Shown: positions 1 through 64,000 of the stretch, piece by piece | How positions within the stretch are numbered: position 1 is the stretch's first letter | Layout of the letters: each line of letters opens with the position of its first letter | DNA from: Basidiobolus meristosporus CBS 931.73 | Taxonomy: Eukaryota > Fungi > Basidiobolomycota | Assembly (NCBI GenBank): GCA_002104905.1 | Contig: MCFE01000004.1 | Coordinates: 124,001-188,000, forward strand | DNA: 64,000 nucleotides | Reading direction: 5' to 3' | Position numbers and translations under genes: made by a program | Notes under the pieces: model-generated | Database searches by the model: none | Told to the model about the DNA's origin: nothing | Seen by the model: the letters and a program-made list of their open reading frames with translations, nothing else

Positions 1-327
1 GCCTGAGTCTGGCTAACAGTGGTGGACATGGTGATAGCAAATGTACATACCTCTGAGATCTTGTCATAAGAACATGCAAGGTTGCATGCTTTGACAATAA
101 GAATATTACTATGTAGCTGGTGTGGAAAGTTTGAAAGAAAATGAGAAGTAATATATGCTCATCATAAACTCCAGATAGTCTCATTTGTCTTTGGAATCTG
201 TCACAGGAATGCCGCAAAGATTCAACTTTTTGCATTTTAGTTTTCCATAAGTTGCAGTTCAAATGTGCTTTCTTGAGGGGATCTTTAAAACGGCTACAGA
301 AGAGGTTTTGGCAATTTTCCACACATT

Positions 328-1401
328 AGACTTTTTCCATTGAATAGTGCCACATTGAGCCATGAGTGCCAAATGATGCCATAGTGTGCTAAGGAGGCCA
401 GGTGCACCTATACTTGGCCCCAGAGTGTGCAGCATAGCTCTGCATCTTCATGCAAAGCAGCCCCTGTGCCTCACCCATTGTGTAGGAGAAAATCCATTTT
501 TTGACCTTTTTTTTTAGGTCAATGATATACAGGATGTGTAAGTGCACAAAAGAATTGAAGACATGCATCTGGTACTCAATATGCATGGCACTCTGAATCT
601 AGCTCCTGTGCCTTATAACATGTCACAAAATTGCATGGCACTATCTTGGTCCACTAGTACCATCTGGCACTATAAGTGCTTTATATATGTTCTACTTCAG
701 GGCTGATATTTAAATATAGAGCCTGATATATCCAATCCAGACAAGCCATCAAGATTCCATCAGAAGACTGCAATAGTACCAGCAGCTTTGATTTAATGAC
801 CATCTATATGATCTTTTGATGGGATCACAATGGCATTTTGCTAATTATATAGCCAAATAAACTTGATAAAATATGGTGGAGTTTGTATGGTGTTTTGCCA
901 AGAGTGGCATGGCATTGGTGTGGTCGTAGTTTATGCTACTCATATTTAAGTGGATCTAACTAGCCAGTACATCCAATTGCCTTATACTGCAGAAAAGTTG
1001 AAGGTATTTTGACAGCTTCTTTGCAAGCCATTGAGGGCATTATGCTGCAGTATGGTGGCCTACAGCCAGTTCAGTGTAATGCTACAGTACCAATTCACCG
1101 TTTTGTGACATGCTACAAGCTGTTGGAGCTAGATTCAGAGTACCATGGGTATTGAGTATCAGATGCATGTCTTCAGTTGTTCTGTGCTCTCACACATCCT
1201 GAACAATGTTGATCCAACAAAAGGTCAAAAAATGCATTTTCTCCAGCACCAAGGGTGAAACACAGGAGCCACTTTTCATGAAGATGCAGAGCTATGTTTC
1301 ACACTCTGTGGCCAAGTATAGGCTTACCCGGTCTCCTTGGCACACTACGGCATCAATTGGCATTCATGGCTCAATGTGGCTCTATCCAACAGAACAAGTC
1401 T
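328..1401. mobile_element. Non-autonomous foldback/MITE-like DNA transposon (PIF/Harbinger-superfamily derivative) with ~320-350 bp inverted arms and ~400 bp spacer
   Basis: Left end AGACTTTTTCCATTGAATAGTGCC and right end GGCTCTATCCAACAGAACAAGTCT match the ends of the copies at 17069, 23022 and 30177. Flanks are ATT (325-327) and GTT (1402-1404). Confidence 0.75.
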
Positions 1402-1699
1402 GTTATATTCCTTCTCCCTGCTGGATTCTACTCCCCTTATAGGTGTGTTCTGACTTTTGCTTGTGGGAATTCTATATTGAAGTGCTGTAGAAACTGGCTT
1501 GTGACCAAGAGAAATCTGGCATACCATGATAGAGTTTTCCTAATAAAAATAAGTTGCTTGTTGCACCCAACCCAGCTTTGCATTACTCACCTGATCACCC
1601 ACACATTAGGGCTGCTTTGCTTCTTAATTCTGTAGTTATAGGTGTCCCTATGTGTACATCTGTCCTAAGTTTTTCCCAGCTCTTCCTAGCTGTCCTCTA

Positions 1700-2611
1700 G
1701 GTACCAACTCATCACATCCATGATGGACCTGAAGGTAATATTCCTGATGAGATTGTGATATAGTAGTATGTGCAACTTGACTTTTCTTCCTATCTCCACT
1801 CACATCCTCTCCATAGAAAGCTCCCAAAATATGTAGTAAGGTTCAATATTCTCAACACACAAAGCAAGATTGAGTGGCAAATAGATACAGTAGTGGCAGA
1901 GATCTATAATTTCAGCTCAATTTTGGTAGTATAGTCACTCAAATCCAATCCCACACTCTTTGCACAAAAGCTTCAGATGTTTCAAGTTGGTATTAGTGAT
2001 CTGCTTTGGGAAAAATGTTGCCACAATGTCCACTAATGACTGCCAATACTTCAAATGTACTCTTAGTAGAAAAGGCTTCAGAAGGCCACTAAAATGAACA
2101 TATGTCCAACTCATCCAGTCCTTGCACTTGCATTGTTGCATATGCATATGAATGCTAATTGGAGCCCATGAAAAGTACTTAGGCTAGTAAATACTTTGCA
2201 ATATCTTGCCAATTTTTTCACATTTCTCTGGTATTTCAAAGGTTTAGTTTATCTTGAAATGCCCCATGTACAACTTGGTCATCAGTAAAGGGAATATGTT
2301 GAAAGCAAATGCCTTGCTTGGAGTGAAAAGCTTTTGCTCCCACAGATACACTCTATCATAAGTTTTCTAGTTTGCAATTAATTACATATTCTGGCTGATG
2401 GTCTATAGCTAGCCAACTTTGCTGCAATTGCATACTGACTTCTGTATGTTCTCTCTGTGGAAAGATGATAGTCTTAGTGTTAGTGCTTGTGTAATAACAA
2501 TGTGTATGAGTTATTGGGAAGGTCCCCTGGATCTCACACATTTGACAGAAATACTGTTCCCAGAAAAGCTGGCTATCTTGCTGATGGCTGGGGTATCTCC
2601 AATGGAGATAT
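1700..2611 (-). pseudogene. CACTA/EnSpm (Tnp2/Transposase_21-like) transposase remnant
   Basis: Minus-strand frameshifted translation gives IGDTPAIS...CQMCEIQG and a degenerate W..MER motif. Homologous to 39960-40860. Interrupted by a Copia LTR at 2612. Confidence 0.65.
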
Positions 2612-4736
2612 TGTTGAAGTTTTGGGCTATTTGCTATCATTCTGCAGCTAAAAATATACTTGACAATTCTGGACTAGTCTTGGTCACTTTGGACTAATTT
2701 ATAGCTCTAAATTTGCCACATTCCTCAGATCTATGATCTCATGATTATTCCCCTATAGTCAGGATCAAATTAGCACTAATATCAACCATTATGTACTAAC
2801 CCTGAAACTGTTATAGAATGCTCCTGAGTGATGAGAAACCCTCCTTACTTAGTGTTACAGCTGTATTACTTCTACAAAGGAATAAATACTGAGCTTCTTT
2901 AATAATAAACAACAATTCAACTATTATCACTATTTCTTGATAAATTCCTTATATCCAAATCATTTTCAATTGCAACAGTGTATGCGCCCCAATTGTCTTA
3001 ATCTATTTTAACAATGACTTCTACCAGCAAACAGAACAACACAAAAATCTTCCTGGTAAAGGAGAGGTTTGATGGAAAGAACTATAGACTTTGGAGAATC
3101 AAGATGCAGATGCACCTTGAGGAAAGGAAGCTTTGGAATATAGTAACAGGAAAAGAAGTTTGGCCTGAAGGAACAGCAGAAGAAGTGGAAAAGTTTCAAG
3201 AGATGGAGAGGAAGGCCTTTAATGCCATATATATCAATGTGCAAGATTACTTCATTGGACATATTGTCAAATAGAAGACATTTTGACTTCTGACTATGTC
3301 AAAGGAAGACTTCTCCATGAACAACTCAGACATAATGATCAAGCAGAGAAAATCAAAGACAATGCTTTATTCAGTTCAGAAAGGCACTCATGAAAGAAGG
3401 GAAAGCAACAAAACCAAAGAAAACCTGGTTGCAGCAACTATTGTAAAAAAACCAGGACACTGGGCAAGAGAATGCAAGAAGAAACAAGCAGACAAAAGAC
3501 AGAAACTAGAGCAGGCAAGCCATATAACTACTGATGTACAGTTATTTCTAACCGTACAAGAGAGTGCAAGCAAATAAAGTAATGAATGGTATATTGACTC
3601 TGGAGCCTTGCAGCATATTTGTGGCATAGAAGAGTAGTTCAGCAACTTAAAGACTATTCCCGCAAGAAAGGTCTTTTGGGGAGATAACTCAGCTCTGGAA
3701 CCCACCGCAAGTGAGTCTATAAAACTAAATATGAGCCATAGCTCAGGGGTAACAACAGCAAGACTCACTGAAGTACTGTACTTAACTGGAATTGCTAGGA
3801 ACCTACTCTCAGTCAGTAAAGCAACTGCTCAGGGACTGAAATTTGTTTTTACTAGGATGAGCTGCTTAATAATGAGTGAGAATGGACACTAAGTAGTTTT
3901 GGGAATCAGAGATCACAATATATACAAGTCACAATGCAGGATCATTGTACCTGAGTATGTCAACATTGCCTAAACTGATGCAACCAACTGGGAGACGTGG
4001 CATAGGAGGCTAGGACACATTGGGGAACAGAAAATGAGCCAATTGGTGAAAAATCAGCCTGTTTTGGGCGAAATATACTCAATTCCAATCAAATTTGATG
4101 TTTGTAAGATATGTTCATATGGCAAACAAGCTAGGCAACATTTCAAGAGCTCAGAAGGCATCAATACCACCAAAATATTGGCTATTGTACACTCAGACAT
4201 ATGTGGCCCTATGAGAACACTGTCCTTTGGAGCCAAGATATACTTATTAATGTTTATTGATGACAAAACAAGATATACATGGGTGTACTTCCTCAAAACT
4301 AAGGATGAAGCTTAAGAGACGCTTAAGCACTTCAAGAGCATGGCAGAAACACAAACTGGGTATAAATTGAAGGTGCTACAAAGTGACAGTAAGGAGAATA
4401 CTGTTCAAAGGAGTTTGAAAAATACTGCTTGTCTACTGGAATACTTCAACAGACCGCAGTTCCTCATACTTCACAGCAAAATGAAGTAGTAGAACGTGCA
4501 AATAGAGCAATAGTAGAGATGGGAAGATCCATGCTACATCATAAGCAAATGAACTACAAGTTTGGGCTGAGTCTGTTGTTACTGCAGTATACATCAAAAA
4601 AAGATGTCCAACAATAGCACTACGTGATTCTACACCTTTTGAAGCATATACAGGCAAAAAAGCAGATCTCTAGCACCTCAAGATCTTAGGCAGTAATAAC
4701 TTTTATCACATCCTTGACAAAAAACGCTCAAAGATG

Positions 4737-7700
4737 TGTTATGATCTACCACTTGAATGTTTAAGTTAGATCAGTTTTTAGTCAAATCAATTAGTATATG
4801 TTTAGGTTATCAGTATATCAGTATTATCTATTAAATCAGTAGCATTAGTCAACAAATGAATCAGTAGATCCTTATCAGACAGAAATAGATATATTAAGTG
4901 GGATCTTATTGGGTGATGATGATACAATCAGATGAGTCATCAGCCACAACCTACATTAGGAAATACAATTAGTCAGCAATTGATCTGGCAAAATGTATAT
5001 GAGGAGCTGCTGGAGCCTCAATAAAAATCAGTTCAAGTTTTAGTGAATACAATACTAGCTAAACTCCCTATTCCTCTACAACTCTTATACCAAGACTTGT
5101 AGCATTGGTAGCAGCAATAACCAGAAACCTCCCTCCTGAAGAAAGAAGAAACCACCCTCAAGATGTCACACAATCAAGAATGGAAGAATTCCATGCAGCA
5201 AATCCTGGCCCAACGGCAACAGTTACTCCCGATCCTCAGCCAACAGCAACCAAGAATGACTACCATGGCACTGAACCAGCAATGCCCTGTTAAGAGCAAC
5301 TTTAGTGTGAAGGTCAGCCTGTACCATGGCAGAGTCAATGAAAACCTGGGGACTTGGCTCTTTCAGATTGAAGAAGCTTTTAAAGCTAAAGGAATTGCTC
5401 CAGAAAGCAAGTTGCATTATGCAGCTTCTTACCTGGCAGATGCAGCTTTACAGTGGTACCACAACAAGATCAGGTCAGCCACTATGATGGGATGCTCTAC
5501 AATCTCTAACTGGGATGAGTTTGTGTTGGAAATTCAGGATGCTTTTGAACCTCCACACCAACAGACACTACTAAGAAGGAAGTTAAAGACACTCAGACAG
5601 AAAGGAATGGTTCAAGAATATATCTATGAGTACAGATGTCTACTTGGACAAATTGAAAGAATGGACCCCCTGGATCAAGTTGAATACTTTATTGATGGGT
5701 TAAAAGAAAGAACTTGTAAGGAAGTGAGTTATTGAAGACCTCAGACTATTGAAAAAGCCATCAAGATTGCCATTGACTATGACTCAGCTATGTTTGGAGT
5801 TGGGAAGCCTACAATGACTAATCAGAAAGGTTACAATCATTATGAAAGAAGACAGTCAGAAGCAGTACCAATGGAAATAGATGCTATGCAGAAGAATGCT
5901 GCCTTGGAAGAATGTAAGAAGAAAGGACTTTGCTTAAATTGCCACCAGCAAGGACATATTGCAAAGTACTGCCCTCAGAGAAGAAATGGACACAAGCCAT
6001 CAAGAACCTTTAACCGTATTGAGGCCATGGAGCATAGTAACATGAAGGATGAACTTGAAGAAGACTCAGAACTCACCTTCCACATGATAGAAAAATACCT
6101 ATCCCAGATGACCTCAAACTCAGGAAAGCTATTATACCTGAATGGAGTAATAAATGGAGTACCTGCCAAGATCATTATTGACTCAGGAGCATTGCATGAA
6201 TACATGTCAGAGCAATTTGCTCTGAAAGCTGGGATCAACTCAGAACCTACCAAATCAACTTCAGTCTCAACAGCTGATGGGAACTCTCACATAATCAACC
6301 GTATTACTCAGCCAGTAAGAATGTAGATCAATGACTGTGAAGAAGACCTACAGGCTTATGTATTAGGGAACTGCAAGTTTGACCTTGTACTTGGAAAAAC
6401 CTGGCTATTTTGCCGTAATCCATCAATCAACTGGAGAACCCATGCTACTCAGATCCAAAAAGACAACAAGACCTATGAGCTATTACCTGCCAGGCTGGAT
6501 TTCAACTTGGTCAATTCCAGTATGTGTGAGACAAGTGAACTTAGCAAGACCCAGTTCTGTAGAGCTCTTAGAAAAGTTACTCAGATGTTCCTCATGGCGG
6601 TTTTACAGGAGGATTCCTCTACCCCAGCACCCCAGCAGGTCCAGACACTCTTGAAGAAATATTCAGATGTGTTTCCAGATGAGCTTGTAAGCCTACCACC
6701 AGTCAGAGACATGAATTATGCCATTGACACATGTGATAGCCCTCCAGTGAGCAAGACACCTTACAGAATGAGTCCATTGGAATTGGAGGAAATGAAGAGA
6801 CAAATTGATCAGCTATTGGAGCAAGGATACATCAGGCCTAGCAAGTCACCCTGGGGAGCACCAGTGCTTTTTGTGAAAAAGAAGGATGGAACACTTAGGA
6901 TGTGCAATGACTACAGTGCCCTAAACTCAGTTACCGTCAAGAATAAGTACCCCATACCTTGGATTGATGAGCTTTTGGACCAACTTAATGGAGCCACTAT
7001 TTTCAGCAAGATTCAACCAGATTAGGGTGAAGCCAGAAGACATCCTTAAGACAGCATTCAGGACCAGATATGGACATTACAAGTACTTAGTCATGAGTTT
7101 TGGCCTCACTAATGCCCCTGCAATATTCATGACACTGATGCAGACTGTCTTTCAGGAGTACTTAGACAAGTTTGTGATAATCTACCTGGATGACATATTG
7201 ATATACAGCAAGACAGAAAAGGATCACATGGTTCACACTGAAAAGGTCTTGAAGAAACTAAGAGAGAACAAGCTATATGGCAAGCTAGCCAAGTGTGAAT
7301 TCTTCAAAGAACACATTGAATACCTGGGACACGTAGTCACTAGCACAGGAGTGACCTTAGACCCTAAGAAGTTTGAAGTTATCAAGAATTTGAAGCAGCC
7401 CCATAGCATATCAGAACTCAGATCATTCCTTGGAATGGTTTCCTATTATTGGAGATTTGTCAAGTGTTTTGCAGGTATTGCAGCCCCTTTAACTGATATC
7501 CCCAAGAAAGACAATACCTACAAGTGGGACATAGCTTGTGAGACTGCCTTCCAGATGCTCAAGAATGAACTTGCTAAGCTGCCAAGCTTAAGAATACCAG
7601 ACTTCAGAAAAGAGTTCACTCTGTGCACAGATGCTTCAGATTATGCAATTGGTGGAGTGCTGAGCCAAGAACACTAGGGAAAGGACTACCCTGTTGCCTT

Positions 7701-9656
7701 TGAATCCAAGAAACTGAACTCAGCAGAGCAAGACTATCCAGTCCATGAGAAGGAGATGCTTGCTATAATACACTGTTTGAAGATATGGAGATGCTATATT
7801 GAAGGAGTCAAATGCACTGTGAAGACTGATCATGCCTTCCTCAAGTATATATTTACTCAGAAGGTACTCTCTAGAAGAATGACAAGATGGAGTGAATACA
7901 TTCAGCAATTTGACCTGGAGATTGTATACTGCCCTGGAAAAAACAACACGGTTGCTGATGCCTTATCAAGATTAGATCAAGTTGCACAACTCAACTTGGT
8001 GCATGAATCAGATTGGCCTAGCCTATTACCAAAGTACTTGGAGGACCAAGCCATTCCTAAAGAGGTGGATGAAGATATCAAGAAGATAATCCGTGATGAA
8101 GCCAGCAAATTTGTAGTACAGGATGAAACACTCTACCAAGTTGTTGATGGAAGCCCTATTGCCTATTGCCCTTATGTTTCTTGCCTGGATTTAATACATA
8201 AGCTACACAATGGATATGGACATCTTGGGATTGAAGGAACCTATAGCCTTGTGAAAGCCAGAGCATGGTGGCCCAGAATGAAACAGGATATTGAGAAGCT
8301 AGTGAAAACATGCCCAAACTGCCAAATTGATCAAGGCCAGCCACAAAGAATTGCCAAACTCTTCCCTTTGGAGCCTGTAAGACCATTTGAGAGATGGGGA
8401 ATTGACTTTATTGGAAGACTGCCAACTACCAGGAAATGCAACCGTGGATCCTAGTAGCAATTGACCATGCCACTAAATGGCCAGTTGCTAAAGCTGTACC
8501 AATAGCCAGTGAACAAGAAGTTGCAAGTTTCATTTACCATGAGATCCTTATGAAGTTTGGATGCCCTGTGGAGATCTTATCTGATAGAGGAGCAAACTTT
8601 ATGGCAAAGACATTAGAGGCTTACCTGGAAGTGCAGCAGATCAGACACTTGAAAACCTCGGCATATCACCCCAGAACTAATGGAGTCACTGGGTGGTTTA
8701 ATGGATTATTTGGAAAAATGCTCACAAAGTATGCAAATGGAGTTGTCAGTAGATGGGATGAGTATATAGACCAAGCACTCTTTGCATGCAGAGTCAGAGT
8801 ACACAACACCACCCAGCAATCACCATTTTACTTAGTGTATGAATGTGAACCAAGGATTCCAGGAGATCTCACACAACCAAAGCTTGCAGACACCTTAGAA
8901 GATGAACTCAGTCAGCCAAGTTGACACCAGCAAATGGAACAAAGATGTCAAGAGGCTCAGACCAAAGTATCTCAAAGTGCAGAAAAGATGAAGCAGAGAT
9001 TTGATAAGACTATAGCACCAGAAGCATTGACAGTTGGGAACTTTGTATTGCTAAGAAACAACACTCGGAAGAAGTTTGAGCCACAATGGACAGGGCCATT
9101 CAAGATCATCAGAGAATGTTCATTTGTAACTTACCAACTGGTGCACAAACAAGGCAATATCCGGGAAGACTTAGTGTATAGGGACAGACTCAAGCTTGCA
9201 AGACTTGCTGATAATATTGAACCATCAAGATATTGGTATCACAAAAAAAGAGATTCAGGAGAACCCTCTCAACTTTAGTAGGGGAGAATGTTATGATCTG
9301 CTGCTTGAATGTTTAAGTTAGATCAGTTTTTAGTCAAATCAATTAGTATATGTTTAGGTTATCAGTATATCAGTATTATCTATTAAATCAGTAGCATTAG
9401 TCAGCAAATGAATCAGCAGATCCTTATCAGACAGAAATAGATATATTAAGTAGGATCTTATTGGGTGATGATGATGCAATCAGATGAGTCATCAGCCACA
9501 ACCTACATTAGGAAATACAATTAGTCAGCAATTGATCTGGCAAAATGTATATGAGGAGCTGCTGGAGCCTCAATAAAAATCAGTTCAAGTTTTAGTGAAT
9601 ACAATACGAGCTAAACTCCCTATTCCTCTACAACTCTTATACCAAGACTTGTAACA
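4737..9656 (+). mobile_element. Full-length but decayed Ty3/gypsy retrotransposon Gypsy-1
   Basis: 368-bp LTRs at 4737-5104 and 9289-9656 (about 9 mismatches by eye), 4-bp TSD GATG, PBS TGGTAGCAGC and PPT AGTAGGGGAGAA. Gag, CCHC knuckle (CLNCHQQGHIAKYC), protease DSG, RT YLDD, RNase H DAS and integrase HHCC/DDE occur in gypsy order, with stops and frameshifts. Confidence 0.95.
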
Positions 9657-10944
9657 GATGGAACCAAAGAGTAGGAAAGGGATCTTTCTTGGTTATTGTC
9701 AAGATACTAAAGGGTATAGAGTGTATAATGGCAAAGCTCAGAAGCTGATCAAGAGCAGGGATATTGTATTTGAGGAGAATTCAGATTGGAAAGCCACAGA
9801 AATCATTGGCCAGCTGCCCAATGATGCAATCAACATTAATGTAGAACATACATACCAAATTCAGCCAGATACAGAAGATACGTCCACCAGTTCCAGATCA
9901 GAACAGATTATCCCAGTTAGGAGATCTACCAGTATAAGAAATGTCCTTAGATCCTGGTGGCAGACATGCAATGATCATGAAGAAGCTTATCATACCTTAT
10001 GTGCCAAACCTCAGAATCTGAAGCAGGCAATGCAAAGTCCAGATGCTACTATGTGGCAACAAGCCATGCAGGAGGAGTACCAATCACTGATCAAGGCAAA
10101 AAGGTGAGAACTGGTAGACTTACCAAATGGGAGAAAGCCAATAGTATGTAGATGGGTCTACGAGATCAAGATAACCCCAAATGGTGCCATTGATAAGTAA
10201 AAGGCTAGATTTGTGGCCAAAGGCTATTCCCAGATCCAGGGACTAGACTTAAGGAAACATTTGCTCCAGTTGCCAAGTTTAACTCCATTAGGACAGTTCT
10301 AGCCCTGGCAGCTGTACACAGTCTAGATCTACACCAAATGGACATCAAAGCAGCCTTTTAAATGGTGATCTGCAAGAAACTATATATTTAGAGCAACCAG
10401 AAGGTTTTAACCATCCAAAAGACCCCCATAATATGTGCAAACTTAGAAAATTGTTGTAGAGGTTTAAGCAGGCACCTAGAGCATGGTAGGACAAGATTTA
10501 CACATATCTAGAGGAAATTGGGTTCTCTTGTAGCACTGCAGATCACACTATGTACGTGAAACAGCTCAAAAGGGGTGTGATCATCCTAGTTCATTATGTG
10601 GACAACCTAATTATAGCTACAAGTGACCAAGAGGCACTTAAACAGATGACATCAGATCTCTTCAGCAAGTTTGAGCAGAAAGATCCTGGAAAATTGAGCT
10701 ATTTTCATGGAATTGAGGTCAAATTTGACATATCTACACAGAAAATTGTGCTGAGTTAGTCTAAGTACATCAGGAACATTCTTGAATGCTTCAAATTGGA
10801 AAATTGCAGACTTGCAGCTACCCCTATGGACAATGACCTGAAATTAAGCAAATCTCAGCCAGTTATAGATGAAAATGGCTCAAATATGGACCAAAACGTT
10901 CCCTATCAATCAGTAGTTGGTAGCCTAATGTACTTGAGGGGGAG

Positions 10945-13900
10945 TGTTGAAATATTGGACTATTTGGTATCATTCAGCAGCTAAAAATTTACTTAACAAT
11001 TCTAGGCTAGTCTTAGTCACTGTAGGACTCATTTACTGCCTTAACTTTGCCACTTTCTCCAGATATATGATCTTATGATTATTCCCCTATAGTCAGGATC
11101 AAATTAGCACTATTACCAAACATTATGTACTAACCCTGAAACTGTTACAGAATGCTCCTGAATATTGAGAAACCCTCCCTACTTAGTGTTGCAGCTGTAT
11201 TACTTCTACAAAGGTATAAATACTGAGCTTCTTTATTAATAAACAACAGTTCAACTATTATCACTATTTCTTGATAAGTTCCTTATATCCAAATCACTTC
11301 TTAAATTGCAACAGGTTATGAGCCCCGATTGCCTTAATCTATTCTAAAGATGACTTCTACCAGCAAACAAAGCAATACCAACATCTTCCCTGTAAAGGAG
11401 AGGTTTGATGGGAAGAACTACAGACTTTGGAGAATCAAGATGCAGATCCACCTTGAGGAAAGAAAGCTTTGGAACATAGTAACAGGAAAGGAAGTTGAGC
11501 CCAAAGAAACAGCAGAAGATATGGAGAAGTTTCAAGAGAAGGAGAGAAAGGCCTTCAATGCAATATGCATCAATGTGCAAGACTCCTTCATTGGACAAAT
11601 CCATGCCTCAAATACTGCCAAAGCAGAATGGGAATCCTTAGAGATGATCTTTAGAGCAAAGTCAGTATCAAGCAAGCTTTATTTGAAACAAAAGTTCTTC
11701 AACATGAGAAAAAAGCCAGATGATGACATGCTACAACTCATTACCAGAATGGAGACACTTGCAGAAGAACTTTACAGTATTAATGCTGGTGTAGATGATG
11801 AAGAAAAGATACTCTGTCTGCTTTGCAGCCTACCAGACAAGTATCAGCCACTCATACTTTCTTTTGAAAGCAGAGAAGACAACTTGACTTTAGACTATGT
11901 CAAAGGAAGACTTCTCCATGAAGAACTCAGACGTAATGACCAAGCAGAGAAAATTGAAGATAATGCTTTATTCAGTTCAAAAAGGCATACAGAAAAGAAG
12001 GGAAAGCAACAAAACCGAAGAAAACCTGGCTGCTGTAACTACTGTAAGAAGCCAGGACACTGGGCAAGAGAATGCAAGAAGAAACAAGCAGACAAAAAAC
12101 AGAAACTAGAGCAGGCAAACCATATAACTACTGATGAACAGCTATTTGTCACTGTACAAGAGAGTGCAAGTAACCAAAGTAATGAATGGTATATTGACTC
12201 TGGAGCATCACAGCATATTTGTGGTATAAAGGATTGGTTCAGCAACTTAAAGACTATTCCCGTAAGAAAGGCTTATCTGGGAGATAACTCTGCATTGGAA
12301 GCTACCGCCAGTGGGTCTGTACAACTAAATATGAGTGATAACTCAGGGGCAACAACGGCAAAACTGACTGACATACTCTATGTACCTGGAATAGCTAAGA
12401 ACCTACTCTCAGTCAGTAAAGCAACTACTCAGGGACTGAAATTTGTTTTTACTAAGCTGAGCTGCTCAATATTGAGTGAGAATGGACAAAAATTAGCTTC
12501 GGGAATCAGAGATCACAATATATACAAGTTACAATGCAAGATCATTGTACCTGAGTATGTCAACATTGCTGAAACTGATGAAACCAACTGGGAGACGTGG
12601 CATAGGAGGCTAGGACACATAGGGGAACAGAAAATGAGCCAATTGGTGAGAAATCAGCTTGTTTTGGGCCTAAAATACTCAATTCGGATCAAATTGAATG
12701 TTTGTAAGGGATGTTCATATGGCAAACAAGCTAGGCAACGTTTCAAGAGCTCAGAAGGCATCAATACCACCAAAATATTGGCTATTGTACACTCAGACAT
12801 ATGTGGCCCCATGAGAACACTGTCCTTTGGAGCCAAGAGATACTTTATGACGTTTATTGATGACAAGACAAGATATACATGGGTGTACTTCCTCAAAACA
12901 AAGGATGAAGCTTTAGAGACGTTTAAGCACTTCAAGAACATGGCAGAAACACAAACTGGGTGTAAATTGAAGGTACTATGAAGTGACAATGGAGGAGAAT
13001 ACTGCTCAAAGGAGTTTGCAAAATACTGCTTGTCTACTGGTATACTTCAACAGACCACAGTTCCTCATACTCCACAGCAAAATGGAGAAGCAGAACGTGC
13101 AAATAGAACAATAGTAGAGATGGGAAGATCTATGCTACATGATAAGGGAATGGACTACAAGTTTTGGGCTGAATCTGTTGCTACCGCTGTATACATCAAG
13201 AACAGATGCCCAACAACAGCACTACGCGATTCTACACCCTTTGAAGCATATACAGGCAAAGAACCAGATCTCCAGCACCTCAGGATCTTTGGCAGTGATG
13301 TTTTTTATCACATCCCTGACAAAAAACGCTTAAAGTTGGAACCAAAGAGTAGAAAAGGGATCTTTCTTGGGTATTGTGAAGATACTTAAGGGTATAGAGT
13401 GTATGATGGCAAAATTCAGAAGCTGTTCAAGAGCAGGGACGTTGTATTTGAGGAGAATTCAGATCAGAAAGCCACAGAAATCATTGGCCAGCTGCCTGAT
13501 GATGCAATCAACACAAATGAAGAAGATACGTACCAAATCCAGCCAGAGATGGAAGATACTTCTACCAGTTCCAGATCAGAACAGTTTATCCCAGTTAGGA
13601 GATTTACCAGAATAAGAAATGCCCCTGGATCCTGGTGGCAGACATCCAATGATCATGAAGAAGCTTATCTTGCCTTATGTGCCAAACCTCAGAATCTGGA
13701 ACAGGCAATGCAAGGTCCAGATGCTACTAAGTGGCAGCAAGCCATGCAGGAGGAGTACCAATCACTGATCAAGGCAAAAACGTGGGAACTGGTAGATTTA
13801 CCAAATGGGAGAAAGCCAATAGGATGTAGATGGGTCTACAAGATCAAGATAACCTCAAATGGTGCCGTTGAAAAGTACAAGGCTAGATTGGTAGCTAAAG

Positions 13901-15609
13901 GCTATTCCCAGATCCAGGGACTAGACTTTAAGGAAACATTTGCTCCGGTTGCCAAGTTTAACTCTATTAGGACAGTTCTAGCCCTGGCAGCTGTACACAG
14001 TCAAGATCTACACCAAATGGACGTCAAAACAGCCTTTCTAAGTGGGGATTTGCAAGAAACTGTATATATGGAGCAACCAGAAGGATTTACCGATCCAAAA
14101 AGCCCCCATAAGGTGTGCAAACTTAGAAAATCGTTGTATGGGCTTAAGCAGGCACCCAGAGCATGGTATAACAAGATTGACACATATCTAGAGGAAATTG
14201 GGCTCATATGTAGCACTGCAGATCAGAGTATATATGTGAAACAGCTCAAGAAGGGAGTGATCAACCTAATAATAACTACAAGTGACTAGGAGCCACTTAA
14301 ACAGATGAAATCAGATCTCTTCAGCAAGTTTGAGATGAAAGATCTTGGAAAATTGAGCTATTTTCTTGGAATTGAGGTCAAATTTGACATACCTACGCAG
14401 AAAATTGTGCTGAATCAGTCTAAGTACATCAGGGACATTCTTAGACGCTTCAAAATGGAAAATTGCAAACCTGCAGCAACCCGTATGGACAATAGCCTGA
14501 AATTAAGCAAATCTCAGCCAGTTATAGATGAAAACGGCTCAAATATGGACCAAAACTTTCCCTATCAATCAATGGTCGGTAGCCTAATGTACTTGATGGT
14601 GTCTACACGTCCAGACATTGCAGTAGCAGTTGGAATAGTCAGTCAATTCATGCAGAATTATGGATCCAATCAAATTGCAGCAGTTAAGCGGATTTTCAGA
14701 TATCTACAAGGTACCATAAATATGGTACTGGAATACTCTGGAGCAGCAAATAGGCAAAAATTTGATGGTTATAGTGATTCAGATTGGGGTAGGGATCTGA
14801 TTGACAGATGCTTTACCACAGGCTATGTATTTCTTTATGCTGGTGCAGCTATTACTTGGAATTGCAAGAAACAACCAAATGTGGCACTATCTACAACTGA
14901 AGCCAAATATATGGCTGCATGTCAAGCAACTAAGGAGGCTATATGGCTACAAAAATTATTCAAAGACTTAGGTTTTAATTCAGGTGAACCAACATGTATT
15001 TACAAGGATAATCAAAGTTGTATTTCATTAGCTAGGAATCCTACTAATCATGCCAGAACTAAGCACATTGATATACAGCATCACTTTGTGAGGGAAGCTG
15101 TAGAAAATAACTTAGTAGAGCTGGTTTACTGCCCAACTGACAAAATGGTGGCAGACATATTGACAAAACCACTAGCTAGGCCACAGTTGGAGATCCTTAG
15201 AGAGAAATTGGGATTAAGAAATTATTTAGTTGAGGGGGAGTGTCGAAATATTGGACTATTTGGTATCATTCAGCAGCTAAAAATTTACTTAACAATTCTA
15301 GGCTAGTCTTAGTCACTGTAGGACTCATTTACTGCCTTAACTTTGCCACTTTCTCCAGATATATGTTCTTATGATTATTCCCCTATAGTCAGGATCAAAT
15401 TAGCACTATTACCAAACATTATGTACTAACCCTGAAACTGTTACAGAATACTCCTGAATATTGAGAAACCCTCCCTACTTAGTGTTGCAGCTGTATTACT
15501 TCTACAAAGGTATAAATACTGAGCTTCTTTATTAATAAACAACAGTTCAACTATTATCACTATTTCTTGATAAGTTCCTTATATCCAAATCACTTCTTAA
15601 ATTGAAACA
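10945..15609 (+). mobile_element. Ty1/copia element Copia-2 (young, near-intact gag-pol but RT-dead)
   Basis: 369-bp LTRs at 10945-11313 and 15241-15609 with 4 mismatches. PBS GGTTATGAGCCC is the copia-type internal tRNA-iMet fragment primer. PPT is AGTTGAGGGGGAG. Gag-pol 11350-~15240 has three in-frame stops (12979, 13387, 14287) and a 21-bp deletion removing the YVDD motif. Confidence 0.95.
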
Positions 15610-17068
15610 GTCTACACATCCAGATATTGCAGTGGCAGTTGGAATAGTCAGTTACTTTATGCAGAATTATGGATACAATCAAACTGCAGCAGTTAAGCAA
15701 ATTTTCAGTCATCTACAAGGCACCATAAGTATGATACTGGAATTCTCTGGAGCAGCAAATAGGCAAATATTTGATGGCTATAGTGATTCAGATTGGGGTA
15801 GGGATCTGATTGACAGATGCTTTACCACAGGCTATGTATTTCTTTATGCTGGTGCAGCTATTACATGGAATTGCAAGAAACAACCAACTGTGGCCCTATC
15901 TACAACTGAAGTAGAATATATGGCTGCATGTCAAGCATCTAAGGAGGTTATATGACTACAAAAATTAAAAGACTTGGGTTTTAGTTAAAATGAACCAACA
16001 TGTATTTACAATGATAATCAAAGTTATGTTTTGTTAGCTAGACATCCTACTAATCATGCCAGAACTAAGCACATTGATATGCAGCATCACTTTGTGAGGG
16101 AAGCTGTAGTAAATAACTTAGTAGAGTTAGTGTACTGCCCAACTAACAAAATGGTGGCAGATATATTGGCAAAACCACTAACTAGGCCACAATTTGAGAA
16201 TCTCAGGGAGGAATTAGGATTAAGAAATTATTTAGTTGAGGTGGAGTGTTAAAATATTGGACTATTTGGTATCATTCTGCAGCTGAAAATAAACTTAATT
16301 ATTTTGGACTAGTCTTGGTCACTGCAGGACTAATTTGCAGCTCTTACTTTGCCACTTTCTTCAGATCTATGATCCTATAATTATTCCCCCATAGTCAGGA
16401 TCAAACTAGCACTAATACTACCCATTATGTACTAACCCTGAAACTGTTGCAGAATGCTCCTGAGTGATGAGAAACCCTCCTTACTTAGTGTTACAGCTGT
16501 ATTACTTCTACAAAGGTACAAGTACTGAGCTTCTTTATTAATAAACAACAGTTCAACTATTATCACTATTTCTTGATAAGTTCCTTATATCCTAATCACT
16601 TCTTAAATTGCAACAGTAAACTGGCCAAGTATTATATTTTAATGTACAATAGATATCTGGGGTGAAGTACAGTTAGGGTGTCAAGATAGAAATATACTCA
16701 AGAACAGATTAGTTTATAAATGGGGGTAAGGAAGTGGTCAGATTATCATGTGACTTAATCATGTTACAGACAAATGCCATATATGGTATGAAACTACATA
16801 AGTTCCAATGAGCTGCTTTGGTAAAGTGTTTGATTGTATAATGTAAACCTGGAGCTCTCTAAAAACAGCTAGAATTTGTCGTAAAAATTTTGAGTCCACC
16901 TATTGCTCCCCTAAGTTGGTCACTTAGATCATTACCTACTGGTCATAGTGAATACTGACCAAGTTTCTTGTTGGGATTTACTTAGAATACTTTCACCAAA
17001 ACATCAGGTACCCAAGACATGAAAATTCTCATAATTGTCCAAACACCCCCAAGCTTTTCACATATATT

Positions 17069-17677
17069 TGACTTGTTCCATTGGAATGTGCCACATTGAG
17101 CCATGAGTGCCAATGATGCCATAGTGTGCTAGAGAGGCCAAGTGAGCCTATACTTGGCCACAGAGTGTGCAGCACAGCTCTGCATCTTCATGCAAAGCAG
17201 CCCCTGTGTTTCACCTATTGTGTTGGAGAAAATCCATTTTTTGACCTTTTCTTTTAGGTAAATGTTGTACAGGATGTGCAAGTGCACAAAAGGATTGAAA
17301 ATACACATCTGGTACCCAATACCCATGGAACTCTGAATATAGCTCCTGTGGCTTGTAAAATGTCACAAAAATGCATGGCACTATCTTGGTCCACTGATAC
17401 TCTCTGGCACTATAAGTGCTTTGTAATGATCTTACTAAAGGGCTAATATTTAAATATAGTGCCAGATAGTACTAGTGGACCAAGAAAGTGCCATGCATTT
17501 TTGTAACATGTTACAAGCCACAGGAGCTAGATTCAGAGTGCCATGGGTACTTAGTACCAGATGTATATCTTCAATTCTTTTGTGCACTTGCACATCCTGT
17601 ACAACATTTGCCTAAAAAAAGGTCAAAAAATGGATTTTCTCCAACACAATAGGTGAAACACAGAGGCTGCTTTGCAT
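17069..17677. mobile_element. Foldback/MITE copy with truncated right arm
   Basis: Starts ATT|TGACTTGTTCCATTGG. Left arm runs to ~17410 and the inverted right arm spans 17460-17677. Same family as 30177-30910. Confidence 0.75.
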
Positions 17678-17699
17678 TTGACACCATAAAATAACCTTA

Positions 17700-18425
17700 A
17701 ACAAAATTGCATCCTAGGTTTTACAAAAAATTGGTCAACATTCATCTTCAGAGCAACACAGAAGTTGCTATTGGTTGGTTCTCTGCCAATTTTCTCACGG
17801 TCTGGTCCTAAACACTCAGTCACCTCCTGCATTGGTTTATACTAACTAGCAATTGCTCTTTTTCACTCTATATACTTCCTGATTTATACAATGCTCTCAC
17901 TTTTCATGCATACAAAATGATATATGTAATTTCAATCTTCAGCTGTAACTCATTTCTGAATTGTACAGTCCTATACAAGTTCTTATACCCACACAAATAT
18001 TAAGCACAGCTTCCCCCTTGACATGTAACTCTGGTAAAGTCCACCATTCTTCAGTTATTTTTGACAACACACCCATTTTCTATGACATTGATAGGCATCC
18101 CATGGCTTGATGCTGTAGTTCATCAACTGGTTCCCATATGTCTTGGTCTTCAGCAGGGACTGCAAGGTTTAGCACCACATCTGCCAGTCTTTGCAGTAAA
18201 TCCTTGCAATATTCTAGTACATTTTCTTGAGTACAACTCTGGAAGAAGTACTGCAACCTTTAGCTGTGCCTGTCATTGCCCCAAAACTTTGCTGTGCACA
18301 TTGCAATAGTCCTTGCAGTTTTTGATACTGTTGCTGCATTGGTTAGTGGAATCTTTACTTTGTCTACAATAGGGGGCACACAGGCAGTTGTAGACTTGTT
18401 GTCTTTCTCTGCAATCTCATCTATG
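17700..18425 (-). repeat. Fragment of the degenerate repeat also found at 36000-36720 (CACTA-associated second ORF region)
   Basis: Visible nucleotide homology, e.g. ACTGGTTCCCATAT and TCCTTGCAATA, with 36260-36720. Confidence 0.5.
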
Positions 18426-21400
18426 TTGGATTCAAATGCCACTGGTTTTACCTTTCCCTCATGTTCTTGGCTTAGTGCTCCACCAATGGCATAAACTGAA
18501 GTGTCTGTGCAGAGAGTGAGCTTGTGTCTGAAGTCAGTCATTCTTGAGCATGGCTGCTTAGCAAGCTCATTGTTGAGCATTAGAAGTGCAGTCTCACAGG
18601 CTAAGTTGCACTCTGAGGTGTTGTCTATCAAGAGGATATGAGTCAAAGGGGCCACAATACTTGGAAAGGACTTGACAAGTCTCCAATAATAGGAAACCAT
18701 TCCAAGAAGTGATTTGAGCTGTGAGGTGCTATGGGGCTGCTTCAGACTCTTGAAAACTTCCACTTTCTTAGGGTCAAAGGTCACTCCTGTGCTAGTCACT
18801 ATACATCCCAGACACTTAATGTGCTCCTTGAAGAACTCACATTTTGCTGTCTTGGCAAAAAGCTTGCTCTGGCTTGTCTTCTTCTAAACCTTATCAATGT
18901 GCACCAAGTAGACCTCTTCTGTCTTGAGTTATAACAGTATTCCATCTAGGTAGATTACAATAAACTTGTCTAAGTACTCCTAGAAGACTGTTTGCATCAA
19001 GGTCAAGAATGTTGCAGAGGCATTGGTAAGGCCAAAACTCATGATCAAGTGCTTGTAATGTTCATATCTTGTCCTGCATGCTGCTTTAGGGATGTCTTCT
19101 GGTTTCACCATTATCTGATTGTATCCTGATTTGAGGTCAATCTTGGTGAATATGGTGGCACCATTGGGTTGGTTGAAAAGCTTGTTAATCCAAGGTATGG
19201 GGTACTTGTTCTTCAGAGCCACTGAGTTAGGGGCTCTGTGGTCAATGTGTACCCTAAGCATACCATCCTACTTTTTCACAGACAGCATTGGTTCTCCCCA
19301 AGGTGTCTTGCTGGGCATTGTGTGTCCTAGCTCCATTAGTTGATCATTTTGTTTTTACATCTCTTCCAATTTCAATGGACTTATCCTCTAAGGTGCCTAG
19401 CTTACAAGGGAGTTATCTCCTTTGGCAATGGCATGATTGATATCTCTGACTGGTGGTAGGATTACAAGCTCTTCTTGAGACATGTCTAACACTCCTTCAA
19501 AAGAGTCTGGACTCTCTGGGGTACTGGGGTAGAGGAATCATCCTGCAATAATACCCTGAGAAGCATCCGTGTACTTTTCCTAAGTGCTCTACACTACCTT
19601 GTCTTACTAACTTCACCTGTGTCCAACACACTGGAACTGATCAAGTTGTAGTCCAGTCTGGCAGAGAGTAGTTCATAGATCTGGTTGTCTTTTTTGATTT
19701 GGGTGGCATGGGTTCTCCAATTATTGATGGATTACCATTGAATAGCCCTGTTTTTTCAAGTACCAGGTCAAATTGCAGTTTCCATTATGTGAGAGTTCCT
19801 GCCAACTGTTGAAGCTGAAGTTGATATTGTGGGTTCCATGTTATTTCCAGCTTTTGAGATAATATTTCTGAAATATACTTACATGATGCTTATGAATCAA
19901 TCACAATGATGGCAGGTATTCATCAAGTACTCCATATAAGCAAAAAGGTTTCCCTGAATCTGGGGTCATTTGGAACAGGTACTCTTCTGTCATATGAAAG
20001 GTGAGTTTTGAGTCTTCTTCAAGTATATCTTTGACTTCACTATGTTATTAGGCTTCAATGTGGTTAATGGTTCTTGTCAACTGGTGTTTATCTCTTTGCT
20101 GAGCACAGTACTTTGAGATGTGCCCATACTGGTGGCAACTAAAACAAAGTCCTTTCTTCTTACATTCTTCTAGGCTAGGATTCTTATGCATATCATCTGT
20201 TTCCATTAGCCCTGCTTCTGATTGTCCTCTTTTGTGGTGATTGTAGCTTTTCTGATTGGGTACTGTAGGCTTTCCAACTCCAAGCATAGCTGAGTCATGG
20301 CCAATAGCAATCTTAATGGCTTCTTCAGTAGTTTGAGGTCTTTGATAATTCACTTTCTTGTACTTCCTTTCCCTCAACCCATTGATAAAGGATTCAACTT
20401 GATTTAGGGGACCCATTTGTTCAATGTGTCCAAGTTGACACCCATACTGATAAATCTATTCCTAAACCATCCTTTGTGTCTGAGTGTCTTTAGCTTCCTT
20501 ATTAGCAATTTCTGCTGATGTGGAGTCAGAAAAGCATCCTGAACTTCCAACACAAACTCATCCTAGGTTGAGGTATTAGAGCATAACAATACAGTAACAG
20601 GCCTAATGTTGTTGTAGTACCACTGTAAAGCTGCATCTGCTTAGTAAGAAGCTGCATAATGCTACTTGCATTCTGAGGCCACTCCTTGAGCCTTAAGAGC
20701 TTCTTCAATTTGAAAGAGCCATATTTGCAGGTTTTAATTGTATCTACCATACTATGGATTGACTTTCACATCAAAGTCACCTTTGACAAAGCTCTGCTGG
20801 TTCTTGGCCATGGTAATCAGTCCTTTTGTTGCTGGCTAAGGATCTGGAGAACCTACTATTGTTGGGCCGGAATTTGCTGCTTAGCATTCTTCTATTCTTG
20901 ATTTTTTACATCTTGGGAGGCTTCTTCTTTCTTCAGGAGGGGGGTTTTTGATTATTGCTGTTACCAATGATACAAGTCTACATATAGGAGTTGTAGAGGA
21001 ATAGGGAGTTTAGCTAGTATTGTATTCACAACAACCTGAACTTATCATTGTCAAGGCTCTAGTGGCACTTTGTATACATTTTGCCTGATCACCTCCTGAC
21101 TAATTGTATTTTGTGATTTTAGTTGTGGCTGATGTTCATTCTATTGCATCATCTTCAATTAATTAGATCTTAACTTACAAATCTATTAATGACTGGGTCA
21201 TGATCACATGACAATCATGAACACCCATGCCAAGTTTCAGCTTCCTAGCTCAATTTCTAAGAGATTCCTTCTGGAACCTTCAACCACCTTCCAGAAAGTT
21301 CCTGACCATTCCAAACCATTGATATACAATGGAACATTCCATGGAAGCTTCCTATTGTATTTTTCATAGTCTAGTACCAAATATGGAAATATCAGGTCAC

Positions 21401-21869
21401 ATGACTTTGTAACATGATCAGGTGACCCAGTCCATTTCCCCATCCTGTCTCAGTGCCTTGCCTTCTATATTATTATCCCCAGCACTGCTGCTGTGCCTCA
21501 CCCCACAACCCCATTAGTATTAGCTAATATCTCTTGGCATCAGTATAGCCAAAATGTATATATAGTCCTATCTCCCCTTAAGTATTCCTCAGTCTGATAA
21601 ACACAGGTCTTGATTAAACAGCCTTGCCTTGGAAATCCGGCTTGCCTTGTTGATCCATACCTAAGTCCTTTCTTGGTCCTGCCTTGCCTAGCCCTACTCT
21701 CCTGCCTTGTGTCTATTCATAACAGACTGACAAGGATCTGATGATTCCTCTGCAGACTAAAACCACTGATTTGAAGGATTATAATTATTCACTGATAGGC
21801 TAAGCATAATACTAATTGATTTGATCTAAAACTAATATAACTTTTACATTCAAGCATCATATAATAACA
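18426..21869 (-). mobile_element. Ty3/gypsy Gypsy-2 (Gypsy-1 family), 3'-truncated, 5' LTR interrupted by another LTR-like insert
   Basis: Reverse-complement homology to Gypsy-1 gag, protease, RT and RNase H. PBS TTGGTAACAGC lies at ~20957-20967 and LTR edges at 20968 and 21869. Confidence 0.85.
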
Positions 21870-22940
21870 GTGCTCAACAACTTTGTACATCTTGAATATC
21901 TATTGTAATTTGGGCCTTGGTATAGACACCACCGTATCTCTTTTACATGCTATGATAGATTTTCTGTAGGGTTTATCTTTGAGCACTGCAGTTATTCTTG
22001 AAAGAGTTGTTGGCATTCCTCTGCTGTTACATTGGGATATGACTTAGTTATTAGCTGTGAAATTGAGCTACCCAAGTTCCTTGTGTGCAGCAGAGATATT
22101 TCATTCTCTACCTGGGATACTGATTGCTCTGCACATATCATTCACTCATCTTGACTCTGGAATATCTCATGATTTCTCTGGGTCATTAAATTTATCATCT
22201 CATCCATTGCACCTAATTGCCTCATTGATGCTTCAGTATGAGCTGACAACATATTTGCTGATATGAGTGATGGTGATGTCATGACTTCTGCTTGCTAGTC
22301 TTGAACAAAAGGTATTGCATTTGCCACATTCTCATCTGCCTGAGCATGATGGTCAGCCTGTGGCTTGCAAAGATTCTTATTTGCATACTTGACTGAGAGC
22401 CTAAGGTATCCATACTATTACCTTCAGTGTGCACACTGTTAACATGGCCTTTTTTGGATGCAGCCACGCTAGTTGCACTGAATGTCAATGCAAGCTGTTG
22501 TTCAGCCATTCTTCTGCTGATGTCAGCAGTGCCATTAGGTTGGGGCCCAGAAAGCTTCACATTATTTTTTGGCTGCATAAGTATGAAAGTGAGTCAAGCC
22601 AAAGGGGAAATTGTATTACACATTAGTGTGTGTATGGTGTCACAACTTCATAAATCATGCCTACTATTGTAGGTCTTTACTAAGTCTTACAATCATGTAT
22701 TTGCAATGTCACAAATACAAGACTATCTTGAATTTGTATGAGTAATGACAATGAGGTGTTAAATAGCATTATTCTGTTGAGTGTCAAAATATTTGCCCCT
22801 TGGAGAAGACTACTTTGATTCAACTCAATGAGAGAACAAAAAAATAGACCAGGTGGCTATTGTAGCAAGCCTTTCAGCCCTGAAGCACACAGACAGCATA
22901 TGAAGTATTACAAGGATCACCTGTACTGCAACTTTGCTGG
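21870..22940. repeat. Fragment of the CACTA-associated repeat (homologous to 37540-38450)
   Basis: Colinear nucleotide similarity, e.g. TGGGATACTGATTGCTCT vs TGGGATTCTGATTGCTCT. Confidence 0.6.
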
Positions 22941-23021
22941 CTTCATCCCAGCTTATCTTCTTGATCCACCTCATTGGGAATGGCTTGGTCCTCCAAGTAC
23001 TTTGTAATAAGCTAGGCCAAT

Positions 23022-24599
23022 AGACTTGTTCAATAGTATTGTGCCAGGGCGTGTGGCATAATCTGTGGTCTTTAAGAACAATCAGGCGCAATATTGTTAC
23101 AACCAGTAGGCAGGATTGCTCTTGGACAATTTTGCACCATGCGGGAAAATCTTGCACACTATGGCACAATCTGACACAATGAGGTTGGCACAAATGATTG
23201 CGCCCACTTGTAATGTTTAAATCATGTGCGCAATTGGATACTGCTATTTTATATACTAATGTGATTGTTAAATTTTTCATATATTATGCATTATGCATCT
23301 TGGATTGCATTGACATGGATCAAATCACATCAATTGCAGATTTCCTATTTGATTATAGACTTGTGAGTAGAACATCAATAAAAACACCCAGTCATTGTTT
23401 GAGGATGATTTTTGCAACATAATGATGGGATACATGGCAATTGATGGAGATTCAATCATAATGCATGGAAAATCAGATACATAAAGTTGATTGCGCCAAG
23501 TCATATCAAATCATCTCAGCCCAATCTTTTCCAATTTTAATATGACTTACTCCTCTGAATGGTCTTTTCTCATCAATCCCATCACTACCACTGGATTTCC
23601 TTTTGACACACTAGAGGAGATCTATACCAAGTACTGTGGTCCATCTACCCCAATCTGCACATGGAGATCCCTTGTTAAGCTACTTGGCTATTACAAGATC
23701 TATTGCCCTACAAGGTTTCATCCAACCATCCATGGCAACAGAAGTCCTAGAAGCTTTCATTCTCAGCTGACAGCAATGGAGAACCACCTTGCTGAGGGTA
23801 TGAATGACTTTGAGCAAGCTTGGAGTACTAGGTTTAGAAGCTCCAATAGACTTCCATATCCTAGAGTGTTCAGCAACAGGTTCCATTTTGGGAGTATTTT
23901 GGATACCTACCCATTCAAGATTAATAGGCCTTCTAGAGGGCAGAGGCACTTTTATGCTGGCAAGTACAAGGCACACTGTGTGAAGTTTTGAGCACTGTCT
24001 GACACTGAGGGGAACATCTTCTGGTTTAGTGAGCCATTTGCTGGAAGTAGGCATGACAAAGCACTCTGGGTAGAGAATCATCCAGAATTCAGTATAGGGG
24101 AGAAATGTATGGCAGACTTAGCTTATATAGGAGAGGATTGACAGAGATTAAGATGTATTACAGCTTATAGGAAGCCAAGGAATGGTGTGCCTAGCAGGAA
24201 GCAGAAGCCCTACAATGAGATATTGAATCATTTCACAGTGAGGGTAGAGCATACATTTTGATATCTGAAGAGGTTCAGTATATTGGCAGGTAAATACAGA
24301 GGAAAGTCATATATAGGAGAAAGCAGCAGAATAGGTAAAATTGTTAAGATACTTATCAAGGCACAGTATATTCATACAAGAAGACTTTCTCTGAGAGAAA
24401 TGTGTCTGGAGCATTATGAAGAGTAAATAAAGCAAGGAAAGCGCTACTCTGAGCAACATAAGTAAGATCAAGTAAAATTGCCAGTAACTATAACCTACCA
24501 CTGGCATGATAGTAGAAATTATAGTGCCAGATGGTGTCAGATTGATCTGGCACTATAAGCAGGCTGGCACTATGTGGCACTATCCAACAGAACAAGTCA
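23022..24599 (+). mobile_element. PIF/Harbinger-superfamily (DDE_Tnp_4-like) DNA transposon with decayed transposase
   Basis: TIRs AGACTTGTTC...GAACAAGTCA with perfect AAT/AAT TSD. The transposase remnant (~23300-24420) contains LDTYPFKINRP, YAGKYKAHCVK, GSRHD, MADLAY and RVEHTF motifs with stops. Confidence 0.85.
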
Positions 24600-24988
24600 A
24601 ATATGATTTATGCACCAAGTTGAGTTGTACAACTTGTTCTAGTCTTGATAAGGCATCAGCAACCATTTTTTTCCAAGTGCAGTAGGCAGTCTGTAGGTCA
24701 AATTACGGAATGTATTCACTCCATCTTGTCATACTTCTGGATAGTACCTTCTGACCAAATATATACCTGAGTGAGCCATGATCAGTCAACAGTGTGTACT
24801 AGACTCCTTCAATGTAACATCTCAAGGTCTTCAAGCAGTGTATTATGGCAAGCATCTCCTTCTTATGCACTGGATTGCTTTGCTCTGCTGAGTTCAGTTT
24901 CTTTGACTCAAAAGCAACCTGGTAGTCCTTTCCCTCATGTTCTTAGCTCAGTTCTCCACTAATTGCATAGTCTGAGGCATCTGTGCGC

Positions 24989-26059
24989 TGTGGTGGTGTA
25001 TAGGTCCAGGGGAGAGATACGTCCAACACTTCTCAAGTGTTTTGTGTGTGGGGTGTTCACTGGGTGCAATAACCTCTGGCAAAAGCTTGCTAGGAATACT
25101 TAGGTTCTGTCTCTAATCTAATGTGAAGGGGAATAAAGCCACAAGCTTGTCAAGGGAAAACTATTGAGCTACAATCCCCAACTTAGTTGGCGTCTTAACA
25201 AAAGTATGTGCTGGGTTCAGCGTCCTTTGAGATGACAATGTACTAAAGCTTCCAAAGTCAAAACAACTGTAAACTCCACCAGCAGGGACTTGATAAGAAT
25301 GCAGCTGTGGTCAATAGTTTTAAAGACAGAAAAGTATCTTTGCCTGTACAAGAACAAACTTGGGAAAGAATGAAATAGAATAAAAGATACCTACTCTGAG
25401 TATTCCTCACAAGTAGTGCCTCCAAGGTCAGTTGGCTGTCAGCGCGGTTTCCTGGGAGTGTCTTGTGGTCTGGGGTTGGAAGTTCAGGTAGCAGCAGGTA
25501 GCAGTGATCACACTAATCAACAAGTCGGTATATTGATAAAAAGGATGATGATTTATTGTTGAGGGATAGCCTCCCTTATATACTTTTCTCACTGGCTAAG
25601 TGATTACTAATCATGGTGTTCCAGAAGGTTCCGGAGATCAATAGAAATCTTAATGACATCAGAATGACCTAAGAATGTTCTAAGTAGGTGCCGGAAGGTT
25701 CTAAGAGGCACAGCACATCCAACCAATCAGGAATCAGTAGTCTGAAACCTGTGTAACATGGGGATACCATATATGGTATGGAAATGATAGGGATGGTGAC
25801 ACGGGCTGATTATGTGTCACAGGTACTGGCGCAGGTACTTGCCTAATATAGAAGTACTTATAGCTAGTAATCTTACATAAAGTGAGGGGTAACTTATGCA
25901 ATAAGGTAAGCAGGTGCAATAGTCAACCAGCTTATGGGATAGTACTGATTGGGTAAGACAAATGGGATAAAACTAAAATAAGTGTAGTAGAGATATAGGG
26001 AAGTAGAAAATAAGGGAATGAGCAAATCTGTCAGTGGGTGTCACTGTCACCCCACTACA
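24989..26059 (-). mobile_element. Solo LTR, family D (1071 bp)
   Basis: Reverse complement reads TGTAGTGGGG...CCACCACA. TSD GCGC/GCAC. Inserted in Gypsy-3 RNase H. Confidence 0.9.
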
Positions 26060-27562
26060 GCACAGAGTAAACTCTTTTCTGAAGTCTGGCATTCTTAAGC
26101 TTGGCAGCTTAGCAAGCTCATTCTTGAGCCTCTGAAAGGCAGTCACACAGACTATGTCCCACTTCATGGTGTTGTCTTTCATGGGGATATCAGTTAATGT
26201 GGCTGCAATACTTGCAAAGGACTTGACAAATCTCCTATAATAGGAGACCATTGCAAGGAATGATCTGGGCTCTGATATGCTTTGGGGCTGCTTCACATTC
26301 TTAATGACTTTAAACTTATTGGGGCCTAAGATTACTCTTGTACTAGTCATTATGTGTCCCAGGTATTCAACATGTCCCTTCAAAAACTTACACTTTGCTA
26401 GCTTGCCATTAACTAAGTGCTAGTAATGTCCATATCCGGTCCTGAATGCTGCATTACAGATGCATTCTGGTCTCATCCTAATCAGGTTGCATCCTGACAT
26501 AGGTTCAATTTTGCTGAATATGGTGGCTCCATTGAGTTGGTCAAGAAGCTCATCAATCCAGGGTATGGGGTACTTATTCTTCACAACAACTGAGTTGATG
26601 GCTCTGTAGCCAATGCACATCCTAAGTGCTCCATCCTTCTTTTTCTCAAAAGGAATGGGTGCTCCCCAAAGTGACTTGCTGGGTCCAATATATCCTTGCT
26701 TGAATAACTGATCTATTGTCTCTTGCAGATGGCTATTAAAGCAAGGTCTGTTCTTCTTACATTCTTCTGGTGTGGGATTCTTCTGCATAACATCTATTTC
26801 CATTGACACTGCATCTTATTGTCTTCTTTTGTAGTGACTGTAGCCTCTCTGATTGGCCGTTGTGGGCTTCCTAACTTCAAACATATCTGAGTCATAGTCA
26901 ATGACAATCTTGATAGCTTCTTCAATAGTCTGAGATCTCCAATAATAACTTCCTTACAAGTACTTTCCTTCAACTCATCGGTAAAGTATTCAACTTGATC
27001 CAAGGGGTCCATTTGTTGAATTTGTCAAAGTTGATATCTATACTCATAGATGTATTGTTGAACCATTCCTTTTTGTCTTAATATCTTTAGCTTCCTTCTC
27101 AGTAGTGTCTGCCGGTGTGGGGGTTCAAAAGCCTCCTGAATTTCCAACACAAACATATCCCAGGTAGAGATTATAGAGCATCCCATCATGGTGGCTGACC
27201 TGATCTTGTTGTGGTACCACTGCAAAGCTGCATCTGCTGAGTAAGAAGCTGCATAATGCAACTTGCTTTCTGGAGCAATTCTCTTAGCCATGAAAGCTTC
27301 CTCAATGTGGAAGAGCCAAGTTACCAGGTTTTAATTGACTCTACCATAGTGCCAGTTGACCTTTGCACCAAAGTTGCACTTGACAAGGATTTGCTGGTTC
27401 TGCACCGTGGTAGTCATTCCTTGTTGCTGCTGGCTAAGGATCTGCTGTAACTGCCGCTGTTGGGCCAGGATTTGCTGCATAGCATTTTTCCATTCTTGTT
27501 TTTCAGGCATCTTAAGGGGGAATTCTTCTTTCTTCAGGGGAGGATATTTCTGATTATTGCGG

Positions 27563-29708
27563 TGTAGTGGGGTGACAGTTACACCCACTGACAGATGTGC
27601 TCATTCCCTTATTTTCTACTTCCCTTTATCTCTACTACACTTATTTTAGTTTTATCCCATTTGTCTTACCCAATCAGTACTATCCCATAAGCCGGTTGAC
27701 TATCACACCTGCTTACTTTATTGCATAAGTTACCCCTCACTTTATGTAAGATTACTAGCCATAAGTACTTCTATATTAGGCAAGTACCTGCGCCAGTACC
27801 CGTGACACATGATCAACCTGTGTCACCATCCCTACCATTTCCATACAATATATGGTATCCCCATGTTACACAGGTTTCAGAATACTGATTCCTGATTGGT
27901 TGGATGTGCTGTGCCTCTTAGAACCTTCTGGCACCTACTTAGAACATTCTTAGGTCATTCTGATGTCATTAAGATTTCTATTGGTATCCGGAACCTTCTG
28001 GAACACCATGATTAGTAATCACTTAGTCAGTAAGAAAAGTATATAAGGGAGGCTATCCCTCAACAATAAATCATCATCCCTTTTATCAATAAACCAACTT
28101 GTTGATTAGTGTGATCACTGCTACCTGCTGCTACCTGAACTTCCAACCCTAGACCACAGGACACTCCCAGGAAACCGCTGTAGTGGGGTGACAGTGACAC
28201 CCACTGACAGATGTGCTCATTCCCTTATTTTCTACTTCCCTATATCCCTACTACACTCATTTTAGTTTTATCCCATATGTCTTACCCAATCAGTACTATC
28301 CCATAAGCCGGTTGACCATCACATCTGCTTACCTTATAGCATAAGTTACCCCTCACTTTATGTAAGATTACTAGTTACAAGTGCTTCTATATTAGGCAAG
28401 TACCCGCGCCAGTACCCGTGACACATGATCAACCCATGTCACCATCCCTACCATTTCCATACCATATATGGTATCCCCATGTTACACAGGTTTCAGAATA
28501 CTGATTCCTGATTGGTTGGATGTGCTGTGCCTCTTAGAACCTTCCGGCACCTACTTAGAACATTCTTAGGTCATTCTGATGTCATTAAGATTTCTATTGA
28601 TCTCCGGAACCTTCTGGAACACCATGATTAGTAATCACTTAGCCAGTGAGAAAAGTATATAAGGGAGGCTATCCCTCAACAATAAATCATCATCCCTTTT
28701 ATCAATATACCGACTTGTTGATTAGTGTGATCACCGCTACCTGCTGCTACCTGAACTTCCAACCCCAGACCACAGGACACTCCCAGGAAACCGCGCTGAC
28801 AGCCAACTGACCTTGGAGGCACTACTTGTGAGGAATACTCAGAGTAGGTATCTTTTATTATATTTGATTCTTTCCCAAGTTTTTTCTTGTACAGGCAAAG
28901 ATACTTTTCTGTCTTTGTAACTATTGACCACAGCTGCATTCTTATCAAGTCCCTGCTGGTGGAGTTTACAGTTGTTTTGACTTTGGAAGCTTTAGTACAT
29001 TGTCATCTCAAAAGACGCTGAACCCAGCACATACTTTTGTTAAGACGCCAACTAAGTTGGGGATTGTAGCTCAATAGTTTTCCCTTGACAAGCTTGTGGC
29101 TTTATTCCCCTTCACATTAGATTAGAGACAGAACCCAAGTATTCCTAGCAAGCTTTTGCCAGAGGTTATTGCACTCAGTGAACACCCCACACACAAAACA
29201 CTTGAGAAGTGTTGGACGTATCTCTCCCTTGGACCTATACACCACCACACCGCGCTGACAGCCAACTGACCTTGGAGGCACTACTTGTGAGGAATACTCA
29301 GAGTAGGTATCTTTTATTCTATTTCATTCTTTCCCAAGTTTGTTCTTGTACAGGCAAAGATACTTTTCTGTCTTTGTAACTATTGACCACAGCTGCATTC
29401 TTATCAAGTCCCTGCTGGTGGAGTTTACAGTTGTTTTGACTTTGGAAGCTTTAGTACATTGTCATCTCAAAGGACGCCGAACCCAGCACATACTTTTGTT
29501 AAGACGCCAACTAAGTTGGGGATTGTAGCTCAATAGTTTTCCCTTGACAAGCTTGTGGCTTTATTCCCCTTCACATTAGATTAGAGACAGAACCTAAGTA
29601 TTCCTAGCAAGCTTTTGCCAGAGGTTATCGCACCCAGTGAACACCCCACACACAAAACACTTGAGAAGTGTTGGACGTTTCTCTCCCATGGACCTATACA
29701 CCACCACA
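27563..29708 (+). mobile_element. Solo LTR family D (outer copy) containing a nested copy of itself
   Basis: TG...CA ends with perfect TSD GCGG/GCGG inside the Gypsy-3 PBS. Internal TATA (AAGTATATAAGG) and AATAAA are present. Confidence 0.9.
28179..29249 (+). mobile_element. Solo LTR family D (inner copy, 1071 bp)
   Basis: TGTAGTGGGG...CCACCACA flanked by perfect TSD CCGC/CCGC, which produces the apparent A-A-B-B tandem. Confidence 0.9.
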
Positions 29709-29724
29709 GCGGCTACCAATGTTA

Positions 29725-32700
29725 TGTTGTAACTTAAGAAGGGATTTAGATATAAGGAACTTATCAATATATAGTTATAATAGTTCAACTGGTGTTTATT
29801 CATAAAGAGGATCAGTATTTATACCTTTGTAGTAGTAATACAGCTGTAACACTATGTCATGAGGGTCTCTTAACACTTAGGAGCATCCTGTAATAGCTTC
29901 AGAGTTAGTACCTAGTTATTGGTAAAAAGTGTTAATTTGATCTTCATTACAGCAGAATAATTATAGGATTGTAGGTGTGAAGAAACTGGCAAAGTTGGGA
30001 CTGCAAATAAGTCCTATAGTGACCAAGAATAGTCTAGAATTGTTAAGTAAGCTTTTATCTGCTGAATGATACCAAATAGTCCAATATTTTGAAACTCCCC
30101 CTCAACTAAATTATTTCTTAATCCTAACTCCGCTCTGAGATTCTCAAATTGTGGTCTAGCTAGTGGTTTTGTCAATGGACTTGTTCTATTGGATAGTGCC
30201 ACATTGAGCCATGGGTGCCAAATGATGCCATAGTGTGCCAGGGAGGCCAAGTGAACTTATACTTGGCCACAGAGTGTAAAACATAGCTCCGCATCTTCAT
30301 GCAAAGCAGCCCCTGTGTTTCACCTATTGTGTTGGAGAAAATCCATTTTTTGACCTTGTTTTCTGGATCAATGTTGTGCAGGGTGTGTGAGAGCACAGAA
30401 GGACTGAAGACATGCATCTAGTACTTAATACCCATGGCACTCTGAATCTAGCTCCTGTGGCCTGTATCATGTCACAAAAATGAATGGCACTATCTTGGTC
30501 CACTGGTACTATCTGGCATCATAAGTGCTTTGTATAGGTCTTACTTTTTGGCTAACATCTAAATATAGTGCCTGATAGTACCAGTGGACCAAGATAGTGC
30601 CATTCATTTATGTGACATGATTCAAGCCGCAGGAGCTAGATTCATAATGTCATGGGTATTGAGTACCAGATGCATGTCTTCCATCTGCTTGTGCTCTAAC
30701 ACATCCTGTACAACATTGATCCAAGAAAAAAGGTCAAAAAATGGATTTTCTCCAACACAATGGGTGAAACACAGGGGCTGCTTTGCATGAAGATGCGGAG
30801 CTATGTCTCACACTCTGTGGCCAGGTAGAGGCTCATTTGGCCTCTCTGGCACACTATGGCATCATTTGGCACTCATGGCTCAATGTGGCACTATCCAATG
30901 GAACAAGTCTAATATATCTGCCACCATTTTGTCAGATAGACAGTAAACTAACTCTACTAAGGTATTTTCTACAGCTTCCCTCACAAAGTGATGTAGTATA
31001 TCTATGTGCTTAGTTCTGGCATGATTAGTAGGATTCCTAGCTGATGAAATACAACTTTGATTATCTTGGTAAATACATGTTTGTTCATCTGAATTAAAGC
31101 CCAAGTCTTTGAATAATTTCTGTTGCCATATTGCCTCCTTAGTTGCTTGGCAAGCAGCTTTATATTTAGCTTCAGTTGTAGATAGGGCCATAGTTGGTTG
31201 TTTCTTGTAATTCCAAGTACTATCTGCACCAGCATAAAGAAATAAATACCCAGTGGTAGAGCATCTGTCAATCAGATCTCTACCCCAATCTGAATCACTG
31301 TAACCATCAAACTTTTGCCTATTAGCTGCTCCAGAGTATTCCAGTACCATATTTATGGTACCTTGTAGATATCTGAAAATCCACTTAGCTACTCTAATTT
31401 GCTCTGATCTATAATTCTGCATGAGTTGAATAACTGTTCCAATTGCCACTGCAATAGCAGGACATGCTGACACCATTGAGTACATAAGGTCACCCATTAT
31501 TGATTGATAGGGAAAGTTTTGGTCCATATTTGAGCCGTTTTCATCTAAAATTGGCTGAGATTTGCTCAATTTAGATTATTGTCCATAGGGATAGCTGCAG
31601 GCTTGCAATTTTCCATTTTGAAGGGTCTAAAATTGTCCCTGATGTACTTAGACTGATTCAGCATAATTTCTGCTTAGGTATGTCAAAATTCACTTTAATT
31701 CCATGGAACTAGCCCAATTTTGCAAGATCTTTCATCTCAGACTTGCTGATGAGATCTGATTGTGTCTGTTTAAGTGGCTCCTAGTCACTTGTAGTTATTA
31801 TTAGGTTGATCACTCCCTTCTTGAGCTGTTTCACCTTTATACTCTGATCTGCAGTGCTACATATGAGCCCAGTCTCCTCAAGATTTGTGTCAATATTGTT
31901 ATACCATGCTCTAGGTGCCTGCTTAAGCCCATACAACAATTTTCTAAGTCTGCACACCTTATGGGGGCCTTTTGGACTGGTAAACCCTCTGGTTGCTCCA
32001 TATATATAGTTACTTGCAAATCCCCATTAAGAGAAGCTGTTTTGATGTCTATTTGGTGTAGATCTAGACTGTGCTCAGCTGCCAGGGCTAGAACTGTACT
32101 AATGGAGTTAAACATGGCAACCAGAGCAAATGTTTCTTTAAAGTCTAGTCCCTGGATCTGAGAATAGTCTTTAGCCGCCAATCTAGCCTTGTACTTATCA
32201 ACAGTACCATTTGAGGTTATCTTGATTTTGTAGACCCATATACATCTATTGGCTTTCTCCCATTTGGTAAATCTACAAGTCTCCATGTTTTTGCTTTGAT
32301 CAGTGATTGGTACTCCTCCTGCATGGCTTGTTGCCACATAGTAGCTTCTGGACTTTGTATTGCCTGTTCCAGATTTGGAGGTTTGGCACATGACACAAGA
32401 TTAGCTTCTTCATGGTGATTACATATCTACCACCAGGTCCAAGGGGCATTTCTTATTCTAGTAGATCTCCTAACAGGAATAATCTGCTCTGATCTGGAAC
32501 TGGTAGAGTTATCTTCTGTATCTGGCTGAATCTGGTGCATATCTTCTTCATAAGTGTTGATTGCATCATCAGCTAGCTGGCCAATGATTTCTGTGGCTTT
32601 CTGATATGAATTCTCCTCAAATACAATCTCCCTGCTCTTGATCAGCTGCTGCATTCTGCCATCATATACTCTATATCCTTTAGTATCATCACAATACCCA

Positions 32701-35116
32701 AGAAAGATCGCCTTTTTACTCTTTGGCTTCAGCTTTGAGCATTTTTTGACAGGGATGTAATAAAGACACCACTTCCAAAGATCCTGAGGTGATGGAGATC
32801 TGGGTTTTTGTATGTGTATGGTTCAAAGGGTGTAGAATCATGTATTGCTGTTGATGGGCATCTATGCTTGATATATATCACAGTAGCAGCAGAATCAGCC
32901 CAGAACCTGTAGTCTATTCCCTTATCATGTAGCATAGATCTTCCCTCCTCTACTGCTGTTCTACTTGCACATTCTGCTACTGTATTTTGCTGCAGAGTAT
33001 GTGGAACAGTGGTCTGTTTAAGTATACCAGTATATGAGAACTTTATTGCAAACTCCTTTGAGCAGTATCCCCCCATTGTCACTTTGAAGTATCTTCAATT
33101 TACATCCAGTTTGTGCTTCTGCCATGTTCTTGAAGTGGTTAAACATCTCTAAAGCCTCATTCTTTGTTTTGAGGAAGTATACTCCTGTATATCTTGTCTT
33201 GTCATCAATAAACCTCATAAAGTATCTCTTGGCTCCAAAGGACAGTGTTCTCATGGGCCCACATATGTCTGAGTGTACAAAAGTCAATATTTTGGTGGTG
33301 TTGATGCCTCCTGAGCTCCTGAAGCAATGCCTAGCTTGTTTGCCAGATGAACATCCCTTACAGACTCTCAATATGATTGAAATTGAGTAACTTGAGCCCA
33401 AAACAAGCTGTTTTATCACCAATTGGCACATTCCTACTCCCCAATGTGTCCTAGCCTTGTATGTCATATCTTCCAGTTAGTTTCATCAGTTTCAGCAATG
33501 TTGGCATACTGAGGTACAGTGAACTTGCATTGTAACTTGTATACATTGCCATCTCAGATTCCCAAAGCTAATTTTTGTCCATTTTCACTTAATATTGAAC
33601 AGTTTAGCTTAGTAAAAGCAAATTTCTGTCCCTTAGCAGCTCCTTTACTGACTGAGAGTAGGTTCTTAGATATTCCAGCTTAGTACAGTATGTCAGTCAC
33701 TTTTGTTGCTGTAGCCCTTGAGATATCACTCATATTTAGTAGTATAGACCCACTGGTGGTAGCTTCCAGTGCAGAGTTGTCTCCCAGATGAACCTTTCTT
33801 ATGGGAATAGTCTTTAAGTTGCTGAACTACTCCTGTATACCACAAATATGCTGTGATGCTCCATAGTCAATATGCCAATGATTACTTTGGTTACTTGCAC
33901 TCTCTTGTACAGTTACAAATAACTGTTCATCAGTAGTTATATGGTTTGCCTGCTCCAGTTATGGTTTTTTGTCTACTTGCTACTTCTTGCATTCTCTTGC
34001 CCAGTGTCCTGGCTTCTTACAGTAGTTTCAGCAACCAGGTTTTCTTTGGTTTTGTTGCTTCCCCTACTTTTCTGTGTGCCTTTCAGAGCAGAATAAAGCA
34101 TTGTCTTCAATCTTTTCTGCTTGGTCGTTACATCTGAGTTCTTCATGGAGAAGTCTTCCATTGACATAGTCTAAAGTCAAATTGTCTTCTCTGCTTTCAA
34201 AAGAAAGTATGTGCAGTTTATACTTGTCTGGTAGGCTGCAAAGCAGGCAGAGTATCTTTTCTTCCTCATCTATACCAGCATGGATACTGTGAAGTTCTTC
34301 TTCAAGTGTCTCCATTCTGGTAATGAGTTGAAGCATGTCATCATCTGGCTTTTTCCTCATATGGAAGAACTTTTGTTTTAAATAAAGCTTGCTTGATACT
34401 GACTTTGCTCTAAAGATCTTCCCTAAGGATATCATGCTGCTTTGACAGTGTCTGAAGCATGGATTTGTTCAATGAAGGAATCTTGCACATTGATACATAT
34501 AGCATAAAGGCTGTCTCTCCTTCTCTGGAAATTTCTCCACTTCTTCTGCTGTTCCTTGGGGCTCAACTTCTTTTCCTGTTACTATATTCCAGAGCTTTCT
34601 TTCCTCAAGGCGGATCTGCTTCTTGATTGTTGAAGGTCTGTAATTCTTCCCATCCAGCCTCTCCTTTACAGGGAAGATACTTGTATTGTTCTGTTTGCTG
34701 GTAGAAGTCATCTTTAGAATAGGTTAAAGCAATCAGGGCCCATAACCTGTTGCAACTTAAGAAGTGAATTGGATAAAAGGAGCTTATCAAGATATAGTGA
34801 TAATAGCTGAGCAGCTATTAATTCATAAAGTGGATCAGTATTTATACCTTTCTAGAAGTAATACAACTGTAACACTAAGTAAGGAGGGTTTCTTGACAAT
34901 CAGGAGTATTCTGTAACAGTTTCAGGATTACTACATAGTGTTTGGTAAAAAAGTGTCAATTTGATCTTTGCTATGAGAATAATCATAGGTTCATAGATGT
35001 GAAGAAACTGGCAAAGTTAGGGCTGCAAATAAGTCCTACAGTGACCACAATTAGTCCAGAATTGTTAAGTAAATTTTTTGGTGCTGCATGATACCAAATA
35101 GTCCAATATTTCAACA
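29725..35116 (-). mobile_element. Ty1/copia element Copia-3 (full length, decayed)
   Basis: LTRs at 34748-35116 and 29725-30094, perfect 5-bp TSD TGTTA at the end of the Gypsy-3 LTR, and PBS GGTTATGGGCCC. Shares the RT YVDD deletion and TAG stop with Copia-2. Confidence 0.9.
30177..30910. mobile_element. Foldback element, 734 bp: ~342-bp inverted arms around a ~50-bp spacer
   Basis: Arms 30177-30518 and 30569-30910 are reverse complements. Ends are GGACTTGTTC/GAACAAGTCT. Perfect AAT/AAT TSD in Copia-3 RNase H. Confidence 0.9.
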
Positions 35117-35484
35117 TGTTACAAGTCTTGATATAAGAGTTGTAGAGTAATAGGGAGTTTGGCTAGTATTGTATTCACTAAAGTGTGAATTGATCTTTAT
35201 TGAGGTTTCAGCAGGTCCTTGAATACATTTTGCTAGAGGTATTGCTGACTGATTGTATTTCCTAATATAGTCTGTGGCTGATGACTCAGATAATTGCATT
35301 ATCATTGCCCATGATACAATACTTAATATATCTACTTCTGTATGATAAGAATCTGCTAACTCATCTTCTTACTAATAATACTGATCAGATAGATGACATT
35401 GAAAAACTGATAGGCTAAGCATAAAACTAAATGATTTGACTAAAAACTGAATCAACTTAAACATTCAAGTGGTAGATCATAATA

Positions 35485-35870
35485 TTTAATCATTTCAGAG
35501 TGAGAGAAGAGCTTACATTTGCATATCTAAGGAGATTCAGCATATCAGCAAGTAAAAACTAACAAATGACATATATGGAGAAAACAGCACAATAGGTAAA
35601 ATAGCCAAGATACTAATTAATCCTTAGTATATTCAAACAAGAAGACATTCACTGAGAGAAATGTGTATGGGGCATTATTACAAGTAAATAAAGCAAGATA
35701 CACACTTTTCTGAGCAATGTAAATAAAATTGAATAAGATTATCAGTAACTGTATCCTGCCACTGGCATGATGGCAGTCATTATAGTACCAGAGAGCACCA
35801 TATGGTGGCAGATCAATCCAGCACTATAGACAGGCTAGGACTAAGTGGCATTTACCAACATAACAAGTTT
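35485..35870 (+). mobile_element. 3' end fragment of the PIF/Harbinger-like element
   Basis: Homologous to 24200-24599. Ends ...CCAACATAACAAGTTT followed by ACT. Confidence 0.65.
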
Positions 35871-35879
35871 ACTCCTTGA

Positions 35880-38800
35880 ATCTTTTGGTAAATACAATCT
35901 GAATATCTTAGGTAACTATTGCACTATAAGAAATAAATGTGACAATCCCCTCAGAAGGCCATCACAAAAATAAATTATCATGGCTAAGAGTTATTGGTCC
36001 CATCAGGAAATCATGCAAGGACCATTAAAAAGAATTGTACTTCACACTTTGCATAAACTCAATCAAAATATTTCATCACAATTATAGATAAGTGGCATTT
36101 AATTGATTTTCTGCCAATTCTTTTGCTTTTTGATCTGCAACACTCAATCATCTTCTGCATTTGTGTACCTTGATTGACTATTACCCTGTTTCCAACACCC
36201 CTTACTTCCTGACTCTACCAAAGCTCTTACTTCTCATACATACAAATTGGCTTTTATATTAAAGCTTCAGTTATAACCCAATTGATAGTTTTGCTGACCT
36301 ACAGATGTCTCTATAGCCAATACTAATATTAAGCACAACCCCATACTTAACAAGTAACTTCATTAAGATCCACCACTTATAAACATTTCTGTTGTAAAGT
36401 CCTTTTTCCATGACTTTGGCATGTGCCCTACAGCTCTATGTCATTGTTCACTCACTGGTTCCCATATATTCTGGCTTCAGCAGGCATTGGAAGGTCTGGT
36501 ACTTTATCTGCCAGCTTTGCAATAAGTCCTTGCAATACTCAGGTATGCTTTTTTGCACACTGTGCCTAATGAAGTGCTGTAACCTCTTGGCGTGTATATT
36601 AGTGTTCAAAAATTCCACTGTAGGCACTGTGATAATCATTTGACTACTTGATATTGCTAACTTGTCTGTTAGCAATATCTCCACTCTCTCTACAATAAAG
36701 GGCACAAAGTCAGTGGTAGACAAATTACATTTCTCTGCAAGCTCATTTACCTCATTGGAGTGTAGCTCATCTCTCTAGGCTTCCAACTCTTGTGAAAACA
36801 GCTGTTGTCTTGTTTGAGATTGTTGTTACCTAATACAGGACTCAGCCTGTTCTGGGCCAATAGTGTTAGTTGGAAAGTACTACAGCTTTTTTCTTGTGGT
36901 TCCCTGCCTTTGGATTGGGTAGACTTCTTTCTCTTTACCTTGCCTTTGTTAGAGTCCTAATTTTTACTCCTACTTTGGCGAAGTGCTTCTTGTATTGTGA
37001 TACTTTTTCTCCATGATAGATGTTGCACAGGCACATCTGTTTCTGCCTGCCTGTCCCTTACCACCACTCTGGTGGCAACCAAACTATCTTTGCTTCTTGC
37101 TTTGTGCTTTCAGCCTTGCTTGATACCCGGTCCTGCAAGAGTCATGAGCTTTTATCACTGACAGGACTGTTGCAATTTAAGCAGTGATTTGGATATAAGG
37201 AACTTATCAAGATATAGTGATAATAGTTGAACTATTGTTTATTTGTAAGGAGGATCAGAATTTATACCTTTGTAGAAGTGCTACAGCTACAACACTAAGT
37301 AAGGAGGCTTTCTTAATATTCAGGAGTATTCTGTAACAGTTTCAGGGTTAATACATAGTGTTTGGTAAAAAGTGTTATTTTGATCTTCACTATAGGGGAA
37401 TAATCATAGAATCATAGATGTGAAGAAACTGGCAAAGTTGAGGCTGCAAATAAGCCCCACAGTGACCCAGACTAGTCTAGAATTGCTAAGTAAATTTTTA
37501 GCTGCTGAATAACACCAAATAGTCCAATATCTAAACATGGACCTTGAATGCTACTTTGACAGCATGATTCTTGCATTGAGCTACATATTTATCTTGATAA
37601 ATGCTGAGCTGATGCATCTGTCATTTCTTGCTTGTCCCTTGCTGGCACTCTCCGGGCTGCCTGGAACCTCTTGCTGTGACATTGAGCCACTGAGTATCTT
37701 CTTTGCAGCCAAGATATTCTGTGTTCTACTTGGGATTCTGATTGCTCTACATCAATTATTTAATCTCTCTGTCTCTGGATTATGTCTTGATTGCTCTGGG
37801 CCATCTCATCTATCCTGTAAGCCACTGCACCTATTTGCCTCAGTTGTACTTTGGTATAAGCTGACAACATACTTGCTAATATTGGTGGTGGTATTTCATG
37901 ATAGTCATTGGCTAGCCTTCTACTAGAGGAACTACTTTTGCTACATTCACATCTGCATGACTTTTGTGATCAGCTTGTGGTTCTGCTAATTTTCTCACTT
38001 GCCTTCTTTACTGAGAGCCTGAGAAGTTTGCATACTTACCTTCAGTCAGTGCACTGTTGACATGTCTTTTTAGAATATAGCACTGCTGGGTTCACTGAAT
38101 GTTAGAGCAAGCTGTTGTCCAACTGTTCTTCTGCTAAGGTTGGCAATGCAGCTTGGCTGGGAATCAGACGCCTTTACTATATCTTTTTAGAGCATATATA
38201 TGGAAGTAAGTCATACCAAATGGGAAATTGTGTTACATATACATGTTGTATGTGATGCCACAGCTTTATTCAAAATGCTTATTATGCTGGGTCATTATTG
38301 AATCTTCCATTCATGCAAGTTCAATATCTCAGATAAAAGACTCTCTTCAAATAGCATGGGTACTGACAAAAAAGTGATTAAATAGTGGTACATTTCTGAG
38401 TGTCAAGCTGTTTGCTCCATGGAGAAGATGACTTTGTTTCAACACCACAAGAGAGGGAAATACCATCTAGTGGTTATTATAACAAGCTTTGCAGCCATGA
38501 AACATGCCAATGGCTTGCAAAGTATCGAAAGCATCACAGCCAGTGCTTTGCCGTACAAGTCATCCTTGAGCAATCATCAGTCACTACTGTATCAATAATA
38601 TCTTGCTGGCCACTTGAAACTTCTGCACCAGCACCAAGCTGTACTCATCAACTTGCACAAGCTGATTTAGGTGGGTTTGGGCTACCTTTTGGCTCACATC
38701 AGCCTTCTGAATATGGCTTTTGGAGTGATAACTATGAAGCAGAAGGCTTGCTGATGAATTAGGAGCCTATTTCCTCTCACAATAATGCCCACCATGAGCC

Positions 38801-40860
38801 TGGCACATTCCCAAGATCCAATGAGACAACACCCACAGAAAAAATGTTAAGGATAATTATGCAGTCAAGTGAGTCCAGTAACCCATTTACTGGTGAATGA
38901 TTTGTTGTTGTGACTAGAAAAGTGGCTTACTTCCACCAATAGCAGTGATGGGAGCTTCAAGGATTTGCTGCTACCTTGTGCCAAAATCATTGCTCAATGC
39001 AACATTCTATGTGCTTAGTACAAATGGGAAACTATCATGCAGCAGGCAATACATGACCCAGAGACTGTTCTGTTACTGGCATGTGTTAACAGTTGTATCA
39101 CATTCACATCACAAAATGTCACCAGCGCAAGGTTTCCAACATGTCAATAATCCACCACTGCAGGAGGACAAAAATTTTCATTCTGTGTGTATAAGCCAGT
39201 AATACTCAGTCTGAAGATGCTTGTATAGGCAAACATATAGTGTGATGCCAGAAAGTATTGCCCTTAGTATCAATTAAGTGCAATTCATTGAGATACTAGA
39301 TAGATATACTGGAAGTGAAATGGAGAATTAGAAGATCCACATGATGTTCACTTGTTGTTTTACTGAGTTGCAACACAAGATTGGTACTGATTGCAGAACT
39401 ACATAAATCTGACTATTTGGTCATTATTAAGCAAGTCTTAGGAGTAAAGGTGCCAAGCTTACGCACATTTAGGTAAGCTTCAGATTTTCCTAAAATCCCA
39501 AACTTCACTGATCCCTAAAAATTAACAGATATCATACAAACTAATTTTCAAGTAAATATTGAGAAATATATCACTTAATCAAGTGCTAGTTCAAAATACA
39601 TCAATAATATGGTGGACCTCTAATTATTTCAAAACAAGCATATCGCTCATACTTGATAGCAAACTTTACATCCAATAAAGTAGCAACAGTTACTTTGAGG
39701 GTATATATGATAATGCCTTTACCTTGGCACTTGATGGATTCTCATTAAACAAATACTCTGGCAGCAAATCCTGCAGGCCACTTATTCTCATCAATCACTA
39801 TCTGCCACCTATTATATGGTATCAGAGCCAAAATCTGATGGTAGTCTCACTGGTATTTGGGCCTAATTCACTGCCAAGCCTGGATAGCTGCCTGTATCCA
39901 TTGGTGGATGAGTTTTGTATGCCATCCCAAAGGATACAAGTAAATGACTGTTATGTTAAATTGCATATTATTATCTGCATTGGAGATACCCCAGCCATCA
40001 GCTAAACAGACCACTTTTCTGGGCACAATGGAGAGTATTGCTGTCAAACATGTGAGATCCAGGGGTTGTGCTGCATAACTCACAAACATTACTATTTTCC
40101 AAGCACCAATATTAAAGACATCATCTTTCCATAATGAGATTGTATCAAAGTCTGCATACAATTGCAGCTAAGCTGGTAAGCTGCAAGTCATTGACAGAAT
40201 ATAGAATTAATCAAAACCCGAGCTACTAAAGGTATAGGGAGTCTATTAGTGCAAAAGCTTTCCACTGGGAGCAATGCATTTGCTCTTCAACAATATCCCA
40301 TTGCTGGTGACTAAGTAGTACATGGGGCAATTCAAGCTCAGTGAGTCACTTGAAATACCAGCAAAATTTGAAAGAATTGCCAAGATATTTACAAGCATCC
40401 ACTACCTAGAGTATTTTCCCCAAGCCCAAATCATTATACATATATATAAGCAAATATACTAATACAAGTACCTGATAAATCAGATATGTACTTATGCAAG
40501 TGGCCTTCTGAGGCAATTTCCAATTAGAGTACATTGAAATCATAGGTAGTTACATGTTGACATTATTGTAATATTTATATCTGAAGCAGATTACCAATGC
40601 CAACTTGAATCATCTATAGCTTTTATGCAAGGAGTTTAGTGTTGAGATTTCAGTAGCTATAGTACAAGCATAAAGCTGGGTGCATGGATCTCTGCAGCTA
40701 CTGCACCCATCTTTACTCCATCTTGGCTAGTGTGTGGAAAATGTAGCACCTTGCTTCACCTTATGAGAGTTTCCTTTAGAGCACATGTGTGAGGACATAT
40801 AAAGGGGAGTCAAGTTGCAGGTACCACCATATCCCAATCTCTTCAAGACTATCATCCTGT
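35880..40860 (+). mobile_element. CACTA/EnSpm-like element remnant: Tnp2-like transposase pseudogene (~38350-40860, +) with a divergent second degenerate ORF region (~36000-38250, -)
   Basis: Fragments CVNSCITFT...CQ, LDGFSLNK..RPLILINHYLPP...FGPNSLPSLDSCLYPLVDEF...IGDTPAIS..GHNGEYCCQTC and SFPLE are typical of Transposase_21-type proteins. Termini not identified. Confidence 0.7.
37168..37537 (-). mobile_element. Copia solo LTR (Copia-1/2/3 family)
   Basis: 370-bp reverse-complement LTR. Flanks AGGAC/TGGAC (4 of 5 match). Confidence 0.85.
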
Positions 40861-40869
40861 ATTTGGTTT

Positions 40870-43050
40870 GTATCCACACCATGCTTCAGATGGAGTAGTG
40901 TCACAAAGTATTCTGTAATAACTCTTATTTTGAAGTTATATAGCTGTGTTAACTGATTCTACCCAAAAATCACAGGATAATTTCTGATCATAGATCAAAG
41001 TTCTTGTCATATCAATTATTGTGCTGTTTGCATGTTCTGCTGATCCATTTTGCTGTGGGGAGTATGGCACAGTAGTCTCTTGCTTTATCCCATGAATTTT
41101 GCAGAAGTGGATGAAGAGCTTGAGGTATACTCTCCACCATTGTCAGAGCATATTTTCATGATTTTTCACCATTTTCTCTCTCCACCATGACTTTGAACTC
41201 CCTGAGCTTAGACAGAGCTTCTTCCTTTCTCTCCATGAAGTAAACCCGCGTGAATTCTGTATAATCATCAATAAAAGTGATTAAATACTTCATCCCACCT
41301 AAGGACAAATTTTGCATAGGTCCACACAGATCTGAGTGAATTAGATCTAATTTTTTCTTAGTTTTGATTAACCCAGAGCTCTTGAACAGTTGTCTGGCTT
41401 GTTTCCCATATATGCAGGCCTCACAGTGGTCCAAATTAGCTGGGGGATCAATCTTTACTCTGGAAATCAGCTGATCTTTGATCATTTTGCACAAATAATC
41501 AAAATTTATGTGTCCAAATCTCCTGTGCCAAAGCATTGCTGTTTCTTCATTTTACCTGCTTATAGTGGCTTCCAAATAAGATTGAATATAAGTCAACTTG
41601 TATAGATTCTGATCACTGATACCCAAAGCAATATGGGCACCATTTTGATCAGTCATCTTGCATCCAGAATTGCCAAAGCTGAAACTGAGTCCTTCTGCAG
41701 TGGCCTTGCTTACAGATAGTAGGTTCTTGGCTATTTCTGGTACATGGAGTACTTCTTTAAAGGTCAGTGTATGGCTTCCTTCACTGCTTCTAAGGTTTAC
41801 TAGGATAGTTCCTTCTCCCACTGCATCAGGTGTCCTATAGTCACCCATGAAAACCTTCTTAATTGGAATTTCTTGAAATTGGGTAAAAGTTCTTTTAGGT
41901 GTGCAAAGTGTTGAGATGCTCCAGAGTCAATATGCCACATCTAAGAATCCTTGTTTTTGGTCATATTTAGTGCAGATATGAATAGTCTATCTTCAGCTGT
42001 TGCAGCATTTCCATGTTCTGGCTTCTTTTGATGATTATCTCTCTTTTTGAGACACTGGTCTGTTGTGTGTCCTTTCCTTTTATATTGGTTGCAAAACAGG
42101 TTTCTGTTGCCTTTGTAGGGTCTTGGGTACCTCCTTTGCTGGTTATCATTACTTATTAAAGCATTTTCTTCTTCCATCTTATTGGCGCTTGATTTTTTTG
42201 ATTCCTCATCCAGGCACCTTCCATATAAGTAATTTAAGGTCAAATCTTTAGTTCTGGACTCTAGGGCTGATACAAGGCTCTGAAACTTGTCTGCCAGGCT
42301 ATTCAGGATGGTAACTATTATATCCTCATCAGTAGGTGGTACACCCACAGATTCCATCTCATCTTCCAGCAGGGTAATTCTGTTAATTAGGTTTTTCATT
42401 TCTTCTCCTGGCAGCATCTTTAGAGTGAAGAATTTTTGTCTCAGATACATTTTCTTAGCAGCTGAACATGACTGGTAGGTGTTGTCTAATGCCTTCCAGG
42501 CATTCTTTGCCATTTTTGCTCTTGAGCATTGAATTAGCAATTTGTCCTAAACATTGAGGCCAATGCAGTTATAGGCACTTTGTTCTTTCTTCTGGTACTT
42601 TAAGGCTTCCTCTCCCACATTTTTAGGAGGGCATTCTTCTCCCATGACAATATCCCAAAGGCCTCTCTCTTGTAGCAGCATCTTCATCTTCACCTTCCAC
42701 ACTTGGTAGTTAGATCTATCCAACTTTTCAGCAGAGGGAAAAATTCCAGTAATAGCAGTAGTAGACATTGCAGAGAGTGACAGCTTGGGGTTCATAGCCT
42801 GTTGTAAGAGTCTTGAAGATATTGGAAGTGATTGGGAGAACAAGTAGATTATGTGGTTTTCACTTAATGATTTATTGAATGTAAAAGTAGTATTTATACT
42901 TTTACATGGTCTTGGCATAATAAGCGCATATAATAGGTTAAGGAAGGTCCCAAGAGCATGTGTGCAAAGTTTGGGGCTGTTTGGACAACTTATCCAATTT
43001 TCATGATCTGGGTAAATATTCTAAGTAAATTCCAACAAGGAATTTGGTCA
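40870..43050 (-). mobile_element. Second Ty1/copia family (Copia-F), 3'-truncated after the integrase core
   Basis: Gag from ATG 42768 (..KLDRSNYQVWKVKMKMLLQERGLWDIV), knuckle remnant, protease WHIDSGAS, GAG-pre-integrase LWHRRFGH and integrase HSDLCGP. PBS GGCTATGAACCCC adjoins the LTR edge at 42800. Confidence 0.85.
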
Positions 43051-43469
43051 GTATTCCCTAGGATTTGAAGGTAATGATCTAAGTGACTAAGTTAGGTGAA
43101 TATTTAGGTGGAATTACAAGTTTTTACAACAATAGGCTTATATCCAAAACCCCTAGTACACTATATTAAGACAATCAATGATGAATACAACTAGGTAAAT
43201 ATCCAGCTTTTCATGCTAGAACCAAGGACATTAATATTAGACACCACTTTGTATGGGATGCTTTAGGGAATAACCTAACTAACTTATCTTACTGTCCTAC
43301 AAAAGAAAGGACAGCCAACATGTTCATCAATTCATTAGTTAGAGACAAATTTGAATAACTTGGATCACTGTTGGACATAACATAAATAGATATCTAGCTG
43401 AGTGAGAGTGTTGCAAACTCATGGTAACACCAAATATTCACCTTACTCAGTTGCTTTCATGATTGTATT

Positions 43470-43990
43470 AAATCTTAGAGAATTCTGGCCAAACACCTTG
43501 TTGGGATTACCCAAACATGAGATTTCTCAAAGCTGTCTCAACAGCCCTAAACATTGCATGCCTGAAATTGGGATCTTTCTAAGCATATACTATGTATTAG
43601 TTTTTCCAAGATTATGTGAAAGTATAAATACTACATTCACATCCAATTAATCATCATATGAAAATCATATATTGGCTTGTCCTCCCAATCACTTCCAATA
43701 TCCCCAAAACTCTTACAGCACAATGTGCTTATGTTGTCAAGAACATGTAAAAGTAAAAGCATCACCTTTACATCCAATAACGCATTCAGTGAAAACCGCA
43801 TAATCTACTTGTTGTCCCAATCACTTCTGGTATCTCCAAAACTCTCACAATACTTCCCAATGCAGAAGTGATACTCACTGATTTACAAGAACCTGTGAAA
43901 ACCAACATGTACAGTACGCTTATGAAAGCTCCAAGATCTTGTGTATAATGTTTAGGGGCTTTAAGATAACTGGAGAACCACACACCTTGT
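43470..43990. repeat. Rearranged, partly inverted copies of the Copia-F LTR end
   Basis: 43480-43720 is the reverse complement of ~42800-43050. 43720-43850 repeats it in tandem and 43870-43990 repeats it in the opposite orientation. Confidence 0.6.
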
Positions 43991-45160
43991 AAAGCAGATT
44001 TTATATTAGGATCTTGCCAAGACCTTGGATTTTTACATTCAATAAATTATCTTGATGAATCTACATATCACCAAGTAATCTAAGACACTCCTAAGCTCCT
44101 GCTGCTACTTTGAGCAAATCCGACAACAGAACATGTTGCAAAGGCTTTTTGGTAACTGGCAAATTTGCTTGCTAATACTCAATTGAAAAGTCATAGCGGC
44201 ACTTTAAAAATACCAGTATTGCAACTATAAATATCAACCAGGATTCAGTCGAAATTACAAAATTCATTTACTTTTGGTAACTCTGTCCTGCTGTCGTGAT
44301 TGGAGTAAGGAGATATTCGCGCATTATTTGAGGCCAGTAAAATGGAAATATATGTGAGAGATCAGTAAAGCAAACCACCGATGAAGCCTCAATTTATGTG
44401 GGTATATGGCGATAATTTCAAGGCAGAGGCTTGATTGTCTGCTATCAGTTTGCTACTGTGTCAGGAGGAATAGTCGTAAACGTCCCACACTCTCAAAGTG
44501 GAGCCATTTCATGAAAACGGCTGTATAAGAAGTACGGTATCATGGCATAGTTCAAAAGAACATAAGAACGATATAGGCTAGTAGATTCAACACTGTTACC
44601 TGACATGCGCCAAAACATGGGGAGCATCGTACTATGCTTGAGTCTGGTGGTAATCGCCATGCATCCAACTTTGCATATGAAGGAACACTTTAGGGGTACG
44701 CCATCTTCGCATTGGATTCATTCATCAATGTGAATCTAGCCTGCCTGTTCTTATAGTTACCCGCACACATGCTCAGCTCTTACCACCTTGCCTTAGCCTG
44801 CACCGACTCCCCATATTACCCCTGATCTCGCGCACTTGCTTCCTTAGATTACATATGCCGGAGATTATTGGAGGCCTATAATAAAGCACACGCACCCTAG
44901 TTCTTTGATTTTTTTCTCGTAACTACTGTTAGGAGTGGATTTTTACAACGTGGAACTACTCGGTCTCCCCACCAACACCAACTTCATGGCTTCTGGCCAG
45001 ACGAATCAATGATCGATTCTTATTTAGACTAAATCGAAGACACCATCACATTCTCCAGAACAATCAGGTTAGTCCCGGTCAAGAACCATACCAAGCCCAC
45101 CTCTGACCCCCGTTCAACTAATTTTGTAGTGTTGCCCGCTATTTAAGTAATTCCCTCTCA

Positions 45161-46616
45161 ATGAAACCTTCATACGTGGCCTGGACAATTTGCAGAGCAT
45201 CTCTACCTTTGATCCTTTCACTTAAATCTTTCCTGCCAACGTCTTCTGCATCCGCCACAACCACCACCACCACTTCTTGGCAAACATCTACGACTGCTGG
45301 ATCAACATCGTTTACTTCCCAGTCGACTATAGCTTGGGATACAGAGAATATTTCCCAGACCATATCGGTGATACCACGAGATGGTATGTACTTTTACTGC
45401 CCGTCATATGGAAACCAAGTACAGGCCTAAACTTGCATTTTCTGAGCAGTGCTGGAGGAGAACTGTGGGCCGGATATCTACTGTCTACCGAAGGCTGATG
45501 ATACATGGGTCATGGGGAAACTCCCCAGTGGTATGATTCGATGGAACCATAACCACCCTCTGTTCAAGGTGCAGGGCTATGTGGATGTTCGCCTTTTCGA
45601 GATGACCGACACCCGTAAGCCTGTCAAGGAGTGGATCAACATACACAACAACGACGGTTTGCTGACCGTCAGCCTAACCAAGGATACGGACTGGTTTGCA
45701 CTGACCCATGGCAACCGTGAGAACACCAGCATCATGAGACAGTTTCGATTCTTGATCACTCCGCATGGCGACTGGGCAGAACATCAACCTTGGGGACCAA
45801 TTTTCAACATAGAAGGTATGCACACTTGCTTTGCGACCATACTCTGTGCTTGTTGATAACCTGATCCTCCGTTAGAGCCCCCATCATTCGCCATCCAACC
45901 ATCCAATACCCATGCTACCGAGTCGGGGAAGCTAGCAAGAGATGCGCTTACCCCTTATGGCGCCAAGCCTACGTCTACGAATATCGAGGTAATGATCAGT
46001 AATGCTGATCCCTCGCCCAATCAGGATAGGATACCCCCTTGGGTAGTTGTCGGTATTGGTGCCAGCTGCCTAGTTACAGTGCTTGTTAGTGCCATATATC
46101 CTTTTGAAATCTTTACGGTAGATGGTGTGAGCCGAGAGTTTCATTTGATTGATTATCTATTCCTTAATTCGAGGGCATACATTGATCTTTGTAGTACGTC
46201 GTCGCCACCCCCCGAAAACCATCAGCCTAACGTTTGATGATGTCGGTACATTACCAACCCATGGCCCAGACTCGTCAGATGAGAAGAAAAATCTAGAGGC
46301 CGATGGCGGATCCCATCAATTAATCGGAACTGATTCCGATCAGACTCCCAATTCGTTGCGGCTAACCGTGAAAGACGCCCGAATGATCGCCGATACCTAT
46401 AGGCAGCTACTAAGAAAACCTAGCTGGAGTGGCAGGGACATCGAGACCCCCCAACGAACAAAATCGTATTACAGCGATGAACTGATGAAGCGGGAGTTAG
46501 CAGCCGAAGGAACTGGTGTGAAGCACGTTACGTGGACAACATTGTCGGCGCCGGAAACAGTTCCCGAAGACCAGGAATGGTCCAGAAACAGTATATTCGT
46601 TGAGTCATCTGCTTAG
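45161..46616 (+). CDS. Type I single-pass membrane protein (signal-like N-terminus, S/T-rich stretch, Cys-containing ectodomain, TM, cytoplasmic tail), about 4 exons
   Basis: In-frame joins at 45383/45450 and 45815/45876 across GTATGT/GTATGC..AG introns. Hydrophobic segment PPWVVVGIGASCLVTVLV is followed by RRR. The tail runs ...IADTYRQLLRKPSW...ELMKRELAAEGTGV. The third intron junction is uncertain. Confidence 0.75.
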
Positions 46617-46851
46617 CGGAAATGTGTCGGCCTCTGCGCTATTCCCTTGTTTTCTTCTAAACCGGCTTTATTTAAGAAAATGATCATATACAATGATTAA
46701 AGATAGATTGCTTGTATCCCGCTGTAAATAGTCGACTTGATAAAAAGATTTTGGGAACCTCAGTAGGAAGGCAGACAATGGTTAAATCATCATTATATGA
46801 TTTCTGTCAATGACACATCCATTGGGTTTCTTCATAGGTTCCAATGTTGTT

Positions 46852-46920
46852 CGCGCCTCGGGAATCGAACCCCTGACCCAGAGCATTGCTCCGAAATCAC
46901 TGACCACTCAGCTAGCACGC
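46852..46920 (-). ncRNA. tRNA-like Pol III element (pseudo-tRNA or SINE head)
   Basis: Minus strand has A-box TAGCTGAGTGG and B-box GGTTCGATTCC at tRNA spacing, with an anticodon-like hairpin centred on AAT. Acceptor and T stems are mismatched and the loop bases are atypical. Confidence 0.5.
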
Positions 46921-48022
46921 TTTTACGTTTTAAGATGGATATCATGGAATTTTATCTATTTACACTTTACATCTCGAATACCAATAGGTTATCAATTTTG
47001 AAAAAAAAAATGAACGTTTTGAACCGTGATTGTGTACTACACACTCTCTCCACATGATTGACACTTGACAGTGTAACAGAACCTGTAGGATGTTCCTTGC
47101 CTACTCCAATGTTATCTGTGTAGATTGGACTGCCAATACTGATAACACAATCAAAGTTTCGGAAATTTCTCGGCCTATGGATAGGATGCGTGTAGTGGTG
47201 GGTGTTTAGATATCTGGAAACAGACCAGTCGATCGAGGGTGATCCATACACTCTGACTCACAACTCTATCTACGGTGTAAACTTCCAATGACAGATTAGC
47301 CAAATTCTGGCATGCGGTCATAGATCGGCTTATCGTTTACCAGACAGCTACGGATACTCTGATATCTTATCATCGTGTCTCGCTTGCACTTGACTTTGAC
47401 AGGAACCGTGCCTAGAATTTGATACCTTCCCCGCTAAACATAGAGTGTACACACTGAATACTGCAGGTGGATACTCGCCTCGATGACCGGAATACTGCGG
47501 TATGTTAGGAATTACGGCCATTGGATTGAAGGAAATTAATATCAACTATAACCATATACAAATTCTTTATCATTCTATGGGTGTCGACTTTAATTGAGCC
47601 TAATCCTTTATTCTAAGTAACATCAATCTTTCCTATTTTGGAGATAAACGATGAATTTTTCCACGGTCAGATAACAATATTGCAAGGTTGAGAGAGAAAG
47701 AGCTCTGATTGGTGAAGCCAAGATCAGGTTTCAAGGGAGGGGATTAAGATTCCAACTTTGCTCAATTCCTGGTTCAAGATTACGACGGGACAATTATGCT
47801 GTCAGTCAAACCCCAAGTCTTATTGGCTGCATGATCATGTGAGGTTCCTGTTTATGGTCTCTGGTGAAAGGAAGCCGGCCAAATCCATAATGGAAACATA
47901 CCGGAGTTCCGGTCACTTTTTGTTGACTAATTAAGGCCAGGCTTCGTTTATAAAAACTGCCTTTGCCAGCAGTAGAATAGCAAACCATCAGCGTCACCAG
48001 CATTCCCTACTAGCCTTACAAG

Positions 48023-48208
48023 ATGAGAATCAACGAAGTGTCCAGCATCGAAACCATTACTTTCCTTCGCCTCACTCCCGAAGAATGCGACCAGGCCACT
48101 ACAGGATTGGAGACCGAGGACCAAGCCCCGCTTGCCGAACCAGTATTCAATGGCTTCAAGTTCATGCGGTTGACCCCTGAGCCCATCGAAGGAGCCCCCA
48201 AATGTTAG
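48023..48208 (+). CDS. Double-F[LM]RLTP micropeptide 1 (61 aa)
   Basis: MRINEVSSIETIT-FLRLTPEE...NGFK-FMRLTPEPIEGAPKC. TATAAAAA at 47949. Confidence 0.85.
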   Translation: MRINEVSSIETITFLRLTPEECDQATTGLETEDQAPLAEPVFNGFKFMRLTPEPIEGAPKC

Positions 48209-48489
48209 CTTGGCCATTTTAAAGCACAGAGTGTGTTTGGGACGGCTCCGCTAACATTCCTCCTTTTGTACTATAATAATCATTTTCGTTGAAAATGAAC
48301 ACTGCAGTCAGGAGCAAACTTATGTAATTGGGATTCCCATACGTGAGGCTATAAATAATTCAACCAATTTTTGTGAATAAACCAAATCTATACCATAATT
48401 ATTATACAGTTCGTTAGGCTCCCGTTAATTCAAGAGCTCATAAAATATATTTATACGATGGATATTCGAGTACACGGTTGGCATGGCAA

Positions 48490-48702
48490 CTACATATCAA
48501 CGGAGGAGCGTCGCGGTGTAAAGTCTGAGATATTGCTATGATCAAACTCTGGGGTCAAGCGAAGGAATACCAGCTTGGTAAGTACACCATCGTTTATTTT
48601 CTCGGTGGTTTCGGGCAACATTGGGACGTAGGTATCATTTGGTTCCTCTGCAACCAGGCGAAGGAAGGTAGTCGGTTGATTCTTATGAATTAGCTCTTGC
48701 AT
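48490..48702 (-). CDS. Double-motif micropeptide 2 (70 aa)
   Basis: MQELIHKNQPTT-FLRLVAEE...-FLRLTPEF...RRSSVDM. TATAAAA at 48762-48756. Confidence 0.85.
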   Translation of the reverse strand: MQELIHKNQPTTFLRLVAEEPNDTYVPMLPETTEKINDGVLTKLVFLRLTPEFDHSNISDFTPRRSSVDM

Positions 48703-49504
48703 CTTGTCTTATGTAGCTGATATGGATTGATGGTTGGGGATGAGCACCAGCAAGGTTTTATACAGCTGTGCTATGCACCGGTCAAGATAAGAACCCGAGT
48801 GGATAGAGTACTGTTGACTTGGAAAGACTCAAAACCAGAATGCTTATCTGTAGGGGGAGTTCGTCCAAAGCTCAAGACTCACACCCCGTAATACCAGTAG
48901 CTATTTGGTGGGTTCGGCGTGGATATGACTCGACCTGCAACGCCACGAGTGGTGGATGCAATGAATCAGTCATGAATCCAGTATATGGAAAGGGCCGATT
49001 ATCTTCAATCTCAAATTTAAAGCGAGAAGTCGCATTAGGGTTCATCAGCAATAGAGACTGATCCCAGTGGTGGTTGAAACGCTCAAAATCATCCCATCTT
49101 TCACATCCGTCCACATTACCAAGCATCATTACCACTCGGGAGGGAGGTTTTAGAATCACCAGATAACTAGTTTTTCTCATTATGAGATGGGTCATGTACA
49201 AATAGGAAATTCCAGTATTTTCAGGATGAGATATCAGAAAAAAGGGTCTAGTAGCACATCTGGATTTCCCAGTAAACCATAAACGTAAAGTGAGATTCAC
49301 TTCAGTAAATTAGGCTAATTCGTTTTCAGTTCAAGATAATATTTTTCACCCCAGTTGGGAATAGTATCTTTTTTCCGGTTTTTCATCGGTATGTAAAATA
49401 TCGTAGATCAATCAGGTTACGATGTTCACAAAGTTTCTTACAGATTTATTGAAGTTTACAAGCAATGGACCTTCGGCATAGAAAAATGATGCGTTTCAAG
49501 TTAT

Positions 49505-49726
49505 TTACATTTCAATCGAGGATCTTCGGGAGGTCTTCTGTGATTCGGTTGTCATATCAAACTCGGGGGTTAACCTCATGAAGACCTTATCTTCGTGTTG
49601 CTTGGTCTCTGCGAAGCTCTTGGAGTCAATCAGCTCTAGCAGTACAGGAAGCTCTACAGGGACTGGTTCTTCAGGACTTAACCGGAGGAAAGCCATAGGT
49701 TGGTTGTTGTGGATCAAGCTTTGCAT
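49505..49726 (-). CDS. Double-motif micropeptide 3 (73 aa)
   Basis: MQSLIHNNQPMA-FLRLSPEE...-FMRLTPEF...RRSSIEM. TTTAAATA at 49798-49791. Confidence 0.85.
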   Translation of the reverse strand: MQSLIHNNQPMAFLRLSPEEPVPVELPVLLELIDSKSFAETKQHEDKVFMRLTPEFDMTTESQKTSRRSSIEM

Positions 49727-50024
49727 GCTGGGCGGTAGAAGTCTGGACGGAGAGGTAGACTGGATGAATCTCCAGGGTAGCTGGGAGGAGTATTTAAAGA
49801 CTTTGCGATCATCTACGTTTCATTTATAATACAACTTGCATGATGCTGGTTTAGATTAAAAAATAACATGAAGAATACTGGGAAATCAATGGCGCGATTG
49901 ATGAAGCATACAGCCACAGATCATGGAGGAAGCAATTTTGAAACGAATCACATCAGCTTCCCATGATGATTAGCATTCAATGTAAGCATCATTCGTTCGT
50001 GGGAACTGGTAAACTCAGCACTTT

Positions 50025-50381
50025 CCTCTAGAGGCATCTTGCTGTTCCGTTAGAAACATATTTCCTCTAGGGGAAAACCGGCAGATCTAACACGCACCTT
50101 CCTCTAGAGGATGACGGTTTCGTAGCTTTGATGATTAATGTCCCTCAAAGTGTGGAATGGCACCCAACAACCCGCATTAATTTAGTGGAATTATAATTAG
50201 TAATTTCATTGATTGTAACCAGGGCTGTCAAGCCTAATTACACGCGAAGTCACTATATCATTCCCCATAAATAGCCATCAATACCTGTTCCCGAGACCAA
50301 CACGGATTTAACTCTGAGATCACAGCAGCGTGAGAACACCACCTGCCTGTATCAGACTGAAACTTCGATTTCCTCTAGAGG
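50025..50381. promoter_or_regulatory. Four copies of palindromic CCTCTAG(A/G)GG in the divergent promoter of micropeptides 3 and 4
   Basis: Copies at 50025-50034, 50064-50073 (within TTTCC-N6-GGAAA), 50101-50110 and 50372-50381, each preceded by TT. Confidence 0.6.
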
Positions 50382-50588
50382 CAACCAGAGTTGTGGATTC
50401 TTTGTATTTCCACCTTGCTGAAACAGAGTTCCTAATTCGTCCGTGTCAATTGAAGCAACGAAGAAAGAGAGTCGCCCATTTCGTACACTCCGATGTCAAA
50501 TAAAGCTAAGCCTTCTCCTCGCCCATTTTGAAGGTATAAATCCCCCGAGCTCCTGCCTAACTATCAACCATCAAGTCCAGCCAACGTC

Positions 50589-50756
50589 ATGCAATACCTG
50601 CTAAGCTCGGAGACTGTCGGGGTTTTCACCTTCCTTAGACTCACCCCCAATGAGGTTCCATCTGTGCCCAGCATACCGAACACCTTTTCGACGCCGTTGG
50701 ACACCCCTGATGGCTTGACCTTTATGCGATTAACACCTATGGAGACTGAGGATTGA
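50589..50756 (+). CDS. Double-motif micropeptide 4 (55 aa; below the ORF-track length cut-off)
   Basis: Hand translation: MQYLLSSETVGVFT-FLRLTPNEVPSVPSIPNTFSTPLDTPDGLT-FMRLTPMETED*. TATAAAT at 50535. Confidence 0.85.
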   Translation: MQYLLSSETVGVFTFLRLTPNEVPSVPSIPNTFSTPLDTPDGLTFMRLTPMETED

Positions 50757-51214
50757 GATCTTGGCATCACTTTGCATGTAAATAATCATTGTCATCACAA
50801 AGCCTCCTGAATATCGAGTTGAAGAATAAAGTGACGTTTGCCATTTTCCTGAATGCACTTGCTTCTAATATGCACTGAGGTGTATAGAACTGTTCCAAGC
50901 GTTCTATGAGCTACTCTACACCAAGGTATCAAGAGATTACTTCACGTGAAAAAGGGTTTGCCAAGGCTCACCTATCCCTAACTCGTATCTCAAACAATTA
51001 AGATAAGCCTGCATCCGGCTACATAACTATGCAAGATCCTAAATGAATATTGCTATTATCTACCCTTCTTGCTTGAATCCTTTGAAACAGCTTACTCGGA
51101 GACAAGATATAGTTGCATCGGAGTGGAGTAAGTAACGGAATAGAGAGTGTTCTCAAGTATTTATAGATCGACCTCTCTACAACCCTACTAACACAACAAT
51201 TTGCTTTCGTTACC

Positions 51215-51406
51215 ATGCACATCCAACCGAACAACGAACAGCCTTTGACCTTCCTTCGTCTTACTCCTGAGGAATCTTCCGAGTCTTTGGTTTCCGTTGC
51301 CCCCACCCAGGACCATGATGTCAATCTGGAGCCGGTCAGTAATCATGGCTTCTTGCGTTTAACCCCGGAGCATGAGACACTTACGGACAACCACTCCAGC
51401 GCCTGA
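51215..51406 (+). CDS. Double-motif micropeptide 5 (63 aa)
   Basis: MHIQPNNEQPLT-FLRLTPEE...NHG-FLRLTPEH.... TATTTATA at 51158. Confidence 0.85.
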   Translation: MHIQPNNEQPLTFLRLTPEESSESLVSVAPTQDHDVNLEPVSNHGFLRLTPEHETLTDNHSSA

Positions 51407-51609
51407 GTGGACCGTTTTAGCAACACAATCAGTCAGATTATATGTATGTATTGAGGTAAAGATTCAAGATAATCCGTGAATAAATAGGATAATTTGTTTA
51501 TTGTGTAATGGATCAAGTCAGATATGTATAGACTCATTGTTGCGATATGAGTGTGCTTTGAGGAAATGAATGTATTGTACAAGATGAGCGAGTGAAGGCG
51601 AAAAAGCAA

Positions 51610-51798
51610 CTACATCTCGCCCAGTGAGCATCCAAGGCTGACTTGTCCTGCGGACTCGATAGGCTCAGGGGTTAACCGCATGAAGGTGAATCCGTTGTAG
51701 ATGGGCTCAGAAAGAGGCACTTGGACTAAGGCATCAGATCCGAAGGAGACCTGGTCACAATCTTCAGGAGTAAGACGAAGGAAGGTCATGGTTTGCAT
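51610..51798 (-). CDS. Double-motif micropeptide 6 (62 aa; likely start 51798 rather than 51909)
   Basis: MQTMT-FLRLTPEDCDQ...NGFT-FMRLTPEPIESAGQVSLGCSLGEM. TATAAAA at 51871-51865 lies inside the longer ORF-track call, which favours the downstream ATG. Confidence 0.85.
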   Translation of the reverse strand: MQTMTFLRLTPEDCDQVSFGSDALVQVPLSEPIYNGFTFMRLTPEPIESAGQVSLGCSLGEM

Positions 51799-52174
51799 TT
51801 TCGGTAGGCTAGCGGCTGGGTAGAGCTTCGGGGGTGATGATTCCTCAAACCAGGGAAAACGGCGTTTTATAGATGGCCAGCAAAGCTGTAATTGGCATAT
51901 GATGGTCATCGGAATTCCAATGAGTTACTATATCAAGTGGGGAAGATAAAGTAGGCTATGTCACTTTGCTCCACATGATCTTTGCTGACTAACATGGCAT
52001 GTCAAGGAACAACGGTTCTGAGCATCGCCGCAATTGAATTCCAATCCCAATTTGGATCTGTCAGGAATATGACCAATTCTGTATATCATACATACCTAAT
52101 TAGTCTGGTTGAGTAGTGTTCCGTGTAACCGAATGCTCATCAATCTCTGTGATAAGCCCCAATGCCATGTATAG

Positions 52175-52381
52175 ATGACAGTTCATTATGACCCAACCCT
52201 CGACCCAACCCTCACTCTACCTAGTATCAGCATTATGACCCAACCTTCACTTCGCCTAGTATCAGGATCGCACGGAAAAACTCAAGCTCGTCACGCACCG
52301 ATCGGCTTTGCACGATTATCTACCATCCATGGCCCTTTTACCCTGAGGCCCGGCTATTTCGGAGCTGGTAGCTTACACTAG
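52175..52381 (+). CDS. Possible degenerate eighth member of the micropeptide family
   Basis: Contains QPSLRLVS (cf. QPTTFLRLVA) and GFARLS (cf. GFLRLT), spaced 20 aa apart. Directly abuts the TATA box of micropeptide 7. Confidence 0.3.
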   Translation: MTVHYDPTLDPTLTLPSISIMTQPSLRLVSGSHGKTQARHAPIGFARLSTIHGPFTLRPGYFGAGSLH

Positions 52382-52430
52382 TATTTAAACAAGGTCCATG
52401 GAGTGAAGAAAAGGCACCGATCATCACAAC

Positions 52431-52637
52431 ATGCAAAATCTCATTCAAAACGACCAAGCTTTCCAATTCTTGCGTCTCACTCCGGACGAAGCCCCTGTTG
52501 AAGTCACATCAGCACGGGAGAACATCATCGCAGCCTGGGAATCGCCGCTGTACTCGGAGGGAGCCTTCTTGCGATTGACACCAGAGCACGAAGATGTCTC
52601 GGACTATTCATCTTGGCGAAGCTCAATCGAAATGTAG
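52431..52637 (+). CDS. Double-motif micropeptide 7 (68 aa)
   Basis: MQNLIQNDQAFQ-FLRLTPDE...EGA-FLRLTPEH...WRSSIEM. TATTTAAA at 52382. Confidence 0.85.
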   Translation: MQNLIQNDQAFQFLRLTPDEAPVEVTSARENIIAAWESPLYSEGAFLRLTPEHEDVSDYSSWRSSIEM

Positions 52638-52773
52638 TTTACCAACCAGGGACCATGCATGTTATATCAAGCAATAAATTTTTGTATTCTATTCCTTAAA
52701 CCTTATACACGCAATGCAGTTAGGATTAGTTAGTTAGCAGATCGTTATTGATCAAATACCTGGGCATTCAAAT

Positions 52774-52890
52774 CCATTATCACATATGAGCATTCACATC
52801 CATTATCAAATATGAGCAGAGTTTGACTTATTCTCAAACATGAGCATAGAGATTGACTAATTATCAAACATGACAAACATAGTGGTTGAC
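52774..52890. repeat. Degenerate minisatellite, about 4 copies of a ~25-30 bp unit (TTATCAAAYATGAGCA...TTGAC)
   Basis: Seen directly in the sequence. Confidence 0.55.
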
Positions 52891-53460
52891 CAATATTACC
52901 CTAACCATCTTGAAGCTTCTGTATACTCCAAGTAGGATTGATTTGTCCCAGCACTACGATTGACAATGAGTAAAATTCGCGTGTATTATAGAGGTTCATC
53001 ACTTATATTTGTATGACATTATTGAACAAAGTAAACAAAGATACCAAATTGTATAGGTTGTGAAACGTTTTCGTTAACTGCACTACGAGATATTGTCTTC
53101 ACTGATCAATTGAAATAACCTTATTTCTCCAATGATCTATCTCCCCTATCCCTTTCAGCCAATCATCACATAGTGCTTCCAGGTTAGACTTGCATTATTC
53201 GCGCACCTATTTGGCCTCAGCCTTGTTAACTTACTACGTTACTTTTCTACGTTTTGTTAATACTGTGCATTTGATATTGCTACCCTGTATTGTTCTATAG
53301 CTGTGTCTGTGGTTCAATTTTATCAACTCCGTGATTTCAGCCAACAGTTTCTCTGCTTGTATATTCCGTGTACAAGTCCAATTATACAAGAAGCTTGTTA
53401 GCTTACGCGTTTCTTGCTGGTTGTTTTCAGAGCATAGCCTCCGCTGAAGCAGCATAAGAG

Positions 53461-56400
53461 ATGGCCTCAGATGCTCTGCAACAAATTCAGATTGACTCTG
53501 AAATACCGCCTGATATGACTATACAGTCATATCTGCGTCAGGTGATAGCTCAAAGAAATGCACTCAGGGTCCAGAACGGCCAGTTGTGGAAGATCGTTGA
53601 AAAGCAGCGTCTTATAATTCATCAACTAAAAGTCCTTTCCGCGAAAAACAGCGAACTATTGAAGAACCAACTACCAGAGAAATCTCTTTCAAAAGATTCG
53701 GTGGACGAGACTTTATGTCAGACTGATGCCGCGATTACTTCTTTGAGAAAGGAATACGACATCAAGGCAAGTCAAGCTGACTTCAGTTCCTTAGATTCCC
53801 CAACTTCTATGGAAGCCTCAATACTCACCCTACCGAAGGGTCCGGAAGATGATAACGGTGGGGATTTCAATGATGACAGCCTGAGGAATATTGAAGCAGC
53901 CGAGCTTGAGGTCGCGACCCTCAATCCTGGCAAGAAAAGACCAATAATACCACAGGCAACTGACGTTACCTCTGGAGTAGTTCCTCCAATTTCTGGTACA
54001 GATGTTGAGCACGCACCCGAATCCGCTTTGACAACTACTCAAATTACCGAAAGTGAAATAAACAACGAAGGCCCAATTGTCATTGATAAACAACCAAACG
54101 CTCCAGATAACGAGGAAACAGAGGGGGTAAATTTGAAGATATATATTTATGTTTGATGTACAAGGTATTCATATTACACTTCTCCATTAGACCTCTTCTG
54201 AAGCCAACATCTTGAGCTCGGAGACAGGCCTCGTATCAAACGACTCGGAGGCGGAACCACCATTTTCAAATCAGAAATCTTCGGAAGTAGAATTAGCCCA
54301 GATGAATGAACTAAACACATCCGAGAGTAGCCTTCCTTCTACTTCAGACCAGGGGCTTTCTGGAGCGGAGAGTGAAAGCCTGGATATAGGACAGGATTTT
54401 GACAAAGATGAGGAATACAGGGCACACGATGGATCCAATTTTACCAAGGTTGAAAAGCCTACCGAAGATTACTCTACTCCTGACCCATCAACTGACTCTG
54501 TTACTACGAAAATGGCGAACGACCCTACTCGAGAAGCCTCTGCACCCAACACCCGAAAGAACTCTGAGCCCTTGGTCGATCTAACTGGATTAAGGTCTTT
54601 AATTGGAGTAGACGTCAAAGTGAATGGCTCTACCGTAAAGGTCAACTCAAAGGGAAAGGAGGTACTCGTGTTTTTAATATCCATTTTGAAGAAGGAGTCG
54701 CAGGAAGAAGCGGAATTGTGGACGATCGAAAAGTTGTATTCCGATTTTTTGGCTTTGGATGCCAAGGTAAATTTGGCTGTAGCGATACAAGCTTATTGAA
54801 CGGGGTCTTAACTGTTTACCATGTGTAGCTTAAAGCAACTCAACCTCGAAATATCGTAAATCAAATCGGAAAGCTCCCTGATAAGAATCTTTTCGCTACT
54901 CATGCACCATCCAAGGTTGACCAAAGAAAGCTGGCACTTCAACAGTACCTTCAGCACCTGCTTGTCCTGAATATGGTGGATACACGAGATGTATGTGAAT
55001 TTTTCTCCACCAATCTCACCCAGCGCTCCAGGAGCCAAGAAAAGGCCTATGGCATTAAGGAAGGCTATCTGACAAAGAAGGGAAAGAACTTTGGCGGATG
55101 GAAACGTAGATATTACTCATTGAAGAGCCCTATCCTAAATTACTGTGAAAATAAGGATGGGAGCATTCTAGGGTCGATCAGAGTTTCAAACTGTCAGATC
55201 TCTAAACAGTCCGCTAGTATTGATCTGGGCGATGACTCTTATCGCCACGCTTTTATGATAGTCGAACCAAAAAAAAGCGGAATAGGGGTGCATCGCCATA
55301 TATTCTGCGCTGATAGTGATGCAGAGCGAGATGAGTGGGTAGCTGCTTTGTTGGTGTACACTGCACCTGGAAAGCATCCATCCGCATCGCCCTCCTTAAC
55401 CGCGTCCTCAACTCAAGATTCTTACGGAGAAGGTGGGAATAAAGCGAAGGAGAAGCTCAAAAAATTCATAAGGGCCGATTCTGTCAAACAACCGCAAACA
55501 TCAGCGCCATCAAAACAAACAGCACACACTTCTCAGTCTGCCCCTGCACCCATTCAAAAATCGGTATCGATTGTTGGGACAGATGTAAGTCGAAATACCA
55601 GTGAAATAGTGAAGGCACACCGAAAAAGCGCTTCTCTAAAGGATCCACCGACAAGCTCTTTAAACATGCCCTCGTCCACAAAAGAGAGCTGCGCGACAGA
55701 TCAGCAACACGTCACCTCTACCTCTAAAGCTGGAGGATTGCCACAATCAGCTTTCCTCAAAAAACCCTTTGCTGGAAATCTGAAAAGTAATGCCCAGGTC
55801 AAGATGCAAAAGGAGAAGGAGCCCAAGAAGGGAGGTAGAATGACTTTCCATTGGGGAAAGAAAATCTTCTCTAGTAGTAGCGGCAGTAGTGGTAAGTGAT
55901 ATGGAATTTATGTGCGGTAGAAGGACGAAATGATCTGAAAAAGGATTTGCGTGTAATAGAAGGCAAGAGCAAGGCGCCATACGTCCCCGTTTTCGGGGTC
56001 CCATTGGAAAAAGCAGTTGAAGTATCTCGAGTCAAGGATGGTTATGAGTTGCCCGCAGTCGTATACCGTTGCATTGAGTATTTAGACGCAAAATTAGGTA
56101 TATGAAGCATACAACCACTCCATGGATTCGAGTTTTAACGTGATTACTCCAGCTCATAAGGAAGAAGGGATATATCGCTTATCCGGAAGCTCTGCTGCTA
56201 TCAAGGTGCTGCGAGAAAAATTCGATCAAGGTATCTCCTGAGATTGCTTATTAAATCTGCTCAAGAACTGATAGCTTTACTAGATATGGATGTGAACCTG
56301 CTTGGCTCTGGTGTATATTATGATGTGCATGCAATTGCTGGGTTATTGAAACTGTATCTGCGTGAGTTGCCAACCAGTGTGCTAACACACGAGATGCATC

Positions 56401-57435
56401 AAGATTTCTTACATGTGATCGGTATGTAGATACGCCTGCTTAGAATATCCATCACATATTCTTAACCCTGCGTTATAGATCTGCTCAACCGCAAAGAGCG
56501 AGTCAACGAGCTTGGTCGACTGGTATCCACCTTACCCTTGGCCAACTATACACTTCTACGCTGCCTGATTGCCCACTTGATTCGGATTGTACAGCACGCA
56601 GACGTCAACAAAATGACAGTTCGAAACGTTGGGATAGTTTTTTCTCCAACGTTGGGCATCCCGGCCGGGGTGTTCAACCTCTTGATGACTGAGTTTGAGT
56701 ATATTTTTTCGGTAAATGACCAAGGCTTCGCTGCACCCAGAACCATCGATGACAGCGATCAAGAGGACAATCTCGAAGAGCCCTCCACAATCCCCCAAGA
56801 AGCCCAAGCACAGGAAGACACGCTGGTAAACGATGCGGTCGTGGATTCCTCGAATAGCTTTGATCAGCCGGCCGAGCCCAACCGGCACGAAGACGAGGCC
56901 CAAAGCTTTGATGAATCGCAGTTTGCAGCCTCGATATCCAAATTCAAAAACCCCCAGTTTCGATCCATCTTACGTGACAGAGCTGGAAGAAACAATCGCA
57001 ACAGTATCATATATGCTGGTGCGGCACCAGAAAGCATGGTCAAGATGGAAGTTGGTTTACATGGTATGTACTCAATCTAATAATCACCATGTCACACGCA
57101 TCTAATCTAGCCGATGTGTAGTACGACCAACCAGTGGCGAATATGAAGAGGATGTTTATGATTTAGTCTATCCTTCTGGCGGTTCAAGCGGGGATAATGA
57201 GATGGAATTTCCATTAGACTCCATGGAGGATGAGGGTGAGGGTGAGGGTGAGGGTGAGGGAGAAGAGACTTCAAATGAGAAAGCGAAGCACGGTGAGAAT
57301 GAGTGCGAAGACCCAGATCAAGCTGTAGAGGAAGCCGAGGATGGTCAAAGCAAGTCGAGTATACCGGAAGTTACCACTGACAACGAAGCAAACAACACAT
57401 CCAACGGTACGAATAAGCCACCCGACACAGTTTAA
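53461..57435 (+). CDS. BEM3: PX-PH-RhoGAP protein, Bem3-like (multi-exon)
   Basis: N-terminal coiled coil (RNALRVQNGQLWKIVEKQR), PX domain (LFATHAPSKVDQRKLALQQYL), PH domain (KEGYLTKKGKNFGGWKRRYY) and RhoGAP domain (VFGVPLE..PAVVYRCIEYL; IYRLSGS; NKMTVRNVGIVFSPTL). In-frame GT-AG joins, e.g. 54126/54191 and 54766/54829. Confidence 0.88.
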
Positions 57436-58103
57436 TCCATACTCCACCCTTATTCCCAGGTAGCTCGTATGCCAGGCAACCAGGATAATTATGAGCCACA
57501 CTTTTACCCTTCGTCCTTCGCCCTTCACCCCGTCTCATTCCTCCATTGCTCCATCACCAATCCTATCTCCATTCTTCCACCTCCCATTTTATCGTTTTCC
57601 GTACAGCTTTAATTTACGTAGGAATAGGATTCTAGTCTATATTAACCAAATTAATTCATTTTTGTAAGCACGTGACGTATAGATAAAGAGCCAAATGTTT
57701 GATGGAATTGATCTGGGGTATTTACTATACATTATTACATTAAACGAGTATTTCAAATCCATGATTAAATGGAGTTGAGGAAAATTTGGTGTGGATGAGG
57801 GGAGATGAGAGGAGATAGAAAAAAACCCCGTCCCATGGATGATTAACCTTGGGGAATTGAGAAATGAGATGGGGTTAAGAATTGTTGAGATTGCTATTCG
57901 AAAGTTAGCAATTCTCGTGAGTCGGAAACCCTCTCCCAGAGTTCTTTGTTGGGTAAGTCTCAGTGATTTCTCTTACGTACAGTAGATTGCCTCCTGTTTA
58001 GAGCCAAGCTAACATTTCTTCCCTGTCGAATCTCACTTCCTTCCACACTTCTCTTCTCGACGAAAATCTCTGTTTTTCGCCCCATTTTTCACCTTTAGTT
58101 GAA

Positions 58104-58699
58104 ATGGCTGCCCCCGGAAATCCCGACCTTTGCACTATTAACTCAGTTGAGCCCGCACCTATGCCTTCCGAGGTACCTTCTGTACCTGAGGTTGGTGCGA
58201 CCTCCGCTCCTTTGACTTCTGCCGCTTTCTTCATCGGAGCCTATTGTAAGGATTACAACGAAGATTTCATGCTTTGTAAGGCTGAAAACAACGATCCCAA
58301 GCACTGCCTTAAGGAAGGAAGAAAGGTCACCCGTTGTGTTGTCGATCTGTAAGTACACTTCTACGCCCTCTCCGAACTCGAACCCTTTCGCTGAACACCT
58401 CTTTCCCCACAGTCTCAAGAAGATGAAGGAGAACTGTGGAAAAGAATTCGAGAACCACTACACTTGCTTAGACAACAACGATTTCGAGTATTACGCCTGC
58501 CGTAGGCAAGAGGGCAAGTTGAATGAATGCGTATTCAACAAGCTTGTAAGTAGACGAGTCTATTTTCTAATCCACCAATCCAGGCTTTGTTCGAACCATC
58601 GTAACTAACATGGCACTCTAGGGACTCGAAAAGATCATCAATGGTACCCCCGAAGGAGAAACCCCTATTCACTTGAAAGCCAACCCAATTTATAACTGA
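58104..58699 (+). CDS. NDUFA8: NADH:ubiquinone oxidoreductase subunit NDUFA8 (twin CX9C), 3 exons, ~151 aa
   Basis: Exons 58104-58348, 58413-58545 and 58622-58699. Sequence EVGATSAPLTSAAFFIGAYCKDYNEDFMLCK...CLKEGRKVTRC...CRRQEGKLNECVFNKLGLEK. Confidence 0.93.
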
Positions 58700-59127
58700 G
58701 AAAGATAAACTTAGACTTTGGTTACATCTTCTCTTTGTATTAAAAAAAGCACTTTCCATGACATGACATGACATTAACCTCCCTATATCACATTGAACAA
58801 TAAAGATTTCAACTATCTTTCAAGAAATTTTTGTTGAGATGCGGACTTGAAAGTTGATTGGCAACTCTATAGTACAGCTTGGAATTCACATGGGAGTTGG
58901 GTTTGATTTTCCACTTCCCATCTATGTAGATTGTTGATTGGTGAGAAATCATTGAATTTTCTGAACTGGATATTCGTTTCTCGAAAGAATCACCTAGTGT
59001 TGTAGATACATACAAGTATTGATATTGGCGTACGTTGGTATTTCTCAACGCCCAACAACCCATAACCAGCCTTTACTTTCCACACGTACAGCTTCTCCAT
59101 CACACTGACTCCCTTTTCGGCTCCAGA

Positions 59128-60992
59128 ATGATTACCGAGTCCAAGCTCACGCTGAACACGCTGAACCCCAACAAGCGGAGGGTGATGTCGATCAGACTCT
59201 CCGAAGAATTGTTGGAGCTCCTGAGCCAAGGCAAAGAGAAATCCATCAAGATCCAGTTCGGCACAGATCAGGTAGATTCCAGTCTTTGGGTCGTTTTTGT
59301 TGCTTTTCGTTAACGGCTGGCCCTCCTGGTAAAGAAAATTCGGGTGGGAAACGCCTCCTTCGACTACAACAAAGTAGATGAAACGCAACCGGTGGAAATT
59401 TACCAGAAGAATCCATCCTCAGAAAACCTAGAGGTGATCGGTTACCTGACTCATAAACTGACCGTGAGGAGAGAAATGGGGGACAAAACAAAAGAAAGAG
59501 CGGCCAGCCGGATGGACTCGAGAAAGTAAGTGATTGGTCGTTGAGCGATCCCTGCTGCTCCTACTAACCTAATCTCCTTAGGAGCGTACTCCTCAACAAA
59601 GACAACAAAGAAGGTATCGATCAACGTTAACCCTTGTGGTGTCAAATGGTATTTTATATTCACTGTCATTTTGCAAAGTTGAACCGCAGAAAATGCGAAG
59701 ACCACCCCAGCTGAAGAGCGCCCCCATCACCACTAGACGCCTAGCCCCCACATCCACAACCCAATCATTGGCTTCCTTGGTCACTTCGAAAGATGGTGGA
59801 AAGCCCGGTAGCAGTATCCCGTTACGTACGCGAATTCTGCAGCTACTCGCCATCAATCCAATGAGTCAGGGGAATTTGGCTATGACCATGAAAGTCCCCA
59901 AGGATGAGTTGATCAAGACATTGAATTCAGTGAGTCCCCTTTGCAAATTAACTGGATGATCATCACTCCGGCTGACTGTAATTGCGCTTAGGTCGCGACG
60001 GTGACAGGGGATATTTGGTCCTTGAAAGATGACTCATTCAAGGAAGTCAAAATCAAAGATTGGGAAGCTTATTCATCTAAAGAGAAGGAAACGGTCTCGT
60101 TAAATGCATTAAAGGCATTCGACAGCCTCAATTTACCATCGGACGCACCTGAGAGAAGCGGCCTGATACTGCCACCCAAGCCAGAATCAGAGCCTACACC
60201 CGACCGTGATAAGCCCAAGGGAGCGGCAGAAATGAATGAAGAAATCCAGCAAAAGGACTATTCCCGCAGAAGAATCGCCGAGACGCCCAAAGAGGCACCA
60301 TCCGATGCGCGTAGCACGACAAGAGGCACATCTTCCAAACCCAGCAGCCTGGCTAGGTCGAGCTCCAACGTGAAGGAAACCTCGGCCGAGAACACACCTA
60401 CACCGACGACACGAAAACCTCGAGCACCCAGAGACCCCTCTTCTCTTGGGGGATATAGAATTCCCAAGAAGACTGACTCGCGAAACGCTGAATCTGGAGA
60501 GATATCGGAAAAAGAGCCGCTGCCTGCCAGCAAGAACAGAAGCAATGGATCTGCAGTAGAGACCAATAATTCACATGCGGCCAGCACTGGGACAGCTCGA
60601 TCTGACCACGGTATGATCCAATTTGTTCACTCACCCACTCACCAATACGGTATTTACCTGTTGATGCAGCCAGTCGAAAGCATCCGGTGCGCGTGTACGT
60701 GGTCAAGACCTCCATTGAGTATCACGACCTAGTGGCGCTGTTCCAAGTCAAGAACATGGAATACCAGAGCTTGAACGAGAAGATCCACGCCAAAAAACCC
60801 CAACTCGAGCGCTTGGCCGAGCAGGCGCGTAAGAGTGTCGACTCGGAGAAGCAGGAGCTTGCGGCCGACATCATGAAGCTCCGCTGCAAAGAGATCTCCC
60901 GTTGGGCGGATGAGTTTACTGAGCTACACTACGACCTAGAGGCTATCTCGAAAGAACTATCCAGAGCTAGTGAGCAAGGCCTTGCTGACTAG
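59128..60992 (+). CDS. ELL: ELL-family RNA polymerase II elongation factor (multi-exon)
   Basis: N-terminal domain (..SIKIQFG..EIYQ..VIGYLTHKLTV), winged-helix segment (LRTRILQLLAINPM...WSLKDDSFKEVKIKDWEAYS) and C-terminal occludin/ELL-like helical domain (EYHDLVALFQVKNMEYQSL). GT-AG introns. Confidence 0.72.
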
Positions 60993-62406
60993 TCCCTCCC
61001 CTTTGTGCATTGTTTCCTAGGCCACCCATTTGTTCCAAACCGTTAGCGATCTCTACATTAGACAGACCATACAACCTGCCTCGCCATTCGCCCAGCAATC
61101 ATCCGTTTTGAGCTTAACGCTATTCTGTCTGTAATTATGAGGCAGGTTGTGGTTCATCAGAGAGTTGGCTCAGGCATCTTCCCATATAGGCAAATTAAGG
61201 CTATTCCCGCATAATGTAGCTTAATCAGATCGAAGACCCCCTGTATATTTGTATTGAAGGGACAATAAAACAGAAACAATACCCAAATCAATAGATGGAA
61301 CCTGATGTGCACAGGTAATGACCCTATCGTCGCATCTTGATAAAAGATTTCTATTGCGTGGATTGGCGATTGGGCCTGGAGTACTGCATGTTCTGGATAT
61401 TCAACAAAGCAAGGAATGGCCCTTGTATCACACGAACCCCATGTTACTTGCAATATACTGGAGTTACATCTGAGAGGTTCGAGAGTACCCCTACGTAGTC
61501 TAGGTGCCGCTCCAGCATCATCCAGCGCGGTGATTGTTTCATGGCCATACATATATTCAACCCATCACACGTATGGTGCAACACTTGGATCTTTTCCCCA
61601 ACAGCCGCTCATTCTCATCTGCCATGGTAAATGCGTCGTTCCCATGAGCTAGCAGCCCGCCTAATTGGCCGCGCCGTGTGGTGATTTTGCTTGGTCGATA
61701 GCAAGTCACATCAGAACTGGAAATGCGAACCAGCGAGGTAACAACCAAATACATAGCTGGTGCACAACCACGCCAAATAAGGAACCCGCGTAAATTATGC
61801 CAAAGTGCCATTTCTCGAAGGCCAATTCCATCTTATTATGCAAGAGTTGGCAAGTGAGTGCCATATATATACACATCACGCCCAATTTAGTTAGAAATGA
61901 TAGAGTTAATACATGAGATATTAATCACTTAGCACACCTCTGCCCTCTCTGTTTACCATTATACGCACCAATTTACCGTTTGCGGCCAATCAACCTCGAG
62001 TGTTTTAAACCATATTTGTTACCGCATTCAAGCTTAGGTCAATTCAAATTTTATCATACATGATCTCTCAACTGAACCCTAAACCTTGAATCCAATTACT
62101 ATTCATCCTTGCGCTTGGAGGGTTCCCGTCAAGCCCAAACTTCCTTTAGCCTCGCTCTAACCCTAAGATAGACATCTGGCTCAAGTGTATCCGCCACTTC
62201 ACCCTTGCTCTACTAAAACCCTACTGCCTAAACCTCCTGAAGTCTGGTCTCCATCGCTTTACAAGAAACTTCATTCTTGTATATTAACAGTATCCCAAAT
62301 ATCCCCAGTTTTGGTTACTTCATATTTTCTTCATCCACAAAGTCTCTTGCTCTTTTCGAAGACATCGCATCCAGAGAGTTCTATCTGACACAGCTCACAA
62401 GTCCTC

Positions 62407-64000
62407 ATGACTGTTCAACCGTTTCCACCACCAGCTGGAAGAAGACAGTCGGATGCACTGAAGAACCGGTATAGCCAAAGCCACCGAGAGGCCATGGTGT
62501 TCTCCTCTGGCACGGAGGGTTCTTTATTAAACTACGTTGGCTATTCGCAGGACAACGTTACCCAATCTTGGGATTCACTGTCGAACCAAGTAAAGTTGTC
62601 GGTTCTCAACTTGGAAAAATCCAGCTATATCCTACAGGCACATAAAATTCACTCCAGCATATACAACCTCTTGAACGCGACGGATTTACTTTATTGGAAC
62701 TCACCGGTATTTAAAATTGGTGGCTTGAGTGGCGTTTTGCACCAGTTGGTCGGGGAGATGAATTGGCTTATTATCCTGTGTAAACTGGCCGAAAGTGCTT
62801 GGCCACCCAAAGACATCATCCCTACTTTAAGGGTCTTATCGAAAGACCTCTTACAGACGCTCAAGGATTTCATATCCAAGGCCAAAGAGAATGAGGTTCA
62901 AGTTAGACCACCGCATGTAGCACATCCGTTCTATCAGTTGAACAATAACTCGAGTGACTCCATCTTTAGACGCAAAGTGGAGCTGCAACCGGCGAATTAT
63001 GATGAGACCAACTTCATTTATCTGTTCGAGCAATTTTCCCAGAGTTTGCTCTCGGAAATCACATCCATAAAGGAGACCGAGGTCACCAGTTCAGAGGAGC
63101 TGGTGGCCAGCATTCTCCTTTGCATTGATTCTATCGGAACGTTTTTGTGCTTGGTCGAGATCCTCAATTTACCCAACCCTGGTGACCCGGTTCTCACAAG
63201 AGTGTCGGAGGAGGCATTCCTTGCACACCACAACTACATCCAGAAGAAAATAATCCTCTATGCGGATATCAACGAGCTGGTTACTAGCGCTAGAGCGGTA
63301 TTATTTAGTTTTGTGCAAGATAACGCTCGGCTGGATTTGGATGAGTATGTATCGAGCGTGATCAGCTCGACACGCGAAGCAGTCCAGGCGGTGAAACACT
63401 TGCTAGGTCATAAGGAGATCGTCAAGTCTGTCAATCTGTTTGAGGTAAGAGATGACTCCGATGATCCTGCAACGGAAAACGAATTAGATCTGTTCAAGCG
63501 TAGAGTCGATAGTTTGAAAGAATTCCGAGAGGAAAACGAGTTTTTCTCTAGTAGTTCAGACTCAGATTTCGATCGTCCCAAGGAGATTGAGCGAGAGAAA
63601 TTGACTGTCAACGAAGGTGTTGACGACGCCCTCGGTCGCACTTCTTTCTCCTCCACAAGCTCTGCCTGGAGTTGTAACACTCAGGAGGAAGCTGGGGAGA
63701 TGGCCAAGGAAAGGCGAAATGCCTCGGCGGGCGATCAGTTGGATGAGAAGACGCGATTATCTACGTCTTCTGAACAATCCAGGTCCAGCTTCCAGTCCAC
63801 CAGTAGTAGACATACCAACGGTGATACTAGAAGTAGCTACGACTCCAATAGATCATCCAGCTCAATCATGACCCAATTAGTTCTGGACGGCCCAGTTGGT
63901 AATGGCCCTAAGCTGCCTAAGGGCGTACATGATTCTGTCAAATCCAAATCTAGAAAAAGATCCGTGTTTGATCTATCTAGGTCCAGTACACACAACAACA
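62407..64000 (+). CDS. Long ORF open to the window edge (>530 codons); probable N-terminal region of a Cdc25-type Ras guanine exchange factor
   Basis: Hand translation from ATG 62407 shows no stop. It contains LCKLAESAWPPKD...LLQTLKDF, resembling the WPP helical-bundle region of fungal Cdc25-like RasGEFs. The catalytic domain is not in the window. Confidence 0.6.
   Translation, partial: MTVQPFPPPAGRRQSDALKNRYSQSHREAMVFSSGTEGSLLNYVGYSQDNVTQSWDSLSNQVKLSVLNLEKSSYILQAHKIHSSIYNLLNATDLLYWNSPVFKIGGLSGVLHQLVGEMNWLIILCKLAESAWPPKDIIPTLRVLSKDLLQTLKDFISKAKENEVQVRPPHVAHPFYQLNNNSSDSIFRRKVELQPANYDETNFIYLFEQFSQSLLSEITSIKETEVTSSEELVASILLCIDSIGTFLCLVEILNLPNPGDPVLTRVSEEAFLAHHNYIQKKIILYADINELVTSARAVLFSFVQDNARLDLDEYVSSVISSTREAVQAVKHLLGHKEIVKSVNLFEVRDDSDDPATENELDLFKRRVDSLKEFREENEFFSSSSDSDFDRPKEIEREKLTVNEGVDDALGRTSFSSTSSAWSCNTQEEAGEMAKERRNASAGDQLDEKTRLSTSSEQSRSSFQSTSSRHTNGDTRSSYDSNRSSSSIMTQLVLDGPVGNGPKLPKGVHDSVKSKSRKRSVFDLSRSSTHNN

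Follow-up and report, generated by a model that had tools for sequence, protein, structure and literature searches.

Positions 48023-52637 of the window, by which we mean the whole 64,000-nucleotide stretch of the Basidiobolus meristosporus genome analysed here, hold seven small open reading frames that are real protein-coding genes, each specifying two copies of one short motif. The explanation that we favor, and to which we give about an even chance, is that their products are Basidiobolus-restricted, acidic, disordered small proteins that act as two-site ligands or regulators by way of short linear motifs. The frames are 55-73 residues long and lie in mixed orientation (+, -, -, +, +, -, +):

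48023 to 48208, + strand: Bm1, 61 aa, motifs FLRLTP and FMRLTP
48490 to 48702, - strand: Bm2, 70 aa, FLRLVA and FLRLTP, C-terminus RRSSVDM, B. ranarum orthologue P0003
49505 to 49726, - strand: Bm3, 73 aa, FLRLSP and FMRLTP, C-terminus RRSSIEM, B. ranarum orthologue P0002
50589 to 50756, + strand: Bm4, 55 aa, FLRLTP and FMRLTP, B. ranarum orthologue P0004
51215 to 51406, + strand: Bm5, 63 aa, FLRLTP twice, B. ranarum orthologue P0005
51610 to 51798, - strand: Bm6, 62 aa from an internal Met, FLRLTP and FMRLTP, nearest paralogue of Bm1
52431 to 52637, + strand: Bm7, 68 aa, FLRLTP twice, C-terminus WRSSIEM

An earlier note on this DNA had claimed seven such frames, with these places, strands and paired motifs, and re-reading of the DNA bears it out for all of them. 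Each frame contains exactly two matches to F[LM]RL[TSV][PA], the 14 copies comprising 12 F[LM]RLTP, one FLRLVA and one FLRLSP, and a degenerate DNA pattern for FxRLTP has 12 matches in the window, all within 48-52.6 kb, against 0.09 expected from shuffled sequence. The synonymous variety that had been noticed in the motif codons holds in the 12 TP motifs for arginine, which uses all six of its codons, and for leucine as CTC, TTG, TTA and CTT, but not for the CTG also named, which is absent from them. From start to start the two motifs are 33 residues apart in five of the seven ORFs and 30 and 36 in the other two; with the B. ranarum members added the spacing is 33 in 8/13, with a range of 30-37 and 24-31 residues between the motifs, and that of orthologues differs by 1-3 residues between the species.

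Signals for transcription accompany the individual genes. A TATA-like box is situated 49-74 nt upstream of the ATG in all seven, TATAAA is present in 9/13 promoters of the family (background frequency 0.13), and AATAAA follows the stop codon in six of the seven. The signals and the contigs of a public sequencing run, X3, are placed as follows:

47949 to 47954, + strand: TATA box of Bm1
48757-48762, 49793-49798, 50535-50540, 51158-51163, 51866-51871 and 52382-52387: TATA-like boxes of the other genes
48376 to 48381, + strand: AATAAA poly(A) signal of Bm1
49445-49450, 50825-50830, 51479-51484, 51497-51502 and 52673-52678: further AATAAA signals
47998-48394: RNA-like contig of Bm1, the deepest of the cluster
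49467-49639: X3 contig of Bm3
50323-50844: X3 contig of Bm4, ending 14 nt past AATAAA
51483-51802: X3 contig of Bm6, with adapter sequence at the 51802 end
52506-52652: X3 contigs of Bm7, a second variant among them carrying W36R and E43K

Run X3 is labelled 'DNA?' and was taken as RNA from its coverage pattern, which is transcriptome-like, with patchy, gene-sized contigs over five of the seven genes (Bm1, Bm3, Bm4, Bm6 and Bm7) and no contig for Bm2 or Bm5. The contigs are unspliced, with no joints; adapter sequence within them marks fragment ends, and for Bm1, Bm4 and Bm6 the contig ends 13-14 nt 3' of AATAAA. The frame of Bm6 is open for 99 aa, as far as 51909, but because adapter sequence is found at the 51802 end of its contig the upstream 37 codons fall outside the transcript, and this RNA 5' end supports a start at the internal Met, giving 62 aa. 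Run X4, which we guess to be RNA, has a contig from a closely related organism that matches Bm3 with five synonymous and two linker changes. The best explanation of these observations is that the seven genes are intronless, as had been proposed, and that each is transcribed independently, with transcription supported for most of them (5/7). Contig depth, which is a poor measure of expression, reaches 1250 on Bm1 and 296 on Bm6, compared with 11 upstream of the neighbouring gene, and we read the proteins as abundant.

Four of the genes (Bm2, Bm3, Bm4 and Bm5) have syntenic orthologues on contig L001 of B. ranarum, with order and orientation kept, and two further paralogues are dispersed elsewhere in that genome. 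Start and stop positions are the same in both species. The coding sequences align with z = 13-33, and of the four 3' flanks only that of Bm4/Br4 aligns, and then weakly (z 3.4), the other three being unalignable (z ~0). Between orthologues dN is 0.19-0.36 while dS is saturated or undefined (dN 0.35 and dS 2.2 for Bm2 and P0003), omega is ~0.16-0.19 where it can be computed, and the differences across 310 codons number 85, 66 and 185 at codon positions one, two and three. The concentration at third positions, together with these dN values at saturated dS, supports the protein-level selection that the motif codons had suggested. Purifying selection in this frame is seen for the four genes that have orthologues and also between the paralogues Bm1 and Bm6.

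The seven window proteins and the B. ranarum members form a set of 13 with 26 motif copies, from which we derive a linear motif of ten residues, hydrophobic-T-F-[LMI]-R-L-[T>V,S]-P-[ED]-[ED], present twice at a distance of ~33 residues. The F/Y, R and L of its F/Y-[LMI]-R-L core are fixed in 26/26 copies, the residue before the Phe is often Thr or Ser, and E or D comes after the motif in 22/26. T-P is present in 21/26 copies, preceded by Arg at -2 and followed by acidic residues; the Thr is replaced by Val in three copies, including both of paralogue P0016, and by Ser in two, and the first motif of both Bm2 and Br2 has Ala or Glu where the Pro would be (2/26). The two motif copies are the only strongly constrained parts of each protein. 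One subfamily has in addition a conserved N-terminus, MQxLIHKNQP, and a conserved C-terminus, RRSS[IV][ED]M, the latter (as WRSSIEM in Bm7) being found in 5/13 members. The proteins are acidic, with pI values of 4.05-5.03 for the seven in the window and 4.05-6.56 over all 13, GRAVY is between -0.7 and +0.09, and Gly content is low. No hydrophobic segment, CaaX box or dibasic (KR/RR) site beside the motifs is seen in the family, nor is a signal peptide evident, the N-termini being hydrophilic and GRAVY negative or near zero. Disorder, proposed in the earlier note, agrees with an AlphaFold2 model of Bm3, the one member modelled, which from the 13-member alignment is predicted to be unstructured, with no secondary structure, a pTM of 0.16 and pLDDT peaks at both motifs.

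As far as the searches reach, the family appears to be new, as had been suspected, but of a familiar general kind, and it has been found so far in Basidiobolus alone. No relative outside the genus came from Pfam, NCBIfam, PDB sequences, the ESM Atlas or 1.8 billion protein representatives, nor from scanning metagenome DNA or searching the full text of the literature, and at E <= 10 Pfam and NCBIfam gave no family match save an irrelevant phage family (E 0.14, 2/13 members). ORFs of this size are rarely annotated, Bm1 being the only one of the seven already present as a protein in public databases, and for that reason absence elsewhere is weak evidence. The neighbours in the window are retrotransposons, a PH/RhoGAP gene and an ELL-like gene.

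We propose that these small, acidic, intrinsically disordered proteins would reside in the cytosol or nucleus and, judging from their anatomy, would act as bivalent ligands, whether as competitive inhibitors, adaptors or decoys. The invariant F, R and L of each motif may mediate docking, the motif forming a short extended segment, and the partner would have two binding sites or be a dimer. Thr-Pro, and in one subfamily a PKA-like RRxS tail, could add optional phospho-regulation; since Val takes the place of Thr in three copies, phosphorylation cannot be obligatory. The earlier idea of disordered, bivalent short-linear-motif proteins fits the evidence, with its kinase component weakened by these substitutions. 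The inter-motif linker is 30-55% identical between species at saturated synonymous sites, and because the linkers are likewise constrained there may be more to the protein than its pair of motifs.

Several other models are less likely, to differing degrees. The first, which we regard as unlikely, holds that the proteins are phospho-switch regulators similar to ENSA/Igo or inhibitor-1/DARPP-32, or decoys of the SCF-Cdc4 phosphodegron type, whose activity would need phosphorylation of Thr-Pro by CDK, MAPK or DYRK, with PKA phosphorylating the RRSS tail. The prevalence and setting of T-P, the small size, acidity and predicted disorder of the proteins, and the agreement of the C-terminus in 5/13 members with the PKA consensus (RRxS-hydrophobic) are in its favor. 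However, given the Val and Ser copies, phosphorylation cannot be required family-wide, and a kinase site alone leaves the invariant F, R and L unexplained. The Endosulfine/Igo signature (FDSGDY) is absent from 13/13 sequences, and neither Pfam Endosulfine nor another inhibitor family is matched even at E <= 10. The Cdc4/Fbw7 phosphodegron, which has hydrophobic residues ahead of pT-P and an acidic or phospho residue at +4, is fitted loosely by L-T-P-E-E, with D/E/S/T at +4 in 14/26 copies, but Arg stands at -2 and Val takes the place of Thr in three. ENSA/ARPP-19/Igo, inhibitor-1/DARPP-32 and Sml1/Hug1/Dif1 resemble the family in their size (55-120 aa), disorder, candidate phosphosites, paralogue families and conservation focused on one or two short motifs, although their signature motifs and Pfam families are absent here, where a single motif is duplicated at near-constant distance in proteins restricted, as far as searched, to one genus.

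A second model, to which we assign a lower likelihood again, is that the F-x-x-L core docks as a beta-strand on Atg8, with two LIR/AIM elements per molecule. The core fits [WFY]xx[LIV] in all 26 copies, although this pattern is weakly specific and very frequent by chance, and the Thr or Ser before the Phe, the acidic residues that follow the core and the predicted disorder would suit such a role. On the other side, the core has an invariant Arg as its second variable residue and is followed by an obligatory L-[T/V]-P, and the LIR consensus is not known to include such an Arg or a conserved T-P behind the core.

Slightly less credible still is a peptide precursor, RiPP-like or for a peptide signal, in which cleavage takes place after the motif Pro by a prolyl-specific peptidase, or after the invariant Arg by some other protease, such that a ~33-residue peptide is released or cyclised, or the motif units are themselves the mature products. 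Basidiobolus is an early-diverging fungus with unusual secondary metabolism, and MSDIN/cycloamanide precursors, which yield the amatoxin and phallotoxin RiPPs of Agaricales, are likewise encoded by small, intronless-looking, clustered, multi-copy genes without signal peptides, with Pro-terminated conserved sequences (..TRLP there, ..RLTP here) around a more variable stretch, here of near-constant length. There are differences too: there is no sequence kinship to any profile searched, the N-termini are MQxLI.. and not MSDIN, the host phylum differs, and one motif is used twice in place of a distinct leader and follower. The bracketed stretch of 24-31 aa is far above known POP-made cores and is kept between species, whereas MSDIN cores of 6-10 aa, bounded by two invariant Pro, are hypervariable; here one motif Pro is replaced in each of Bm2 and Br2. 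No dedicated POP gene or other maturation enzyme (peptidase, macrocyclase, methyltransferase, P450 or UstYa-like) is found in the 64-kb window. Kex2-processed repeat precursors of the alpha-factor type share the short conserved unit repeated in a small protein, the variable spacers and the paralogue arrays, but a secretory route is unsupported given the lack of an evident signal peptide and of dibasic sites. The RiPP reading that the earlier note had placed second is weakly supported. Were it correct, the protease would recognise the duplicated F[LM]RLTP motif of cytosolic precursors, and this RiPP-like pathway would yield fungal ribosomal peptides, or peptide signals, of a class not seen before.

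We give a marginally smaller chance to bulk or protective stress proteins of the hydrophilin kind, which would lack a specific partner and keep the motif as a relic of internal duplication. The deep contigs, for what depth is worth, and the acidic, predicted disordered composition are consistent with this, but a relic would not hold F, R and L in every copy at saturated synonymous sites, and the GRAVY values and low Gly are unlike those of hydrophilins. A DNA- or RNA-level element with incidental ORFs, for which nothing speaks beyond the repetition itself, has next to no chance and is contradicted by the variety of Arg and Leu codons, the excess of third-position differences and the conserved ORF ends.

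Proteins of fewer than 100 aa are routinely missed, and public protein sets include a single one of the seven genes described here, yet five lie under transcript contigs, some of them deep, and the four with orthologues have been conserved since a species split that is old enough for synonymous sites to be saturated. If the peptides are processed, the cluster would instead represent a novel type of locus for fungal peptide natural products. On the two-site ligand model that we favor, a sharp ten-residue motif duplicated on a floppy chain would be the signature of a ligand for a specific, probably conserved, cellular machine. Knowing that partner would establish a new short linear motif, and could bring to light a lineage-specific layer of regulation in Basidiobolus, which is associated with the gut of amphibians and reptiles and is occasionally pathogenic to humans.

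The seven twin-motif micro-protein genes of the cluster (Bm1-Bm7) are real genes. A mechanical ORF list for the 47-54 kb segment returns all of them with the coordinates and strands given in the earlier note, and each translation contains two copies of F[LM]RL[TSV][PA], as had been read from the sequence. Searching the 64-kb window with a degenerate DNA pattern for F-x-R-L-T-P yields 12 matches, all within 48062-52582, compared with 0.09 in dinucleotide-preserving shuffles. The non-TP copies FLRLVA and FLRLSP were recovered by a relaxed six-frame scan of the window, which found no family members beyond the seven. Every one of the six Arg codons occurs in the 12 TP motifs, together with four of those for Leu. 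Five of the seven ORFs have their two motif starts 33 residues apart; in the other two the distances are 30 and 36.

A profile built from the seven matches small annotated proteins of Basidiobolus ranarum, the only organism in which these searches found relatives. Four of the B. ranarum genes share a single 3.7-kb contig (L001), where their order and relative orientation match those of Bm2-Bm5, and two further members (P0015 and P0016) are at other loci. The orthologue pairs share 53-70% amino-acid identity, with dN of 0.19-0.36 and dS either above 2 or not computable, and the 310 aligned codons carry 85, 66 and 185 differences at positions one, two and three. Alignments of the coding sequences exceed their shuffles by 13-33 SD. 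Of the four 3' flanks, three are unalignable (z about 0), and one gives a weak alignment (z 3.4). Some promoter similarity is kept in three of the four pairs, and the start and stop positions of the ORFs are conserved between the two species. The proposed selection at the protein level is thus borne out: the four genes that have orthologues are under purifying selection, as is the Bm1/Bm6 pair. Overlapping antisense ORFs (GVRRRK-type) at several genes were rejected as the coding frame, because the differences concentrate on sense-frame third positions. We also note an unannotated and apparently decayed member 750 bp upstream of P0016 (L004:890-1036, B. ranarum), with two FLRLTP motifs 43 codons apart and stop codons in between.

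Five of the genes are covered by contigs of a public sequencing run (X3) that belongs to the study which also yielded the genome, comprises 27 Mb of contigs and is labelled only 'DNA?'. It was found with a single-gene query; with the whole 4.7-kb stretch as query no run was listed. Coverage of the cluster is confined to gene-sized patches, the stretches between them being empty:

47998-48394, contig over Bm1 (gene on + strand), depth 1250
49467-49639, contig over Bm3 (gene on - strand)
50323-50844, contig over Bm4 (gene on + strand)
51483-51802, contig over Bm6 (gene on - strand), depth 296
52506-52652, contig over Bm7 (gene on + strand)

These contigs contain no joints, adapter sequence is present at three contig ends, and those of Bm1, Bm4 and Bm6 end 13-14 nt past AATAAA on the sense side. 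From this combination of patchy coverage, absence of joints, adapter ends and position relative to AATAAA we infer a transcriptome origin for X3, with short, unspliced mRNAs that run in the sense direction of the ORFs. Bm2 and Bm5 have no X3 contig, which proves nothing either way. Since the 5' end of its contig is at 51802, Bm6 is assigned an internal Met start (62 aa) rather than that of the 99-aa ORF. The Bm7 transcript occurs in X3 in two forms that differ at 52536 and 52557. The less abundant form, with a depth of about 39 of 103, has the linker substitutions W36R and E43K; it may represent another allele, if the genome is heterozygous or polyploid, or a nearly identical gene copy at a different locus. 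A second run (X4), from a related organism and guessed to be RNA, contains a Bm3 contig for which seven differences are listed: five synonymous ones and two conservative changes in the linker.

Transcription signals accompany the genes. A TATA-like box is located 49-74 nt before the ATG in each of the seven, AATAAA follows 35-167 nt past the stop in six, and the promoters of the 13 family members show an enrichment of TATAAA. The Bm4 contig begins 266 nt before the ATG (50323-50588) and upstream of the TATA box, hinting at either a second start further upstream or a transcript that overlaps the gene. Two short blocks in the promoters are shared with B. ranarum, CCACTCGGRTTCTTATCTT before Bm2/Br2 (about 48780-48805), with a GATA-type CTTATC core, and ACTCCGAYGTCAAATWAAGCTAA before Bm4/Br4 (about 50490-50515); both are kept despite saturated neutral sites and are possible transcription-factor sites. 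The element AACCATCA, which may be of initiator type, occurs between TATA box and ATG in five of the 13 promoters (background 0.03), those of Bm1, Bm2 and Bm4 in the window, Br4 on L001, and P0016 on L004.

The 26 motif copies of the 13 members give the logo hydrophobic(-2)-T(-1)-F-[LMI]-R-L-[T21,V3,S2]-P24-[E/D]22-[E/D]16. F/Y, R and L are invariant while Thr and Pro are replaced, Thr by Val in both P0016 motifs and the first motif of Bm2, and Pro by Ala or Glu in the first motif of Bm2 and Br2, which identifies the FxRL core as the essential part. All 13 proteins have an acidic pI (4.05-6.56) and a high content of Pro, Ser and Thr, and hydrophobic segments, signal-peptide-like N-termini and CaaX boxes are absent throughout, in agreement with the earlier note. 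The disorder that it had proposed is predicted for the member that was modelled, with AlphaFold2 on Bm3 and the 13-member alignment giving no secondary structure (pTM 0.16) and its highest confidence on the ten-residue blocks holding the two motifs, a pattern typical of disordered proteins with binding motifs. Bm2, Bm3, Bm7 and their orthologues form a subfamily that keeps the N-terminus MQxLIHKNQP and the C-terminus [RW]RSS[IV][ED]M; the RRSS forms are candidate PKA sites by their fit to the textbook consensus RRxS-hydrophobic.

We give about an even chance to a reading in which the Bm proteins would be abundant, disordered, bivalent short-linear-motif ligands of a cellular partner, binding through two FxRL-T-P-acidic motifs about 33 residues apart and most likely regulating by competition or acting as adaptors, with phospho-control as an option. 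The interpretation preferred in the earlier note is supported in part: gene reality, selection for some members, transcript contigs on five, predicted disorder of the modelled member and the invariance pattern of the motif stand in its favor, and binding, bivalency and regulation are what we infer beyond them. Narrower versions, as an Atg8-interacting LIR, a phosphodegron decoy or a heat-stable inhibitor-like protein, are each possible. Strictly phospho-dependent models are disfavored, because with Val in place of Thr in three copies Thr-Pro phosphorylation cannot be a universal requirement. To our knowledge none of the 14-3-3, B56 LxxIxE, calcineurin PxIxIT/LxVP, cyclin RxL, Cks1, PP1 RVxF, PP4 FxxP, SIM, NES, clathrin box, COP1 VP or PTS2 motifs fits all invariant positions, and these classes serve as leads only.

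The cluster marks the border at which a repeat-rich zone gives way to ordinary genes. Remains of copia- and gypsy-type retrotransposons make up most of the left 47 kb of the window, and a PH/RhoGAP gene and an ELL-like gene follow on the right:

5163-8924, gypsy-type RT/RNase H/integrase, broken ORFs
11350-15306, copia-type gag-integrase-RT, split across three ORFs
41941-42918, second copia gag
53461-57080, multi-exon gene with PH and RhoGAP domains, downstream neighbor
60001-60992, ORF weakly similar to the occludin/ELL domain, downstream neighbor

Neither downstream neighbor suggests a link to the peptides, and we found no peptidase, macrocyclase, methyltransferase, P450 or transporter in the 64 kb, so that the lack of a maturation enzyme reported before holds. 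It is quite improbable that the proteins are RiPP or other peptide precursors, since, although twin motifs ending in Pro and N-termini without a signal peptide would suit such a role, the linker is long and conserved and no maturation gene is nearby.

The proteins that we favor as bivalent motif ligands match no known family convincingly in Pfam/NCBIfam, the ESM Atlas, the PDB, two large protein searches or the full-text literature, as the earlier note had supposed. Pfam and NCBIfam searches with all members (E <= 10) return nothing beyond an irrelevant phage family (E 0.14, two of 13 members), the top ESM Atlas feature score is 0.41 and gives no lead, a PDB sequence profile search yields chance matches only (e.g. 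the Ig lambda strand YLSLTPEQW), and full-text searches for FLRLTP and five variants find no relevant paper. No match outside Basidiobolus was upheld when the profile was run against sets of 5.8 billion and 1.8 billion proteins. In databases of this size a lone 8-9-residue motif match is expected often by chance, and tandem repeats multiply the score; the matches rejected are P0006 (a perfect threefold tandem repeat on an unrelated contig), P0007 (a high-GC bacterial contig), P0014 (repeated ATFLRVTADEV units, bacterial helix-turn-helix-like by eye) and P0017-P0019 (low-complexity repeats). An ENA metagenome contig (L002:10001-10210) contains a perfect threefold 48-bp tandem repeat that translates as GFLRLTPDETESAKSS, beside an ORF resembling a transposase fragment by eye, and was judged a chance look-alike. 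A metagenome DNA scan for two motifs at 33-codon spacing, in collections that contain no fungal genomes, gave three matches, all non-coding or repeat artefacts. The protein collection includes only one of the seven genes, so absence from other fungi may reflect annotation practice. The cluster is of moderate interest, with no evidence yet of a new system; it represents an undescribed, genus-restricted family whose general kind, small disordered motif-bearing proteins, is familiar.

Follow-up and report, generated by a model that had tools for sequence, protein, structure and literature searches.

Positions 48023-52637 of the 64,000-nt stretch of DNA analysed here (the window, identical to the Basidiobolus meristosporus assembly GCA_002104905.1, contig MCFE01000004.1) carry seven intron-less ORFs of 55-73 codons, distributed over both strands, each of which encodes a paired motif F-[LM]-R-L-T-P-E (Table 1). 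Basidiobolus is an early-diverging fungus that inhabits amphibian and reptile guts and occasionally infects humans; to our knowledge, its small-protein repertoire is essentially unexplored. The public assembly annotation contains one of the seven cluster genes (pep1, as P0001) and misses the other six. Together with five proteins of B. ranarum, the seven genes define a microprotein family of at least 12 members (55-74 aa) that is almost wholly absent from the reference annotation, and the cluster illustrates how many real genes of fewer than 100 codons escape standard fungal annotation.

The mechanical ORF of pep6 extends up to 51909; the start at 51798 is favoured because a TATA box at -73 falls within the longer ORF. 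The nearest paralogue of pep6 is pep1 (inverted repeat I1, 139 nt, 73%). The cluster is bordered by a gene for a PX-PH-RhoGAP protein and by one for a 306-aa protein that matches no Pfam family and gives a weak lead to DUF7137/Psg1; Pfam scans of the flanking ORFs returned retrotransposon, PH and RhoGAP domains only.

Table 1. Genes and conserved non-coding features of the cluster (window positions; TATA box and AATAAA in nt relative to the ORF; spacing is the F-to-F distance in residues)
Feature	Position	Strand	Length (aa)	Spacing	TATA / AATAAA	X3 contig	Remarks
pep1	48023..48208	+	61	33	-74 / +167	47998-48394	motifs at residues 14 and 47
pep2	48490..48702	-	70	33	-60 /	none	motif 1 degenerate (FLRLVA); C-terminus RRSSVDM
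pep3	49505..49726	-	73	36		49467-49639	C-terminus RRSSIEM
conserved non-coding island	50016..50142	.					divergent promoter of pep3/pep4; palindrome TTCCTCTAG[AG]GG at 50024, 50063, 50100
second conserved non-coding island	50352..50400	.					fourth palindrome copy at 50371-50382; 90-94% identity to B. ranarum
pep4	50589..50756	+	55	30	-54 / +68	50323-50844	contig ends 14 nt past AATAAA
pep5	51215..51406	+	63	33		none	
pep6	51610..51798	-	62	33		51483-51802	length counted from ATG at 51798; contig ends 14 nt past AATAAA
pep7	52431..52637	+	68	33		52506-52652	contigs with two variants (W36R, E43K); C-terminus WRSSIEM

The cluster genes are expressed in most cases and under purifying selection

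Nearly every gene is preceded by a TATA-like box (48-102 nt upstream) and followed by an AATAAA signal (35-170 nt downstream). Run X3 yields transcript-like contigs for five of the seven genes (pep1, 3, 4, 6 and 7 only), three of which end 13-14 nt past an AATAAA while one starts ~45 nt past a TATA box; word depth is high for the pep1 contig. Note that run X3 is listed as 'DNA?' and is read as RNA from the positions of these contigs; on that reading, most cluster genes are expressed.

Two conserved non-coding islands lie between pep3 and pep4. The larger is 87-100% identical to B. ranarum, as compared with ~45% in the surrounding intergenic DNA. Within the 64 kb, the palindrome TTCCTCTAG[AG]GG is restricted to the islands (8 strand-matches versus 1.66 expected), and B. 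ranarum also has four copies. The palindromes are probably transcription-factor sites.

B. ranarum has four orthologues in the same order and orientation, plus one dispersed member. Between the two species, intergenic DNA is ~45% identical, the random level, whereas the ORFs are 55-80% identical, with pS of 0.65-0.89 (saturated) against pN of 0.17-0.28. The pep2 orthologue (P0003) is 54% identical (pN 0.28 versus pS 0.71) and that of pep3 (P0002) 70%, the orthologues of pep4 and pep5 being P0004 and P0005. Among 22 motif copies, the full set of six codons is used for the Arg and likewise for the second Leu; since these codons vary synonymously, selection acts at the peptide level. Rfam returned nothing across the ORFs. 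The cluster genes are real, and their peptides are under purifying selection.

Motif architecture and motif spacing

Thirteen of the 14 motif copies in the cluster read F-[LM]-R-L-[TS]-P, the exception being the first copy of pep2. When the 64 kb are translated in all six frames, matches to F[LM]RL[TS]P are confined to the cluster, as against ~0.02 copies expected by chance on a rough estimate. All 12 family members have two motifs, never one or three. The residues F, R, L, T and P are invariant or almost so (Pro ends 22 of the 24 copies), and the motif is by far the most constrained part of the peptides. A leader of ~12 aa, M-Q-x-L-I-H-x-N-Q-P-x-T (mode 12, in 7/12 members), precedes motif 1 (consensus F-L-R-L-T-P-E/D-E/D); a linker of 24-31 aa leads to motif 2 (consensus N-G-hydrophobic-x-F-[LM]-R-L-T-P-E), which is followed by a tail of 5-19 aa that terminates in R-R-S-S-[VI]-[ED]-M in one subfamily. 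The two halves of a peptide resemble each other only within the motif, the conserved unit being 7-9 residues.

The translations contain no signal peptide, their N-termini being polar (M-Q-x-L-I-H-x-N-Q-P). Each peptide has 4-7 prolines, and the pI is 4.0-5.3 in 11 of the 12 members (6.6 in P0003). AlphaFold2, run with the family alignment, gave a pTM of 0.15 without secondary structure and pLDDT peaks at the motif pair (77 and 70, versus 54-65 elsewhere); as modelled, the peptides look intrinsically disordered.

No relatives beyond Basidiobolus were found in Pfam (seven peptides, E up to 10, no family), in NCBIfam (12 members, a single noise match at E=0.14), in a PDB profile search (chance matches only, namely the strand 'YLSLTPEQ' of an Ig lambda constant domain, best E=0.0018 with two weak stretches) or in word-indexed and exhaustive profile searches, which returned Basidiobolus proteins plus repeat artefacts. 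We know of no published motif pattern that the motif consistently fits, and the family is built on a short linear motif for which we found no match among those described.

The sequence-only reading had drawn attention to the distance between the two motifs, proposing that it is held at 33 residues across largely unalignable linkers and that it reflects either a homodimeric or two-pocket target engaged at a fixed distance or a length constraint that a processing enzyme places on an excised 27-aa core. The F-to-F distances of peptides 1-7, recomputed from the translations, are the same as those it reported (Table 1). Its description of the linkers is broadly right for their central ~18 residues, which are at random level among paralogues, but overstated for their ends. 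For the eight members whose linker is 27 residues long, paralogues are 13.5% identical without gaps, compared with 7.2% after shuffling (sd 0.9, maximum 11%), and the signal comes from E/D-E/D directly past motif 1 and from P-hydrophobic-x-N-G-hydrophobic-x directly ahead of motif 2. Linkers of orthologues are 26-50% identical.

We then compared spacings across the family. In B. ranarum they are 33 (P0003, P0004 and P0005), 37 (P0002) and 35 (the dispersed member), so that the 12 members span 30-37, with a mode of 33 (8/12) and an sd of 1.7. This is not the broad, random distribution that would have spoken against the proposal, nor is the spacing fixed, and the claim that deviations stay within +/-3 does not extend to the family, where changes span -3 to +4. 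Spacing has been altered in two of the four orthologue pairs since the species split (30 versus 33; 36 versus 37). On the family tree, length changed four times in the linker and nine times in the leader plus tail, or 0.015 versus ~0.036 indel events per residue per substitution, a non-significant difference (binomial p=0.12) based on few events that does not tell a soft constraint from no constraint on spacing. Since the spacing changes, the indel rates do not differ significantly and leader length is similarly kept, the linker is not specially conserved; the whole architecture is. A rigid ruler is thus unsupported, and the 33-residue spacing, better described as a soft mode than as a value held constant, a notion for which support is weak, is not citable as evidence for a molecular ruler. 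As to the two mechanisms proposed for it, neither a dimeric partner nor a processing enzyme was identified, and no enzyme gene adjoins the cluster; either mechanism may apply.

Possible roles of the paired motif

The reading that we prefer, tentatively and at somewhat less than an even chance, is that the cluster consists of seven separately transcribed intron-less genes for Basidiobolus-specific, disordered, acidic, Pro-rich microproteins, each a flexible tether with two putative binding motifs. The motif pair would act as short linear motifs for docking, unfolded until bound; proline-directed phosphorylation would be likely at the Thr-Pro of the motif, and PKA-type phosphorylation at the R-R-x-S-hydrophobic tail. 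In the way of small heat-stable regulators, a single peptide could gain avidity by engaging two sites on its partner or by spanning two subunits. The ~33-residue period may then represent an ancestral flexible-tether architecture whose length weak stabilising selection keeps near its start, and a range of 30-37 would be tolerable to such a tether.

PKI, inhibitor-1/DARPP-32 and ARPP-19/ENSA/Igo are heat-stable, disordered, hydrophilic phosphoprotein regulators (55-120 aa) that owe their activity to one or two short conserved motifs with a phosphorylatable Ser/Thr. Inhibitor-1/DARPP-32 carries a Thr-Pro motif, and several heat-stable regulators have a PKA-type R-R-x-S and contact their target enzyme at two points. 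The Basidiobolus peptides are likewise small (55-74 aa) and predicted to be disordered; unlike these regulators, to which they have no homology (Pfam empty at E up to 10), they carry a different and duplicated motif.

A processed precursor would account equally well for a variable segment enclosed by conserved flanks that end in Pro. The motifs would then be recognition or cleavage sites (e.g. post-Pro, of the prolyl-oligopeptidase type) in RiPP-like precursors or propeptides, from which a 27-33-residue segment is released and possibly modified or cyclised, each paralogue encoding one 'core'. This reading, which we consider unlikely, draws on the order of conserved leader, variable middle and conserved follower, on the Pro that ends 22/24 motif copies, on the strong divergence of the clustered paralogues in the middle segment, on a leader better conserved than that segment between orthologues and on the word depth of the pep1 contig; the peptides also lack a signal peptide, as do cytosolic fungal RiPP precursors such as MSDIN and borosin. 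Against it, no peptidase, macrocyclase or tailoring enzyme was found beside the cluster among flanking ORFs and annotated neighbours, the middle segment has no paralogue-wide conserved residue as a possible modification site, a 27-33-residue core far exceeds known fungal RiPP cores, similarity to known precursor families is lacking, and the strong conservation of the RRSS[VI][ED]M tail in one subfamily would be odd if the follower were discarded.

One parallel is with the MSDIN/cycloamanide precursors of Amanita and Galerina, fungal RiPPs that the prolyl oligopeptidase POPB cleaves and cyclises. Both comprise tiny signal-peptide-less genes with many paralogues and conserved flanks around a variable middle, and in both each presumed boundary is immediately preceded by a Pro (leader ...T-R-L-P in MSDIN, motif ...R-L-T-P in Basidiobolus). 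In contrast to MSDIN, with which no sequence relationship was detectable and whose type of leader and follower sequences was not found, the Basidiobolus inter-motif segment is 24-31 residues long rather than 6-10, the motif is the same on both sides rather than a distinct leader and follower, and no POPB-like gene adjoins the cluster, nor is there a POPB-type prolyl oligopeptidase within the 64-kb window. KEX2-processed repeat proteins and dikaritin-type precursors (ustiloxin, phomopsin, alpha-factor-like; PMC7329392) provide a second comparison. There too, a repeated short conserved motif delimits variable or repeated peptide segments in a small fungal product; unlike them, the Basidiobolus peptides have no signal peptide, no Lys-Arg beside either motif and only two motif copies, and neither a DUF3328/UstYa nor a tyrosinase gene was found in flanking-ORF Pfam scans or among annotated neighbours.

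Just as improbable, in our judgement, is that the motifs act singly, as two equivalent phosphorylation sites, as degrons or through binding-site dosage, the 33-residue period being functionless, inherited and slightly drifted. Much of the spacing analysis fits such motifs, namely the linker indel rate per residue, which does not fall significantly below the rate in leader and tail (p=0.12), the altered spacing in 2/4 orthologue pairs and the comparable conservation of leader length; moreover, pep2 and its orthologue P0003 each have one decayed copy (FLRLVA and FLRLTE, respectively), yet purifying selection persists. The retention of two copies in 12/12 members, the spacing of exactly 33 in 8/12 despite a linker middle at random level and the small size of all changes (-3 to +4) argue the other way.

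Far less probable is a bulk or self-assembling role without a specific partner, either as hydrophilin- or LEA-like spore protectants or through motif-motif beta-strand pairing as in two-repeat amyloid signalling domains. Small size, hydrophilicity, disorder and apparent abundance of the peptides fit such a role, and proteins of the dehydrin and LEA type typically show a short motif that recurs between variable spacers; as in the HET-s-type amyloid signalling motifs of filamentous fungi, two pseudo-repeats (~36 residues start to start in HET-s) are separated by a variable flexible loop. The motif is, however, conserved residue by residue, and specific recognition is therefore favoured over bulk properties. 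Unlike HET-s, the conserved unit is 7-9 rather than ~21 residues, the sequences are acidic and Pro-rich and would form amyloid poorly, AlphaFold predicts no strands that could pair, and no NLR-type gene (NACHT/NB-ARC) was matched among the flanking ORFs. That the ORFs are not genes, the repeated motif instead reflecting an element at the DNA or RNA level or ORFs that arose by chance in repeated DNA, might be suggested by the six unannotated genes and the lack of Pfam or other database relatives, and is dismissed in view of the synonymous motif codons (six for Arg, six for Leu), the empty Rfam scan over the ORFs, the TATA and poly(A) signals, the transcript-like contigs and reading frames that stay open and syntenic in B. 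ranarum despite saturation at neutral sites.

A bolder proposal, which we regard as rather improbable, is that the cluster constitutes a new Basidiobolus-specific system, working either as a novel class of fungal ribosomal peptide precursors, cut at both motifs to give a ~30-residue product, or as a novel regulator family, a phospho-switched two-site clamp on a dimeric enzyme; in either case, the TTCCTCTAGAGG palindromes of the pep3/pep4 promoter would co-regulate the cluster. If two-site binding or double cleavage is true, the peptides, at 55-74 residues, would offer a compact and synthesisable handle for finding the partner or the enzyme.

The double-motif genes and their relatives

Translation of the window gives seven short ORFs on both strands between 48023 and 52637 (pep1 to pep7; see table), each encoding the heptad F-[LM]-R-L-T-P-E twice. 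Among these seven peptides the sole degenerate motif copy is the first one of pep2 (FLRLVA), and six-frame translation of the entire 64 kb yields no F[LM]RL[TS]P outside the cluster. pep1 is the only family member recorded as an annotated protein; it lies in GCA_002104905.1 on contig MCFE01000004.1, which matches window 38023-58208 identically over 20,186 bases. Exact-sequence look-up among public gene calls found neither pep3 nor pep7 on record. Since the annotation holds no gene from pep1 to the downstream PX-PH-RhoGAP gene, six of the seven genes (pep2 to pep7, 48490-52637) are unannotated.

These ORFs are genes on several independent grounds, and the contrary reading, that they are not genes, keeps a next to negligible probability. 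Searching 5.8 billion proteins with a profile built from the seven peptides retrieved four neighbouring hypothetical proteins of B. ranarum (K7432_015915 to 015918), which share one 3,658-bp contig. Their order and orientation match those of pep2, pep3, pep4 and pep5, and the maximum-likelihood tree pairs them as orthologues of these four genes, with pep5 and its counterpart P0005 in an unresolved polytomy with pep7. Between the two species intergenic DNA is ~45% identical, which is the random level, versus 55-80% for the ORFs, and the orthologous ORFs show a saturated pS of 0.65-0.89 with a pN of 0.17-0.28. Over 22 motif copies, Arg and the second Leu are each encoded by all six of their codons, Thr by three and Pro by four; this synonymous spread indicates selection on the peptide and not on the nucleotides. 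Together with this spread, the absence of any tRNA and of Rfam matches on the ORFs led us to reject an element that acts as RNA or DNA instead of a peptide. TATA-like boxes (48-102 nt 5' of the ATG) and AATAAA hexamers (35-170 nt 3' of the stop) accompany nearly all of the genes.

Contigs of a sequencing run, X3, essentially identical to the window (eight pieces, two of them with two differing letters each), cover five of the seven genes and otherwise occur only at the margin of the following gene; pep2 and pep5 have none, an absence uninformative in either direction. Three contigs terminate 13-14 nt past the AATAAA hexamer, one starts ~45 nt past the TATA box, and several have terminal Illumina adapter sequence. 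X3 is listed as 'DNA?', itself a guess; because an RNA library would produce this contig pattern, we infer that the run is RNA and take it as evidence of expression for the five genes. For pep7, X3 holds two contig variants (depths 64 and 39) that differ at 52536 (T>C, Trp36 to Arg) and 52557 (G>A, Glu43 to Lys), both within the linker between the motifs, and that reflect allelic variation or else another expressed copy of nearly identical sequence.

One further B. ranarum member, P0009, emerged when 1.84 billion representatives were searched exhaustively with an HMM; all else that this search returned was repeat artefacts. This 66-aa protein carries F-I-R-L-T-P-E twice, Ile replacing Leu/Met in both copies, at a spacing of 35. 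It is flanked by a gene for an unknown 213-aa protein and an aldo-keto reductase gene with no other member beside it, so that the family extends beyond the cluster.

Three other candidates were discarded. P0006, from a repeat-rich, eukaryote-like metagenomic contig, consists of three perfect 16-residue (48-nt) tandem repeats without similarity to the family before or after the motifs; being a chance match, its 16-residue period was left out of the family spacings. P0007, a 4162-aa protein in which 'FLRVTADEV' units recur, and P0008, the translation of a low-complexity repeat, were likewise judged to match by chance. In metagenome contigs, 87 pattern stretches matched the subfamily alignment, none of them a relative, and Pfam, NCBIfam, a PDB sequence profile and ESM Atlas gave nothing for the peptides. 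Motif strings searched in full-text literature had no match as 6-7-mers and chance matches only as 5-6-mers (e.g. RLTPEE in the Hsp70 proteins BiP and GRP75), and literature on Basidiobolus, peptides and RiPPs yielded nothing relevant. The microprotein family is genuine, we found no prior description of it and, on present data, it is limited to Basidiobolus.

Coordinates of the features (window positions unless another contig is named)
Feature	Position	Strand	Description
pep1	48023-48208	+	
pep2	48490-48702	-	
pep3	49505-49726	-	
pep4	50589-50756	+	
pep5	51215-51406	+	
pep6	51610-51798	-	
pep7	52431-52637	+	
X3 contig	47998-48394		pep1
X3 contig	49467-49639		pep3
X3 contig	50323-50844		pep4
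X3 contig	51483-51802		pep6
X3 contig	52506-52652		pep7
P0009	L003 3049-3249		B. ranarum contig JASJQH010007224.1
Palindrome TTCCTCTAG[AG]GG	50024-50035, 50063-50074, 50100-50111, 50371-50382		
Palindrome, B. ranarum	L002 1306-1316, 1589-1599, 1626-1636, 1724-1734		
Retroelement ORFs	5163-8924, 11350-15306, 41941-42540		gypsy-type (RVT_1, RNase H, integrase zinc finger) and copia-type (gag, RVT_2, integrase); broken frames
Upstream neighbour	45381-46616	+	306 aa, spliced; no Pfam match
Downstream neighbour	53515-57435	+	1167-aa PX-PH-RhoGAP protein
snoU83-like C/D-box snoRNA	46756-46840	-	36.6 bits, E=0.0024, under Rfam gathering score
snoZ221/R21b-like C/D-box snoRNA	49027-49100	-	25.5 bits, E=0.057, under Rfam gathering score

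Spacing of the two motifs

The sequence-only reading had counted F-to-F distances of 33, 33, 36, 30, 33, 33 and 33 for pep1 to pep7, and recomputing them from the translations gave identical values. Over the 12 members, orthologues included, the spacing does not show the broad, random spread that would have refuted the sequence-only reading: it is 33 in eight, the remainder being 30, 35, 36 and 37. The claim that it is held at 33 is true as a count, but as a constraint it is weakly supported, the spacing having changed since the species split in two of the four orthologue pairs (30 vs 33 and 36 vs 37). The leader before the first motif keeps its length about as well (12 residues in 7/12). On the tree, whose total length is 9.6 substitutions per site, the 27-residue linker underwent at least four length changes, the 12-residue leader four and the ~14-residue tail after the second motif five. 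This amounts to 0.015 events per residue per substitution for the linker versus about 0.036 for leader and tail together; this two-fold gap falls short of significance (binomial p=0.12).

In the eight members with spacing 33, ungapped linker identity is 13.5% vs 7.2% in shuffles, the excess lying at the linker ends; identity between paralogues falls to the random level over the central ~18 residues, so that much substitution has occurred without net length change. Such near-random linkers at constant length favour some constraint. We read the spacing as a soft stabilising tendency near the ancestral length, as expected for a flexible tether that has to be long enough without being exact to the residue, and not as a ruler.

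Peptide properties and proposed function

Family members are 55-74 residues long with 4-7 prolines each, and their pI is 4.0-5.3 in 11 of 12 (6.6 in P0003, the pep2 orthologue). Their N-terminus is polar, and they therefore have no signal peptide. AlphaFold2 on the 12-member alignment gave a pTM of 0.15 and no secondary structure, with pLDDT peaks over the two motifs, as is typical of a disordered chain whose binding motifs fold conditionally. The first copy is preceded by Q-P-x-T and followed by E/D-E/D, and the second is preceded by P-hydrophobic-x-N-G-hydrophobic-x. In a subfamily (pep2, pep3, pep7 and the pep3 and pep2 orthologues P0002 and P0003), the C-terminal end is R-R-S-S-[VI]-[ED]-M, by eye a putative PKA-type R-R-x-S-hydrophobic site. 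None of the established short-linear-motif classes compared with the motif by eye matches all copies (LIR/AIM F-x-x-L, SUMO-interacting motif, B56 L-x-x-I-x-E, calcineurin L-x-V-P and P-x-I-x-I-T, Cdc4/Fbw7 phosphodegron, 14-3-3 modes, PTS2, D-box/RxL), and they serve as leads only.

The peptides are real, expressed, selected and disordered, and carry a duplicated, highly constrained motif. Concerning their function, we tentatively propose that the two copies would act as linear docking sites, that their Thr-Pro could be phosphorylated by a proline-directed kinase, and that one peptide may engage its partner at two points. Inhibitor-1/DARPP-32 and PKI are small heat-stable regulators that contact a partner at two points; the likeness is in mode of working only, and membership of these families fails for the peptides.

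The main rival, which we consider unlikely, is a precursor cleaved at or after both motifs, as MSDIN peptides are cleaved after Pro. In its favour are the terminal Pro of the motif and a layout of leader, variable segment and follower, but the tail is conserved, the middle segment has no conserved modifiable residue, and no tailoring enzyme was found among the flanking genes and ORFs in the window. It is also doubtful that the motifs act singly with a period merely inherited. When N-halves were aligned to C-halves with hhalign, the motif alone aligned (E=7.5e-9), and nothing did once it was masked (E=0.49). This lends no support to an ancestral tandem duplication of 33 residues as the source of the period, nor does it speak against one. 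Bulk or self-assembly roles seem quite improbable for these peptides.

Promoter palindromes and genomic surroundings

Strongly conserved non-coding DNA shared by the two species occurs only in the divergent pep3/pep4 promoter, where two islands (50016-50142 and 50352-50400) are 87-94% identical to B. ranarum, above ORF conservation. Within these islands the palindrome TTCCTCTAG[AG]GG (TTCCTCTAGAGG palindromes) is present four times, and it is absent from the rest of the 64 kb (8 strand-matches vs 1.66 expected, with 8 attained by no shuffle). It also occurs four times on the B. ranarum contig, and is absent near the dispersed P0009. The palindrome is probably a site for a dimeric transcription factor. 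The pep4 X3 contig begins 266 nt 5' of the ATG, well 5' of the TATA box (-54), and spans the fourth palindrome; this promoter region may give a longer or second transcript.

The window is eukaryotic, with 36-49% G+C, and rich in copia and gypsy retroelements; the cluster lies at the margin of a transposon-rich stretch. The downstream neighbour, a common kind of signalling gene, shows no obvious connection with the cluster. The snoZ221/R21b-like match sits in the pep2-pep3 interval, and for one exon of the upstream neighbour ESM Atlas points weakly to fungal membrane proteins of the DUF7137/Psg1 type (score 0.86).
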